Source of the DNA: Trichodelitschia bisporula
Lineage: Eukaryota
DNA length: 64,000 bases
NCBI GenBank assembly: GCA_010356995.1
Contig: ML996688.1
Location: 1,462,579-1,526,578, forward strand
Direction of reading: 5' to 3'
In this document: positions 1 to 64,000 of the stretch, piece after piece
Numbering within the stretch: position 1 is the first letter of the stretch
Layout of the letters: each line of letters opens with the position of its first letter
The notes under the pieces: generated by a model
Database searches by the model: none
Seen by the model: the letters and a program-made list of their open reading frames with translations, nothing else
Told to the model about the DNA's origin: nothing
Position numbers and translations under genes: made by a program

Positions 1-1063
1 CATTCTTTGCATGAGTGGCATACTCCTTCCAGCGGTTCTCGCAGTATGGCGATTTGAGGTAAAGGTGGTTATGAAGCTCTTCCCGGAGAATGTCGCCCAA
101 AGAATGCTCCTGGTTGCTCAGGTAAACCTTCAGATCCCCTAACGCCCCAATCTTGTCCATCTCCGCCTTACGAATAGACAGCAGCGCATCCTGGAGCAAC
201 TCAACCGCGCTGAGAAAGCGCTTCTCGGAGATGCGCGCCTCCAACTTCTCAGGAATGCCCTGAAGATTCTCACTGCCACTTATTAGCTCTCATCCATGCC
301 CACATCCGCCGCCTTGCACTCACATCGCCGCCAGTACCTGCAACATATCATCATAATTCCTCGACGAAACCGCCAACTCCTGCAACTCCGGCTTCGACGC
401 CGCAAGTGCCGTCTTCGCCTGCCCCAGCCCCGCCCTCAACGCCCTCAGCCTAACCTGACTCATCTGAATCGCAGCCTGAATACTATGAAATGTGCCAATC
501 GACGAATTAAACCCCTGATGATGCTCATTAACAATCACCCTCAACGCACTCTGCAACTCCCTCTGCCTTGCGCGGAAACCCTCATACCGTCCCGCCAGCC
601 CAAGCGAGCTCTCATCCAGCAACTGCAGTGCAACCTGCACCGGCACGCACTCCTCCCCCGTCATAACCCCCCACTCGTGCTGGATATCCCGAATCACAGC
701 CTCCATCTGCTTGCTCCCATCGCCGGCACCCCCGGCTCCACGCCTCGTCGGACTCCGCTGCGCCAATCCCGCGCCCGTACTCCGCCTCTTCGCCTGCGAC
801 CGCTCCAGACTCGTCGGCCGTGTCACAGCAGCCACAGCACTATTCCCAGCCACGCTGCGCGGCTCACCGCGCGGATCGCTCCGCGCATCGTCGGCGTACC
901 CAGCATAGGAATCGGCACCATACCCGCCGGCGCGGCGCTCGCGGGGGCGGAAGGCGGGGCGGGATGTGCTGGGTTCGTCGGGTTGCGGGGTGTAGCCGTT
1001 TGTGTAGGAGGGGCCGTAGGCGGGGGTTGAGCCGGTGCGGAGGGAGTCGGGGAGGCGGGACAT
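1..1063 (-). CDS. SEC8: Exocyst subunit Sec8, N-terminal part (gene continues beyond the window start)
   Basis: ORF 320..1063 contains CVPVQVALQLLDESSLG and IVNEHHQGFNSSIGTF. Intron 273-323 (GTGAG...CAG) restores the frame into IENLQGIPEKLEARISEKRFL. Confidence 0.92.
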
Positions 1064-1767
1064 TGTTGTGGTGTTATGTGTGGTTTAGAGGGTGGGGTAC
1101 ATTGCGGTTTGGGGTGGTTTGCGGATGGTGAGGGCGGGTTGGGGGTGGGATTGTGCGAGGATCGAGGTTGCAGGACAGTGCTGTGCTCGTGGCGGAGCGG
1201 ATGAGTTGACGTTCCGCGCCTGGTGGAGAGCTATCGACTTTCGAGGTAAGGTCGTATCACGTGACCGCGCGTATGCAGCGCTGCTGAAATGCAACCGCCT
1301 CGCTTTCGACAACAGCTCGAAGAAAGTGGAGTGGATCATTTCTTAATGGAATTAGTGCATGCACTGGAATCAAGGTGCACTGGAATCAAATCATCATCAG
1401 AAATACTCATGGTTATGTTCGCACATGTATATACATCGCGGCCCCACTCCCAACAGCAGCAGTAGAACAGTGTATAGACACCACGCCTCCGACCACACCA
1501 ACTACAATGCACAGATCCATATCACCACAGCCACCAGGTATCCACAACAGCAAGCTAGGCATGGAACAACGGTCAGACTCCCAACTCCCGAAATGCCACA
1601 CGCTCGCAACAAACAGCGCTATCCGAGCATCGCACCCATCGAAAGCAACACACAAGCTCAACAGCTATGATAAACGCCAGTCCATGAGTCCGCCTATACA
1701 TCGTCAAACAAAGCGTCCAAAGTACATATGTACAGACAGGCATCCAGGGAACCGTCGCAGGTCAGTC

Positions 1768-4707
1768 CTAAAGGATAGATAACAACCGGCCTAAAGCCCG
1801 GTCATCGTCCTCCCCGGCATCACGCATTCCGTCCTCCTGGCCAGCCCCTCCCTCATCCGCACTCTCATCCCAAGCAACTTCCTCCATGAGGTCCCGCGCC
1901 TGTCCCCGGTGTCCACTGGGTGTAGCAGGACCACTCTGCGTCTGCCTCAATGGCACTTCAACGCCCAAATCATCCGATTCCACACTAGCCTCTTCTCCCA
2001 TTCTCTTCCGAAACCTCGGCACCGGACTCGGACTCGGGCTCGGACTAATCGGCACCCCTTTGGCGGGTGTGGGCGGCTGAAACGAAATCGCCGGCATATC
2101 CTCGCCCGAAGCCCGCGCTGGCGATGTCATAAGCAGTGTCGACTCATCATGATCTCCATCCGCCTCATCACACTCCACATCTCCGTCGTCGCCCGAGCTC
2201 ATTCCCCGCACATGGCTCCGAAAGGCACGCCGCCCCTCCGGGCCAGGGCTAGGGCTTGCACTCAGTGTAGGACTAGGCGAGTCACCGCGGCTTTCTGGCA
2301 AAACGGCGGGACTGTCCGGGGGACTGAGCTCGAGGGCGTGACGAAGCAGGCTTTGAGCGTGCTTCGAAATAGCGCGAGGGTCCAGGAGTAGCGGAAGCGG
2401 GAGGTCCGCCTGTGTGGTAGCCACCGAACGTGCAAAAAGTACGAGACCAAGGCACAGCAGCAGCAGAGTTGACTGGACCACGATGACGCGCTTCTGGAAC
2501 ACAAGTTCATCGGCCACGAGTGTAAGGCGCGAGGAGATAGCGGCCATTTCGCGGGCTTGAAGCTCGCGGTGAGATTCCAGCGCCGAGACGGTGAATTGCC
2601 AGAGCTGGTCATACTGCATACGAAAGGAGTGTAGCTCAGCAGTGACGGTGGTGTTGAGAGTACTCAGGAAAGAGCTGGTCTTCGCCGCCTGTCGCTTCTC
2701 AACTTGCGTAAAAGCGTCACGCAAGATGCGAGATTGAGCCTCGATGTACTGCAGGGAGAGTGTGCTGTTGGCCTCGAGGGCTTGAAGGCGTTTATGTACA
2801 GATTTGAAGAAGGATTCCTGGGTCGACGGACTCGCGGCAGGGGGGTTCTGGTGAGTCGATGATGAGGGTGGCTTCGGAAAGTCGGCGATATCCTTTGCTT
2901 CCTTGGTGCTTTTCTGCGCCTGGTCTGGAGTAGGTGTAGACGGGGATGGGGCGTTGTTCGTTACCGAAGACAATTTACGCTCCGAAGACTGACTAGACGG
3001 CGACTTCGAAATAGCCATCGATCCGTTCCCGCTGCTATCTGAGCCTTGTGGCGGTAAAGCCTTGTTCAGATCAGGCTGCGAAGTGCTTTTCGGATACGGA
3101 TGCTCGATGGGAACAGCAGAGATGTCGCTCACACTTGACACCGGCTCAGGTACCTCCTTGGAACTGCTCTCCCGGCTCTGTGAAGCGACTGCCGGGTTGC
3201 TAGAGGTGGTGCTGGCGTTACCTTTCGACTCCTGATTGCTGGCTGCGAGGCCTTGCGTATCTGCGCTTTCGGTGACGTTCCTCGTGGCAGCCTTATCGTC
3301 GGCAGACACACTAGTATTGGCGGTCACGGTCTCAGAAATAGCCTTGGGTGCCTCGATGCTCGGCTCCGCAGTCTCGACGGGCGTTTGAACCTGTGTGCTA
3401 ACCTCGGCATTCTTCTGCACCTCCACAGTCTCGGCCACCTCCTCCGCTTCTTCTTCTCCCCTATTCGTCGCCTCCTCTGCCCGAAATTCTTCCATCATCG
3501 TCGTGCCATGGACACGCAGCAAGCTAACCGGGCAGTAAAATTCGTTCCCATAGTGCGTCAAGAAGTCAATCTTGAGATAGCGTGCCCAGATCAACGGCTC
3601 TACCACCGCAAATGCCTGAATGCCGCGCTCGTTGCGCGCTTCGAAAATCCCTAGATCGCGCCAGCCAGCCTGCCGCGGCGGATAGCGGTCTGACACACTA
3701 ACGCGAAAGGTACGGAACATGGAGCTAAAGAACTCATAGTTGGCCAGGACAACAGTGTCAACCAGAATATCGTCGCACAACTCGATGATGACATGCTTGT
3801 TGTCGGCGGAGCACTCGTTGAGCAGATACGTGTCCTTGTTCTCCACCAGGATAGACGACGTTGACTTGGCCTCATTGTTGGATTTGAGCACAGTCGCCGC
3901 ACAGTCGAACGAGGCGTAGTTGAACCGTTCCTTGCAAGTCTTGCCCGCATCCTTGCGTAGCGTCTTCCCAGGCACAGCAGGTTTGCCATCCGCCGGCGCC
4001 TCCTGCTTCTGTGCGATCGTATTCCAGCGAGTTGGTTCACTCGAGCTGCTCCCACCGAATCCGCCGAAGTCGAGATCAATCTCTGCATCGTCCCCCAAGG
4101 AGTCCAAGGCATTGTTCGGCGGTGCCATACGTCGCGGGCGGTCCGCAGGTCGCGCCTGGCCCACTGCGTCGAGGGACTGCCCCGCCCGCGCGAGGTTCTG
4201 CTTCTTCCATTCCTCGAAGGAGAGAAAGTTGGCTGTATCGAGCGGGGATTCAGGGTCAAGATCGTCGGTCGAGGATGGCGGGGCGTGTTCGGGCGCCGGG
4301 GGTGTGATGACAATGACCGTGGTAGTGTCGCTGGTAGTCACATCGATGGAGAGTATGACAGCGCTATTATCTCCGTACAGTGCTGTAGAAGCCTCTGCCT
4401 CCTCCGCCGCAGAGCCATTGTCCTCTTGTCCATTGCCTGTCCATGTCTTTCTTAAACACTGCTGGGGAAGGCCGTGCGTAATGTAGTTCACCGTCGTGGC
4501 GGGACAGGTCAACGGTGCTCCGTGTCTAAGGGTCGAAGCCGTTGGTAACGTGGTCGCTGACGTCAAAGGAAGCGACGTTGCCGTTATCGCAGTGGTTGTG
4601 CCTGGTACGCCTTCATCGCCGGCCACGGCAGCGCCCCAGTTGAGCAGCAGGAACGTGGCAAGCCCACGCCGGACACGATCGTCGCGCGAGCCCCACATGC
4701 CGCGCAT
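1768..4707 (-). CDS. SLP1: Mid-SUN (Sad1/UNC-like) domain ER membrane protein, Slp1/SUCO family
   Basis: 979-aa intronless ORF with a hydrophobic N-terminus, FLSFEEWKK, RFNYASFDCAATVL, LANYEFFSS, HYGNEFYCPVSLLRVHGTTM, a coiled coil (ESFFKSVHKRLQALEANSTLS) and a TM helix. Confidence 0.92.
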   Translation of the reverse strand: MRGMWGSRDDRVRRGLATFLLLNWGAAVAGDEGVPGTTTAITATSLPLTSATTLPTASTLRHGAPLTCPATTVNYITHGLPQQCLRKTWTGNGQEDNGSAAEEAEASTALYGDNSAVILSIDVTTSDTTTVIVITPPAPEHAPPSSTDDLDPESPLDTANFLSFEEWKKQNLARAGQSLDAVGQARPADRPRRMAPPNNALDSLGDDAEIDLDFGGFGGSSSSEPTRWNTIAQKQEAPADGKPAVPGKTLRKDAGKTCKERFNYASFDCAATVLKSNNEAKSTSSILVENKDTYLLNECSADNKHVIIELCDDILVDTVVLANYEFFSSMFRTFRVSVSDRYPPRQAGWRDLGIFEARNERGIQAFAVVEPLIWARYLKIDFLTHYGNEFYCPVSLLRVHGTTMMEEFRAEEATNRGEEEAEEVAETVEVQKNAEVSTQVQTPVETAEPSIEAPKAISETVTANTSVSADDKAATRNVTESADTQGLAASNQESKGNASTTSSNPAVASQSRESSSKEVPEPVSSVSDISAVPIEHPYPKSTSQPDLNKALPPQGSDSSGNGSMAISKSPSSQSSERKLSSVTNNAPSPSTPTPDQAQKSTKEAKDIADFPKPPSSSTHQNPPAASPSTQESFFKSVHKRLQALEANSTLSLQYIEAQSRILRDAFTQVEKRQAAKTSSFLSTLNTTVTAELHSFRMQYDQLWQFTVSALESHRELQAREMAAISSRLTLVADELVFQKRVIVVQSTLLLLCLGLVLFARSVATTQADLPLPLLLDPRAISKHAQSLLRHALELSPPDSPAVLPESRGDSPSPTLSASPSPGPEGRRAFRSHVRGMSSGDDGDVECDEADGDHDESTLLMTSPARASGEDMPAISFQPPTPAKGVPISPSPSPSPVPRFRKRMGEEASVESDDLGVEVPLRQTQSGPATPSGHRGQARDLMEEVAWDESADEGGAGQEDGMRDAGEDDDRALGRLLSIL

Positions 4708-6063
4708 ACATTGTCAATTCGCCACGAGGCGAGGGAGAGTGAGTATTTCAGTGCGGGTTGTGGGTTGCGATAGAGGTTGCAGAGGGTGCGCTTGAGGTGG
4801 ATACTCGTAGGGCGAGCCAAGGTGAGGAGGCGGTGGACGGGGACGGTGAGAGATACGGCTAGATATGCAATGGAAGACCTGTGAAGTCACGGTCCGACGG
4901 TCACAGATGATGACAAGAAGTCGGGTGCTCCAAGTGTACAAGGCGCAAGGTGTCCTATCGTTTGGGCGTGATTGATGTGACAAGGAAGAGTGAAGAAAAG
5001 AAGGAGGCTCTTGTGGCCCTTTGGAGGGCATGGGGGGGGTTGGCTCTGTCAATCTCACTCACTCGGCAACACGGCGACAATCCCAGCACGTTGCGACACA
5101 CATGAACATGCAAGGACTGGGGCTAATTGGAGGAGATGGAAGTCCGTACTGTGGAACTAGAACTATTAGACTGGCGATGGAGATACTTATTTTTCTCTTG
5201 CGACACTATTTTCACACTTACTACACTCTGGTCTGTTTAGGTAGGACGGGATATCGAATGACGAATTGACAGATTGGAGACTAGACTTCTTTCATGCAAC
5301 TAGCAGCTGCGTGAACGGTGGAGTCTGCTACCGTTGGTCTCAGAAAGGGACCCTGTGCATGTTGCTGCAATGCAACTCGGGTACAGTGACAGGCAAGGCC
5401 CCAAACTGTCTAATGTCCACGAGAGTCCACCGCTATGTTGCCTTGTTGGCCTTCAGCTGTTTGCCGATAAGGAAAACTGTCAAAATGGGATGCTTGGGCA
5501 AGTTCGAGAAGCTTCACACACGCCTTACAGCAATAATCGGTTCTTTGATTGATGCCGTCAATCTTCAATCTTGCCGTATCAACGAAACGTCAAGCCTGGG
5601 ACCAAGGCATTTCCGTCATATGACCCATGAACCCCTCTATCCCCTCCCTCGGAGGCTAGATGTCCTGATCGCTTAGGGATATCTATCATGATAATCGCGC
5701 CATCAAGCTTTCTACTCTTTGAAGACTTGTTTCAACGTATATTCGTGAAAGCTCAAACATTCGAAGAGGCTACGAACGAGAGAGACCGAAAAATCGAAAT
5801 CCAAAAAAAAACTCTTTCAGTGCTAGCCGCCCATATCTCCATCTACAAAGCTCAGGGCTATCCACCCATACCGGAAGAAACACCAAAAACGCCATGCAAA
5901 TCGTGAAGAAATGCGATGCCAACAACATGAGTCGTAGAAAGTAAATTCGTAAGCCATGAGGGCCGCTTCAGCCACACGTGCAGATATCTTGCAGATAGGG
6001 TGCAACCGCAGGTGATATATAGCTGGAGCCAGGCCAACTCCACCCTGACTGCGTGGCTGGGTG

Positions 6064-7692
6064 TCAGAAGCCCTCGTCACCCGCCCGACAGACCTTGATG
6101 TCCTTGACCCACTCGGACTGCAGCACTTGGTGCGCGGTCAGGCGACGGGTGGGGTTCGGGTCGAGGATGGAGTAAACGACATTTCTACATTGTCTCTGTG
6201 ACTTGCCATTAGTATCCTGTACCGATTAATCGGAGCTTCGGTTGTAGCCGCAAGGGAGGCTTACCCGACGCAAGACCTCAATGGGCCGGAACCCGCTCTC
6301 CTCCTTGCGGTCCTCGAGGTAGCGTGTGAAGAATTCGTCCTCGTCCTTCTGCGCGACGCGCCACAGATGCCGCCCGGTGCGCATCGCCATGTAGATGATG
6401 CCGCAGGCCCAAACATCCACGGCGCGGGGGTCAAACTCCCGCTCGACATACTCCTCTGGCGCGATATAAGGCGCGCTACCGCAGAGGCCAGCAGTCATGT
6501 GAGCCTCGCGCTCCCAAGCCATACGGAAGCATTCGCCATTGCCGAAGTCGGTAATCTTGATGGCGCCATGCTGGGTGAGCAGCAGGTTCTCCGGCTTGAG
6601 ATCGCGATGAGCGACACCCATTTCATGCATATATTCGACACCGCGCATGAGCTGCTTGAAGAAGCAGTCGGCCTCAAGGACCTCGAGCGTCCCGGCTGCA
6701 AGGATGAGTGTATACAGGTCGCCGCCGGCGCAGTACTCCATGACCTCGCAGTAGTCACCCTTGTCGTCCTGGAGCAGATCAAGTGTATGGATAACATTCG
6801 GATGCTGCATCGACGAGCTGAGGCAGAACTCGGAGGTCAGGCGCTTCTGATACTTCTTGGCCGATTCGCCGGGCCGCTGGCGGAATTCCTTGACGGCGAA
6901 GAGCTGCTCGCGCCGAGGATCCTTTGCATCGGTCTTGTGCGCCACCCGAACGATACCGAACGCCCCGTGCCCGACAATCTCTTGACACTTTCCGTACTTT
7001 TCAACCAGCGTCATCGACTGGCCGGGGCCTCCCTTCGGGTCTGGATGCGCCTTCGTCTCCATGCGCTTTTGCGAAACCCAGTCGGCCACCAGCGTCAAGG
7101 GCGCGGGACCATCGTGCTCGGCTGGAGCGCCGTTGGTGGGAGTGGCACCAACAGCGGGTGGGCCTTCTTTCTTCACCTGCCAGATGCCGCGCAGCATATC
7201 ACGTAGCTTCTGGTTGCGACGCGTGACCTTGAGGTGATGTTCGTGGTCGCCATTAGGAGTAAGACAGAAGCGGCGCGCCTGCGCTTCCTCTGGCTTGGGG
7301 GCCCCGTTGCTGCTGCTGCCCGTGGTTGATGGCTGTCGCGAGGGCATCGGCGGCTTCGCTCCCACTGGCGCTGCGCTAGAGTCGCCAGAAACGGTAACAT
7401 CGCGCATCTTGTCGGTAAGCTTAGCGGCCTCAGCTTCGGTAGCCCGCTTGCCGCCACCCAGAAAACCAGTGAGGCGTGCGGTCATGGTCGGTTTGCGACT
7501 CGGTGGACGCGGCGCGTCTGAGTCGAATTTCACTTTGGTCGCACCATTCTGCTGAGGGGCAACAGTAGCTTTGCCGTCATCAGAGTGGACCGACGCCGAG
7601 GAGACCGACGCTGATGAGACGGGGGGCGATCTAAATGATGGTTCCGTGGGGTTTGGTGGCAATTTGAGAGACGCGGAAGGGGGCGCAGACAT
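6064..7692 (-). CDS. SAT4: HAL-family Ser/Thr kinase (Sat4/Hal4/Hal5-like, ion homeostasis)
   Basis: Motifs [62 protein letters not shown] at 7692. Intron 6196-6264 joins the last exon, which ends ...[10 protein letters not shown] at 6064. Confidence 0.9.
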
Positions 7693-10600
7693 GTCCGCCA
7701 AAAAAGGCGACGACAGACTTGAGGTAGTAGGAGCTTTCCCACAGAAGACAACCGTTAGCAAGCGAAACTGTAGAAAGTGGCGGGGTTGATATATATTGAT
7801 TTTTTTGGCGAGACCGCGCCAAAAGGCGGGGGCAATAAACGCCAGGGACAGTAAGGGTCATGACATACCTCTTATAGAAACGTGCTGGAACGCGTGAGAA
7901 GTGGTTTGCGGGCTCGTGACTGTTTGATTTCGAGCGCTGTGGTTGGAGAAGGCAAATAGGAGGTGCGACGAATAAAGGATCGAGCGGGGATGTAGAGCGT
8001 CGCTATTAGTGGCGGTAGGCTGGGGGAGAGACGCAGCGCTGTGAGTGTTTGGCGGACAGCAGACAGGATAGCAGGATTATATCCTGTGAAAGCGAGAGGC
8101 AAGATCCGTCTCGCGGCTGGGGCACAGCCCAGCTCGTGATGTTATTGAGCCTTCAAAACGGCGATAAAAGGAAGTCGGGCTTCTGCAGCGAGAAGCTCTG
8201 GAGTGAATGCCAGAGGTTCGCTGCGAAAGGGCGGACGGGAATGATATTTGTAATGCGGGCGGAGCGGATGCAACAGCTTTGGCAGAATGGTGGGTTTGGG
8301 GCAGGTTATGCGCGGTGACGGCGGGTTTGACCGTTGGCCACTGCCGCTGCTTGCTTTGGGAGGTCTGCTGAGAGAGAGCTTTGATGAGGTGCAGACGGAC
8401 GCTGCCGACGCAAAGGGCGAGCTGACAGAGCGATGACAGGCGGTGGTGGTGGGTGCTATGGAGTTCGCCCAGGATCGAAGGAAGATAAATGCGAAGAGTC
8501 CAATGTTGGTGTTGTTAGTGGAGCAGGTTGTCCTTCCGAAGCAAAAATTCCAGTGTGCCGTGGGTGAAGGAGGGATTTCGATGAGTATGTAGCGTGAGAA
8601 GTGTGAGAAAATAGAGAGAAAAAAAGGCTGTTGGCGTCAACCGACCAAGCGGTAGGCTACGCTGTGTGCGGCGTGCCGAAGGGTACAAGGCGAGGCAAGA
8701 GGGAGAAGAGGGTCCTGGGTTCGGGCGGCCGGCGGGGTAATATTATGTGGTGCGAACGGCAACGAGGAGTGTGTCAATACTGGCGTGTGTGTGTGTGGAA
8801 GAAAGAGTAGATGAAGGGGGATGAAAGGGTCCTTGTGTGGGACCAACTGCAGCAATGTACTGTAGTACTCCAACACTCGAATATCCTCAAATCCACATCG
8901 ATAGGTACTCGGGTTGGTGATCGAGTTGTTGGTGTACCGAGCCCACTGCCGTTTGTCTTCGTCAATGCTGGAAGGTTCAGATGGACTGGTCGGTTGGGTC
9001 TGTTTTGTTCGATCACAGTCTTGTCGGTGTCCTTAGTTCGAAGAGTAGCTGCCTCTGATACGAGCGCTGTCCCTTCTCCGTACCGAGTACGACGTTGATA
9101 TTTGTACGATCAAAGCGAGATGCAGAACGTGAATCAGGGAAGGAGAAGGAGAAGAAGCTATCGGGGATCGTGGACCTTTATGCGGGGACTTGAACAGTGA
9201 ATGGGCGAGGTGTTCATGCTGACATCGTCCTTCACTTCATCACCACATCAAAGGCCGGTGGGAGTACCTGAACGCAACAAGAACTGCTTCGATAAGATGG
9301 CAACACGATGGGCACGATGATGTTCAATCTGTCGAAGCCCAACACGCGCTCGATATTGCGGCTTGGATCCTTTCTGATCCGCTCGTTTTATCCCTCATTG
9401 ATGCAGTTGCCTGCCAATTCCACGACACACATGTTTCCCAGTTCCCAGCCTCAAAGCTTGCCAGCAAGTCCAGACAATCCTCGCCGACGTCGTCTCACTC
9501 GCCGGTCCGCCCAATGGCAGCATAGCAGCTGAAGCGGTAACATGGATAGTTCCGCCGTTTCGGAAACGAAAGCCACAACACGGTAAGACTTGGCCTGATG
9601 TCGGGTGTGAAGCGGTGTTTACTTCCCAAGCGAGGACGCTGCTCCCTCCGCGAACTGTTGCTGATTTCCAGGATACACCTGATGTGGCGATTTCGTCAAA
9701 AATGCATTTCCTTTCGCCTCAACTACCGCCTTGGAAGAGAAACGTTAGAAGCGTCAGATGACATATTTCGATTTTTCCGGACTGATGAGCAATATCCGAT
9801 CGCTTCTTTCCCCAACAACGGCCGCCAGGGGTGGAGGGAAGGAAGGCCGCGCTCGAGAAAATCATCGGGCCGGTGATGACAAACGACCATGCTTAGCCTT
9901 CAACGGGGGAGCAAGCCGGCAAAGGCAGGCGGAAGAACAAAGCAAGATGGACGCGCCGAGCGACAAGCTGCACGCTTCTGCGAGGCAGAGCGAGCGTGCA
10001 AGAATCGTCAGCCGCCAGAATTTGGCTGGCCAGTCGGCTAGAAGCGAAGTGTATGAAGCAGCAGCTACGGTACGCGGACACGGTACAGGTGTGAAGAAGA
10101 GGGGGCGCGATTAAATTCCTCTGCGGCGAGTCAACCTCGAAGCTGCTTGCTCACCCGCGCTGAGAGGAGCTGTCGATGCACTTCGGTGTCTTCATGGCCG
10201 GGGCAGTATCAGTAGCAGCGGCAACAGCGGCGGCGGTTAACAGCAGTCGTAAGCTACTGTACCGAGAGACAAAACTCCAATTTCCGGCATCGCGACCCGT
10301 CTCCCGGATGGCACTGAGAGTGGTGGCCAATTTGAGCCCTGTATTCGCGTATAGAATAGCCTGTCGCATCCCAGTCCGCGAGCGCTGGCAACGACCAAAG
10401 GGGGCTGATGGTTTGGGCCCGAAGCCCAACGTCACCTCAATTCAGTCGTTCAGAACTGGCGCCGGGCATTTTGCGTGGCCGGGTGTCAATCCGGCGGACG
10501 ACGAGCATGTGGCCCAAGGCGGGCATCAAGCGATCACCGCTGAAGTTGTTTGATGTCAGACCGATACGTCCCCACCCTGGGAGAACCCGGCTTTGGTACC

Positions 10601-13345
10601 GCAAACCACACAACACCCACCGAATATCCCCAGATAGCCGATCAAAACTGCAACACCTGGCCGATCCACTCAAGAGCAAGGATATCATTTTGAGGGGCTT
10701 GCTTGCCGCTGTTTGCAGGGAAAAGGCGACATCTGCTTGTTGCCGCACGAGCTCCTCATCCTCCCTCATCCTTCTCTCAACCCCGCTCCAGCCAATGTCA
10801 GCTCGAGCTTTCAGAGCATGCCCGCCCCGCCCCGCCCCGCCCTCGCGGCCAGGCCATGTCCGGGAGTGCAACACATGTACTGCACATGTATTCTGCATGT
10901 ACCCTCTACGCCGTACCGTAGTATGTACAAGTATAATGCTCAATGCTGATCGCACAGCTCTATCTCTGCAAGCTGACACGTCCCCTCCCGTGCAGAGGAA
11001 CAACCTTCCGAGTTCGCCCTCACGACCGAGCATGCGGCGACGTGGCGGGTATCTGCATGTCTCATCTCTCCTTCTGCCGAAGCGGGTAGTGTAGGATGGA
11101 GGATGCAGGATAGGGCCGACCCGACTGCATGAGTATCTGAGAGATATTGTGATGCTGGAGTACCACATACCCGGCCCACAGACCGCAGTATCTAGCCTCC
11201 GTAACATGTGCTGCGCAGGTCCAGAGGTACAGTATGTCCAAGAGAATCGGAAACCAAACCACGAAGGGCCATAGGCTCGTTGCGTAGCTCATTCCGACGT
11301 CGACATCGACGTCGCACTGCCATGCCGCCACATCGGCTACACTTCCACCAATTGCTCGGCCCCTCATATCATACATAAATCGGAAATACAGCCAGCGACG
11401 AACGGAAATCAGTTCAGGGCCGGCTCGCATCATTTTTGGTGTCTGCTTGCGACATGGAGCCTGGGAGGGTCAATAGCTGCAGCTTTGCTCATGGCGCAAA
11501 ATACTCCCGTATCGTCGGATGCTAGTTACGTCAGGCTATCCGCCTTGGGTAGCGCGCAATGATGTTCCCGGTGACGGATGGAAGCATTATCTCTTGCCCC
11601 TCGAACAATGCCCGAACAATTCTCGGAACAACATCCAAGCCAAACGATTGCACCGTCTTCAATCACCGTCATTCCTCAATCGTCTCTATCCATCCCAACA
11701 TTGCTCCTTCCTCCCTCCCTTGCCAGGATTCAACCGCTGCCAACCACCCCCTCGGCTCAATCATGCACCAGCAATGCACGACGCAACCCCCGGCAGCAGC
11801 TGCAGCATGGAAGCGCACGCATGCATGCTGTCTCCGCAGCTCCGCGAGCTGCTATTCCACAGCTTCTCCGGGCATGGCATCAAGCTAAGTGCTGCGTTCC
11901 TTGATGCGTGAGGTAAAGTTCCGCTCCAAGACTGCACTTTACGGTAGGCAGGCGATGCTGCTTGGCGGGTTGTCAGTACGGTAAGGCGGTTGAGAGAGGG
12001 AACGACGGTACTGAGAAATTCAGTATCGGAGCTGGCCGAAGGTCAGTTGTATGGTCGGTATGTACCCCTCGAGTACCATTTGCGTACCTCTGCTCCGTTG
12101 TCCCGTCCTGCTGCTCTCTCACCGCATATATCAACACCAAGCAGCCTCCCGCACCGAGCATATTCCGGACGCAAGACGACCATTTCAACCCGACTCGTCC
12201 GTCGATCGTCCAAGACGTGGAATCTCTCATCCTTTGGACATCAAATCGCGCAAACGTCGAGTCGGGCCAAAAACAACGAGCCTGAAACCGCCTGGCTCTC
12301 CGAATCCGGGGAGTTACGACACCAGCATGGGCCAGCCAGCCTAGCCTCCCCTCTCACGCCAACATCCCAACAACTCCCACAATTACCTGCTCCAAGCCTC
12401 AATTTCCAGCTCACGATCTAGACGCAATTAAACACCCCTCTCACGACTCTAGACCAAATCACGCAATGCCCTCCTCGCCCTCACTAGCACTGTTCCCCGC
12501 GTTCGAACCCAACTCAGATCCCCCGCAGCCGCCCAGATCCCCACCATTCCCCGCACCACCACAATACGGCCGTGCTGCCCTATCTGACCACACTATCTCC
12601 ACTCATGGGTGCACAAGCTCCCAAACGTCCCCTCACCTCACCCTCTCTCAGTCCCCCCACCATCACCGATCATCCCAACAAGCTTCTTCCCGCGCCATCC
12701 CTAAAGCTTAGCAGCGCCCCAAATCTCATATCCACACCACCTCCCTAACCCATCCCCTCCCTTCGCAAAAATACCGCACTCCCCGGCCCTGACCGCCGCC
12801 GACAACGTGCAACCACGCCGCATGCTGGACGGCCAGGAGCAGGCGCTCCGCTCATCTCCCCACGACCTATTCCGACACCCAGTGCTGCGGCTCCGTATCG
12901 TCTGACGACGTCGCCGCCATAGCCGCATGCGCCCTTTGATGGGCCTTGCTCGTGGTGAGCGCGCCAGTTGAGGGTTGGCGACATATCCGGTGATATTTGT
13001 GGCTTGCTAGACTGATTCCTCTTTTCTTCCTTTCTTCTTCTTGATAGACTATGCTGGTGGTAGAAATTGATCTGCCTACGCAGTCCCACCCCCAAGTACA
13101 GTACACATCGCAAGAAGCGTGAACGCATGTGTCGTCGTTCCATGCATAGGGAATACTCTCAGTATCACCTTCAGCGGAGAAAGGAAGCAAAGAGGATAGA
13201 GATCTTCCTGAGATATCCGTATCAACAGAGTACAAGTGCCTTGCACTCTCTCTTCTCCCTCTGACCCCGCCAAAAACTCCGTGTTCATGGTGTCATGTTA
13301 GTGCATAGCGCCCGCCCTTCTGTGTATCCTTTTTTGTAGAAGTCC

Positions 13346-15854
13346 TCATTGCCCGCTTTCCGACGCCGGCATTTTAGCCTTTTCCTTCTCAGCACTGTCA
13401 TAGCCTGTTTCCGCCATTTTTGCCTTTACACTCGCCGCCATCACTCCAATCTTCTCCCCCACATCCATCGTCCTCTCTCCGGCATCCGTAACCTTCTCAC
13501 CCATCTTGTCACCCACATCAGCCATCTTCTTCGCCTGCTGAACCAAAATGCTCAACCCTCCACTAGCAACAGGCTTGACATGGTCGCCGACCTTCTCTCT
13601 AATAGCCCTCACCCCCTCAACACGACGCGTCAGATAGACCTTCGGACGGTGCACCTCTTCGTCAGCCTCCACCTCACCCTCCATGTCACCGCGCTTCGCC
13701 AATATGCGCTCAATCTCTTCCTGATACGCCTTCTCATACACATTCCCCTCCACAGCACCAGGCGACTCGCTCACCATCCACCCGGCGCTATCGTCCCCGT
13801 CCACAGACGGCGCATCGTCTGCGCTCGAGCCCACGCCGAGGTACAGCGTATCTTCGAGGGGGTCGTGCGCCTGCCCACGGCCGGACTCGTGCGTGCCCAA
13901 TATGCCTGTGGGTGAGGGTGATTTCATGGCTGGGCGCTCAGGGGGCGTAGCGTCGGCAGCGCGGACCAGCTTCTGCTTCAGCCGGTCTGCCCACGTCGTC
14001 GGCTTTACGGACGGCGGAGCGGAAGCGAGGCCCACTGAGGTTGAGCCGAACGGCGCAGGACTGTCTGGATGGACGCCGTCAGGGGCGAGAGCGCCGGGGG
14101 TTTTCCGGCGGTTTTCGAGGGTGGAGCTCTGTGTGCGGGTTATGGTTTGTGGGGGAGCAACTATGCGACCTCCCGAGAACAAGCCAGTCATGAGGTCTGG
14201 GCGTTTCCGGAAGAGGAGGCTCTTGAATTTGTTGACTGCTTTCATCTGGGCGTGTTAGTGCAGTGTGACGGGGATGAGCGCAACTTACTACCACCACCAA
14301 GTGGCCCATGTTCCCCGTGATGGCATTGTTGAGCTCTTCCTGAGTGGGCTCCTCGATGATCTCGGCGATATTCTCTTCGCGTGAGAGGAGTGGATCGGTG
14401 CCGTTGCGCGTAACCCAGGGGTGCTCCTGTTGGGTTATTAGCAAATTTCCGTGGGCGAGTGCCTCTCGGCAGCAGCACTTACACGGAGCTCATCCATCAT
14501 GATACGCTTTGCAGGATCCTTTTCTAGCAGTCTCACCATGAGGTCCCGGAACTCGTCGGAGCAACCCCCCAGTTGGCATTCTTCACTCTGAATAGCCTCG
14601 TAGAGCTCCAGCATCCCTCCCTTTTCGAACGGTATCCTTCCGTACCGAAGACAAAATAAGGTGACCCCCATAGACCAGATATCAGCGGCCCTGCCAGACA
14701 CCTGACCGTGCCTTGCCACGCAGAGCTCTGGTGGCATGAACGCCGGCGAACCTGCTGATTTTGATGTGGTCATTTCCGAGTTCTTTTCAAACATCTCCGA
14801 CACGCCAAAGTCAACAATCTTGAGGACATCGTCCGCTGTGATGAGGCAGTTGTCGGGCTTTATGTCACGGTGAATGATACCTTGGGCGTGTACTACGGGC
14901 GTTAATACACACATTGGCAAGGCGGCGAACTTACGATATTCAATTCCAAGGATCAGGTCTCGGAACCAGAGCCGGCACTGTTCTTCATCATACGGATCAG
15001 CGCTTTCGTCTAGTCCAACTTTCATCACCACCCCTTTCTGGCACAGCTCCATAACCATATACAGCGAATCCTCCTCGGGGTCATCGAGTACTTCGTAGAG
15101 CGATACCAGGTTCGGGTGATTAAGCTTTTTCATGACAGCAATCTCTTCGCGGATCAAATCAAGCGAATTGGACTTGCTACCTTTGTCGGAAGCGTGCCGG
15201 TGCAGCGGTGAGTTGAACCCCGCGCCAGCAGATAGGTTGTTGCGCACGCGGTTCGGACGGCGCAAGAGGTTCGACTGCTGTCGCTTACGCAGTCTCGACT
15301 TGGAGAACTCTTTGACAGCCTACACAATGTCGTTCCAATCAGCACTTGTTTTCTCAATCTCCTCCGCCTCGATTGCGACATCGCGTATCCAGGTAGCGTG
15401 GTAAAGAGGACCATACGTATTTGTTCCCATACTGGTCTGTTGCCAGATGTACCGAGCCAAACGAGCCCCGTCCAATCTCATCCTTGATGCAGTACTGATT
15501 TATGTGGTGTTCCGCTGTGCCATCGTCCTGACTGTTGCTGTACTCGGAGCGAGCATTGAGTGTTTCCTTCACATGTTATCCTACTCGCCCCTCACATGAA
15601 GAGTGAAAGCGAACCTTGATATGCCGCCGAGGGTTGGAGTGGACTCTCGAGTGGTGTCGTAGCGGACTATGGAACGCGGGCGCCGTCGACCTGTGGTATT
15701 AGACCACTATATTTTCAGCGCAAGGTTCGGCGACCTACACATGCTTTATCGACGGTGATTTTTTATCCACGGTTGGTGGGGTAGAGAAAGGAGAGATCAT
15801 AACGTCGTTGTCTGAGATGACACGATGCGGGGTTTGCTCTGTGGGGGTGCCCAT
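13346..15854 (-). CDS. Calcium/calmodulin-dependent protein kinase kinase (CaMKK, CmkC/Ssp1-like), 7 exons
   Basis: Motifs HHINQY..EIGRGSFGSV, AVKEFSKSRLRK, LDDPEEDSLYMV, HRDIKPDN, DFGVSEMF, AGSPAFMPPE. Introns read at 15691-15738, 15567-15614, 15320-15416, 14893-14934, 14427-14482 and 14246-14288. Confidence 0.88.
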
Positions 15855-16252
15855 GGCGTGGGAGCGGGGGGAATTGGAATAAAAGCTGGTCGCTCGGAAG
15901 CGCAGATCGGACGATGAACGAGTCAGACGCTGGTAATGGAAGAGGAGAAGAGAAAATGTAGGCGTTCAAGGAAGCACAGCAGCCGCAACTGGCATCAAAA
16001 ATGCAGGTCGCCTTGGGAGCTTCGCTGCTGCACATGAAAGCCTGTGAGAGATTGGACCCCGCATGTGGAGGGTGTTGCTCATTTCCTAGACCCAGCCTAG
16101 CGCTACCTCTAGGGGGGTTGGCGTGGTGGGGGTAGGGGTATCTGACGGGTGGCTTTCTCTTGGCTCTGGCGACTTCATGGGTTCCCGAACTTCACAGCAA
16201 TCCTCTTGATATCGCGGTCATCTTGCGCTGAGAAGACAGCCAGTAATCAGTC

Positions 16253-16857
16253 ATGGTTGTCTACTCCTTTTACATCTTTGACCGTCATAGTATGAGGCTC
16301 AATTCTATACAGCCATGTGGAGCCGAGTCCGCTAACAAGCAAACTAGCCGAATGCATCTACTCCCGGCGATGGAATCCGCGGCCAGCATCTAGCAGTAGC
16401 AAAGCCTCCAGACCTCAATCAGACATCATTGCGAATAGTGGCGAACCTGCACCTCCTCAACGTAAAGGCCTATCAAGGGAGGACGATGCGAAGCTCATCT
16501 TTGGCGCCATCTTCTCCCTCCGCAAACTGGTGCAGCGTCTGGGCGGTGAAGACAACCACTTCCTTTCATACCGGACGGGCGAATACAAGCTTCACTACTA
16601 CGAGACTCCAACTCGTATGAAGTTTGTCATGGTCACCGACACCAAGAGCAACAACCTGCGTGTCGCACTTCACCAAATCTGGGCCAATCTTTACGTCGAG
16701 TATGTCGTTAAGAACCCTCTCTCGCCTATTGAGCATGCCGGAGGTGTCGGTGTTGCCAATGAGCTCTTCGAGCAGGGCCTAGAGCGCTTTGTGGTGTGTT
16801 GATTGCTCCTGAATTGCTTCCCGGCTAACCACCTTTCAGGCGACTGTGTTGGCTTGA
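16253..16857 (+). CDS. BET5: TRAPP complex small longin subunit Bet5/TRAPPC1 (sybindin-like)
   Basis: MVVYSFYIFDRH, intron, TECIY...; AKLIFGAIFSLRKLV; YKLHYYETPT; LYVEYVVKNPLSP. A short final exon follows an intron near 16794-16839. Confidence 0.9.
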
Positions 16858-17465
16858 TACACATGTGGTAGCATCTCGGGGAGTCGCAGAAGTGCCAAAT
16901 ATTCAGCACTGCCCGTTTCCCTAGGAAACCTGGGATCTGGGTTCATGTAATGCCCTCGACCAGAGGGTTAGGCATAGGATCGGAGTTCTCGGAGTTCGTG
17001 GCGTAAGGTACGGATATCCGCGGCAGTTGCCTAGTAGAAATGCTCATCAGCTTTAGAGAGTTGAACCCACATACGCTCTGGCTCGTGACATTGCAAGCTT
17101 GATAAAGAGCAGGATAATGGAGTTGTCGCATTTGCATGATAGTAAGGACCAAGAGACGGAGTCCACTGAAACTTCAGTGTTGAACGTGCCGCAAGCTCAA
17201 CTGTTGACACCTCAAGTTCAGGGAGTGCACCTACAGCAGTTGGTGATATCATCTCAACCCTCCATGGACATGCACTTGACCCGTGGCTATCGAGCAGCAG
17301 CTAGAAGTCACAGGCGGAATAGCAAAGAAGCATTGCCAGCTTCACCTGCGGCGATTCACTCCGACAACAGACAAAAACCCTTCTTCCTCCCCTTTCCTCC
17401 CTTTCCTGCCAACCCCGCCCTCCAAATCTTCACATTTAACCGCCAAGATTTGACCTCTGCGGACA

Positions 17466-18458
17466 ATGCCAGAATCGTCGCCCAAATCCTCCCCAAAACC
17501 CTCACTGACAACCCCACCGAAGACCCCACCAAACCCCCCGTTTAAATTCAGCCCGGAGGCTCCCTGCTTCGTTCCACGCAGCCAGGCCCTCAACATGGCG
17601 GAAAATCCTGGTGCCACTACGGACATCCCTCAGAACGACATCCCCCCGCTGCCTGCCTGGGCCGCGCCCACCGAAGCCTCCAATTTCAATATGCCTTTCC
17701 ACCAGCAGCTCCCTCACTACGCCGCCAGTCACGCCTATGTTCCCGAGGTCAACCCGCCCGCGGGGAACAACTTCTGCCCTACCATGCAGGAGGCTGTGGA
17801 GCATACGTACGCCAACCCCGAGAGCACCTGGCAGAAGGCTGTGGAGCATACGTACGCCAACCCCGAGAGCACCTGGCAGAAGGCTCTGGAGCATGCGTAC
17901 GCCAATCCCGAGAGCACCTGGCAGAAGGCTGGGGAGTATGAGTTCCTCAACCATAACCCCAACACCTTTCAGCAGGTTTTGGAGCATGCGCGCCTCAACC
18001 CTAACGCGTCGATCTACCATCAGCCCCTCTATCAACCCGGCTCTCAGCCCGACTCCTTCAACGGGAAGAAGAAGAAGCACCGGAACGGCAAGTCGGGTCC
18101 CACCCTCAACGAGTACCTCGTCCATGGCGACGTCGCTCGCGACCTCACGAAAACTGTCACCTCGATGCGCTCGCTGCGCTACCCGCTCCGCGTCGGCGAT
18201 CAGCTCAAGGTGTGGGAGCATCAGGTCCGCCTTCGTCTGCGCGCCATCGATCTCGACAAGTACGTGTTCGGCGACATGAGTGCCAATACTGAGGACATTG
18301 CGCTCCTGGCCCTCGACCGTGCTTTGACTGCTTGGCTTCAGGAGAACCTTGAGCGCACCATCCTCGAGAAGCTCTTTGAGAAGGGGCTTATGAACGCCAC
18401 AGCCCCGCAGACTCTTCAGAGCATCCGCAAACTTGCTCGGGAGATGAAGGACGAGTAG
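17466..18458 (+). CDS. Orphan 330-aa protein with PAM2-like motifs, 15-aa tandem repeats and a C-terminal region resembling Ty1/copia Gag
   Basis: Intronless ATG-initiated ORF with strong C/G-ending codon bias. Contains FSPEAPCFVP, (AVEHTYANPESTWQK)x3, KKKKHR and WEHQVRLRLRAIDLDKYVFGD. The function call is inference. Confidence 0.7.
   Translation: MPESSPKSSPKPSLTTPPKTPPNPPFKFSPEAPCFVPRSQALNMAENPGATTDIPQNDIPPLPAWAAPTEASNFNMPFHQQLPHYAASHAYVPEVNPPAGNNFCPTMQEAVEHTYANPESTWQKAVEHTYANPESTWQKALEHAYANPESTWQKAGEYEFLNHNPNTFQQVLEHARLNPNASIYHQPLYQPGSQPDSFNGKKKKHRNGKSGPTLNEYLVHGDVARDLTKTVTSMRSLRYPLRVGDQLKVWEHQVRLRLRAIDLDKYVFGDMSANTEDIALLALDRALTAWLQENLERTILEKLFEKGLMNATAPQTLQSIRKLAREMKDE
17791..17925 (+). 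repeat. In-frame 45-bp tandem repeat, 3 near-identical units plus degenerate units to about 18015
   Basis: aggctgtggagcatacgtacgccaaccccgagagcacctggcaga starts at 17791 and 17836, a variant starts at 17881, and a partial unit at 17926. Confidence 0.95.
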
Positions 18459-18701
18459 GGTGGCTCCGCGATAGCCTTGTTGTGTGGTTGATATCTATTC
18501 TGCTGCATAGATTAGGTGTTGCAATGGTCGGTCGGTTTGTCTTCAGCATGGACTAAAACGGTGATTAGATCACTAGACACCCCAATTCACTGGTTTCATG
18601 CCATCTTGTGTTCCATCATCAGTGTTCAAAAACTAACCACTAGCTATCATGGGTGACCAAACATGCAGATCCCAAGCTCCCTCCCTCCCCACATCCCAGC
18701 C

Positions 18702-19742
18702 CTACTTATCCCCCTTCCCCTCAACCAACTGCCTCCCCCGCATCAACATCCACTCTCCCGCAGTATACACCCTCCCCCTCTCCAACTCCCCATCAAACTT
18801 CCCCGCCACATTCACCTCCCCCTTAAACCCCTCCACCGGCGCCATAATCGCCTCATCATGCGGTCTCACAAAATAAACAACACTGTACCGCTCACACTTC
18901 CCCTGCTCCCCCGGCGCAGGCACAACACGATGCTTCGCACTCTTCAGCTTCCCCGCCGTAAACGAAACCATCGCGTCGCCGAGATTGATAACCGCCCGCC
19001 CCGGGAGTGGCTTCACGTAGTCCCACTCCCCGACCCGCCCCTCCGCCCGGGACTGGATTTGCAGTCCTCCGAGCCAGTTGAATAGAATCGTCACGGAGCC
19101 GAAGTCCGTGTGCGACGGTAGCCCGACCGCGTCGGCAGCGATCGTCGGCGCTGTGTGCGTCAACCGCACGTGGTCGCCGCTCCTCTTCGTGAAGATATTT
19201 TGGCTCTGAAAGGTATCTTCCGGCAGACCCTGCGCGCGGGCCAGGCCCGCCTGTACCGCGAGACCGACCTCATGAGCCTCTTTCTGGAAGGTGCGGAACA
19301 GAGGCGCGGATTCGAGGATGATAGGGGGGTAAGACCGCGGCTCCGCGAAGCCGTGCATGTGGTCCTTGCTCACGTTGAAGAACTCAGTCGTATCCGGGCG
19401 CTTGTCCTTGTCTGTTGCTTTCACCGTCCCCACGGGCTTGTAGCCGAAGAGAGAGCCACCTGGGGTGAGTTTATGCGGGAGTTTCTCGTCCAGGGGCAGG
19501 GCGAAGGCGGTTTGGGCGAGGGAGAGAAGGGAGAGAGATTGGGTGAGCAGACTGCGTCCGCTGGGGCTGTCGCGCAGGTCGAGGTAGAAGAAGCCGTGCG
19601 TTGTGCATGCTTCAAGGAGGGCGGAGATAGCGGTGGGGTCGTGTGTGAAGAGGGCTTGGGAGGATATTTCGGCAATGGGGGCGGTGGGGAGGTTGGAGGG
19701 GAATGGGGGGAGGGAGGCGAGGACTTCGGTGTCGGTTGTCAT
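18702..19742 (-). CDS. 2-oxoglutarate/Fe(II)-dependent dioxygenase (IPNS/DIOX_N family)
   Basis: ACTTHGFFYL, HTD (HxD) in PSHTDFGSVTILF, INLGDAM, the distal His in KSAKHRV, and RYS (RxS). Probable ATG at 19742. Confidence 0.9.
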   Translation of the reverse strand: MTTDTEVLASLPPFPSNLPTAPIAEISSQALFTHDPTAISALLEACTTHGFFYLDLRDSPSGRSLLTQSLSLLSLAQTAFALPLDEKLPHKLTPGGSLFGYKPVGTVKATDKDKRPDTTEFFNVSKDHMHGFAEPRSYPPIILESAPLFRTFQKEAHEVGLAVQAGLARAQGLPEDTFQSQNIFTKRSGDHVRLTHTAPTIAADAVGLPSHTDFGSVTILFNWLGGLQIQSRAEGRVGEWDYVKPLPGRAVINLGDAMVSFTAGKLKSAKHRVVPAPGEQGKCERYSVVYFVRPHDEAIMAPVEGFKGEVNVAGKFDGELERGRVYTAGEWMLMRGRQLVEGKGDK

Positions 19743-22069
19743 TTTGGAGCAGGGGTTTGGAGTTGTTGATGCTTTCAATGAGGGATAGTTGGACGAATTG
19801 ATCAGTTGAGCGATCGGGTTAGAAACGATGTTGAAGAGGGGTTTGGAACTGCGAAGGCGGAGCACGCTGGGAGCGCGTGATATAAGAGCAATTCGAACAA
19901 CTAACGCACCGGTCCTAATGGTAGGCGGCATCGCAGGTTGGCGCAAACGAACCACTTCGAAATGAATCCGCTCCCGTGCGGATCGCTTTCTCCACACCTT
20001 TTACCCCAGATCTTCAGGCCATACGTCACCCTCCCAGTTCTGGGCCAGGCGACAATCAGATTGCCGCTATACTTCGAGCCCTCTCATACCCCGCATCGTG
20101 TCCAGAGGTTACTAAAGAGGGCGGAATCCTACCGCCCTGACTGCGAGAGTGGAGGGGTGAGGCTCAGGTTAAAGTTTAGGTGGTGCGGGGCAAAATGTGG
20201 GGTAGCCGACACCACTAGCAGAACGAGCCGTACTCTATGGAGCTGCCTGAAAGATTCAACAACCTAAACTTGTGAGTTATTCCCCGAGACTGCTAGAGCA
20301 GGAATAGTGGTTGTCAACGGCGTCTGTCATGCCGTTCATCTCTAGGGCGGTTGGTGAGAGCTAAACAGCGGGGTTCAGGAAGGGCAAATGACATCGGCAA
20401 AGATGACATCGGCTTGATTCCGCGGCGACAGTTACGAGTTTGTTGCGGGGAAGTTAGGGTGCCCCTTGTTGTGCTTGTATCACTTCCAGTTGGTCGGCCT
20501 ATCGGGAATAATAACGCTTGCTGGATGAGGAAACGCTGGAATACGATATGTACCGCATGAGTACGACATCCAGATGGATTGGACATAGCATCTGAGCACA
20601 CTCGTCCCACAGACTCTTCCTTTATGCACATTTAGGGTTGGAGGACTTGCCAACAGCCAGTGATCGGAAATCGCACCTCACGCAGCCCTTCCTAGGCGTG
20701 AATCACGTTGCTGGACCTATTAGCAGCCATTGATATTGCGAGGACGGAACGAGACACTGCAATGATGATGGACTAATCGATTAACTTCCTTCTTATTGAA
20801 ATCTTCTAGGTCGTTCTTCCGGGACCAGGTAGGCACCTGGTCTACGGATGTACAGTACCGAGTTCACACAACTGGCCACCCTGATGAAGAACCTAGAGGA
20901 GCTGGAGAGGAAGGACGCCTTGGAGAACACAAATTAATTGATTCTCTCCCAGAAGACATATCATTTCTATTTGTAAGTCCGATTTGAGTCCAAATGCTTC
21001 AGACAGACTGGCTGGCTTTGCTGGCAATACCTGATAGCGGATCCGTTAGCCATGCGAGTGCTCTTACGCTTAGCCTGCGGCGTGTTTGAGTGGTTGTTCC
21101 TGGGGATCAAACTCCGCGGCCAGGCTGAATTGCCTTAATTCAAATATCGTCCGTCTCGATCCACACCTGCACGGCAAGGAGAGCTACCAGCAGCTTAAGG
21201 CCTGAAGAAGTGCGCCTGCTCGCTGTACGCGTGGAAGGATCGATGTCGCCTGAGCCTGGGAGATAAGATCAGAAAAGAACAACGACAGGTGCTTCTCCGC
21301 GGGAAGATGAGGTCTCCTGCGAAAAGATCATGAGAATGATAAGTGGCGCCTCTGAGAAGATATGAGCCGGCTACAAGAACGAAAGAAGTGCGCCATGATA
21401 ACCTTAATATGTCGGACTCCACATGCCTGCAATTTCGTTGTGTTTGGTCAGGCACCCGGTCGTACGAGGTTCAGATGTCGGAAGAGAGGTGCCACAGCAT
21501 CAAATCCGCCCGTGATATCGTGAATCCCCATGTCGCCATCTACACTACGGATGTACCGCATCCCCAGCCAACCCACCAGCTCCTCAATCCGCCTAGCATC
21601 CACCCCCAAAAGTCAAAAACCTCTCCCACACAACCCCGCCCCAAACCTCAAGAACCAAAGTCTCACCAAGAACCCCCACCACCGCAGCCAAGCTCAAGGG
21701 GCCCCAGCCTCGCCCGCCCCACTCCGCGCACCTCACCCCAAGAATAGCCCCCTATCACACCCCTGCCCTGCCGCCCGCGACTGGGCGGGGTCCCGCGCGC
21801 AGCGCCCGTGGCCGTGCACGGAACGCAGGAGCCGTGAGGCTGAGGGCGAGCGTGCGGCGTGCAGTGCTAGCAGGAGCGGCCGCAAAAAGGCGACTGTGTT
21901 CCGGGTGTCGCGGCTCATACTGTAACTTCATCTACACTAATAACGCTTTTGCTGTGCTATCTGTGCTCTCTGTGCTTCGCGTTGCCGGACCTCGCTTTTG
22001 AACACGATTACGACGGGACTCCCGCTTACGGCCGCACCTCCGACTACCCCCCTCCGCGAACTAGCAGCA

Positions 22070-23361
22070 ATGTCGAGCTCCCGCACTCCCTCCCGCCCTC
22101 CGTCGTTCACATCCGGTGTTGCGGATCGCTTGTACAGCGAGCGCGACCGCATGCCCGGCGGCGCGGGCGGCGTGGACACAGCGTCGCAGTATACGACGAT
22201 GAGCAGTGTATTCGGCCAGGACACGCAGTTCAAGGGCGTGGCGCTGGTGACGGGGGCAGCAAGTGGTGCGTATTTCCCCAGGCGTTGTGTTGCGATGCAC
22301 AGCAGCGGCAGCGGCAGCGGAGAGCTGGGCTAATGAGTTCGACGGACAGGTATCGGGGCTGCGGTTGCCATGGCCTTTGCCCAGGAGGGCTGTCCCTGTG
22401 TTGCGATTACGGATATCAATGCCGTGAAGCTCGAGGCCATGAGGCTGGAGATTCTGAATAATACGGGGACGGATGTGACGGTGCTTACGGCGGCGGGGGA
22501 TATCTCCGATGAGCGGTTTGTGAATGCGCTGGTGAAGACGATTGTGGAGCAGACGACGCGAATTGACTATCTGGTACGGTCCCGGAGCCCTGCGGCTCGC
22601 TCCGGAGTTCTGGCTTACGGGAACAGGTCAATTGCGCCGGCGTCATGGGCCACAGCGAAATCACCACCAACACACTGGCGTCTCAGTTCGATCGCATCAA
22701 CGATATCAATTACCGCGGCTCGTGGCTAGTAACCCGCGCGGTGCTGCGCGTCATGATCCAACAAGCGCCACTGAGCGAAACAACCGCGAATAATGCACAC
22801 AAGCCGCCACAGCGGGGATCGATCGTTAATATAGCGGCGCAGTTTGGCCTCGTCGGGCGGCCGCGGTCGAGTATGTCTCCTTCCTCCCCACACCTAAGGG
22901 CTTCCCGAAAAGCCATGACCCCCACACTCGCGGCTTTTGCGGAGTGATCTGCAAAGGCTACCGGCAGGGAAGTGACATGACTTTTTCAGGTAGCCCTTGA
23001 TCTATTCCCCAGTTTCCGTCCTTCCTCCAGCTTCCCGAACCCGTAAGGCTAACGTCCACCAGCCGCATACTCCGCCTCAAACGCTGCTATTATCGCCATG
23101 ACCAAGGGCGACGCAATCGACTACTCGCCCTGGGGCATCCGCATCAACTGCGTGTGTCCGGGCTTCATCGACACGCCCATGGTGCGGGGCAACCCGGCGG
23201 CCAACTCAGCGCTGAAGCCTACGATCGAGAGTAAAGTTCCGATGCGCCGCATCGGCCTGCCGGAGGAAGTGGCCTGGTGCGTTCTGTTCCTTTGCTCGAA
23301 CAAAGCGAGCTTTGTGCAAGGGGCGAGTTTGCCTGTCGATGGGGGGTTTACCGCGATGTAG
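22070..23361 (+). CDS. Short-chain dehydrogenase/reductase with atypical catalytic residues, 4 exons
   Basis: TGAASGIG, VNCAG, NIAA, YSASN and IRINCVCPGFIDTPM, after removing introns 22266-22349, 22574-22626 and 22871-23062. The start could alternatively be the ATG at 22199. Confidence 0.85.
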
Positions 23362-24436
23362 AGGGAGAAGGGGGGAGTGTTGCTTTCGTCGGATACCTGG
23401 AGTGTGGAGTATAAGCTTTGCATGTGTTTGAGCGCCTGTTTGGGATTGGATATGTCTTTTTCTTTTTGGCGGGAATGAGGGAATCATGTGTTAGCTTGCA
23501 TGTATATAGCGATCATGGTAGTTCTGGGTATGTAGGTAACGTCTCTTGTCTCCACTGTCGCGACTCCAACTGCGTAAGCATACCAGCCCATATCAGTCGC
23601 ATAATCAACTGGTAAAGCTGCTGTGCACCAAGTACGAGGCCTAAACCCGCCAGACAACGATTGAGTCCTTTCAGAGTTTGCGGTCTAACGGCGCAGGCCG
23701 CTTTTAGCTCGGCCCGCGTTGATTGGACTAGCCTGCAGGCCTGCTGCTGTCACATCGTCATTGGTGATGTAACCGGCGTGCTAAAGATTAGCTTGTCGGC
23801 GGCATATGTCATCGCTTGGAGCTTCGGCTTGTCCACACAAATATTGCTTCAGCGTCGTTGCAGTGCACCATCTAGCCATTGACAAGGCCACTTCTTATCA
23901 GGCCCAATTATAGTCACGGACAGACGTCTTCCACAAGTAGATGAAGAATTGGAGAGCTCACTGCAATTGCAGTCAAAATATATCAACACGAACGGAGCTG
24001 CATGAGAGCTACCAAAAAGCACGTACATAGCAAGTCACAGTCTGAAATAAAAAGGGACAGAAAACAAAGTTAAGGAAAAGCATCCGAATTCGCCAACCAC
24101 AGACCACGGACTAAAGCCAACAGTCAAGGAAATAGAACAACAGACGTTAACCTATCACATCTATAAACTCCAGCGATCAGACGGAAGAGAAGGAAATCCA
24201 GACATATTGCGATTACCATTCTCCCAGTACCTATCGCTGAACACCATCATCCGCCCAAACCCTCACCCGAAGATCCTGCCATACAACTCATGGCGCCCAT
24301 TCCCGTCATCACTGGCCCAATTCCCGTTCGTAACAAACTCGCGTTTCAAGCATGGCCCACGTCATCCCCATACCCTGAAGTTGTCATGTAGAGTAGAGCA
24401 CATTCGTCACGTTGCGTTGGACCGTCCAGCACACAT

Positions 24437-25247
24437 TTACTGCGTCTTATCGGCAGTAGCACGGAGCTTCTCCGAGGTCGCGCCGCCACGGATGAAGTAG
24501 CGCGCGAAGACGGGCTGAATGAACGAGTTGTAGACGACCTGGGCACCGCTTTTGAGGGGTCAGCATGTGGAACTTGGTGACTGAGCTGTGACGTACCTGG
24601 TCTGGGGAAGAGCCATCCAGAGGACGAGGACGAACTTGAAGGTGTAGTAGAAGGGGAACCAGTACACGGCATTGACGGCGCTCTCGAAGAAGCTGTACTA
24701 CGTTAGTGGACGACTCGAAGCTTGCCATTCAACTTACGTCAGGAAAGAGTAGACTACCCAGTACTGTTGAGTTAATGTTAGCATCGGGTATACCTCTCGT
24801 TTGCGCTTAGGCGGCAGGTTCGAGTCCACTTACGGTGAGCCACTGTGAGAAGTTAGTCAACGCACTCTGCATCATCGAAAAGTTGATAAGCTTACCTGGG
24901 TATCATCGTCCCGCCGGGTAGTGAAAAGAGCATTCAGAGAAAAGTAGGCAGGGATGGCAAAACCGACGGTGTTGACGAGAAAGTTGGCAGCAATGTTGAA
25001 GAAGACAAGGAAGAAGTAGGTGGCCGCAAGACCGAGGACGGCGTACACCTTGGGCACGTTGGTCTGCTTCTCGAAGTTCAGGAGAACCTGGTGCTTCGAC
25101 AGCTACAGACAAAGGTCAGCAAATGGCAATAAATGCATGGAAGCAGCGATGGACGAGGCAAGACATGATGCCACGGTGCACTTATGGGAAACGTACCTCC
25201 TTGTCGAGCTGCGAGATGGAGTGCTGGGCACGATCCTGAATAGACAT
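24437..25247 (-). CDS. YOP1: ER-shaping protein Yop1 (TB2/DP1/HVA22, REEP family), 6 exons
   Basis: MSIQDRAQHSISQLDKE|LSKHQVLLNFEKQTNVPKVY...DDTQ|WLT|YWVVYSFLT|FFESAV..WFPFYYTFKF|SGAQVVY. Confidence 0.93.
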
Positions 25248-26659
25248 TGCGAAGATTTGCAAGCGCGTTGAAGCTACGATATGTGAGAATGAGTAAAGGT
25301 ACGATGAGGTGATGGAGGGAGATAGAGGAAGGTTTTTCGACGGCTTCGGACGGAGGAAGTTTAGTGATGGGGTGGAGGAAGAGCAGGTGTGGGTCTTGGA
25401 AAGGGCAGGAAAGGTAGACTGGGGGGGGGTGGGCACCGAGAGGCTTGGCTTGCGCAAAGGGCGAACGGGCGAGATGACGCTGCCTCGAGACTGGTTGTCT
25501 AGGTTCACTGCCTGCAGAAATGACTTGTGAGAGGATAGAGAGGGCAAGAGGCCACATGCACGTATCATGGATGATGCACCGCTAGTTCGCAGTCACTCCT
25601 GATTGTTGAGCGAGTGTGTGTGCACATGTGAATAAACTACATAATGATTGCCATCTACCGTAGGCTACACTGTCCACAGACAAACACACGCGCCCCAGCT
25701 TGCAGCCCTTGCAAAGGTGTGTTTCTTACCTAGTCATCTTCTCACTCTCTTTCCTTCAAACAACCCCTCACACTCCTTTCATCATGTGCCTCACAGTGCG
25801 TCACACGGGTCTCTGCATATCCGTGTGTGGCAGAAGCCATCACAGTGTACGGAGGTACTCGAGATAGCAGAGGATGGGAGAGAAGAAAGAGAGTACGAGA
25901 TGGAGCATATGTCAGTCGGCATGGCTTGGGACAATAAGCCGTGACCATGCCAACGACAGTATTCTTTACCCTTAATACAGATGTATCAACGGACAACAAG
26001 CAGCAACAGGCGAAAGATATCAAAGAGAGACAACAAGGAGATACGTCGAAGGCAAAGGCAGCATTACTATCAAGCAAATAACGTGACTCAACTCTCGATC
26101 CGGGAGCAGAAGAAGAGGGGAATCTCGGGGCTGCGGTCGGGCCGAGGCGGGCTTGGCGGTTACTCTCGCTCTGTTTGCGAGCGTCCGCTTGCTCCAAGCT
26201 CCGGGTTGCTGTCGAAACTCCAAAACAAGACGGTAAACAGACCCTTCTCTCCACTTTCTCTGTCCTCCCCAAACAACAACCCGACCACGCTGCGCCCACC
26301 ACACCACCATCTGAGCCTAGCTATCTCATCCTGACATCTTTTGTTAAGCGCATGGCATTTTTCATCATTTACTGTCTCCTCCAATCCTCCAATCCGTAAC
26401 GGGCCGCTAAACAAGCCTTACCGCTGACTTTGACCCATTGTTTCCACTTCTCCCAAACCGCAAACACCGCCCAACCGGCCTAGGGCCTCGACACGGTTGC
26501 AGTGCTTTATTGAGCTTGCTCTGTGCCTTTGACTCCTTCACCTCTATTCTTTAGCTCCTCCCTCCATACTCCATTCCTCTGTTCTATCCCACATCTGGAG
26601 GCGCGCAACATCCTCGTCCCACGACTTCGCATTCCTCAGCCCTCCTCGTCTTCGACAGG

Positions 26660-29282
26660 ATGTCAGCGCATAACCGCCGCTCCCGCTCAGAGACTACCGC
26701 GAGCCAGCGGCCTCTTTCGCGCGAGTCAACTGCAAGTGTCCCTTCACGCTCGGCGCAAACACAGCTTCCCGTCGAACAAGTTCACCACAACCACCAATAC
26801 AGCACCGATTTCCTCCCACCCCAACAACATAACACGCACTCATTTGACGCCACTGCCGTTCTTCTTCAGTCGGCTTTGCAAAACGTGCAGCAGGGCGCTC
26901 AACCGAACGTGCCACAACACGCTATGGAGGCATTTCATGGCTTGCCCCAGAACGCTGATGCTCAATCACAAGTTCAAGCGCACCAACAGCAGCAACATTC
27001 TTCGCAGCCCGCATATTATGCGGCTCCGAACATGCAGTTTGCACAATCACAGGGCATGGATTACCAAATGAGCAATACCTCCTCACAACCGGGCCACATT
27101 GCACCCGCCGGCAGTCTTGATGCGACCGATAGAAGCAAGCGTGTATCAAACTCAACGGCTACAAACGATAAAGAACTTCGAGATCTCCTTCGCCAAAACG
27201 ATCACCGGTCATTAAAAGATGTCGCATCCGAGGTCATGGCAACGAACACCACGGCCAAGGCCGAGAAGAGCAAACAGCTCTTCGCTATGCTTTGGTAAGT
27301 TGTGACATCCTGAGTGCCGTCGTTTGTACTTATTTCATTTAGGCTCAGAGCTTTGTGTCGAACTGCAAAGACCTCCGTACCTCGCAGTCGCGTGTACTCT
27401 ACGTATGCCGAGCATTGCGGTGACGAGCGCGTACAACCGTTGAATCCGGCTTCGTTTGGAAAGCTCGTCCGTGTCATCTTTCCTGGAATCCAGACCCGCC
27501 GGTTGGGCGTCCGCGGCGAGTCCAAGTATCACTACGTCGACCTAGCTTTACTTAGGGACCCGCAAGAAGGCGAAGGCCGCCGCCGGAGAGACACGGTCTC
27601 CAGTATCAATCACGCCCACAAGCCTTCAATCGACTTCAACTCCATCCCCCCTTTGAACGCAGACACTTCGGTTATTCCCACGGAGGAACAGTCTTTCCCG
27701 TCGCCCACGTTTGCGCCAAGTGCATCTGCGTCCGCGTCCCTGGACGGATGCGTTTTTGCCGATCCCATGGCAGTCGGATTTCATCCAGCTGGCATACAAA
27801 CTTCAGTCACCTACCCCCAGCCACTGTTATTCCAACCGGCTGAACCGCCTTCTCAGGATAACGACGTGATTCAGCTTCCAGATATCCATAGCTATGCGCC
27901 TCCAAAGACGGATGCGGACGCCGCCGATGCCCTGTCAGCTCTCTATCGCACGCATTGCACGTCCTTGGTTGACTGTGTGCGCTTCTGCAAAGAGAAGCAG
28001 TTCTTCCGCCTCTTTACCTCCTTTCAAGGGACCTTGACAGTTCCGGTCCAGAAACTTCTGGTTCATCCGGATATTGCCCCCTGGATACGAGAGTGCGACT
28101 GGCTCATGTACCAGAAGATGATTCACTATGTTTCGCAACTTACCCTTCAGGTCATTCCACCAGTGGCAATGCGATTTTTGGATACGATCTCAGACAATCT
28201 ACATGGCCACATAACAAAGACCTTTCATGGACTCCCGCGCCACGTCCTGGAGTCCAAACTTGAGCCCGCTACCCTCTTCTCCTCACTCATCAAACGTATG
28301 CTCAAGGTCAACCAAACCGCCCATGCTGCGGCTCGCGTCCTGATCCAGGATGAGTGCCGAGACCAGATGTGGCGTGACTGGGTTACCAAGGTCAATCCGA
28401 AACGGATCATGGAGTGCATCGTCCCTAATTGCGGTTACGAGGAGGTGTATCGTATACTGACACACGACGTGCGCTCCATCCTCCAGCCGCTTTCGCCAGA
28501 GCTTTGGGGAATTGAACAAGGCACCCATTATGAAGCTGCCGCTAGCGTCCCTGCTAGTGGAGCCACTGCCGACACCGTTGTTGAGCGCATCGGGGCCTTC
28601 CTGGACTCCCTGGCTTCGCGTTTCTCGCACACTAACGCCCGGACGCTTATCAACACTATCACCGCCCTGGGGACAGCGGCCTTGCGCGACATCACCGTTG
28701 AGGGTGGTCACAGCTATAACGCATGGTGGATTACCAAAGTATTTGTTGACGAGTTGAGCATCTGGCTCGCGTCACTAGGTGGCTTCCTGGAACACCGGCC
28801 CGGACAGGCGGTGCCGCAGTCCCTGACTCCTATCTCGAATACTGGGACGCAATTCCCCAACGGCGAAGAGGCCGGCAGCGGCGAAGGGAGCCGCCAGCAG
28901 AGCCGCTATAGCAGCATTGACTACCAGCCCGTGCTGGCGCCGAACACAGGACCTTCGCAGCCTGAAGGTGAGACAATCAACTTCTCGTATAGCGGGGGTC
29001 CATGAACTGAAGTGTTTAGCGGTTTCCAATAGCCAACAGCCGTCGTTCCATGAAGCTCAGCCCGGTTCACAGCCGCATTTCAGCCAGCTAGGCATGGATG
29101 CAAGCTTCCATTCTGCATCGCGTCCGGATTCCAGCCACGATTTACACGACGATAGCGGTATCGGTCTCGGACTGCTCGACCAAAGCTTTTCTGATGTCAA
29201 ACCGCAGCACGTGGACCAGATATCGCAGTTCGCAAACCAGTTCCCGCCCCACGGAACGGCACTTCTCCCGCGATCCTTATGA
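26660..29282 (+). CDS. RFX1: RFX winged-helix transcription factor (CpcR1/RfxA/Sak1-like)
   Basis: EKSKQLFAMLW|L; SVPRSRVY; PLNPASFGKLVRVIFPGIQTRRLGVRGESKYHY. Introns 27295-27342 and 28968-29019. Confidence 0.9.
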
Positions 29283-30145
29283 GGCAACAGTGAGGATGAT
29301 GGGACTGTGAGAAAATGTAACGCGAAACGACTTGTACGAGTGATGATTGGGGCATAGGGGGCACTGGGACACGGAGGGAAGATACCATAGAAGGTTCCAG
29401 GCGGTGCATGTCTATATTGTAATCACGTAGGAGTGGGTGGAGTTGGGAGCACGGTTTGTTTTTGCCATTGGCTGGCAAGCGGCGTTGCTTGCTGTGGGCT
29501 CGGACGTTGTACGGGTCATGGTTTGGTGAATTGGGTATGGGCAGGTCTTCGGGCTGGCGAGCGTATTTGCGGTTGAGTCGGTATCCCGCGCTTGGTCAGA
29601 TCTTTTTGCCACATGTAATGGCTGAAAAATCTCAGTCTTTCAGCTTGGCTACAGATGATGCTCAACAAAATATTGGCGTGAAGTTCAACGAAGTTTTTGA
29701 GGCAGGCTTCCCTCGATACAGTACGACATCGTCCAAATCTTGAAATATCTTTTTCGACATGAGGCCATGTGCCTGCCGACAGGACTCCGAGCCGGTATCA
29801 CGGCTCGTTTATGATATGCCTCACCTTACTGGAGCTTGATATAGCGGGCGACTTGCTTTATGGTTAAATTTTGAGCCGCATTCAACCGGATGTGCAACGT
29901 CAGCTGCGGTGGAAGCCGGCCGGGCAAGTTGTCAGGACCTTCGCTTCGGCCCGTCGCGAGCTATTTTCAGCCACCCAGTCATCCCGACACCGACAAATCC
30001 ACGCGGTGTCCATTCGTAGCACCGCTTTGTCACTTTCATTCACTCCGCCACCACGACGCGCGTCGCTGCCTTTATATTCCGTCTCGACTTGCGCGCTGCC
30101 CTCCCTTTGATCTGTAAGTCCCTATCCACAGCGAAATATCTAGCA

Positions 30146-30963
30146 ATGGCTCCTCACAATCGCAAAAGGACGCGCCGCACCCCCGACGCTGACGACGAAG
30201 CCTTCGACACCCCCGACGCACCTGCCTTCGCGCCCGAGCCCGCCATGCCCCGCCCGCCCTCCGTCCCGCTTCTTATAGCTGCAATTGGCAACCCCTCCAC
30301 CGCATACAAGAACACGCTGCACAGTGCCGGGCACACGGTGCTGCGCAATGTGCGGACGCACCTCGCGGCGCCGCCCTTCCGGGCCCATTTAGGCGGGGAG
30401 ATCAGCGCGCCCGGGCCGGAGCGCCGTCTTACGCTGCTGGGTGTGCGTGAGGTCCCGCTCGATGCTGCTAGTGATGATGGGTGGGCTTTTTGGATATCGG
30501 GAACGTTTATGAATGTGAGCGGGCCGGCGGTTAAGCGGGTTTGGGACCGGTGGAGGAGGGAGGGTGGACAGCACGGGGTGAGGAGCAAGTATGGCTGTTT
30601 GGTGGTGGTGCATGATGAGCTTGAGAAGCCGGTGGGGGAGGTTACGGTGAGGGAGGGGGGGAGTAGTGCGAAGTGGGTGTTCTGGGTCTGAGCTTCTTGG
30701 AGATGAGAAGTGAAGGCATTTGAGAAGCGAGTGTTGACGGTTCTAGGGGCCACAACGGCATCAAATCTATACAAGCAGCTCTGGGCTCCAATACGCCCTG
30801 GGTACGCATTGGTGTGGGCATCGGTCGTCCCGCCAGTCGCGAGGCGGATGTAGTCTCCAAGCATGTGCTGCGCAAGATGACCCCCGCAGAGGAGCGGCGC
30901 ATCGAAGCGGCTACGCCAGAGGTCTTGCAACTGTTACGGGATATTGCTGATGGCGTGCGATGA
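30146..30963 (+). CDS. PTH1: Peptidyl-tRNA hydrolase (bacterial-type Pth1)
   Basis: IGNP, TLHSAG, FMNVSG, VVHDEL, then intron 30673-30746, then GHNGIKS and RIGVGIGRP. Stop codon at 30961-30963. Confidence 0.88.
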
Positions 30964-33034
30964 GTAAACACGGCATGGGCTGTACTGCAGGCATGGCGAA
31001 TCCGCGGCGCGGGAACGGAGAGCCGGTTTGGGAAGGTGGTGTTTGAGGTGGATCCGGTTGAGCGGTTCCCGGAGAGGGGATGGCGGCGTGGCTGAGTGGG
31101 GGTAATGGGCAGTGGGCAATGGACAAACGGGCGAATGGTATGCTCGGTCGCCTTGTGGGTGGGATGAGGCTAATTGGCGTACAGCTTGATGGATGGCTGC
31201 GAGACTAGAGTGTGGGCCTGTGTTAAGATCCCCTCATGGTTCATGATCCTATCACTCTGTGCAAAGAACCGGAGGCAGCTTGAAACCATGGCTCGGGCTT
31301 GCATTGCTGGCTTTTGTTCTGGCATGGACGTAGACGTAGACAAAGAGCCTATATAGAAAGAGCAAACACAACCCACATCGAGAGGCTGAATGTCAAGATC
31401 GCCAATCCTATGAATGAAGCAGCCGCTTCTTGGCCTGCATTCTAGTTCTAGGCTTACCATACATGCATTTCAGCTCACCAGCCAGGTTAGCCGCGAACCA
31501 AGAGAAGCTGGGCATGGCCGTCGACGCAAGGACAACTTCCCAAAGAGGTCAATGCTCGGCGTCCTATAGCTGTTGGTGCGTTGTTCTCCGTTCAACGAAG
31601 GATCCGATCGGATATGCGAGCCTGCAGAAGAGAGATGAGAGAGAAGCACATACCTTTCGGCTGCATGGGCGCCGGCGGGCTTCGATCTACTACGAGATCC
31701 CTTCATACTGTGCTCCGAATATGCTGTGCCTAATCCTACTTCCCAGAGTTTGTCTCTTCCTTATGGCCTATGACCTTGGCGGTGGTATCACGGCGGAATC
31801 AAACCAAAGGATCCGGGATCTCGGCTCTGTTGCTACAAGGTTGGACACCTACTTAGCCGCAGGAGCCGTAGCACGGCTACTAGCGTCAGCTCTTACCGCA
31901 GCCATAATGGCATGATGGGAGTACCTTGCGGTGAGCACTGGATGCCTGCATTCCCTTGGAAGGGACGGATGATCGGGGTAAGAAAGCCATTCGCCTTGGA
32001 TGCTCATGTGTTGGCTGGTCTACGATCTTTCACATTTTTCAAAATCAAACTCAGACAAGGCGTAGTTTCTGGACTCGAAGGATCCCATTCCTTACCGGTA
32101 TTCGATGCTTGGTGGAGATCGTCATGGCTGGCAATGAGACAGCGCGGCTGGATGCCTTGATGCCTTGCGGTGGAAAATGGCTCCCGCCATGATCGCCCAG
32201 TAGGAAGGCTGCGCTAGTCCTCTCGGTAAACCCTAATGATTAAGGTTTCGAGCCAGTTCCTCAAGTGCTGAAGATAGCTTCAGCGAATCGAGCCCTGTCT
32301 GGAGCGAGCCGATACTCGTGGAAGCCACCGACAAAACCGCTGTGACATTCCAGGTACATGAGAACTCTCACATTTTCAGTTCGATCGGATGTCTGTGCTA
32401 CCGACGTTGGCCCATGCTTCGTACCGTTGGATTGACACGCATATCAGCCAGTGGCCCAGACTCCAGTAGACTTGAATCCTGTTGTTGGTGGCTGGCAAAC
32501 CCGCCACCCTAATGGTCGGCTATAAACCAGATACGGGCACCCTTGTCGCCCCAAGATTTGGTGATTATGTGAAACAACGGCGGTAGGGATGCTGAAGGAT
32601 GCAAGTGGGGTGTCAGTGACGATTTCGTAGACTCGAAGACAGCGGGTATCTCAGTGTGTCTTATCTGATTGATTCGAATCTTCATATATTTGACCTTTTA
32701 GCACGGCGCGGGGCACGGAATCCACAGACTTACAAGCGGGAACCCTTGATATCAACCACCTCAGTCTAGTAAATGCTCAAAGTCTAGACACCTGCATGCA
32801 CACCTCAGGTGGATGGTCACGTTCATGCATCAGCAGCCATAGTGTAACGACGAAAGAAAGAGCAGCAAACCGATCCGGCAGCTGCAACGAAGCGAGCGGG
32901 AGGTAGCATGCACTAGAAGGCTGAATTTGGGCACGGTAGAGCAGACCGTACCTTTACGAGTTTCCCATTTTAGATCCAACTTGGGCCCCAAAGCTCTGGA
33001 AGCAACCGTCCATCCCTTCTCTCCTTCTCTCAAA

Positions 33035-34129
33035 ATGACCTATGCACTTTCGATTGCATCGCCAAAAATTCCCGTCGGATCGTGGGTCCTCATCACCGGA
33101 GTGAATGGTCTCATCGCAAGTCACATCGCCGACCAGCTGCTCCAGGCGGGTTACAATGTCCGCGGAACGGTCCGAAACCCGGACAAGAATGCCTGGATGA
33201 CCGACTACTTTGCGCAAAAGTACGATAAGGCCAAGTTCGAGCTCGTCCAAGTAGCAGACTTTGCGCTGCCTGGCGCCTTCTACGAGGCTGTCAAAGGTGT
33301 CGCAGGTGTCGTGCACACCACCGCGGCCGTCCACCTGTCATCGACCAGTCCGGACCCGACAATCAAAGACAGGATCACTACTGTTCTGTCAGTGTTCTCC
33401 AGCGCTCTCAAGGAGCCATCTATTAAAAGCATCGTTGTTACGAGCTCTGCTTGGGCCGCTGCCTCCCCCGCGCCGGATGTTGAGTTCACCATCACTGAGG
33501 ACACATGGAATGAACAGGCAGTTGCGGACGCCTGGGCCGTTGGAACACCTCGGTCTCATGGCATGAGCATCTTCATGGCCGCCATGGCGGAGTCTGAGCA
33601 GAGAGTGTGGCAATGGGTGAAGGAAGAAACCCCGCAGTTCACTGTCAATGCCGTACTTCCGGACACGGTCTTTGGCGCGATTCTGGAGCCAAGTCAACAG
33701 GGTGCTCCAAGTACGGCGGGCTTTGTAAAAATGATGTTCGACAGTCAAGGCTTAGACTTCCTGAAGCTCATACAGCCTCAATGGTTTTGCGACGTGCTGG
33801 ATACAGCTCGGCTTCATGTCGCTGCGCTGCTCGTCCCAGATCTTGAGAGCCAACGCATCTTCGCATACGGCGGACAGTGGAATTGGAACGACGTTCTCGC
33901 AATTTTCCGAAAGATATACCCGGATCGCGAGTTTATCGCCGACCTGCCGTTGGGGAAAGACCTCAGCAAGGTACCACCTCGGGAGAAGTCGCTGGCGTTG
34001 CTGCGAACCGCATACGGCCAAACCGAGTGGACAGGGCTTGAGGTTTCAATCAAGGCGAACGTTGCCAGTTTTGGCAACGGCAAGGCGACGGCAGGTGGGG
34101 CTGTGGTGGAAAGTTTGACCGGAAGGTAG
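33035..34129 (+). CDS. Aldehyde reductase II-like NAD(P)-dependent epimerase/dehydratase (extended SDR)
   Basis: Intronless. VLITGVNGLIASHIADQLL, VRGTVR, VVTSS, NAVLP, DVLDTARLHVAAL, NWNDVLAIFRK. Confidence 0.87.
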   Translation: MTYALSIASPKIPVGSWVLITGVNGLIASHIADQLLQAGYNVRGTVRNPDKNAWMTDYFAQKYDKAKFELVQVADFALPGAFYEAVKGVAGVVHTTAAVHLSSTSPDPTIKDRITTVLSVFSSALKEPSIKSIVVTSSAWAAASPAPDVEFTITEDTWNEQAVADAWAVGTPRSHGMSIFMAAMAESEQRVWQWVKEETPQFTVNAVLPDTVFGAILEPSQQGAPSTAGFVKMMFDSQGLDFLKLIQPQWFCDVLDTARLHVAALLVPDLESQRIFAYGGQWNWNDVLAIFRKIYPDREFIADLPLGKDLSKVPPREKSLALLRTAYGQTEWTGLEVSIKANVASFGNGKATAGGAVVESLTGR

Positions 34130-34545
34130 AATTGACCAGAACTGTCGATACTGGTGCGGTATATGCGCTGAGCGGGGTAGCGTGGGGGGGGGAAACCTGC
34201 AGGCTAATGGCTTCTCTTACCGCAAACATCCGAGATTCTGAGAGTGTATCTTCTTCTGATAAGACATCACGATTGACTTGTGCGTGAAAGGTGTTGGTTT
34301 GTTTCTTGCACTTTGGTTCAGCTTGACGCAGGGCCGTGTCAGACAAGTGGTTCCCATTCGGATGGAGCCGCATCGCCGAGTCAGTAAGGTTAGCGGTTTG
34401 ATGCCCAACGATCGAGGCTTTCGCCGCTGTCAATTAAGAAACAGTCTAGCGCCATGACAAGTGCACATAATTTTGTCGCAGAAGATATCAAAAGCGATGC
34501 TTTGCAGCCTTTACAGCCAAAAGTGACAGGTGGCGGCGGGCCAAT

Positions 34546-34565
34546 AGAAGCTTCGAGAATCTTCT
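34546..34565 (+). promoter_or_regulatory. Perfect 4-unit heat shock element (HSE) upstream of SIS1, preceded by CCAAT
   Basis: aGAAgcTTCgaGAAtcTTCt (alternating nGAAn units) about 250 bp upstream of the Hsp40 ATG. CCAAT lies at 34541-34545. Confidence 0.85.
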
Positions 34566-34810
34566 GCGAGGTCGGCCCGCGAACATGACGTACGTAATTG
34601 GCTGAGGACAAGGAAGCTCTAGCGTCACCTTGATCTCGTGAGAGGGGATTGGCAACCCGGCGCCGCCTTTCAATGCCCAATCCACCTCACTCCACCGCTT
34701 TCACTGCTTGGATGCACTCACCGTCCCCCCCCTTAACTTTCAAAGAAAACCCATCTTCATAATCCTCCTGGTACCAGTACCCTACATCTGGAGAACCACA
34801 CCTAACGACA

Positions 34811-36097
34811 ATGGTCGCTGAATCGAAGCTCTACGACCAGCTCGGTGCGCGCCACCCCTCACACACTTCCCCTCCTTCTCCATGCTAACATCACCATGAC
34901 CGCAGGCGTCAAGCCGGATGCTTCCCAAGATGAGATCAAGAAAGCCTATCGCAAGATGGCATTGAAATTCCATCCCGACAAAAACAAGGATAACGCTCAA
35001 GCTTCCGAGAAGTTCAAAGGTAAGTTGTTCACCGTGTGCCCCTCACCCCACGGCAAACACCCCGGTTCACCAGCTGACCACGCCCACCATCAGAGGTATC
35101 GCAGGCCTACGAGATCCTTTCGGACCCGGAGAAGCGTAAGACATACGACCAGTACGGCCTCGAATTCATCCTTCGTGGTGGTGCACCCCCTCCACAAGAT
35201 GCTGGCGGACCGACGCCCAACTACGCTGGCGGCTACCCATTTGGTGGTCCTGGTGGTGGTGGTGGCATGCCTGGCGGGGCGCGCACATTTCATTTCTCAA
35301 CTGGAAATGGTGCTGGTTTCAACTTCTCCGACCCCGAAAGCATTTTCGCAGACTTCTTCCGCAGTTCCGGCGGCGACGACGATATGGGCGGCATGCCAAA
35401 CTTCGGCGGGAGCAACTTCAGATTCCAGTCCATGGGAGGCAAGCCGGGGGGTGCTCGCGGGCGAACCACATCGAGCCGGTTTGACGGAGGGCCGCGGGCT
35501 CCGACACCGGAGGTCACAGTCGTCGAGAAGCCGCTACCGCTCACGCTGGAGGAACTGTACAAGGGCACGACGAAGAAGATGAAGATCAAGCGCAAGAAGT
35601 TCGACAACCAGACGATGAAGCAGATGACGGAAGACCGCATACTCGAAGTTCCGATCAAGCCCGGTCTCAAGGCTGGCAGCAAGATCAAGTTTAAGGATGT
35701 GGGCGATCAAGTGGAAGGTGGAACGCAAGACCTACACTTTCTCGTGGAGGAGGTATGCTAGCGCAGCTTGTGTGTCACGATTGATTGCTGACGTACGATA
35801 TAGAAACCGCATCCGCTCTTCAAGCGTGAAGGCGATGACATCCGCCACACGATCCCCCTAGATCTCAAGGAAGCTTTGACCGGTTGGAGCCGCACCGTCC
35901 AGACCATTGATGGAAAGCAACTACAGGTTCGACACGGTGGTCCCACTCAACCAACCTGGACGGAACGTTTCCCCAATCTCGGCATGCCGAAGAGCAAGAA
36001 GCCTGGTGAGCGAGGCGACTTCATTGTTGGCGTTAATATCACCTTCCCGTACTCGCTCACTCAGCAACAGAAGGAGCTGCTGAAGGACGTGTTGTAG
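34811..36097 (+). CDS. SIS1: Type II Hsp40/DnaJ co-chaperone (Sis1/Psi1)
   Basis: [13 protein letters not shown]-domain HPD (KFHPDKN), a G/F-rich linker, and a DnaJ C-terminal domain without a zinc finger. Introns near 34845-34905, 35020-35093 and 35753-35803. Confidence 0.92.
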
Positions 36098-36722
36098 ATC
36101 TGATGGGCTTGCCGAGGGTCAGCAATGGTTCTTGAGGTTGATGTCCACGGCTGCTGCGCTTGTGCTGTTATAGAGAGTTGACGAATTGATGGGCGACGTC
36201 GGAACAGGCTTTGGCGTTTGGGTGTTTACAAATAGCCAGGGCATAAGGCTGAGATGAATTTATGTTACTCCAACTGCATCTGTTACATTTTGTAGATGAC
36301 TGCGCCCTTGTTACATTGCATCTATTCCTTTCCTCGTCACTTCAGTTAATAGTCAGGATATCCTGGCTTTAGCACGTAAAGATGGCGTAGACCGGTGCGC
36401 AAAAGCTTCCTGGAACGCTCAAAACACGGTGAGCTCCCAATAAGCCGTTCTAGGAGCTTATTGCACCCCATTTGAAACAGAATCGGCAAAGGACTTAAGT
36501 GGACCAGATATGCCGTGGCATCACTGGAACCGGATCACTTCGGAGAAGAGATGGCCCGCATGCTCCATGGTTTCGGCGCCAAGTAACTCCGGGCTGCGCC
36601 GCGCGCCCAGTACTTTAGGCACCGCAGCCAACTCCAAACATTTTTCAAGCAACGTATCGTGAAGGCTACCCAAGCTTTCAACCTCAGCAATCGTAGTGCC
36701 AGACTCGATCAAAGGCGTCAAG

Positions 36723-37972
36723 ATGGATATATTCTGGTCCTGGCCACCTATCACAAGGTACGGAAAGCTCTCTTCATGACATTACAAATGGCGCCTAACT
36801 GATCATAGAACTCTTCTAGCCGGTATCGTGGTGACATCCATAAGTGTCCACCTCGGGCCCCTTAACCCTCTCTATGTCATCTTCTTGAAGGATCAAATCT
36901 TCTGCCTGCCTCCTAGAATCCCGGAGATATGGAGGCTTGTAATGCCGTTCCTAATGTCAAGTCCCGGGCTCGGCTTGATCATGGATCCATACCTGCGTAC
37001 GCAAACCCCACAATCTGGCAACTCTGTGGCCGCATTGTGCAGGGTGAAGCTCACAACGAGCAGTGTACTCCTACAGCAGTGTCTTGGAGCGTGACTCCCC
37101 GCGCTTTACTGAGCTCGGCTCGTACTTCGTGTACCTGACATTTGTCTCGACCGTCATTGTGGTAGGCCCTGCCCTCATCCCACTTGAGATCCTTTCACAA
37201 GTCCACTCCCCATTGCACACATTGTATTTCGTAGCTCTAGAACCTCGAATTATCTGCCCGACCAGCCTCATTCTTCTAGCTGGAGCGGTTCCTGGAATCG
37301 AGGGAAAGCACCTTCGCGCTGTGTGCGGGCCCCGTCATTCGCAAAAAACTAAAGGGGTTCGTACGCAGCGTGAGCATAGGTGGGACGGCCATTTGAGAAA
37401 ACCGCTAGGATACATACAATTTCGTTGCGGTGGTGTTGGCTCCCTACATCCCTAGCACAATACCATTCAATTTTTTTCCATATTTCTTGCCCCACCTCAT
37501 ACGCTCCGCCCTCCTGTCTCCGGAAGCACTTGCTAACGGCTCCAAGGCCCTCTGCGGCTATTACCTCGAAGGCTACGTCTTCCTACAACCTCTCATCCTC
37601 GCCTTCGCCTACACCTTCTCGCAGGAGAACCCCAACGCCAATGTGACAATGTGGTTCCTCACCTTTCCCGCCAAGTTCCTGCCCCTCGCCCTCCTCTTCC
37701 TGACCTTCGTCATGGCCGGTCCCGGACCGGCAAAGCAGCAGCTCACCGGCCTCATCGCCGCCCACCTGTACGACTTCCTAATCCGCATTTGGCCCATGTT
37801 TGGCGGCGGCCGCAATGTCCTCGCTACGCCTATGTTCGTCAAGCGCTGGTTTGGCGCGAATCGCGGCGAGCAGCGCCGTGCGTATGGCACGGCGGTTTTT
37901 GCGCGCGAGCAGGTGCCGCGGAGTGAGCCGCAATTTGGGCAGCGAGGTCCGGGGCGCAGACTGGGCGATTGA
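36723..37972 (+). CDS. Derlin (Der1/Dfm1-like rhomboid pseudoprotease, ERAD), 4 exons
   Basis: WPPITRT, PEIWRL, DPY, LTGLIAAHLYDFL and a C-terminal SHP-box-like RGPGRRLG. Introns 36758-36808, 36997-37063 and 37162-37546. Confidence 0.88.
37243..37418 (+). ncRNA. Putative intron-encoded structured ncRNA (H/ACA snoRNA-like)
   Basis: Hairpin 37243-37303, ANANNA box AAAGCA at 37305-37310, a 20-bp stem 37314-37333/37354-37373 with 5 G-U pairs, and ACA at 37412 and 37416, all within a 385-nt derlin intron. Confidence 0.55.
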
Positions 37973-38415
37973 GCGGCTTTTGTTGGGTTGGAGTGGTTGC
38001 GGGCTTGGACTAGGATGGGCATGTGTAGTATTAGGCGGGTTCGTTTCGATGTCGAGTAACATAGGCGAGCGATGTTTGTTGTCTGATGCATATTAGGAGG
38101 CCGAGAATGGCACGGTTCCTGAATCCGGGATATGAGCCACGCATGCATTTCAGTGCGTGATAGCAGCCCGAAGCGGTGTTCCGGGGAAATTTTCATTAAC
38201 CTTTTGATGGATTGACTCCATAGCCTATAAACGCCCTCATCCACGAAGATAGAACCCCGTATGAACATTCCAAACCAGCGCCCGGGAAGATAGACCATAA
38301 TGCTACAAGAATGAGACTACAAAGAAGACCGAGGCGGTAAGACACATCGGCAACGTAGGCGCGGTCATGCCTTTTGGCATTTGTCACCCACGCCGCCTGT
38401 CCCCGTCACTCCCAT

Positions 38416-40014
38416 CTAATCAGAGTCATCTCCCTTCTTGGCCTTCTTTTCTTTCTTCTCTTTCTTCTTTCGCTTGCGCTCGGCCTTCTCCTCAGGCGTC
38501 TCGTCCGCGTGCTTCCGCTTTTTCTCCTCCGTATCGTCATCATCCTTATGCTTCTTCGGCGTAGCCTCCTTCATCTCGATGTCGCCAGCGGCGTCAGGCT
38601 TCGGCGCCCCAATGGCCAAGGAGGCCGTTGTGGCGCCGTTGCTCGCCGGCTGCTCCTGGTCCTTCATAATGACCTTCCAGTCCGCCGGGGTCTTCTCGTT
38701 GAACTTGCCGTATTTCTAGGGACAATTAGCATCAACTGAGACGAAATAAAGGAAACTCACGTCAAGCTTCCCTTCAGTAATCATCTGCTTCTTGCGCTGA
38801 GCATGATCGCCCAAGTTCCAGCGGCGCGGGTACAAGTCGCGCTCCATGATGACGCGCTTGACCTTCGCAGCCTTGCCATGGTCGCAGGACATCAGGTCCG
38901 CGGAGCTCATGCAGGCGTAGCCAATGGCCACGGCCTCGCCCTTGGTCGTAATAATGACGATCTCTTCGTGCAGCTTGATGTCCTTCTCGTAGCGCAGGAC
39001 ACCAGGCAGCGTGAGCGCTGCACCGTAGCACACAGCGTTAACAGCGGAATCCTTAATCACGATGCGCTTATAGCCAACGAGCAAGCTCTCGAGCGGCTGG
39101 ATCACGGCCCGCAGGTACGCCTCGTCGAGCTGGTTGTCCATGACCCACTGCGCATCGAGCACATCGTGCAGCGTAACCATGTTATCGGTTTCACACATAG
39201 CACCACTGCGCACGCGGCGCAGCTCCTGCATATGCGCACCCACGCCCACCAACAGGCCGAGATGCACACATAGCGTCCGAATATATGTGCCAGCCTCGCA
39301 GCTAGCCCAGAAAACGCCCAGCTTGCGCTCGTTGTCAAACTCAATGAGCTTGATCTCGTGAATTGTACGGATACGGAGCTGACGCTTGACAGCCGAGATG
39401 AGCGGGGGCCGTTGGAAGAGGGCGCCCGTCAGCGTCTCGAGCGCGCGTGCGAACTGTGCCTGTCCACCGGGGAGGGAGTCGTGGAAGCGAATGACGCAGA
39501 CGTATTCCTTGCCGGCACCTTGCTGGGCCTTGACGAGACGAGTGGCACGGTCGATGGTGACGATCAGGTTGCCCGTGACCTTGGGATCGAGAGTGCCGCT
39601 GTGACCGGTCTTTTCGACTCTGAAATATACGTGAGCAGGGGCAGTGGGGTAGTTGGCACACTCCGTACCTGAGGATGCGCTTGATCCACGATACCACCTC
39701 GTGACTAGAGGGGTTGGAAGGCTTATCCAGGTTTATGACACCATAGCTGACGTAGGACTTGAGATCGCGTTTCAACGGCTCAGAGCCCGCAGGGATCGGA
39801 GTGTAATGGCCCTGGCGAACGCACACTATTCATTGATCAGTATATGTGCGTGGTACGTGAGAAGCGCAATTGGCAACAGAGACAATGCCCATGCGAAACG
39901 GAGGAAGCTCAGCGTACACTCATTGTAGTTCTTAAGAAGCAGCGGCCAATCGCTCGTGTCCACCTGCTTTGTAGTGGCTTCGGGACGAACGTAGTATTGA
40001 AGTTCGGATGACAT
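38416..40014 (-). CDS. CBF5: H/ACA snoRNP pseudouridine synthase Cbf5/dyskerin, 4 exons
   Basis: [42 protein letters not shown], a PUA domain and a KKE-rich tail. Introns 39826-39917, 39620-39668 and 38716-38760. Confidence 0.96.
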
Positions 40015-40734
40015 TTCGAATGGTCTTGCTCTCTTTGCACCGAGAGGATTGTGTGATGGCAATAAGAGCCTGGAGCGCGCAGGATCTTCTTAGATCAACG
40101 GACGCTTTGGAAAACTGTGCGTCGTGTTGAAACCCTTCTGTGGTGTCGCTCTTCGCGTCTAATTTGCTTCGACGGCGAAAGATTTTAAGTGAAGGAGAGG
40201 TCTTGGGGGGCGGAGAGAAAGTCGGAGTGGTGCCAAAATTTCGAGGCGGAGAAAATCATTGGCGCACGATCGCATGGCGGCCCAAGCTCCTCATTCGCCA
40301 TCACGTGCATATGCTTCAGTGGCATCTTCCACGTGATAACCGAGTTGCTCAACGGTTCGGTACCGAACTATCTGCGTTGCTCATGCCGGACTGACTGAAG
40401 CATCTTTGGTACGCTTGCCCCATCACTGGGCTGATCTAGGACGTATCGGGGGTAGTAGTCTACCGGTACAACGACAGCTTCACAGCCTTGCGATGCTCCT
40501 CAAGACATCACGCATGCGCAAATAACCACATTCTATGTGCTGTGAGGCGAAAATCCTTTGCCGCTTATGCAGAATACAGCTGCCTACAAGTGATCAATGA
40601 TGCCGAAAATCAAACTGTGAAAACGCCATGACCCTGTATCCTTTAGTCCGCCCGATGCAGTGACTGATGCCGCCCGAACGCCGCGCTGTATGAGATCGCA
40701 ACCGATTAGAAAACAAGCGTCGCCGAGCCTAGAT

Positions 40735-41549
40735 TTACTCCTCGTCCTCATCATCCTCGTCATCCTCCTCCTGCAGAACCTCGCTGTCCGAGCCGCAGTC
40801 CATGCCCTCTAGGTCTTCGTCGGAGTCAAAGTCGGCATCGGAACCGAAATCAACACTGCCCGCATCAGAGTCCGCCCAGTCCATGGAATCCAGGTTGTAA
40901 TCTTCCTCTTTAGCGGCCTTGAAAGCGTCCTCCGATTTCGGCATAACGAAGCCCTCCGGAATGTCCTTCTTCGAGGTCTCCATGTCCTTTTGAACCATTG
41001 TCTTGTACTTCTCCGGGTTTTGGCGGAGCATGACACCAGCATCGACGTTCGCAGGCGACGAGACTTCGGCATCGTCCAGGAGAGACAGCACAGAGAGAAG
41101 AACGGTCTCAACCCGCTGCGCGGGATTCCAGCGCTCGGCTGCCAGCTCACCGGACATCTCGTCGTCGCCAGGCGTATGCAAAATCGAAATGCAAAGACGG
41201 CCATCAGGGTAGATGTTGGGATGGTAGAGCGGACGGTTGAACTTGAAGTCTAGGAGGATTAGCCCCTTTATCGCACCCAGTGTTTGGTTTACTTACCCGG
41301 CGGGCTATACGGGTAGGTCTTGGGGAAGGTCATCTTCGCCTTGAAGTAGCCACCGTAGTAGAGGCTCGTCTCATTCATGACGATGAGAGCGACGGACCAC
41401 TGGAAGATGTTCTCCTTGATGAGCTGTTGCGCTTCACGTCAGTTTCTCCTCGAGTCCGTTGGAGCGACTCGGCTCAAACGTACCTCGACGTGAGTCCAAG
41501 GCTCCTTCTGGAGAGCCTTGAACTCGTTCATGAGAATTCGCTCGGCCAT
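40735..41549 (-). CDS. CDC34: Ubiquitin-conjugating enzyme E2 with acidic loop and acidic tail (Cdc34/Ubc3-like)
   Basis: MAERILMNEFKAL; YYGGYFKA; HPNIYPDGRLCISILHTPGDDEMSGE..ERWNP; D/E-rich C-terminus; two introns. Confidence 0.82.
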
Positions 41550-42517
41550 GATGATAACGCTGCGATGATGGTATGCGGAAGGAGTGGCGTAAAGCGACGG
41601 TCAGAGCAGATGGTCTGACAAGCAAGTGAAGTCTTCAAGTGGATGACTGATAATAGCAGATGCGGGCGAAAGACGACAAACAACAAGGTTCAAATATAAG
41701 CCACGAGCGTAGGGCGCGCAGGGATTTATGTTGCAGCACGCGAGCGAAGAAGGAAGGCGAGCGTCTTGGAAGTGTGAGCGGTCCACGGAGTTCCGCCATC
41801 TATAACCGACTGCGACAGCAGGCAGGTGGCGCAAAGTAGCCACTTAAAAGTGGCTCATAAGTGGCGCCGATTGCAGCAACTTAAGACGCTGACTGGTTTG
41901 TCTTGGTCGATACCTTCAATAATCGAAGCCCTGCCGGCTCCGGCTCACACCGGGGCGGACGAGTACTGGCTACCGGAAGCGATATGCATCAAGGAAAGGG
42001 CCTAGACCGAGCGGGTTATGGCAACGCTGCTCGCGGAATGGACTGAGAGTCTCAGTGCTTCCTTCGGCCATTCACCATTGCTTTCGTCCTAACATAGTGA
42101 ATGATATTGCAATCTTTGTACTTGAGGAGGCCGCATATTGTGTTGCGAGATGCCTATCTCGTCCAGTAGGCACGCACTTTGTCGCCATGCAGGGCGGCCG
42201 AGATTGGCCGCTGATATGCACGCCATCGTTTTGCTTGTCATGCGGATGAGTTGCTCATCAACGGTGACCTCGATTGGACGAGTAGGTCTAACTCGCTGTG
42301 AGCGCCAATTCTGGTGGGGGTGAGAATGATACCGAAAGGCAGGCGCCTCAAGATTCGAAGTACGCTCGTATGTACCGTAAACGGCAGAGAAGTCCACGAT
42401 AAGACATTTATACATTCCGACGTTCGGTGTCTAATTCAGCTAAAGGGTCTAGCAAAGTATGTCATATCTACCACTGACGAACACAGCCTATGCCAGATCC
42501 GGTTTGCTATGTACACA

Positions 42518-44134
42518 TCACCGTCTTCCCCTTACGGCAGCCTTTCCGCCCTTATTTCGGTCCCGGTCCTCCTTTCGCGGACCCTTCTCAACACCCAACT
42601 CTCTGGCCTTTTCGCGAGGATCAATCACCACCAGTTCATCCTGATTCTTCCTTCGCCATTCCAGGTCTTTGCCTAACCGGTCCTTGTCGAAGTTTAGCCT
42701 GTGCGCCATCCATGCAGGACCAAAGTCCTCATTATCTTCGTCTCCTCCGGCAGCCTTGTCCCACTTGGTACATGACTGGCAGTTGACAATGAAGTGCAGG
42801 TCGCAAAGCGCCTCCTCTTCACCATCCACTTCGGCGGCGGCGTGTGGTTCATCTGTTGGTGCTACAGGCTCGCTACCATTCTCCGCTAGAGGCTCCTCTG
42901 CTGGAATGGTCTCCAGCTTTTCCTTGAAAGCCTTGAACATGTCCAATGTCTGACGCTTCTCCTTTGAGCTGACCGCTCCTCGCTTCCTCCCACGTGTAGA
43001 AGTCTCGGGAATCAACGCCTCCAGTGCAGTCTTCTTGCTCGCAGCAGGGGCAGCCACTGCTAGGCCGGTGCGGCGCATAGACGCTTTGAGTTCGGCAATT
43101 TGAGCATTGGTTCGAGAGACCAGGTCTGATACCTTCGATGCTTCTGGAGACTCCGCACTGGATGCATCGGAATCGGAACCAGAATCAGATGGTGATGGCG
43201 ACCGTTGTTTTGGCTTGGGTGCGGAAGATAGCGATCTCCTCTTAGACTCGCGCGCAGGCGATGGTGCCTTTTGCTTAGGCTTGCGGGTCGGAGGCGGAGG
43301 CGACTGCGACTTCGGTTCTGTGGGAGAAGGACGCACAGAGAGTGTTGAGCGAGCTTCGAGGACAGGCCTCGCGTCTCTGGGAGGTGCTTTGGGCATCGGC
43401 GGATTGTTGAGCACATCTCCGTCCTCAAACCCAGCGCTGACGAGTTTGGGATTGAACTTCGGCTTCTTCATAGTAGGCGCCACCTCTTCATCCCCATCGT
43501 CTCCTGCGAAGCTCAGAAGCGCCTTGCCCGCTTTCCGCTTCGGCTTCTTAACCTCCTTCTTCTCCGGAGCCGTCGGCTGTGCCCTTTGCATCCGCTTGAC
43601 CATGTCGTCAAATGGATTCACTAAGATCTCAGTTCCTGTGATCTTGTACGGGTAAAGAGGCCTGTCGCCGCCTTCCTGCGCCAGCTCGCCCTCGGCCATC
43701 TTCATGAGGTTGTAGATCGTGTCGCCCTCAATGCGCCCAAACATCGTGTTCTTCCCAATCAACTCCGGGGTTTCGCCCAACGTGAAGAAGAACTGGCTCC
43801 CATTATCATCCTTCTTCCCGCTGTTCGCCATGCCCAGTAACCCGCGCCGATTGAACTTCAGCCGGCTGTGGAACTCGTCGGCAAACGGTTCGCCATCGTA
43901 GCTGCTTTCGCCGCCGGAGCCCGTCCCCGTAGGATCACCGCCTTGCAGCACGAAGCCAGGCACCAGGCGATGGAATATGGTGCCATCGTAGTAACCGTCG
44001 AGGCAGAGCTGCAGGAAGTTGCGCGACGTGACGGGGGTCTGCTTGGCGAAGAGTTCGATGGAGAGGTCGCCGCCGGTGGTTTGAAGGAGGACTTTGGCCG
44101 TCGGTTGCGGCTCGAGGTTATATTTTGTACTCAT
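42518..44134 (-). CDS. CWC27: Spliceosomal cyclophilin-type PPIase Cwc27
   Basis: MSTKYNLEPQPTAKV, NFLQLCLDGYY, FHSRLKFNRRGLLGMAN, TIYN, NPFDD; C-terminal LCDLHFIVNCQSC and VVIDPR. Confidence 0.95.
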   Translation of the reverse strand: MSTKYNLEPQPTAKVLLQTTGGDLSIELFAKQTPVTSRNFLQLCLDGYYDGTIFHRLVPGFVLQGGDPTGTGSGGESSYDGEPFADEFHSRLKFNRRGLLGMANSGKKDDNGSQFFFTLGETPELIGKNTMFGRIEGDTIYNLMKMAEGELAQEGGDRPLYPYKITGTEILVNPFDDMVKRMQRAQPTAPEKKEVKKPKRKAGKALLSFAGDDGDEEVAPTMKKPKFNPKLVSAGFEDGDVLNNPPMPKAPPRDARPVLEARSTLSVRPSPTEPKSQSPPPPTRKPKQKAPSPARESKRRSLSSAPKPKQRSPSPSDSGSDSDASSAESPEASKVSDLVSRTNAQIAELKASMRRTGLAVAAPAASKKTALEALIPETSTRGRKRGAVSSKEKRQTLDMFKAFKEKLETIPAEEPLAENGSEPVAPTDEPHAAAEVDGEEEALCDLHFIVNCQSCTKWDKAAGGDEDNEDFGPAWMAHRLNFDKDRLGKDLEWRRKNQDELVVIDPREKARELGVEKGPRKEDRDRNKGGKAAVRGRR

Positions 44135-44559
44135 GGCGTCGGCATATGGATGGCAGCCTCGTGTGATGTTGTGGATGCTGGAAAGTCGAGGCTATGGTGC
44201 GGAGATGCAAGGGACGCGGATGCACGTTTTCGCGCTGGCACGAGTTGTGGAGTGTTGAGATCAGCCAGGCGCGACGTCACAAGCTTGGGGCAGCTGAGTC
44301 CCTGGTCAAAAAGGTACAAAAAGGCATCACGCTCCGGTTAGTCGATGCTACATCTTCAAATTCCTTTCCTATCCCCCCCTAGAAAGTGTGAATGCGATGT
44401 TTCCCTGTAAACCGGTCCTTTAGAAACGGGAATTTACATCAGACCTCTCCGTGGGAAGCAAATCTTAGAGCCGGGCACTGGCCATAAATTCAACACCCTC
44501 TACTTCTCAACCAAAATCTTCACACCCAGCTCTGCGAAAGCATAGCAAGTACAGTCGCC

Positions 44560-46471
44560 ATGTTACCTGGCATGGACTCCCGTATGTCTTTGATCCTGTG
44601 AAGATCGTTAATTGACCCAGCTAAACTGATTTAGCGTTCATATATGTTGCCAACAAGCTTGGTGCATCCTCAGATGAGCGTAAGGACACGATGTCTCCCC
44701 GATTTGGACAGCCTGACACCGAGCAGTTAAATTGATATTCTCGTTTTTGCTGTCCTACCCGCTCGCAGCAGTTCTGAAGAGGATTCCGGACAGCAAACCC
44801 TGGCAGAAGAATATCTTCATCGTTGGGTATGACGAGTCTGGCTCCCTATTTAGAATCTCACTCATAGTACAGCGTCTCCCTCTTCTATCTTGTTGGCTTG
44901 TTTGACCTGTGGGACGGGCTTTGGACATTATTCGTAAGCTCAGCCGGGTCATACGCCATTGCCTACTTCATCGATGGCTCGTTCATGCCATGGGTCGGCT
45001 TCGCCTTCATGATGGGCCACATGGCTGTCAATCACATTTATCGCCAGCTCGCAGCCAACCCTTCAGGTGTAGATATTACCGGTACGTGCTCCATTATTTC
45101 GGGCTGTTCAAGCTGACTCCGTATAGGGGCTCAAATGGTCCTGGTCATGAAGGTCCGTTACCGTAATGAAAGCAAAAAGAGGCAGCTGACTGACCCTTCT
45201 AGCTCACCGCATTCTGCTGGAACGTCCATGATGGCCGGCTACCGGCAAACGAACTTTCGGACTTTCAAAAAGAGCGTGCTATCAGGCAGCTCCCGGATCT
45301 GCTTGATTACGCGGGCTATGTGTTATTCTTCCCAAGCCTGTTCGCTGGTCCGGCCTTTGACTACGTCGACTACCGGCAGTACATCAGTACTTCGATGTTC
45401 AAGCTCCCCCCCGGTGTCGACCCCTCCAAGGCCCCTCCTACCCGCAAGAAGCGCAAGATCCCCCGCAGCGGCCGTCCGGCATCCTGGAAAGCCGCCCAAG
45501 GTCTCTTCTGGATCGTCCTCTTCCTGCAATTCTCCGGGCGCTATAACCCGGAGAAGCTGCTCTCAGACAGGTTCCTAGAATACGGCTTCGTACGACGCGT
45601 CGGCTTCCTCTGGGCGCTCGGCTTCACGACCCGCACGAAGTACTACGGCGTCTGGGCGCTAACCGAGGGCGCATGTATCCTCTCGGGCATCGGCTACGCC
45701 GGCATCGACGCGAAGACCGGCCGCGCGAAATGGGATAGGCTCGTGAACGTCATCCCGCAGGAAATCGAGCTCGCGCAGAACACGCGAGCGTTCCTCGGGT
45801 CCTGGAACATCAACACTAACTCCTGGCTGCGCAACTACATGTACCTGCGCGTGACGCCCAAGGGCAAAAAGCCCGGCTTCCGCGCCACGTTGGCGACTTT
45901 TGTGACTAGCGCCTTTTGGCATGGCTTTTACCCCGGGTACTACCTGGCCTTCGTGCTGGCCAGTTTTCTGCAAACAATTGCGAAGCACGGGCGCCGCCTT
46001 TTCCGCCCTTTCTTCCTCACGCCCGACAGCACGGCGCCCACCCAGTACAAGATCTACTACGACGTGTTCACGTGGGTCGTCACGCAGGCTGCGTTCGCCT
46101 TCACCGTCCAACCGTTCATACTCCTCACCCTCGCCGCCACGGTTAAGTGCTGGGCGCGCGTGTACTTCTACGGCATCGTAGGCGTGATCGCGTGCTTTGC
46201 GTTCTTGAATTCACCGGCTAAGCTCGCCGTGGTTAAGCGCCTGAAGATGCGCAATCAGCCTGGGGGAATTCAGCGCGCGGCGAGTGCGGAGGTTCTGCCG
46301 GGTGGCACCCTTGGGCTGCCGGATGATCCGGAGAAGGAGGTCGAGGATATGGTGGTTGAGGTTAGGGCGGAGATTGAGCGGATGAAGCGTGAGGGTCGCG
46401 GGTCGATTGATGTGCCTGATGTGAGGGCGATGGTGCAGGAGAGGTTGAGGAGGAGGGGGAAGTTGGTGTAG
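44560..46471 (+). CDS. ALE1: MBOAT lysophospholipid acyltransferase Ale1, multi-exon
   Basis: DELKLIFSFLLSYP, DITGAQMVLVMKL, FFPSLFAGP, WNINTNSWLR and SAFWHGFYPGYY (catalytic His). Confidence 0.92.
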
Positions 46472-46716
46472 CCGCTAGGTGTTGGGACGTTGGAAAAGTG
46501 GAGTTGGGGGAGGTTGCCTTGCATGGCTTGCGGGTGTTACTGGAAGGTGGTGGGTTGTTTATGAGCGATGCTCGGTTAGTTCCCCTGCTTCATGGCCTTG
46601 CTAGCCACGATGACGCCTCGAGTGTCAAATATTGGGTATTATACGCCTACATATGCCTGGTTGCCCGCTCCTTCTAAGTCGTGAGACGTCACAGTCGTCA
46701 AATCGCCGTCTCACCT

Positions 46717-47469
46717 TTACAGAGCTACTGTAGGCACCTCAGCATCCCGCAGCACAGCACCCTTTCCCCCCAAATTCCGCACCTTGTCCACCATGGTACT
46801 ATCCTCACGGATGAGACCTACTCCATTACCCGCAAATGTATTGCCCACATCCGCCCACGCACCAGGATCAACCGGCTTCGTCCCCTCAGCGATGACGTAT
46901 GTCGCAAAGCCCTCCTTCGCCGCATCCAGCGCCGTAAACTTGACGCAGTAATCCAGCGCCAGCCCCACGATGAAGACGTGTGTGACCTCCGCCGCGCGGA
47001 GCATATCCGCCAGTCCACTCCGCGAGACCGTGGGTGAGAGAAAGGGATCCGCAAACGCGGAGTACATTTCCACGCGCGGGTCCTGCCCCTTCTCGACGAC
47101 GTGCTGCACGCGGTCGATATCCAGCTCCGGAACCAGGGCCGCGCCCGACGTGTGCTGGACGCAGTGATTCGGCCAGAGGCGGGTGGTTTGGGTCTCAGAG
47201 GGATTGTGCGGATTGGTGATTGTGATTTCGTTGGTGAAGGGCATGTTGTTGGGGGCCGGGTGGTTGGAGGCGAAGGAGATGTGGTTTGCTGGGTGCCAGT
47301 CTTTGGTTGCGATGCGGACGGCGAAGGGGAGGCTGAGGAGGCGGTTTATGGTGGGTGTGATGGAGCGGGCGTCGGGGACGGCGAGGGAGCCGTTGGGGGG
47401 GCAGAAGTCTTCTTGGAAGTCGACGATGATGAGGGCGGGGGTGAAGCGGATTGGGATTGGGTCTGTCAT
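46717..47469 (-). CDS. PNC1: Nicotinamidase/pyrazinamidase (isochorismatase family)
   Basis: ALIIVDFQEDFCPPNGSLAV, TKDWHPANHISF, LWPNHCVQ, EKG..EMYSAF, GLALDYCV. Probable ATG at 47469. Confidence 0.92.
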   Translation of the reverse strand: MTDPIPIRFTPALIIVDFQEDFCPPNGSLAVPDARSITPTINRLLSLPFAVRIATKDWHPANHISFASNHPAPNNMPFTNEITITNPHNPSETQTTRLWPNHCVQHTSGAALVPELDIDRVQHVVEKGQDPRVEMYSAFADPFLSPTVSRSGLADMLRAAEVTHVFIVGLALDYCVKFTALDAAKEGFATYVIAEGTKPVDPGAWADVGNTFAGNGVGLIREDSTMVDKVRNLGGKGAVLRDAEVPTVAL

Positions 47470-48406
47470 GCTGGAGATGGTAATGTGGGGGTTGAGGTTG
47501 TGTAGAGCCGTGGTCATAGAGAGAGGTGGTACGGAGTTCGTTAAGAGCGGGGGTTGAGGGTGATGTGGGCATGAAAGGAGCATCAGAAGGGTCGTATGAT
47601 GTAATACGAGTATGGTAGAAGGAAGGGAGCAAAGGAGGATACTTGGCATCGTGTGTTTAAGGTTAATCTTGAGAGTCTCTGACTCTCTTCCTCTCGTTTT
47701 CAACTTCAATCTTCAGTTCACACAGATGTCTTTGCCTGTGTATGAGCCTTTGCTCCCATCAGAGGGGTCTAGGTAGTACATCCGTAGCTGTACAAGCTTG
47801 GGAGCGTTTGTAGGTATTTGGTGGGGGGAGAGATCGGGACCCAGGGTAGAGGTAACGGCGCGGTTTACTAGCGGGGTGCCGAATGACGCGCCGGGTGACG
47901 CGTATTATGGCGGGCTTACGACTTTGTCTAGACGTCAAGAGATATATAAGGAGGGGAGAAAGGTCGGAAAGGTGAACAGGACAACTGCAAAGACATGTCA
48001 AAGTTGTTAGAATTGAAGCTGAATCTCTCTCCGTGTGTTGGGCGCGCGCCCTTGAAGCTGGCACCCCCCGAGCGGTGCGGCTCTCCCCCCTCTCGCTCCA
48101 GGCTCGACGAATTGGACGAGTTCAGCTTTGCTCTGTTTCTTTCGCGCTGAACGCCCCTCGGGAAAACAGAGGGAGAGAGAGAGAAAGTTCTACCTACATT
48201 GTTCACAATGAATCCCTGAGGGAAAGGAAAGAAGACAATCGTTACGGTAGTCTTTTGATCCACTGCAGCTAGTATTCCTCGGTCGCTTCAAACTCCTCTC
48301 CGTCAACTCTTCTAGAACTACATCTCATCTTCATTCTGCTCGCCAACCCCCGTCCGTCTGCAGTAGCTTCACAACGGCGTTGGCCGTGCCCTTTTTCGTC
48401 AAAGCA

Positions 48407-51320
48407 ATGGAAAGCGCCGCAGGTACGACAGAACAGCAGCAGCATCAGCATCAGCATCAGCTCCATGTCAGCTCACTCCACGAAGGGGGACCGCCTGCGC
48501 GAAAGCTTCAAAAGGTGTCGCACCAAGGCACCGGCGCCGGTGCAGACGACGACGACTACTCAAACTCGGTGTTGAGGAAGCTCAACGCTTCATCGCGAAC
48601 AGGTCAGGCATGCGACCGTTGCAAGGTAAGTCGTCGCCAATCTTTCTTCTCTCCCCACGAATTGTCATGGTGCGAAGTCAACTTTAAGCTACGCCCCGCA
48701 CCTTTTCTGTCCTTCAATTCATCCTCTTTTCGTCCGGATCAGCCCGTCGGGATGGACTTATCGGGATGGCCGTACCAATTGCGTCCGCCCATCTCGCCCC
48801 GTCCCCCTTCCCCCCCTCTCTGATCCAACCGCACCCGCTCCCTTGGTGCCGCGCCGCATAAGCAGACGCTAAAAGGCTAACCCGTCGTGATTTCTAGGTC
48901 CGTAAGATACGATGCGACTCCACTGCTGGCGGCTGCAGCCCGTGCCGCCAGGCGCAGGCCACTTGCAAGACAACGGACCGAATCACTGGTCGCGCCACGA
49001 TTCGCGGCCACACTGACAAGTTGGAGGCGGAAAACCTCATCTTGCGCGCCAAAGTCAATGAGCAGCACCGCAAGCTGCTGGACGCTGGTATCCCGGTCGA
49101 TGACCTTCAAATACACGCTCACAACACCCCCTTTGCTTCCACGTCACCCGTCGGCAGCGTCTCCGGTCGCGTCAGCGCCTGGGATGCTCCACCGCCGCCG
49201 AATGGAAACCACTCGCCCTTCGGGCCCGGGCCGGCTTCTGCCTCTGCATCGGCTCCCGCGCCTCGGACGCGCGGCTTCTTCGACCAATTCTCCAGTACCA
49301 ATGTCGCGGCGCAGCCAAATACCGGCCTCAGTATCTTCCGCGGCACGAAGATGTCGCTGTTCGGCTGGCAGTGCGACCTGACGGAGCTGGTGGACGAGGC
49401 CGAGGATCCCGACTCGCCGACGTCGTACGACGGCTTCATGAAGCACATCTTCCACCGGGTACCACCCACGGGACCGGCACCGCTGCCGCCGACATTAGAA
49501 GACGCCAAGCCGTACGCTAACTGGTACTTTAACTTCTTGAATGCGTATACGCCCGTCTTACATAAACCCGACATGTTTGCTCTCCTTGCCGAAGTCTACA
49601 CCGACCCGACGCCCGGTCCGCGGCAGGGCAGGACCGTGGCCCAGGAAGTCATGCTCCATATGATGTTTTGCCAAATCAAGTACCAGACCGGTCAGCGTAA
49701 CAGGCGTACAGCGGCAATGGACGAGGCCATGGCGCATTTCAAATACAGCCTAAAGTTCTGGTTCGAGTTGTGCCAGAGCCAGACCCTCCAGGACGTCCAA
49801 GCGCTGGCCATGATAACCGTTCAACTGCGCAACTTTCCAGCTCCAGGCGCGGCATGGTATGCAACGCAGAACGTGCTCTCGCTCGCCGTCGAGTTGGGCC
49901 TCCACCGGTCTGCAAACGCCTGGTCCGCCATTGACCGCCGCGAGATGAGCGAGCACGAGATCGAGATGCGCAAGCGTGTCTTCTGGATCTTGTACGGGCT
50001 CTCCGTGGGCATCAACGTGCGGCTAGGCCGACCAGCCCCGATGCGCGCCGACGACATCGATATCGAGTTCCCGCGCCCTGTCAACGATAATCTGCCTGAG
50101 GAGGAGGACCGCCTCAGCGAATTTGGCAAGTGTACCTTCCATGTCGGCATATCCGTGTGCCGTATCTTGGCGCTCTTCGGAGAGATGTACACGACGCTGT
50201 ACACGGTGCGCGGATTTTCCCCGCAGCAGTACGACGCGCACGTGGCGCGGCTCGAGGCCGACCTGCGGACATGGCGCAGCTTGATCCATCCCGAACTTGT
50301 TGACCCGGACCGCGCAAAGGGCGAGGCGCAGGTCTTCAGCCTGTTCCTGTCGTTCTTTGACCTCGAGTTCCAGTTCTTTCTGCGCCATCCCGTCATCTTC
50401 CCTCCTGCCAACCAGGTACAGTATCGCGCCAATCTCGTGACGACCCTCGGCGTCATCACCAAGATGCTGGGAGTCCTGAGCCGCATCCGTGACGTCAAGT
50501 GCCTCGACGTACCGTGGATCACGGTTATCGTATTCCTGGCTAGCATTTTTACGGCATTATTCGCGCAGGACCAGCGTAAGGATGAGATCACACAGCAGGA
50601 AGTGACGCAGCTCGGCGACGACATGGAGGTGTGGATCGGCATCCTGGGCGACGTGGCCGTCATCCATGGTAAGCCATTGCATCTCGTTCCTTTTTCGCAT
50701 CTAACCCCGCAGGCATGAGCAACCGCCTCCAAGGCCACATCGCCGAAATAGTGCACCACGTCATCTCCAACATCTCCAACGAAGTGCACGCCGCCGCCGC
50801 CGCCGCCGCCGCCAAATCCCTGCACCAACAACACGACGCCTACCCCCCCGAACACAAGCCCTACCTCCCGCCCCAGCCCTACCCTCCCCAACCCGCCTCC
50901 TACCCAGACTCCTACCCGCCCGACCCAACTTACCCCCCGGACACCTACCCATCCCAAGGCCTCTACCCCGTCCCCGCGGCCCAGGATCCGCAACTCCCGC
51001 AAAGCCACGTCCTGGCCCCGCAGCCCGCGCCGCAGATCTACGGGTATTACCCGCCGGCCGCCGTGGTGCCCGCGCAGCAGCAGCCGCCGCAACAACCGGC
51101 GGCGGAGTGGCTCCGCTGGGCGGGACCCAATTTGGCCGGGTTTCCCCAGGTGAGTAATGGGGCGCAGGCGGCGGGGAGTCCGCGTGGGGAGTTTCCGCGT
51201 GAGGCGAGGACGTTGGTGGAACTTAGGGGGGGTGGGCCGGCACCGCAGGAGGATGAGGCGAGTGCTTGGCCGAGCATTGTGTATATGCTTGGGCCAGGGG
51301 ATGGGGGGAGGGGGGCTTAG
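48407..51320 (+). CDS. Zn2Cys6 binuclear-cluster transcription factor with fungal-specific middle homology domain
   Basis: RTGQACDRCK|VRKIRCD...CSPC...CKTTDR across intron 48626-48897; ELGLHR and EMRKRVFW..LGRP; second intron 50669-50712. Confidence 0.88.
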
Positions 51321-52476
51321 GGGGTGAGGTGTGATGTGGGGTTTGAGTGGTATGCTGGGTTATAGGATGGGTGGGATGGCGCTTTTAGGGTCTACTAGGA
51401 CCTGGCATTGCTTCATCTGTGGGATTTCAAATCGGGAGGGTTGGTCATAGGTCTGTTTCTGTCAAAAGCGTTGCTTTGTTTCGTTTCTAGCATTGGGAGG
51501 CTGTCTGAACATCATTGCCCCCCCTTTGCCGGTTGGCGGGGCGGGTGTGGGAGATAGGTCTGTTGATGGAGATTTGCAGTGGATCTGTGCTTCCGCCGGC
51601 GAGGGGTTGAGTGAAGGCGTTTTTCTTGATATCCCACATCCTTCCAGACACATAATGGGGCGCGGATAGGGCCGCTGCTTCAAGGGTTGCGAGAAGGAGG
51701 AAATGAGTATATGAGAGCATACAAACACGTGACATACCTATCATGGCGATGATTGAAATGCAGCGGTGAAAAGTGAAAAAGTTACCAGCGTCATCGATTG
51801 AGCGAAGCCGATGTCTGAACTATCTCCAACCTCCAAATTGCTGCTTATTTTGATGCCCGTTACGCGCGATCCCTCGCTGACGTCCAAAGAGAGTGTGTAT
51901 GGCGTCGCGTGCGGTAAGGATCACCCCCGTAGGCCTCCGCGGTCGCGCATGGCGTTGCATAAAAAATGCCGTTGGTGCTTCAGCTCGGGCTCCTGCCTGC
52001 ATATCTTCAGCTTTGCGGTGAGCGGTTCATCCGCTTCACTCTTACCAACTCCACGCAAACGTGAGGCCGCACCGTCCCATCAGCCCCCAACTCCAACACG
52101 GCCTCAACCTTATGCTTGTCAGCACCAATTGCGGCTCGGATACTCGCCATGTGCGCGTGGCGATAAGATTCACCGAGTATGACGCCAGTTGGTGTAAGGG
52201 GATGGAGCAGCTAGGACCGGACCGTGCTTGCGGCGGCGGGTCCGCGTGCGGGGCGTTTACTCACCGTTTCTTTGTCTGCTAACGGATGTACTTTTGTCTA
52301 TCATTGTAATTTACGGAATGTAAACCCTCATCCTTCCCGTTCCCCTAACCCTTTCTCTCTTTGTTCATCCTATCCTCGATCCTGGGCCCAAACCCTTGGG
52401 CTTCAATTGACCCTCGCTTCAATTCCCCTCGCTGTGCTGCAATCCTTACGGAGGCCTAGTGCTCCTACCCGGCACA

Positions 52477-53226
52477 ATGCCCCACGAAGAACTCCCCTTC
52501 TGGAACGTCAACGTCCCGCGCCCCCTCCGCGTCCCCATCTGCCCGGACTGGCTCGCGAACGTGAGCGACAAGGATCGGGATATCATCGGGACATGGGACG
52601 CGGACTATGAGGACATGACCTGGGACGAAGTGCGCGGGATCATAAGTACTATCCCCCGTCCCTTATCCCAGAGCGAACACCGGAGCTAATGCTTTCCGCC
52701 AGGCGAGAACCGCATCGACCTCTTCCGCCGGCGTCCCTCGGACCTGCGCCGCTACCGCCACTTTATACATCTACTGAATAAGCATCATGGCTCGGTAATG
52801 GCCTTCATCCTCTCGCGGCGGCTCGGGTGGTCGGACCTCACCCCCGCGTGTAGCGTGCCCTTCACCGATCCCACCGATGTTAAAATCCTGTATAACGACT
52901 GGCCGTACGGTGTGGATGCGCGGATCGTGCATCTAGTCGTATGGACTAAGTTCGCGCTGGCGGAGACCGAGGACGGGGATTTAACGCCCCAGGCACGGGA
53001 AGCGGTGGAGGCGTACGTGGAGAGGGCGTTTGTAGAGAGGGTAGGGAGGGATCGCGTGGCTTGGTTTAAGAATTGGAGGAGTTTGAAGAGTGTGCATGCG
53101 GTAGAGCATTTTCATGTTATGCTGTACGAGCCGGAGGAGGCGTTTGTGAGGAGTGTTACGGGGGGGGATGTGCCGTTGTGTAAGAGGGTTGGGGAAGGGG
53201 AGGGTGTGCTTGAGCTGTTGCGATGA
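52477..53226 (+). CDS. DUF3605 family protein (GIG1/N-acetylglucosamine-induced protein-like)
   Basis: ILYNDWPYG, IVHLVVWTK, WFKNWRSLKSVHAVEHFHV. Intron near 52646-52702. Confidence 0.85.
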
Positions 53227-53319
53227 TTGTTGAGGGTATTTAGCGCGGTGTTCGGAGTGGTTCGTTCTCCTGGAGTGTGTAGATGGCTTACACTGGGTTT
53301 AGATACCGATCCTAGATGA

Positions 53320-53650
53320 TAGACAGGCGTCCTATTCTTATTCCTATTCAATTCATTCAACCACTCTTTAGAACTAGAGGCCGTCACGGCATCAGGTCTG
53401 AACCCCCCCCCCTCACTCCCTGGATCATCACCGGTCCAGGGGTGGAGCTCCTATCTTGTACTCGGTCACCACCGGGGCTCTTGCCTTAGGGCAGGAGCCT
53501 AGGAGTCGGGGACTTGAAGCTTCCCTCCCCTCCCTCTCCTCACATCTCCTCAATTGAAGAGTCTTCAAACTCCAAAACCGATGGTATGGCTTCATAACAG
53601 AGGCTAGACAGGCGTCCTATTCATATCCCTATCCATTTCAATCAACCACT
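53320..53650. repeat. 46-bp imperfect direct repeats (41/46 identical) flanking a 239-nt structured spacer
   Basis: tagacaggcgtcctattc...tcaaccact at 53320-53365 and 53605-53650. Confidence 0.85.
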
Positions 53651-53660
53651 GAGCCTCTCT

Positions 53661-54776
53661 CTACTCAACCTTATCCGCCCCAGCCCCCTCCGTTTCCCCC
53701 ACGCGGAAAACATACTTGACCGCACTCGCCTTCCCATCCTTCAAGTCCTTCAACGCCTTCTCCACCCCACCCAGTCCACCAGGCACAACCTCAAACGGAT
53801 GCCCCGTCAACCACCCCTTCTCCAACCCGCGAGTAAACAGCTGACTATACGCCAGCCCCGAAGCCACATCCACGGGCTTACTCGGCGGCCCCATCCCCAC
53901 ACCATCAGTCACGACCCCCACACTCGTCCGGCTCCACTTGATCCTGTCGGGAATCTGCCCGTCCTTCGGCGGCAGAACGAGCGTCAACCGCGCGCCGTCG
54001 GCTAGCACTCGGGATATAAGCTCAATGCTCCCCTGCTCGGAAATCGCATCCAGCGCGTGCAGGATCGGCTTCCCACCCGCCGCCTTCTTGATAGCGTCCA
54101 CCACCTTGTCCGCCCCTTCCCGATAATCAACCACGATATCCCCCTTGCTCTCGTCAATCAGTCCACGCGCCCACTCCGTTGCACGGCCGGCGACGGTATA
54201 AATCGGCCCGATACCCGCCCACTTCGCAATCTTGATGGCAAACGCGCCCACCGCCGTACTCGCCCCGTACACCACCAGCGGCCCCTTCTTCTCGTCCTCG
54301 ACATGCGCCCAGGGCATCGGAAGTGCGAGCTCGCCAAACAGTGCCACGGCGGCCGTGAGCGCGGCGAGCGGGATGGTGGCGCCCTCTTCGAACGACGTAC
54401 CCGGGGGCAGGGGGAAGGTTGTGGCCGCTGAGGCGAGGGCGTATTCGGCGAAGGAGCCTGCGGGCGTGACCATGGTGTGGAAGGCGGCGACGCGGGTGCC
54501 CTTCGGGAGGGGGGCGGTGATTGAAGGGTGGGCGGAGACGATGGTGCCGGCGATGTCGTCGCCGCTGTTGACCTCTGTCTTAGTCCAGTGTGGGACCTTC
54601 CTGGGCGGGGGGTTAGTGGGAGAGGATGATTGGGGGGAGGGAGGGGAAAGGTACCAGTCCTTGGGATTCGACCCGCTAACCACGACTTTGATCAGGTACT
54701 GCCCCTCGCCGGGAGTGGGCACGGGCGAGTCGACAATCTTGACCGAGAGGTCAGGGGAGACGATTGCTTCTTTCAT
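53661..54776 (-). CDS. MDR-family (GroES-like) enoyl reductase / quinone oxidoreductase-like protein
   Basis: IKVVVSGSNPKDW|K, NSGDDIAG, GSFAEYA, YGASTAVG, GKASAVKYV. In-frame intron 54601-54654. Confidence 0.87.
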   Translation of the reverse strand: MKEAIVSPDLSVKIVDSPVPTPGEGQYLIKVVVSGSNPKDWYLSPPSPQSSSPTNPPPRKVPHWTKTEVNSGDDIAGTIVSAHPSITAPLPKGTRVAAFHTMVTPAGSFAEYALASAATTFPLPPGTSFEEGATIPLAALTAAVALFGELALPMPWAHVEDEKKGPLVVYGASTAVGAFAIKIAKWAGIGPIYTVAGRATEWARGLIDESKGDIVVDYREGADKVVDAIKKAAGGKPILHALDAISEQGSIELISRVLADGARLTLVLPPKDGQIPDRIKWSRTSVGVVTDGVGMGPPSKPVDVASGLAYSQLFTRGLEKGWLTGHPFEVVPGGLGGVEKALKDLKDGKASAVKYVFRVGETEGAGADKVE

Positions 54777-55394
54777 ATTTGCGGTGGCGATAGGTGTCGT
54801 AGAGTGGAGTGGAAGTTGGATTGGAGCTATGATGTTGGACACCTGCCAGATAGCCCCTCATATATACACCCCGTCACCCACCTACCCCGCCAACCCATTG
54901 CCCCCGCCGTTCCCACCCCGCTACTGGTTAATGACAAAGCAAGGCGCGATCCGCGCGTTATGCCATCGGAAGCGCAGATCCGTCGCACCACCCGGACAAA
55001 AGATCCCGGGGGACAGGGCGCGGGTGAGCGGCCGAAAAACTCGTCGCCACCTTGCCTGTGCCTTTAGCGAACAGGCGTGGCAACGATTATTTCCGCGGCT
55101 GTTGGCCCGGCCGCTAGTAGATTGACGCGTAAATGAGGTTAGAGCTCCGTGGCAGTTGGCGATGGTGGCGGAGTTACGCCTAATTGCCGATGAATGACGC
55201 AACCAAGGTTAGCCTCGGCCTGGTTACTAGGGGCTGGGCGCAAGATTAACGATAAGGCTGAATGATAGCTGCATACAAGGCTGAGATAGTAACACCAATG
55301 CCACGCCCGCATTTAGCATCGTGGATATGGTTCATGCAAGTTACATTTAGGGATCAAATACCGATGCACCCAACGCCACGCGCCTTGCCCACCC

Positions 55395-55395
<1 letters not shown>

Positions 55396-55431
<36 letters not shown>
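55396..55431. repeat. Poly(C)36 homopolymer (poly-G on the kinesin mRNA strand)
   Basis: 36 consecutive C residues about 100 nt downstream of the kinesin-8 stop codon. Confidence 0.9.
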
Positions 55432-55528
55432 ATCGCATCTACCACAGGTAACATCGCACGCAACACCAGACACCAGAAATGCCCCTCAACGACACACACC
55501 CACTCGCTCAGCGCCATTAACCACAATC

Positions 55529-58500
55529 TCAGCGCCACCCCCTCCCCCCAGGTGCAGCGCTACTCATCCTCACCGGCGCCGCCCTCACCCCGGCCCCGTT
55601 GGCCGCACGCTCCACATCCCCCATCGTCCCCCGCCTAACCGCCTTAACCACCGGCGCACTCCGCGGACTCAACACAGAAGCTTTCCACTCCTCCCCCGAA
55701 CCAGCCGCTCTAACCATCCGTCTCGCTTGAGCCTGACTCAGTCCCTCCCCAGCCTGCGGCGGAGAGCCAAGGCTACTCGCCGTCGGCGACCGTCTCCGCT
55801 GAGACCGCATCGCGCTCCCGCTGCCACCGGCACTGCTAGGCCGCCTCTTCAGCGCCGAGCGTATAGCACCCGCGTCCGCGCGATCGAGCTGCGGCTTGCG
55901 GTCATCATCCGAAGACCCCGCTGCATCGGACAGCGGCGGCGTATCCCCCGCGGTAGACACATTGTGCAGGCCCGAGCGGTGGGGCGCTTTATTCAGCTCC
56001 ATCTCGCGGAGCGGGGAGTGCTCGCTGTCACTCGCGGAGGAGTAGCTAGGCTGGAAATACGGTGCCCCGGGACTGCCATCTGCTTTCTTCTGCAGGAAGC
56101 CCGTTTGGAAGCGGCTCGAGCGCGGGGCGGCCTTCATGTCTGCTGCGAGTTCGGGGGGTGTAGGGAGGGGAGACGACCCATCGTGGTGCACCTGCGGCAG
56201 GGGCGGAAGGCCGGGCAACGCGCCTGAGAAAATGGGCTGTGGGGGTGGGGGCATGTCGGCTTCGGGCGTGGGGGCGAAGGCCTGCGGCGTGGGCTGGAAT
56301 TCGGCGAGCGTCCCGTCCTCCGTGTCGTCGCGCCAGCGGACGCCGCGCTTTGGCACTTTGGAGGGGGATTTCTTCTTCGGCGTGAAGGAGACGCTGACGC
56401 CCTTCTTTACCGGCGCGACTTTCCGCCGCCGAGGCGAGTTTTTCATCGGGCTTGATCCCATGTGTGGAGGGGCTTCGAGGAGACTGGGGCGGAAGGGTTT
56501 GACGGGCGAGGGGCCGAGGAGGTTAACGGGTCCGCGGCGCTTGGGCGTGCCGGTGCGAGACGGCGCGAAGGCTTCGATTACGGGGAGACCACCGTCGGGT
56601 TTTATGACTTGCGAGGTAGCGTTAGCGCAGGCGGCCACGATGCGCCCGAGCATGTCGCGCGCGGCTTGGACAGCATCTTCCTCGCGCATGGTCAGGATTT
56701 GGCCGAGGATAGCGACGGTCTCGAAGTGCGTTTGTAGCAGGACTTGGATTGTAGCCGCGTCGCCGCCTTTTTCTTGCTCTAGCACCGCGGTGTAGGCTTC
56801 GCGGTCGGCGATGGAGCGCAGGAGCTCGGCTTCGCGGACGAGGCTTGAGATTTCAGTTTCTGATGTGCCTTCTGACTCTTTCAGCTGCCGGATGCCGGTC
56901 TGCAGTGCTGTGTCGAGCGCGCGCTCCCAGTTGTTCTTCGCTAGGCGCTGGTGGTAGTGTTGGCGGCTGGTTTCGAGCTCGGCTAGGATGCCCTGCGCTG
57001 TTTTTCGCATGGCGAGTAGATTCCGTGGCGGATCCTCTTCGTCGCGCGTTTCACAGACGGTGTCGAAGCCTGCGACCCATGCCGAAATCATCGAGATGCG
57101 GCGCTCGATCTGACGCAGCTTTTTCATCATGTTCAAACGCTCATTGCGCTCGGCCGTTGAGTTCTCATACGCTGTGCGGATGCGCATGATGCCCTCGCGT
57201 GTGATGACCTCGCGCTTCTCCGTCTGCTTGCGGAACTTGGCGAAAGCCACGGCCTCGTAGTCCTTCTGCTGTGCCTTGAGCTCATTGATCAATGCCATCT
57301 GCTCATCAATTTTCTTGAGGAAGTCCTTGACGTGGCGATTGACATTGTACACGTTGCGCGTAACCTTAGTCTGGATGTTCTTTGCGCGGTTCGCATAGCG
57401 CAGCGTGTTCTGCGTTTCGTCAAAGTGTGCGCTGGACGGGCTGACGCAGACAATCATCACGGTCTTGCAGTTCCCACCGAGCGAGAACTTGAGCAAGCGC
57501 GTGAGTTTCGAGTTGCGGTACGGGACGTGGTTGCGCTTGCGGGGGTCGCAGAGAGCGTTGATGCAGCTGCCGAGCGCGAGGAGGGACTTGTTAATGTTGG
57601 CACCCTCGACGAGACGCTCGCCGCGGTTCTTGGTTGCACTGGCGCGCTCGCTGCCCGCCAGATCGATGATACTGAGGGTTGCCATGGTGTGCGGCTCGCT
57701 GATGTCGGCATTGCGGTCTTTCTGTGACACGTTGATCTGCAGCACGGCGTGGGATCGAGATGAAGTGGCGTTTGCTTCTGTTGGTGACATGGTGCGCAGC
57801 TCGTTACCGCGTACGATCATGTCCATGACCTCTTGTACCTACAGACGTCAGCAGTGGTATATAACCTTCGGGGAGTAACGCACGTTTCGCGGGTGGTGGC
57901 TCGACAGTCCAGGAACAGAGACAGTCTGGTTGGCATCCTCTCGTAACATGAGTCCCTGTTTGTGGCTCCCCGGTGTAAGCAGATCGCGGATGGTCTCATT
58001 GTAGATCTCCAGGTACGAAAGCGAGATTTCGACATGCTTTTCCTCTTGCACATCCTGGATCTTCTCGAAGAGTTCCTGCATGGTCATGAAGATGATGCCT
58101 GGTTGTTGTGCGGTACCCCTGTCCCTCGTCAGCTCTGTCAATTGTCCGCCGGCGCACCTACGTGATGGTATGCGTCTTGCCACAGCCCGTAGCACCGTAA
58201 GCAAAGACCGTAGCATTGTATCCATCTAGCACGCTGTCCAGTAGGCCGCGTGTCGTCGCCTCGTATACGTCCATCTGCGTCGTGTTCTCGTCAAACACCC
58301 GGTCAAAGGCAAAGGTCTGGTCCTTGATCCGCCTGCCCTGCGGCAAAACGGTCCTGGTGAAGCGGTTTACGGGGTTATCATCTGGCGGATCGAATACACT
58401 GTACATGTTAAGATAATCCTGGGAAGTTGCGGCAAAACATACAGGCACTTGTCATCGACGACCTTGATGACCGACCGCAGACCTTTTCCGCTGAGTTTCG

Positions 58501-58639
58501 GCGGAGCCCCCGCCAGAGATCCATCGCCGAGAAACAGAGGACCATCGTCGCACTTCGTGAGCTGCGCAGCCTCACGGATGGTGAAGGGGCGAACACGGAC
58601 GGCGACCGAGATGGACGACGCGCCGTCGGAGGCGGTCAT
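55529..58639 (-). CDS. KIP3: Kinesin-8 (Kip3/KipB/Klp5-6-like), 4 exons
   Basis: SISVAVRVRP, YGATGCGKT, SSRSHAVLQ, IDLAGSERASATKNRGERL, HVPYRNSKLTRLLKFSLGGNCKT. Introns 58399-58442, 58119-58161 and 57839-57883. Confidence 0.92.
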
Positions 58640-59266
58640 TTTGCGATTTAAACTAGACACTGTCGGGATTGCGGTACGTGAGGAGCCCAACCTTCTCTAA
58701 TGTTACTTGGCCGGAGGGTGTAATGCTTGGTGATGTTGTATTAATTAGTACTGTCAACGGGCAGCGAGCGACGGGAGTGAAGTGCGTTTGAGGTTCTCCC
58801 CAACTTGCTCTGTTTACTCACAGTTGTCCGTTTTGGGCTTAGCGCCTCGGCGCTGTTGTCCATGTCCCGGTCCGACGACCGCCGACCTTGAACATCAATC
58901 ATCTCACCCGAGATGCGACAACAACACCACATCCTACGTCATGACAACTACAACGAAATAGAAGGTTTGGCTTTTTTGAAGTGATGAAATGGCGACCGCT
59001 CGCCCAGAGGAGCGTTCATCCACTGAATGTACGGGGATAAACGTGGTCTGTGCTGTAGGGTATGAATATTGCTTCAAAACATCGAAAGCATCTCCTACTC
59101 TGACACACCGCACACCGCACACATCACTGTCATCACTGTCATCGCTGCCACTGCTTTCATCACAGACATCGCAGACATTAACAACTCCACAACATCCGAC
59201 ATCACGACCATCTCCTACTTCGAAACATCCCAAGCTTCCTTACATAAGTGGGTAACTATATATACA

Positions 59267-60041
59267 ATGAGTTCCGTATCCTTGACTCTATATCAAAGTG
59301 CATCCTCGAAGACATTGACTTGAGGCGGAAGCTAAAAATGCCAGACGTTGACAGAACCCAACCATGTTTATCATAACGTACAGGAATTGTCCGCTCGAAG
59401 TGGGTTCGAAGACATACTTCATCCCTCGCGAGAGGCTTGTCGATTCTTCGCGGTACTTCGCTCGCCTTGTCGAACTGGAGCCACACCTGCATTATCACAA
59501 CATCCAGATGGCCGACCCCAACCTCTTCGACCACATCTGCGAATGGCTCCACGGGAAAGAGATCGACTACAACCCGGAGGTCTACCGATACGGTTTCAAG
59601 GACATCTTCGAGCCGCTTATCGAGCTTTCGCGCCTGGCCGACCTTCTCGAGTTTCCCGAACTCAACAAGCACATCGAGTACCACATCTACCTCATCTTCG
59701 ACCATATGCGTAGGATGGTCTCTCCCGCCACGATCAACGCGCTCTTCTCGACCGGCGCGTCGCTTCGGAACTCCTGCGCGTTTGCCATCCAGTGGGCGGA
59801 GCTTGCCGGAGCGGATGACTTCGCCAAGCTTGAGCCGCAGTGTTTTGAGTTTCTGAGGAAGGTCTGCCAGCTTCAGGCTCTGAACCGCGATACCCAAGTG
59901 GCTCATATCCAGAAGGAAGCGGTCGATCTCGATGGACAGGTGGCTTGTGTGGGTGAACTGGCGGCTCGGCTGACTGAGCGGACGGCTTGTGTGGATGAGC
60001 AGTTGGCTCTGGTACACGGCCCGCGTCGCTTCTCGGCCTAA
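59267..60041 (+). CDS. BTB/POZ-like domain protein (divergent)
   Basis: ORF 59364..60041 contains VGSKTYFIPRERLVDSSRYFARL...DPNLFDHICEWLH...LSRLADLLEFPEL, a BTB-type pattern. A possible 9-nt first exon (MSS) at 59267 is followed by intron 59276-59354. Confidence 0.6.
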
Positions 60042-60247
60042 ACCTCGGAACATGTAACGCTTCGCCGGCACAGGACATGTCAACGCAGGATGAAGCTGGA
60101 AGGGCCTAGACAGTTTCTTGAGATGGCAAGGCAGCAGGAACGCTGGAAACGGAGAGTCTTGGATTAGTTATGCTTGGTGGATGCAGTAACACAGCTAATT
60201 CAATGAGACATGATCCGTTCAACTAACATACCATCGCCGTCATTCCC

Positions 60248-60781
60248 CTAGCCCTTCCACTCCTTGTGCACTCCCAAGTCCCCTTCAACCTCAACCCCGT
60301 ACTCGTCCTCATACTTCGGAATCTCGAAATCCCACTCCTCATCCCCAAGCCCCTCATCATCAACTTCCTCCTCGCCCCGAATGCGGAACACAACCACCGC
60401 CTTGTCCCTCAGCCCCAGAACCTTCAAGTTCATCGATTCCAAAGGCCTCGTCTCCTTGGTCTTCTGCTTGCTCTTCGAATTCGCCACCGGCGTGGTAAAA
60501 GGATCAGGCTTGTCGTCTTCTGGACTCTGGGAGACGTCGATCCGGTCAAAGCCCTGCTCTATGTTGAGGGGGTTGCGCGGCACGGCGAGCTGAATCTGGG
60601 ATGGAGAGGAGGGGACGGGTGGTGAAGTAGAAGAGTCGAGGCCCTTGGCTGTGGAGAGGATCTCGAAGAGGTCGGCTTTGACGGCCGCGATGTCGTTCAT
60701 GGGATTGACATGGAGGAGGATGGTCGTGCGGCGCCATTTCAGGCGCCAGATCCAGGTTTCTTGGTTTGGCTTGACGGACAT
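60248..60781 (-). CDS. Hypothetical protein, probable ubiquitin-like (Elongin B-like) fold
   Basis: ATG at 60781 gives 177 aa with coding-like codon use. WRLKWRRTTILLHV..IAAVKADL and LGLRDKAVVVFR resemble a beta-grasp pattern. The fold call is inference. Confidence 0.65.
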   Translation of the reverse strand: MSVKPNQETWIWRLKWRRTTILLHVNPMNDIAAVKADLFEILSTAKGLDSSTSPPVPSSPSQIQLAVPRNPLNIEQGFDRIDVSQSPEDDKPDPFTTPVANSKSKQKTKETRPLESMNLKVLGLRDKAVVVFRIRGEEEVDDEGLGDEEWDFEIPKYEDEYGVEVEGDLGVHKEWKG

Positions 60782-61414
60782 TGCTATCGTGCTTGTTTGA
60801 GTTTTGGGTTCAGGTGGGTTGATTAAGAGGAGGTTGCCTTTGCAGATTTCGTGGCCGGAATGTAGATGCGTAACGGTGTTCAGAAGGCGAAGGGGTGTGC
60901 TAGGAGGCATGGTTAGCGAACGGTATGTACCTTCCTCATCGATGCTTAGTTCCGGGTAACCGCACCGCACAACTACTACTATAAATGGGAATTACAAAGA
61001 TTGGTCCAAGACTAAAGTTCGTTCGGCCAAGGTACAGCTTCGTAGCCTTGCGGACAAAAGTACCGAGTGTGAAAATGGAACGGAGAGCAGGGAAAGGGCG
61101 CAGGTGGTGGAAGACATACTCAACTTGACATTGGAGAGGCTTGTAAGCAACGGAGTAGATATCTGTTACAAAGCCTTGATACAGAAAAATGTTTCTATCT
61201 CGTGAAGATCGAGGTCATTCTTTCGAGGCACCTCCGCTTGCAGATGCGCCTCGACCGGGGTGTTTGCGGAGAAATATCTTGGCATCAGAATCCCGAAGTC
61301 GAAGCTTCCCACGACCCCAACCTCGCGCATCTCACCAATCCAACCCACCACATCGCCGCGATACTCCATCCAACCCTCCCACACGCATCCCACCTCACGA
61401 CCACGCCACCCACC

Positions 61415-62065
61415 ATGTCCACCCCTTCCCCCTCCACCCCTTCCCCCTCCACCCCACCCGCCCCCCGCAACCCCTCCCTCCTCTCCAGCTACCGCAAACC
61501 CACCACCAACCCCAAAACCGAACGCCTCTCCCTCCCCCCAAACACACGCATGACGCTCGGCTTCGGCACCGCCTTCCTCGTCGGCAGCGGACTGGGCCTA
61601 GCCAATGGCGGCACAGCAGCAGGAATGCGCTTCCGGGCTGAAAACGCGCACCGCCTGCCCACCTCCCAGCAAGGGTGGTACTTCTACCACAAGAGCAAGA
61701 ACTACCACACACTACTAGGAGGGGCGCGGGAAGGCGGGCTCATGGGCCTCAAAGTCGGGCTATGGGTGACCGCGTTTTTGGTTATGGAGGAGGCGGTTGA
61801 TCAGAGTCGCGGTGCCGGAAGGAATAAGGATTTTCTGTCTACGCTGGTTGCCGCCGCGGCGACGAGTGGGGCGTTTAGTGCGTGGAATCGGTTTCCGATT
61901 ACGACGGCCGCGCGGACGGCGAAGATGGGGGTTAAGATTGGGCTTGGGTATGGGTTGTTGCAGGATGGGTTCAGTTATTTGCAGGGGAGGAGGTTGGGGT
62001 ATGTGGAGTTGGTGAGGAGCTTGGTTGGGAAGGGGGAGGAGTATCGGGATCCGAGTTTGCCTTAA
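61415..62065 (+). CDS. Tim17/Tim22/Tim23-like mitochondrial membrane protein
   Basis: RFRAENAHRLP..GWYFYHKSKNY followed by Gly-rich TM segments. Confidence 0.7.
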   Translation: MSTPSPSTPSPSTPPAPRNPSLLSSYRKPTTNPKTERLSLPPNTRMTLGFGTAFLVGSGLGLANGGTAAGMRFRAENAHRLPTSQQGWYFYHKSKNYHTLLGGAREGGLMGLKVGLWVTAFLVMEEAVDQSRGAGRNKDFLSTLVAAAATSGAFSAWNRFPITTAARTAKMGVKIGLGYGLLQDGFSYLQGRRLGYVELVRSLVGKGEEYRDPSLP

Positions 62066-62403
62066 GCGCCGTGGGGCCATGACAACAGACGGAGGCTCGA
62101 TTCCCCCTCGCTTGCGACCGGAATCCTCGAAGCGGCAACACCAGAAACGGGTGTCGGAACGTCGAGGCTACATCAGCTGTAGCTCGACAAGCCATTTGGG
62201 CTCGGCAGAAGACGAGCATCCCGGAGCGCTGAGGACGGCCGGATGGCAACTTTATCGAGGACAATCAGATCACCTGGCGCTGCCGCAGCGACCAGGGCAA
62301 AGAACATGATCCATGAGCGAACAGCTAGGAAGCATATAGGAACATGGAATACCAGTCAAAGTATCCAATACAGCCAATTTAAACCCACCAGACAATCAGA
62401 CAT

Positions 62404-63491
62404 CTACAACTTCGCCCCCATAAACTCCAAATTCACCGGCGTCAACGCCTTCCCGGTCTCAAAGAACGCCAATATGTTCTCAATCCCCAGCTTCTCAAAC
62501 CCAATATGGCTCTCCAGGCTCGCCCCCGCCGTATGGCTCAGCAGCAACACATTATCCATCCCTGCCAACTCCGGGTTAATATTCGGCTCATCAAAATGCA
62601 CATCCAAACCCGCCGCCACAATCTGCCCACTCCGCAACGCTCCCACCAGCGCCCCCTCATCCACCAGCTTCCCCCTCGCAATATTCACAAACCGCGCCCC
62701 GGGCTTCATCGCCGCAAATCGCAGCGCACACATCACCTTCTCCCCCGCAAACGGCGTGGCCAGCAACACGCAATCCGCCTCCGCTAGCATGGCGTCCAAC
62801 TCGGCGTAGTACGTCGCCTCGAGCGGAACCTCGACCGCGGGATCCATACGGCGGACATCATTATACAGCACCCGCATATGGCACGCCGCGCGCGCCTTCT
62901 GCGCCACCCGCACGCCTATCCTTCCCAACCCGATTATCCCCAAAGTGTGTCCGTTGGGGTTATGCGTACTCGCTGCGATATTCCGATTCGCATCCCAGAA
63001 GCGCGCGGGGTCGCAGGAACGTGCGGACGCAGCGCTCCACCCGAAGTTGCGGAATGTGTGGAGGATGAGCCACAGCGCGGCGTCGGCGACGCTCTCCGTG
63101 CAGGCGGCGGCGCTGTTGCAGTAGAGGATGTTGCGCGAGGCGAGGGCGCGCGTGTCGACCCAGTCGAAGCCGGCGCCGGCGGAGGTGAAGATGCGGCAGG
63201 TGGGGGGTAGGAGGGCGCTGGGGGGTTAGGGGTGGAGCTGGGAGGGGAGGGGGGGGGGCGAGGGGAGTACATGAGCTCCTCGTCCCAGTTGCCCATTTCG
63301 CCGCCTGTGTTCCAGAAGGGGCGGTACATGGCGGCGAAGTCACCGAATTGGTGTGTCTCCAGAGCACGCTTGAATTCGGCTCGTGGCATGCTGTGGCTGC
63401 GGACGATGGTGAAGCGGGTTTGGAGGAGGGCGTAGAGGTCATGGTTCCAGCGGATGTCGTCGCCGAGGTGGAGAATGGTGGGTTTAGCCAT
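62404..63491 (-). CDS. D-isomer-specific 2-hydroxyacid dehydrogenase (D-mandelate dehydrogenase-like)
   Basis: SAGAGFDWVD, LGIIGLGRIG, VNIARGKLVDE, GLDVHFDEP, SHTAG. One intron near 63218-63270 restores the frame. Confidence 0.9.
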
Positions 63492-64000
63492 GATGAGGCG
63501 TGGGATTGAAGGAATTGGGGATGTTCGTGGTGAGGGGAGCTCGTGGAGGAGATCACCAGATAGAAAGCCGGCTTATGCGTGCCAGCGTGGCGGTTCATGC
63601 AGGCGTGGTACAGATGCAGGTACCGCGAACCATGGGCGAGTCGTTCGTGTCATAGCTTACTCATGGGAAAAGAAGCGAGCGGTATGGCTCATCGGGTGGT
63701 ATCGAAGTGATAAGGCGGTGGAGATCATAGTTCAGCAGATAATGCGACTATCCTGGACGTCGGCCGTAGTGTAATGACCGTTATCGGAGACGAACAGAAT
63801 GCAAGGCAAAGGCGGTCGCTAGATGTTCGTTCTCTACATTGTGGATACTACTATGTATGCTCAAGTTAGCTATGTACAAGAAAAGATGCCATCATCGTTT
63901 ACTGAATGTCTTTCCAAAAGATGCCCTACGTAGTTGAGAAAGGGCACGGTGTTGAAGTCCGTTGTGCTTAGTCATCTTCGCTAAAGAGGCGACATAAAAG

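Follow-up and report, generated by a model that had tools for sequence, protein, structure and literature searches.

A transcribed, intronless orphan gene of Trichodelitschia bisporula with a PAM2-like motif and a possible, strongly diverged copia Gag-like domain

Introduction

Is an intronless open reading frame of 330 amino acids, lying among housekeeping genes of Trichodelitschia bisporula, a gene of the fungus itself, and does its C-terminal part descend from the Gag protein of a Ty1/copia retrotransposon? A sequence-only reading of this DNA had suggested both, proposing that a Gag fragment had been exapted and fused to motifs which bind the poly(A)-binding protein. Among animals, the capture of gag genes is well documented, with Arc, PNMA and RTL as examples. 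As to the fungi, the account of Wang and Han (2021; PMC8321522) describes three gag co-options, two of them (Crtg12 and Crtg13) from Ty1/copia. What defined the Crtg genes of that account was a Gag domain that could be recognised, together with synteny shared across families and a dN/dS ratio below 1 (0.996 for Crtg12 and 0.115 for Crtg13), and expression is reported in it for almost all of the new genes, with weak evidence in the case of Crtg12. Here we analyse the locus within a window of 64 kb, i.e., the whole stretch of DNA under study; all coordinates below are positions in this window.

Gene structure and expression

17466..18458, + strand: intronless ORF of 330 amino acids with an ATG start (stop codon included)

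The ATG at 17466 is the first one after an in-frame stop located four codons upstream, the stop-to-stop ORF starting at 17454. According to a codon model trained on 14 Pfam-confirmed ORFs from the same 64-kb window, the in-frame codon log-likelihood of the ORF amounts to 0.505 bits per codon versus 0.23-0.46 for the 14 reference genes, all of which it exceeds; the score is positive in each of four segments of the ORF, while the other five frames do not rise above 0.17. The codon bias noticed in the sequence-only reading is therefore real and specific to this frame. GC3 of the ORF is 0.77 versus 0.70, and its overall G+C content is comparable to that of the neighbouring genes. Two other frames across the same stretch also hold long ORFs.

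Sequencing runs of two kinds were compared with the locus: X1, a DNA run, and X3 and X4, two runs of one sample labelled 'RNA?', on which all of the RNA support rests. Contigs from X3 and X4 span the entire ORF with no letter differences and, in the adjacent kinase and Sybindin genes, are spliced across GT..AG or CT..AC introns, such joints being absent from X1. The features delimited in this way are as follows.

16253..16857, + strand: spliced CDS of a Sybindin/TRAPP subunit, the upstream neighbour (Pfam, RNA contigs)
17006..17054, + strand: GT..AG intron lying after the Sybindin stop (16857) and before the start of the ORF; joint present in X3 and X4 contigs and absent from X1
17055..18551, + strand: last-exon stretch under RNA contigs (X3 to 18532, X4 to 18551)

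Transcripts of the gene are thus present, in the form of spliced contigs of X3 and X4. The intron at 17006..17054 is either a 5'UTR intron of the gene in question or a 3'UTR (read-through) intron of Sybindin: one RNA contig bridges both genes, and the contigs cannot tell whether the two share one transcript. At the other end, the bin 18568-18761 has a depth of 0 in X3 and 23 in X4, with X1 continuing, and the drop past approximately 18551 is not counted as a mapped 3' end; nor do the sequencing depth figures give copy number.

The absence of introns, also noted in the sequence-only reading, is confirmed by the RNA contigs, whose sole joint inside the ORF is a skip of one 45-nt tandem unit. The RNA contigs have one such unit fewer, and this is most simply explained by assembly collapse or by a difference in copy number, not by an intron, because the contigs of DNA are interrupted at this very tandem as well. 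The gene is devoid of introns over 1.5 kb, whereas in the neighbouring genes 4-5 short ones occur per 1-1.3 kb.

Genomic setting and sequence relatives

The window is ordinary ascomycete gene space, harbouring genes for Sec8, a SUN protein, kinases, RFX, DnaJ, Cbf5, a kinesin and others. Besides Sybindin upstream, the gene has a 2OG-Fe(II) oxygenase gene downstream and, further upstream, a protein kinase gene, both on the minus strand. The claim that neither a pol ORF nor an obvious LTR pair lies nearby was borne out by three kinds of search. Between positions 8000 and 28000, the only direct repeat of at least 40 nt is the tandem inside the gene, and no inverted repeats were found, so that no LTR pair is present in this range. 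Pfam was run on 142 stop-to-stop ORFs out of 160 with at least 120 amino acids, and neither Gag nor reverse transcriptase, integrase or RNase H families came up; the remaining 18, nested or overlapping, were left out by hand, and the 330-aa ORF was scanned separately. Finally, a tblastn search of the whole window for copia remnants with 24 natural long ORFs (fetched loci) yielded nine HSPs at E<=1, none of them convincing, the best one stemming from a bacterial, non-copia ORF. There are no LTR-flanked copies of the gene within the 64-kb window, and tblastn found no paralogue there (five HSPs, E 0.69-9.7). The protein itself lacks a CCHC zinc knuckle, since it contains only two cysteines.

Orphan status, likewise claimed from the sequence, was upheld by protein and metagenome searches. 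A word-index search with the whole protein returned the protein alone among 1165 candidates; residues 205-330, searched in the same way at E<=10, again returned nothing but the protein itself out of 264 candidates similar in length, and none out of 13 candidates when compared with shorter proteins. Phmmer against 1.84 billion representatives gave three matches besides the protein itself, all of them between its repeat region (residues 104-186) and unrelated repeat proteins, which we judged spurious. The metagenome scan produced 66 pattern matches and no relatives, and a sequence search of the PDB brought up noise only (E>1).

We conclude that the ORF is a real gene of its host, a filamentous ascomycete, that it is transcribed and lacks introns, and that it is not a retrotransposon copy.

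The N-terminal arm

All strings quoted from the protein in the sequence-only reading, namely FKFSPEAPCFVP, ARLNPNASIY, KKKKHR and a C-terminal segment running from K248 to K322, were located in it. The first three belong to a long N-terminal arm with the following features.

17541..17576, + strand: PAM2-like short linear motif FKFSPEAPCFVP, residues 26-37 (Pfam PF07145, sub-threshold)
17786..17936, + strand: tandem repeat of 45 nt, 3.4 copies, 94% matches (Tandem Repeats Finder, in agreement with the repeat search)
17928..18023, + strand: two degenerate copies of a 16-aa unit, residues 155-170 and 171-186 (read by eye)
18066..18083, + strand: basic patch KKKKHR, residues 201-206 (read from the sequence)

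In residues 1 to approximately 215, P, Q, N, S, T and G are abundant, their fraction being 0.52 in residues 1-109 versus 0.22 in residues 236-330, and this stretch constitutes a proline-, asparagine- and glutamine-rich arm that is probably disordered. The tandem repeat encodes three near-identical 15-aa units, A[VL]EH[TA]YANPESTWQK, in residues 110-154; together with the two degenerate copies, the arm contains five copies of an NP-aromatic unit of 15-16 aa. Both the three repeats and the basic patch are as they had been described, and KKKKHR may resemble a nuclear localisation signal. Pfam matches to WWE_4 (E=0.029, residues 107-122) and IF2_N (E=0.17) were taken as noise.

The two motifs that had been likened to PAM2 fared differently. 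For the one at residues 26-37, PF07145 is the only Pfam match of the whole protein (residues 25-40, 12.8 bits, E=0.1), and with the N-terminal 200 amino acids alone the score rises to 14.7 bits (E=0.025); both values fall short of the curated gathering cut-off of this family, 20 bits. The other one, ARLNPNASIY (residues 175-184), has no profile support, Pfam at E<=10 returning no families for residues 161-200 taken alone. It sits in the second degenerate 16-aa copy, i.e., it is a decayed fifth copy of the repeat and therefore not an independent motif.

PAM2 is described as binding the MLLE domain via highly conserved Phe and Leu residues (PMC11572963). In the register given by the Pfam match to residues 25-40, the motif keeps the Phe (F35), and the position of the Leu is occupied by F28. 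As in the PAM2 proteins of that account, such as the fungal Upa1 and Upa2, the 12-residue motif lies in a proline-rich, probably disordered region and retains the key Phe and the A..F.P spacing; unlike in them, it scores below the Pfam cut-off (12.8-14.7 versus 20 bits), and Phe replaces the conserved Leu. Binding of this candidate motif to the poly(A)-binding protein is plausible.

The C-terminal domain

18117..18455, + strand: residues ~218-330, an all-helical domain and a candidate for a capsid-like domain of the copia Gag N-terminus (ESM Atlas, hhalign)
18195..18272, + strand: motif G244-x5-W250-x3-V-x3-L-x4-L-x3-V-x-G269, aligned to the copia Gag N-terminal G.NY..W...m...L (DUF4219 region)

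The ESM Atlas holds its own model of exactly this protein. In one structure search of the Atlas, nine of ten rows were clusters of copia Gag or copia polyprotein (TM by query 0.52-0.64), and in another all ten were copia Gag clusters, with TM of 0.62-0.74 and 88-104 residues aligned within 218-330. In the feature search, every named family set among the top 30 was copia Gag (DUF4219, Retrotran_gag_2, _3 and _4), with scores of 0.83-0.89, which, being below 0.9, are rated by the tool as a lead only. The tool itself notes that with a third of shuffled proteins, too, ten matches out of ten belong to one family, and we count the structure and feature searches of the Atlas as one source.

The curated Pfam Gag models (DUF4219, Retrotran_gag_2/3/4 and TYA) gave no match at E<=10 to the whole protein or to residues 201-330 or 221-330; very weak matches could have been masked by the HMMER filters. 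We also used a profile of our own, made from natural copia Gags. It derives from 111 metagenome stretches, natural copia elements with the classic reverse transcriptase motif (a scan of viral contigs for this motif gave no matches): 37 of the 58 upstream ORFs were scanned with Pfam, 23 of these had Retrotran_gag_2, and 18 with a near-complete domain made up the profile. In a local HMMER comparison with all filters off, residues 205-330 score 3.7 bits; of 5000 shuffles, 52 score at least as high, and the reversed sequence attains 1.3. Hmmsearch with --max places profile positions 15-66 on residues 244-291, setting G244-DQLKV-W250-EHQ-V-RLR-L on the Gag G.NY..W...m...L without a gap; in the alignment of the 18 Gag sequences, the columns with G, N, W and L are conserved. 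The local mode of hhalign chooses the same site as HMMER (P=0.029, probability 1.7%).

In the global mode of hhalign, residues 236-330 compared with the N-half of the profile score 14.45 (P=0.0081), a result to be read with the fact that both the region and the profile columns were picked after the local alignment had been viewed. This score was reached by none of 409 shuffles (mean 3.6, sd 2.2, maximum 12.4) and by none of 347 natural 95-aa fragments of 15 proteins from the window (mean 2.8, maximum 10.0); all four genuine Gags left out of the profile exceed it (21.4-81.9). The remaining parts of the protein (residues 1-235) score at background, 3.3-6.7. In a control comparison with the C-half of Gag the domain scores 9.66, reached by 4 of 150 shuffles, and because this control is raised too, a part of the Gag signal should be ascribed to generic helical character.

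Single-sequence AlphaFold yielded a pLDDT of 40 for the whole protein and 46.5 for residues 208-330, with low-confidence helices. Foldseek with this model against the PDB gave 11 matches, all at E>=6, and Foldseek together with VIA-align found generic helices only and no capsid; since the AlphaFold models are too poor, these fold searches count neither for nor against a capsid.

The claim of a copia-Gag-like C-terminal domain is thus sustained in part, by the copia Gag neighbours in the Atlas and by a profile alignment in the predicted register above the nulls, but not by any curated Pfam Gag model, and the domain scores below all four genuine Gags. One detail of the proposed register was not reproduced: the pairing with 'TA...W..L' is not what hhalign found, as it set ILEKLFEKG on the last profile columns instead. 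Altogether, the likeness of the tail to Gag is repeated, register-consistent and remote, and the balance of probability inclines slightly in its favour.

Origin of the gene

The best explanation, in our opinion, is that in this host gene a disordered arm rich in motifs is combined with a capsid-like N-terminal domain of copia Gag that has diverged strongly, and we give it an even chance of being right. Residues ~218-330 would then correspond to the N-terminal capsid part of Ty1/copia Gag (the region of DUF4219, Retrotran_gag_3 and the front of Retrotran_gag_2), with pol, the zinc knuckle and the rear capsid half all missing. Such a domain might self-associate or dock onto copia Gag, while the disordered arm could draw host partners via its motifs, the most specific candidate being the poly(A)-binding protein through the PAM2-like motif. 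The resulting role would be that of an adaptor or a decoy on cytoplasmic mRNA-protein particles.

The most serious rival is a fungal protein that evolves fast, is restricted to its lineage and does not stem from a retroelement, its tail being an unrelated small helical bundle; the Gag likeness of this tail would then come from generic amphipathic helices and from a pull that language models exert on helical orphans towards Gag. We consider this doubtful, yet quite possible. It would account for the failure of all Pfam Gag models at E<=10, for an hhalign probability of about 2% and a score under those of all four left-out genuine Gags, and for the raised control with the C-half of Gag, which 4 of 150 shuffles reach; the Atlas feature scores stay below 0.9, shuffled proteins likewise get ten same-family matches out of ten in a third of cases, and the close identity of the 45-nt repeats points to a gene in rapid change. 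What it explains poorly is that the Atlas brought up copia Gag in ten of ten structure rows and in all named feature sets, with no mix of helical families, that an independent profile lands without gaps on the same N-terminal motif, and that the global score was reached by none of 756 null sequences. The lack of introns amid intron-rich neighbours also fits a retro-origin.

If the tail is Gag-like, the whole ORF might instead be the front half of Gag from a Ty1-like element with a long disordered N-terminus, so that the gene would have arisen by truncation and not by a fusion in the host. Ty1 Gag does have a long, disordered, prion-like N-terminal region, and in one of 13 measurable natural copia Gags 117 residues precede the conserved W. 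In the other 12, though, the W lies 17-45 residues from the first Met, compared with 249 in the protein considered here; a front arm of this length is atypical of copia Gag and speaks for a fusion or for an extension that has grown. Besides, Pfam TYA is not matched, and residues 1-235 remain at background against the Gag profile (3.3-6.7). Truncation of this kind is therefore unlikely. A decaying copia fragment or a chance ORF in GC-rich DNA, without any function, would agree with the lack of relatives in protein and metagenome searches and with the long ORFs in two further frames of the stretch; it is contradicted by the frame-specific codon signal, the highest of the genes tested, by the cover of spliced RNA contigs, by a G+C content like that of the neighbouring genes and by the lack of an LTR, pol or any other remnant nearby, and we hold it to be extremely improbable.

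Relation to known systems

Taking the gene as a host gene with a diverged Gag-like domain, its closest structural counterpart is the N-terminal capsid region of Ty1/copia Gag, clusters of which are the nearest ones to its predicted helical fold and with which it shares G-x5-W-x3-[MV]-x3-L in register. Unlike in Ty1/copia Gag, the tail fails the Pfam models and spans only about the front 100 profile columns; the gene has no rear capsid half, zinc knuckle, pol or LTRs, and some 215 extra residues precede the domain.

The nearest functional analogy is provided by Ty1 p22/p18, a self-encoded restriction factor: the element itself produces p22, which corresponds to the C-terminal half of its Gag. 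Common to both would be the concept of a partial Gag able to interfere with capsid assembly; in contrast to p22, the putative fragment here is of the N-terminal type, i.e., from the other half of Gag, and resides in a separate host gene. Carrying the analogy further, one might suppose that the gene is one of a number of fast-evolving captured N-terminal domains of the copia capsid, driven past sequence recognition by an arms race with copia, and that its PAM2-like arm would hold it on the poly(A)-binding protein at the mRNA particles of Gag assembly, where it would cap or poison the capsid lattice, as a host counterpart of p22 derived from the opposite half of Gag. This chain of suppositions is very unlikely to hold in full.

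A model of the Drosophila copia capsid is given in PDB 8S41 (bioRxiv 10.1101/2024.02.21.581285). With Crtg12 and Crtg13, as they are portrayed in PMC8321522, the gene has in common that it is a stand-alone gag-like ascomycete gene without pol or LTRs. Set against the features by which the account of Wang and Han (2021; PMC8321522) identifies co-opted genes, it is expressed and free of an element, but has no recognised Gag domain; unlike Crtg12 and Crtg13, it has neither such a domain nor a known orthologue and would escape the screen as described there. The gene could resemble a co-opted gag in action and may be one, but it is not assignable as a member of this group.

If the tail is not derived from Gag, the locus is a warning that language-model fold searches may draw helical orphans to Gag. 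If it is, then surveys like the one described in PMC8321522 miss a class of capsid fragments too diverged for profiles to detect and joined to disordered arms rich in motifs, and the "orphan" genes of fungi may conceal more retroelement-derived proteins than supposed. A capsid fragment bearing PAM2, if true, would tie the control of retroelements to the poly(A)-binding protein.

Other open reading frames and loci

Apart from the target ORF (the intronless 330-aa ORF with the candidate copia Gag-like tail), several long ORFs of the window fall into no Pfam family at E<=1e-5:

10360-11288, both strands: long ORFs of 244 and 283 aa
13349-14254, minus strand: long ORF of 302 aa
49824-51359, minus strand: long ORF of 512 aa
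61073-62062, plus strand: long ORF of 330 aa

Some of these ORFs may be no more than the antisense shadow of a real gene; the ORF at 49824-51359 is overlapped on the opposite strand by a Fungal_trans gene. As to the natural copia loci fetched from metagenomes by the RT motif search, one of the matched loci, L074, turned out to be bacterial. Among its genes are one for a CN hydrolase and one for a response regulator that contains PAS domains. This match shows that the 26-nt degenerate copia RT pattern yields chance matches too.

Repeat number in the target ORF

The contigs assembled from X3 and X4, two runs of one sample labelled 'RNA?', contain one unit of the 45-nt tandem repeat fewer than the window (window positions 17790-17836), and the contigs of the DNA run X1 break at 17820/17856, within the repeat region. 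This pattern reflects either the collapse of identical units during k-mer assembly or a repeat number that differs between samples.

Transcription upstream of the target ORF

The following features precede or overlap the target ORF:

14300-16043, minus strand: protein kinase gene adjoining the Sybindin (TRAPP subunit) gene, with five short introns (42-97 nt)
about 16793-16838, plus strand: GT..AG intron 3' of the main Sybindin ORF
about 17006-17054, plus strand: GT..AG intron 3' of the main Sybindin ORF
17117..17545: upstream ORF of 142 aa, codon signal weak (0.155)

All five introns of the kinase gene were confirmed by RNA contigs. In X4 this minus-strand gene is linked to plus-strand genes in a single RNA contig, showing that transcripts from opposite strands are fused in the assembly where they overlap. 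The Sybindin coding sequence is completed across the first of the two plus-strand introns and stops at 16857; the second lies in the untranslated sequence separating this gene from the target ORF, the start of which is overlapped by the upstream ORF. Both the Sybindin gene and the target ORF are covered by one RNA contig; the region could give rise to a read-through or shared transcript, or else the target ORF could possess a long 5'UTR with upstream ATGs.

Follow-up and report, generated by a model that had tools for sequence, protein, structure and literature searches.

A predicted intron-encoded box H/ACA snoRNA of the snR43 family in the third derlin intron of Trichodelitschia bisporula

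Introduction

The yeast box H/ACA snoRNA snR43 is an independent gene, unlike the intron-encoded RNA described here. Two target sites are listed for it, 5.8S-Psi73 and 25S-Psi966 (Sloan et al. 2016; PMC8307265). In vertebrates, the intron-encoded SNORA9, or ACA9, is listed as the snR43 functional homologue at the LSU site (chicken snoRNA table). Vertebrate ACA9 has about 130 nt and is without the extra hairpin that is present in the fungal RNA described below.

From Neurospora crassa, Nc ACA9 (EU780988) is listed in Liu et al. (2009, PMC2780460) as an RNA of 201 nt from chromosome V with cDNA and northern evidence, the target entry "Orphan" and the location "Intron". In Canzler et al. (2018, PMC5824354) the entry 'AJ632018 (HACA_9)' stands for a family with an annotated target, accompanied by the statement 'AJ632018 matches snR43'. 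The Schizosaccharomyces pombe RNA AJ632018 is in this way assigned to HACA_9, the proposed family of our RNA, and matched to snR43. The low family numbers given in the same paper include HACA_2, which is Nc_HACA_2, HACA_3, which is snR3, and HACA_6, which is snR8. From the snR3 and snR8 assignments it follows that HACA_3 is Nc ACA3 and HACA_6 is Nc ACA6, the numbering being that of Neurospora. Since the low family numbers follow this numbering, we infer that HACA_9 includes Nc ACA9.

We have analysed a stretch of 64,000 nt from Trichodelitschia bisporula, here called the window, for which a preliminary description had proposed an H/ACA-like RNA in a derlin intron. This main reading was borne out by a conserved block in the intron, its fold, its boxes and a by-eye match to Nc ACA9. 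Positions 37241-37451 very probably encode a box H/ACA snoRNA that is processed from an intron, is the counterpart of Nc ACA9 in the HACA_9 (snR43) family and is proposed to guide at two sites. The snoRNA is an additional member of an already described family and its kind is itself known. It adds a predicted guide, missed by the Rfam models in this organism, for two pseudouridines of the rRNA, and its main value lies in the annotation.

Results

The host of the block is a Der1-like (derlin) gene. It was delimited by splice joints in RNA contigs, by a Pfam DER1 match and by tblastn collinearity with relatives, and has the following parts.

36723..37972, plus strand: Der1-like (derlin) host gene
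about 36723-36755, 36807-36996, 37064-37161 and 37547-37972, plus strand: derlin exons
37162..37546, plus strand: derlin host intron 3, 385 nt, GT..AG, phase 0

The Pfam DER1 (PF04511) match in exon 4 had an E-value of 4.2e-15 and 56.6 bits, compared to a cut-off of 26.6. The RNA contigs were taken from two sequencing runs, X3 and X4, of one sample. At GT..AG joints in derlin they skipped 51 nt (36755>36807), 67 nt (36996>37064) and 385 nt (37160/1>37546/7). These splice joints show that the two runs are of RNA and that 37162-37546 is indeed spliced out as an intron. The contig over the 385-nt joint had 28 letters on its shorter side, which is under the 31-letter rule, and the derlin reading joined across this intron was collinear with the derlin of the relatives (tblastn). 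Five other introns were seen in the RNA contigs with lengths of 45, 49, 51, 67 and 92 nt, and derlin intron 3 is four to eight times longer. The joints, the collinearity and the five shorter introns together confirm that the intron is oversized, as had been claimed. Two unspliced contigs (37133-37575 and 37133-37526) covered intron 3 at a depth of 41 and 22, respectively, which is roughly 1-3% of the depth of the exon contigs (675-3820). Since both exon junctions were bridged, these contigs represent unspliced pre-mRNA and are uninformative on a small RNA.

In a comparison of derlin introns, the block was found conserved at the same position in three distant relatives. The relatives (L001, L002 and L003) are loci from metagenome contigs that were found by a search with derlin exon 4, and their exon 4 has 50-58% amino-acid identity to that of the window. 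The three are mutually close, and the four sequences compared here, the window and L001-L003, represent two lineages. In all three relatives a long intron, delimited at 359 nt, lies at the matching phase-0 position, which follows ...FVALVIL, the counterpart of ...FVSTVIV in the window. Only 37237-37461 of the intron aligned with the relatives, and the identity to L003 was 0.60-0.84 per 25-nt bin. In the flanking intron bins the identity to L003 was 0.24 in three (37187-37236 and 37487-37511) and 0.40-0.56 in the others, climbing again close to the splice and branch sites. Within the block, both strands of both pockets were identical or nearly so in all four sequences, and the position of the H box and the ACA were also kept. 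The stems and loops varied, and the upper stems differed in sequence yet still paired. A snoRNA in this block accounts for the oversized, positionally conserved intron and would be a clean case of a snoRNA that holds an intron in place across lineages in which the host protein is about half identical.

The elements of the block are as follows.

37241..37451, plus strand: predicted mature H/ACA snoRNA, about 211 nt, from local conservation and the by-eye match to Nc ACA9
37243..37303, plus strand: hairpin 1, with the lower stem CCUCGA/UCGAGG, the pseudouridylation pocket and the upper stem CCG-CCAGC/GCUGG-CGG
37249..37257, plus strand: 5' strand of pocket 1, AUUAUCUGC, predicted to pair with GCAG(A) on the 3' side of the target U
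37289..37297, plus strand: 3' strand of pocket 1, UUCCUGGAA, predicted to pair with UCAGGA (LSU) or GAA (5.8S) 5' of the target U
37305..37310, plus strand: H box AAAGCA (ANANNA), 16 nt past the upper stem, read from the sequence
37310..37381, plus strand: extra internal hairpin 2, with a core stem of 20 bp (37314-37333 with 37354-37373), five G-U pairs and a 20-nt loop
37382..37444, plus strand: hairpin 3, with the lower stem GGGA-cg-GCCA/UGGC-UCCC and a variable upper stem
37392-37401 and 37431-37436, plus strand: strands of pocket 3 (the 3' pocket), UUUGAGAAAA and UGGUGU, identical in all four sequences
37446..37448, plus strand: ACA box, 1 nt past hairpin 3 and 14-15 nt past its upper stem

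Domain folds gave the order hairpin 1, single-stranded H-box hinge, extra hairpin 2, hairpin 3 and U-ACA. This is the hairpin-hinge-hairpin-tail arrangement of box H/ACA snoRNAs, with one additional hairpin that follows the H box and precedes the 3' hairpin. In L001 and L002, the hairpin-hinge-hairpin-hairpin-tail fold was the global unconstrained minimum free energy (MFE) structure, and the same H/ACA-type fold lay at most 0.2 kcal/mol from the MFE in L003 and at most 2.6 kcal/mol in the window. The sense strand was more stable than its shuffles (z -2.53, with 1 of 100 as good), whereas the antisense strand was no better than its shuffles (z +0.69, with 76 of 100 as good). The z-scores of the two strands agree with the earlier claim that the 20-bp stem with its five G-U pairs works on the sense strand only.

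Hairpin 1 and the ANANNA box AAAGCA had been described from the letters of the window, and both were found in the sequence at 37243-37303 and 37305-37310. The counterpart of the H box is AGAUUA in L003 and in Nc ACA9, and AGAUUG in L001 and L002, which is off ANANNA at the last position. The terminal ACA had been placed at 37412-37414. This triplet is part of the apical loop of hairpin 3, which is variable, and the relatives do not have it; the conserved ACA is the one at 37446-37448, held in CCCUACAU, which is invariant in the four sequences. In hairpin 1 the top of the pocket is separated from the H box by 16 nt, and in hairpin 3 from the ACA by 14-15 nt, both within the 14-16 nt of H/ACA RNAs.

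The pairing of hairpin 1 was scored on an alignment of hairpin 1 alone, as the full-block MAFFT alignment shifts the lower stem by one column and RNAalifold then misfolds this hairpin. Over 15 pairs, 93% of the cells were paired, compared to 18-48% when the partners were slid. The sixth pair of the lower stem is A-U in the window, U-A in the three relatives and, by eye, G-C in Nc ACA9. Compensatory two-sided changes were observed once in the lower stem of hairpin 1, once in hairpin 2 and three times in the upper stem of hairpin 3. For hairpin 1, 130 of 500 shuffles in the covariation control were as good, and with four sequences from two lineages these statistics are weak. The stem of hairpin 2 was retained in the relatives with one two-sided and nine one-sided changes. 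In pocket 1, AUCUGC of the 5' strand and the whole 3' strand UUCCUGGAA were invariant in the four sequences, and the hairpin 2 loop motif UCAUUCGCA was present in all four; the three motifs were also seen by eye in Nc ACA9.

Nc ACA9 was compared with the block by eye alone, on the basis of its sequence in Additional file 2 of Liu et al. (2009, PMC2780460). Three blocks were matched in the same order of elements, with 17 of 21, 23 of 28 and 11 of 14 positions alike. The counterparts along the printed sequence are ..CCUCG-/AUAUCUGCCCG, then GCGGUUCCUGGAA-CGAGG followed by the AGAUUA box, the loop AUCAUUCGCAAAA, CAUGGUGGGA and the end ..CCCUACAUCU. Both RNAs are intron-encoded, have a three-hairpin layout and are about 200 nt long (201 nt in Nc ACA9 and about 211 nt here). 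The 5' strand of pocket 1 differs in its first three letters only (AAUAUCUGC in Nc ACA9, AUUAUCUGC here), and the 3' strand is identical. Also common to both are an H box after ..CGAGG-N, the motif UCAUUCGCAAAA in the loop of hairpin 2, CAU-GGUGGGA and the CCCUACAU end. The upper stems and the arms of hairpin 2 have another sequence in Nc ACA9 with the pairing preserved; the distal upper stem of hairpin 1, for example, is AUAGU/ACUAU in Nc ACA9 and CCAGC/GCUGG in the window. The 3' pocket differs, with UUUGGAUGA / GUGUGGUUUUUU in Nc ACA9 in place of UUUGAGAAAA / UGGUGU. In the printed sequence the Nc ACA9 cDNA terminates with ACAUCU, and from the cDNA ends of this RNA the ends of the window snoRNA were placed at 37241 and 37451, which are therefore predicted ends.

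A search of the whole window against Rfam gave no match at the gathering score, and between 36900 and 37800 there was none at E<=10 either, so that the block is matched by no curated covariance model of Rfam. A reason for this may be the range of taxa from which these models were built. Among the literature matches listed, no report on a snoRNA in a fungal derlin host intron was found. The likeness to yeast snR43 is one of targets and of the literature link: its two published targets are the two that are predicted for the window RNA.

The targets of pocket 1 were predicted in a stand-in rDNA, L053. This fungal sequence contaminates a bacterial assembly and is not the rDNA of T. bisporula itself; it was fetched with the ITS3 primer among prokaryote assemblies. 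According to its Rfam annotation it contains the full SSU, the 5.8S and positions 1-2215 of the LSU. All 963 internal uridines were scanned with the standard H/ACA geometry, in which the 5' flank of the target pairs with the 3' strand of the pocket and the 3' flank with the 5' strand. Rank 1 of the 963 was LSU U945 in the context CUCAGGA[UA]GCAG with 6+4 bp, and rank 2 was 5.8S U72 in GUGAA[UU]GCAGA with 3+5 bp. The same two ranks were obtained with the pocket of the window and with that of L003.

LSU U945 is the equivalent of yeast 966, since an offset of -21 puts six of six yeast Psi positions (776, 960, 966, 986, 990 and 1004) on a U. With this offset 9 of 11 yeast Psi positions fell on a U overall; other offsets from -26 to -16 gave at most three of the six. 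The LR5 primer site ends at 944 in the LSU of L053. The 5.8S U72 of L053 is position 73 when counted from AAACUUUC.

The strength of the pairing was compared with that of 2000 shuffled pockets. A score of at least 9 was reached somewhere by 585 of them, so the score of pocket 1 is ordinary. U945 was among the top two sites in 6 of the 2000, and both sites together were the top two in none. The argument for the targets is based on the identity of the top-ranked sites, not on the score. Since the two published snR43 sites have the GA-UN-GCAG context in common, the RNA shows how a single pocket can serve both. The LSU site is the stronger predicted target by its 6+4 bp, compared to 3+5 bp at the 5.8S site. 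The LSU pairing uses UCCUGG, and the conservation of the whole UUCCUGGAA strand is explained by this. The preliminary description had proposed the 5.8S site of snR43 as the target of the hairpin 1 pocket, 16 nt from the H box; this site is retained here at rank 2, with the LSU site now before it. Targeting by pocket 1 as proposed requires that CAGGAUAGCAG and GAAUUGCAGA are present in the organism's own rRNA.

These data suggest the following pathway. After splicing of the derlin pre-mRNA, intron 3 would be debranched and trimmed by exonucleases up to the bound Cbf5-Nop10-Gar1-Nhp2 proteins, so that an RNA with the predicted ends would accumulate as a stable species in T. bisporula. The pocket formed by AUUAUCUGC and UUCCUGGAA would pair with CUCAGGA[UA]GCAG of the LSU rRNA at the equivalent of yeast 25S-Psi966, and the same pocket could pair with GUGAA[UU]GCAGA of the 5.8S rRNA at the equivalent of yeast 5.8S-Psi73. 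In both cases the bracketed U would lie 16 nt from the H box and be positioned for isomerisation by Cbf5, and the two modifications are predicted on this basis.

Discussion

Pocket 1 of the window RNA has its predicted targets in common with snR43. The 3' pocket behaves differently, as the two lineages share a conserved UUUGAGAAAA / UGGUGU at the correct spacing from the ACA, and Nc ACA9 has another sequence there. No canonical target for it was found in the SSU, the 5.8S or positions 1-2215 of the LSU of the stand-in L053, where the best lines were weak or rich in G-U pairs. Its 5' strand has an 8-bp complement to UUCUCAAA of the LSU (the yeast 1041-1048 region), which adjoins the Psi1042 site. 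The canonical target position at UUCUCAAA is a C in all five Pezizomycotina-like stand-in rDNAs and a U in L008 only. The yeast guide for Psi1042 is snR33, which is given as absent from Pezizomycotina in Canzler et al. (2018, PMC5824354). Vertebrate ACA9 is listed with the snR33 site for its 3' pocket (chicken snoRNA table), whereas the 3' pocket of the window RNA is complementary to the adjoining UUCUCAAA and is not in the canonical register for that U. The loop of hairpin 2 showed a 9-bp run with UGCGAAUGG of the 18S rRNA, which is at chance level (232 of 500 shuffles reached at least 9).

It is conceivable, but rather unlikely, that a lineage-specific function without a counterpart in yeast snR43 resides in the 3' pocket and in the loop motif UCAUUCGCA of hairpin 2, for example a docking of the RNA on UUCUCAAA of the LSU. 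With UUCUCAAA at the base of helix 38 and next to Psi1042, one possibility would be a replacement guide that works in a non-canonical register, or a chaperone that does not modify.

The 3' pocket without a canonical target in the stand-in rRNA, together with the modest pairing of pocket 1 (6+4 and 3+5 bp), would also be expected of a snoRNA relic, decaying or inactive, which continues to be processed and guides no modification. We consider this improbable: both pockets are identical across lineages in which derlin exon 4 has 50-58% identity and the intron flanks cannot be aligned, and the top two sites of pocket 1 are the two known sites of snR43.

A cis-acting structured element of the intron that tunes the splicing or retention of derlin, with no stable trans-acting RNA, had been offered as an alternative in the preliminary description. 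The structured sense strand and the unspliced contigs at roughly 1-3% of the exon contig depth are compatible with such an element, but nothing in the data calls for it and it is very improbable. The block shows all elements of the H/ACA layout, with the two boxes present and the pockets at the right spacing, and its by-eye match is to an N. crassa snoRNA that is listed with cDNA and northern evidence (PMC2780460). Conservation is highest in the pocket strands, which take no part in the internal pairing of the RNA and would not have to be conserved in a purely structural element.

The perfect 20-bp stem on the sense strand of the window could be taken for the precursor of a Dicer-processed small RNA of the milRNA type. 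In the relatives, however, the stem has bulges and mismatches, as it has by eye in the printed Nc ACA9 sequence; it is embedded in the conserved H/ACA layout, and its loop is conserved and its arms are not. A milRNA-like precursor is for these reasons highly improbable.

snR30/U17 is a processing snoRNA with m1 and m2 motifs, which lie in the internal loop of its 3' hairpin and the known sequences of which were used for a comparison with the block. The idea that the 3' part folds into an snR30/U17-like hairpin, also raised in the preliminary description, has next to no probability and was rejected, since, apart from GGUUCCUG and AAACC being loosely similar to m1 and m2, the proposed motifs belong to pocket 1 (GGUUCCUG is its 3' strand) or vary in the relatives (AAACC-GCU is AAAGCCUUAC in L001-L003), the AGC/GCU stem is in none of the conserved folds, Rfam gave no match, and the N. 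crassa counterpart of snR30 is listed as another RNA, Nc_HACA_12 (PMC5824354).

The snR43-family snoRNA therefore remains our preferred reading of the block. Next to its host lies a gene for the H/ACA catalytic subunit, convergent with derlin.

38716..40050 (upper limit approximate), minus strand: CBF5/dyskerin-type pseudouridine synthase gene, with Pfam TruB_N, TruB_C_2 and PUA

In the X3 and X4 contigs this gene showed three spliced introns, with CT..AC joints of 45, 49 and 92 nt. Its identity as CBF5-type, which had been named before, follows from the three Pfam domains. The implied link between the two neighbours was not supported: in a tblastx comparison of 30001-46000 of the window with L001-L003 nothing in the CBF5 interval was matched, and as L001 and L003 extend for roughly 4 kb to each side of the derlin match, CBF5 is no neighbour there over that distance. 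The adjacency of derlin and CBF5 looks incidental. Beyond derlin itself, little of 30001-46000 was matched in the three relatives, with one short isolated piece at about 33270-33341 found in both L001 and L002.

Hairpin 2 loop and H box in relatives

The apical loop of hairpin 2, the extra internal hairpin (37310..37381) of the predicted H/ACA snoRNA in derlin intron 3, was compared with the derlin loci of three relatives, found on metagenome contigs (L001-L003). The motif UCAUUCGCA was kept in this loop (37334-37353 in the window) in all four sequences, and comparison by eye showed it also in the hairpin 2 loop of Nc ACA9, the intron-encoded counterpart in Neurospora crassa. When the loop was compared with 18S, the complementarity was no better than chance. 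The H box of L001 (3749-3754) and of L002 (858-863) is AGAUUG and so departs from ANANNA; that of the third relative, L003, is AGAUUA.

Derlin exon 4 and neighbouring genes

The relatives have an additional short intron, at about 3934-3996 in L003 and at the equivalent place in L001 and L002. It interrupts the exon equivalent to derlin exon 4 of the window, directly after ...SYMFLQ.

An unbroken RNA contig was observed that runs from derlin exon 4 (37547-37972, +) through the 743-nt spacer (37973-38715) into the spliced convergent CBF5 gene (38716..40050, -). It is record 5 of X3 and record 8 of X4, the RNA-derived contig sets from two runs of one sample. Since this single contig spans all three segments, the 3' UTRs of derlin and CBF5 abut or overlap. 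Two flanking ORFs were presumptively assigned by motifs in their translations:

about 34806-36100, +, putative J-domain (DnaJ-type) protein
about 40735-41292, -, putative ubiquitin-conjugating enzyme

Eukaryotic rDNA in prokaryote assemblies

The loci fetched by a match to the ITS3 primer (L004-L062) are eukaryotic rDNA, most of it fungal in appearance, on contigs catalogued as bacterial genomes or MAGs, which looks like contamination. One locus, L006, is a chimera where 5.8S-ITS2 is joined to unrelated DNA.
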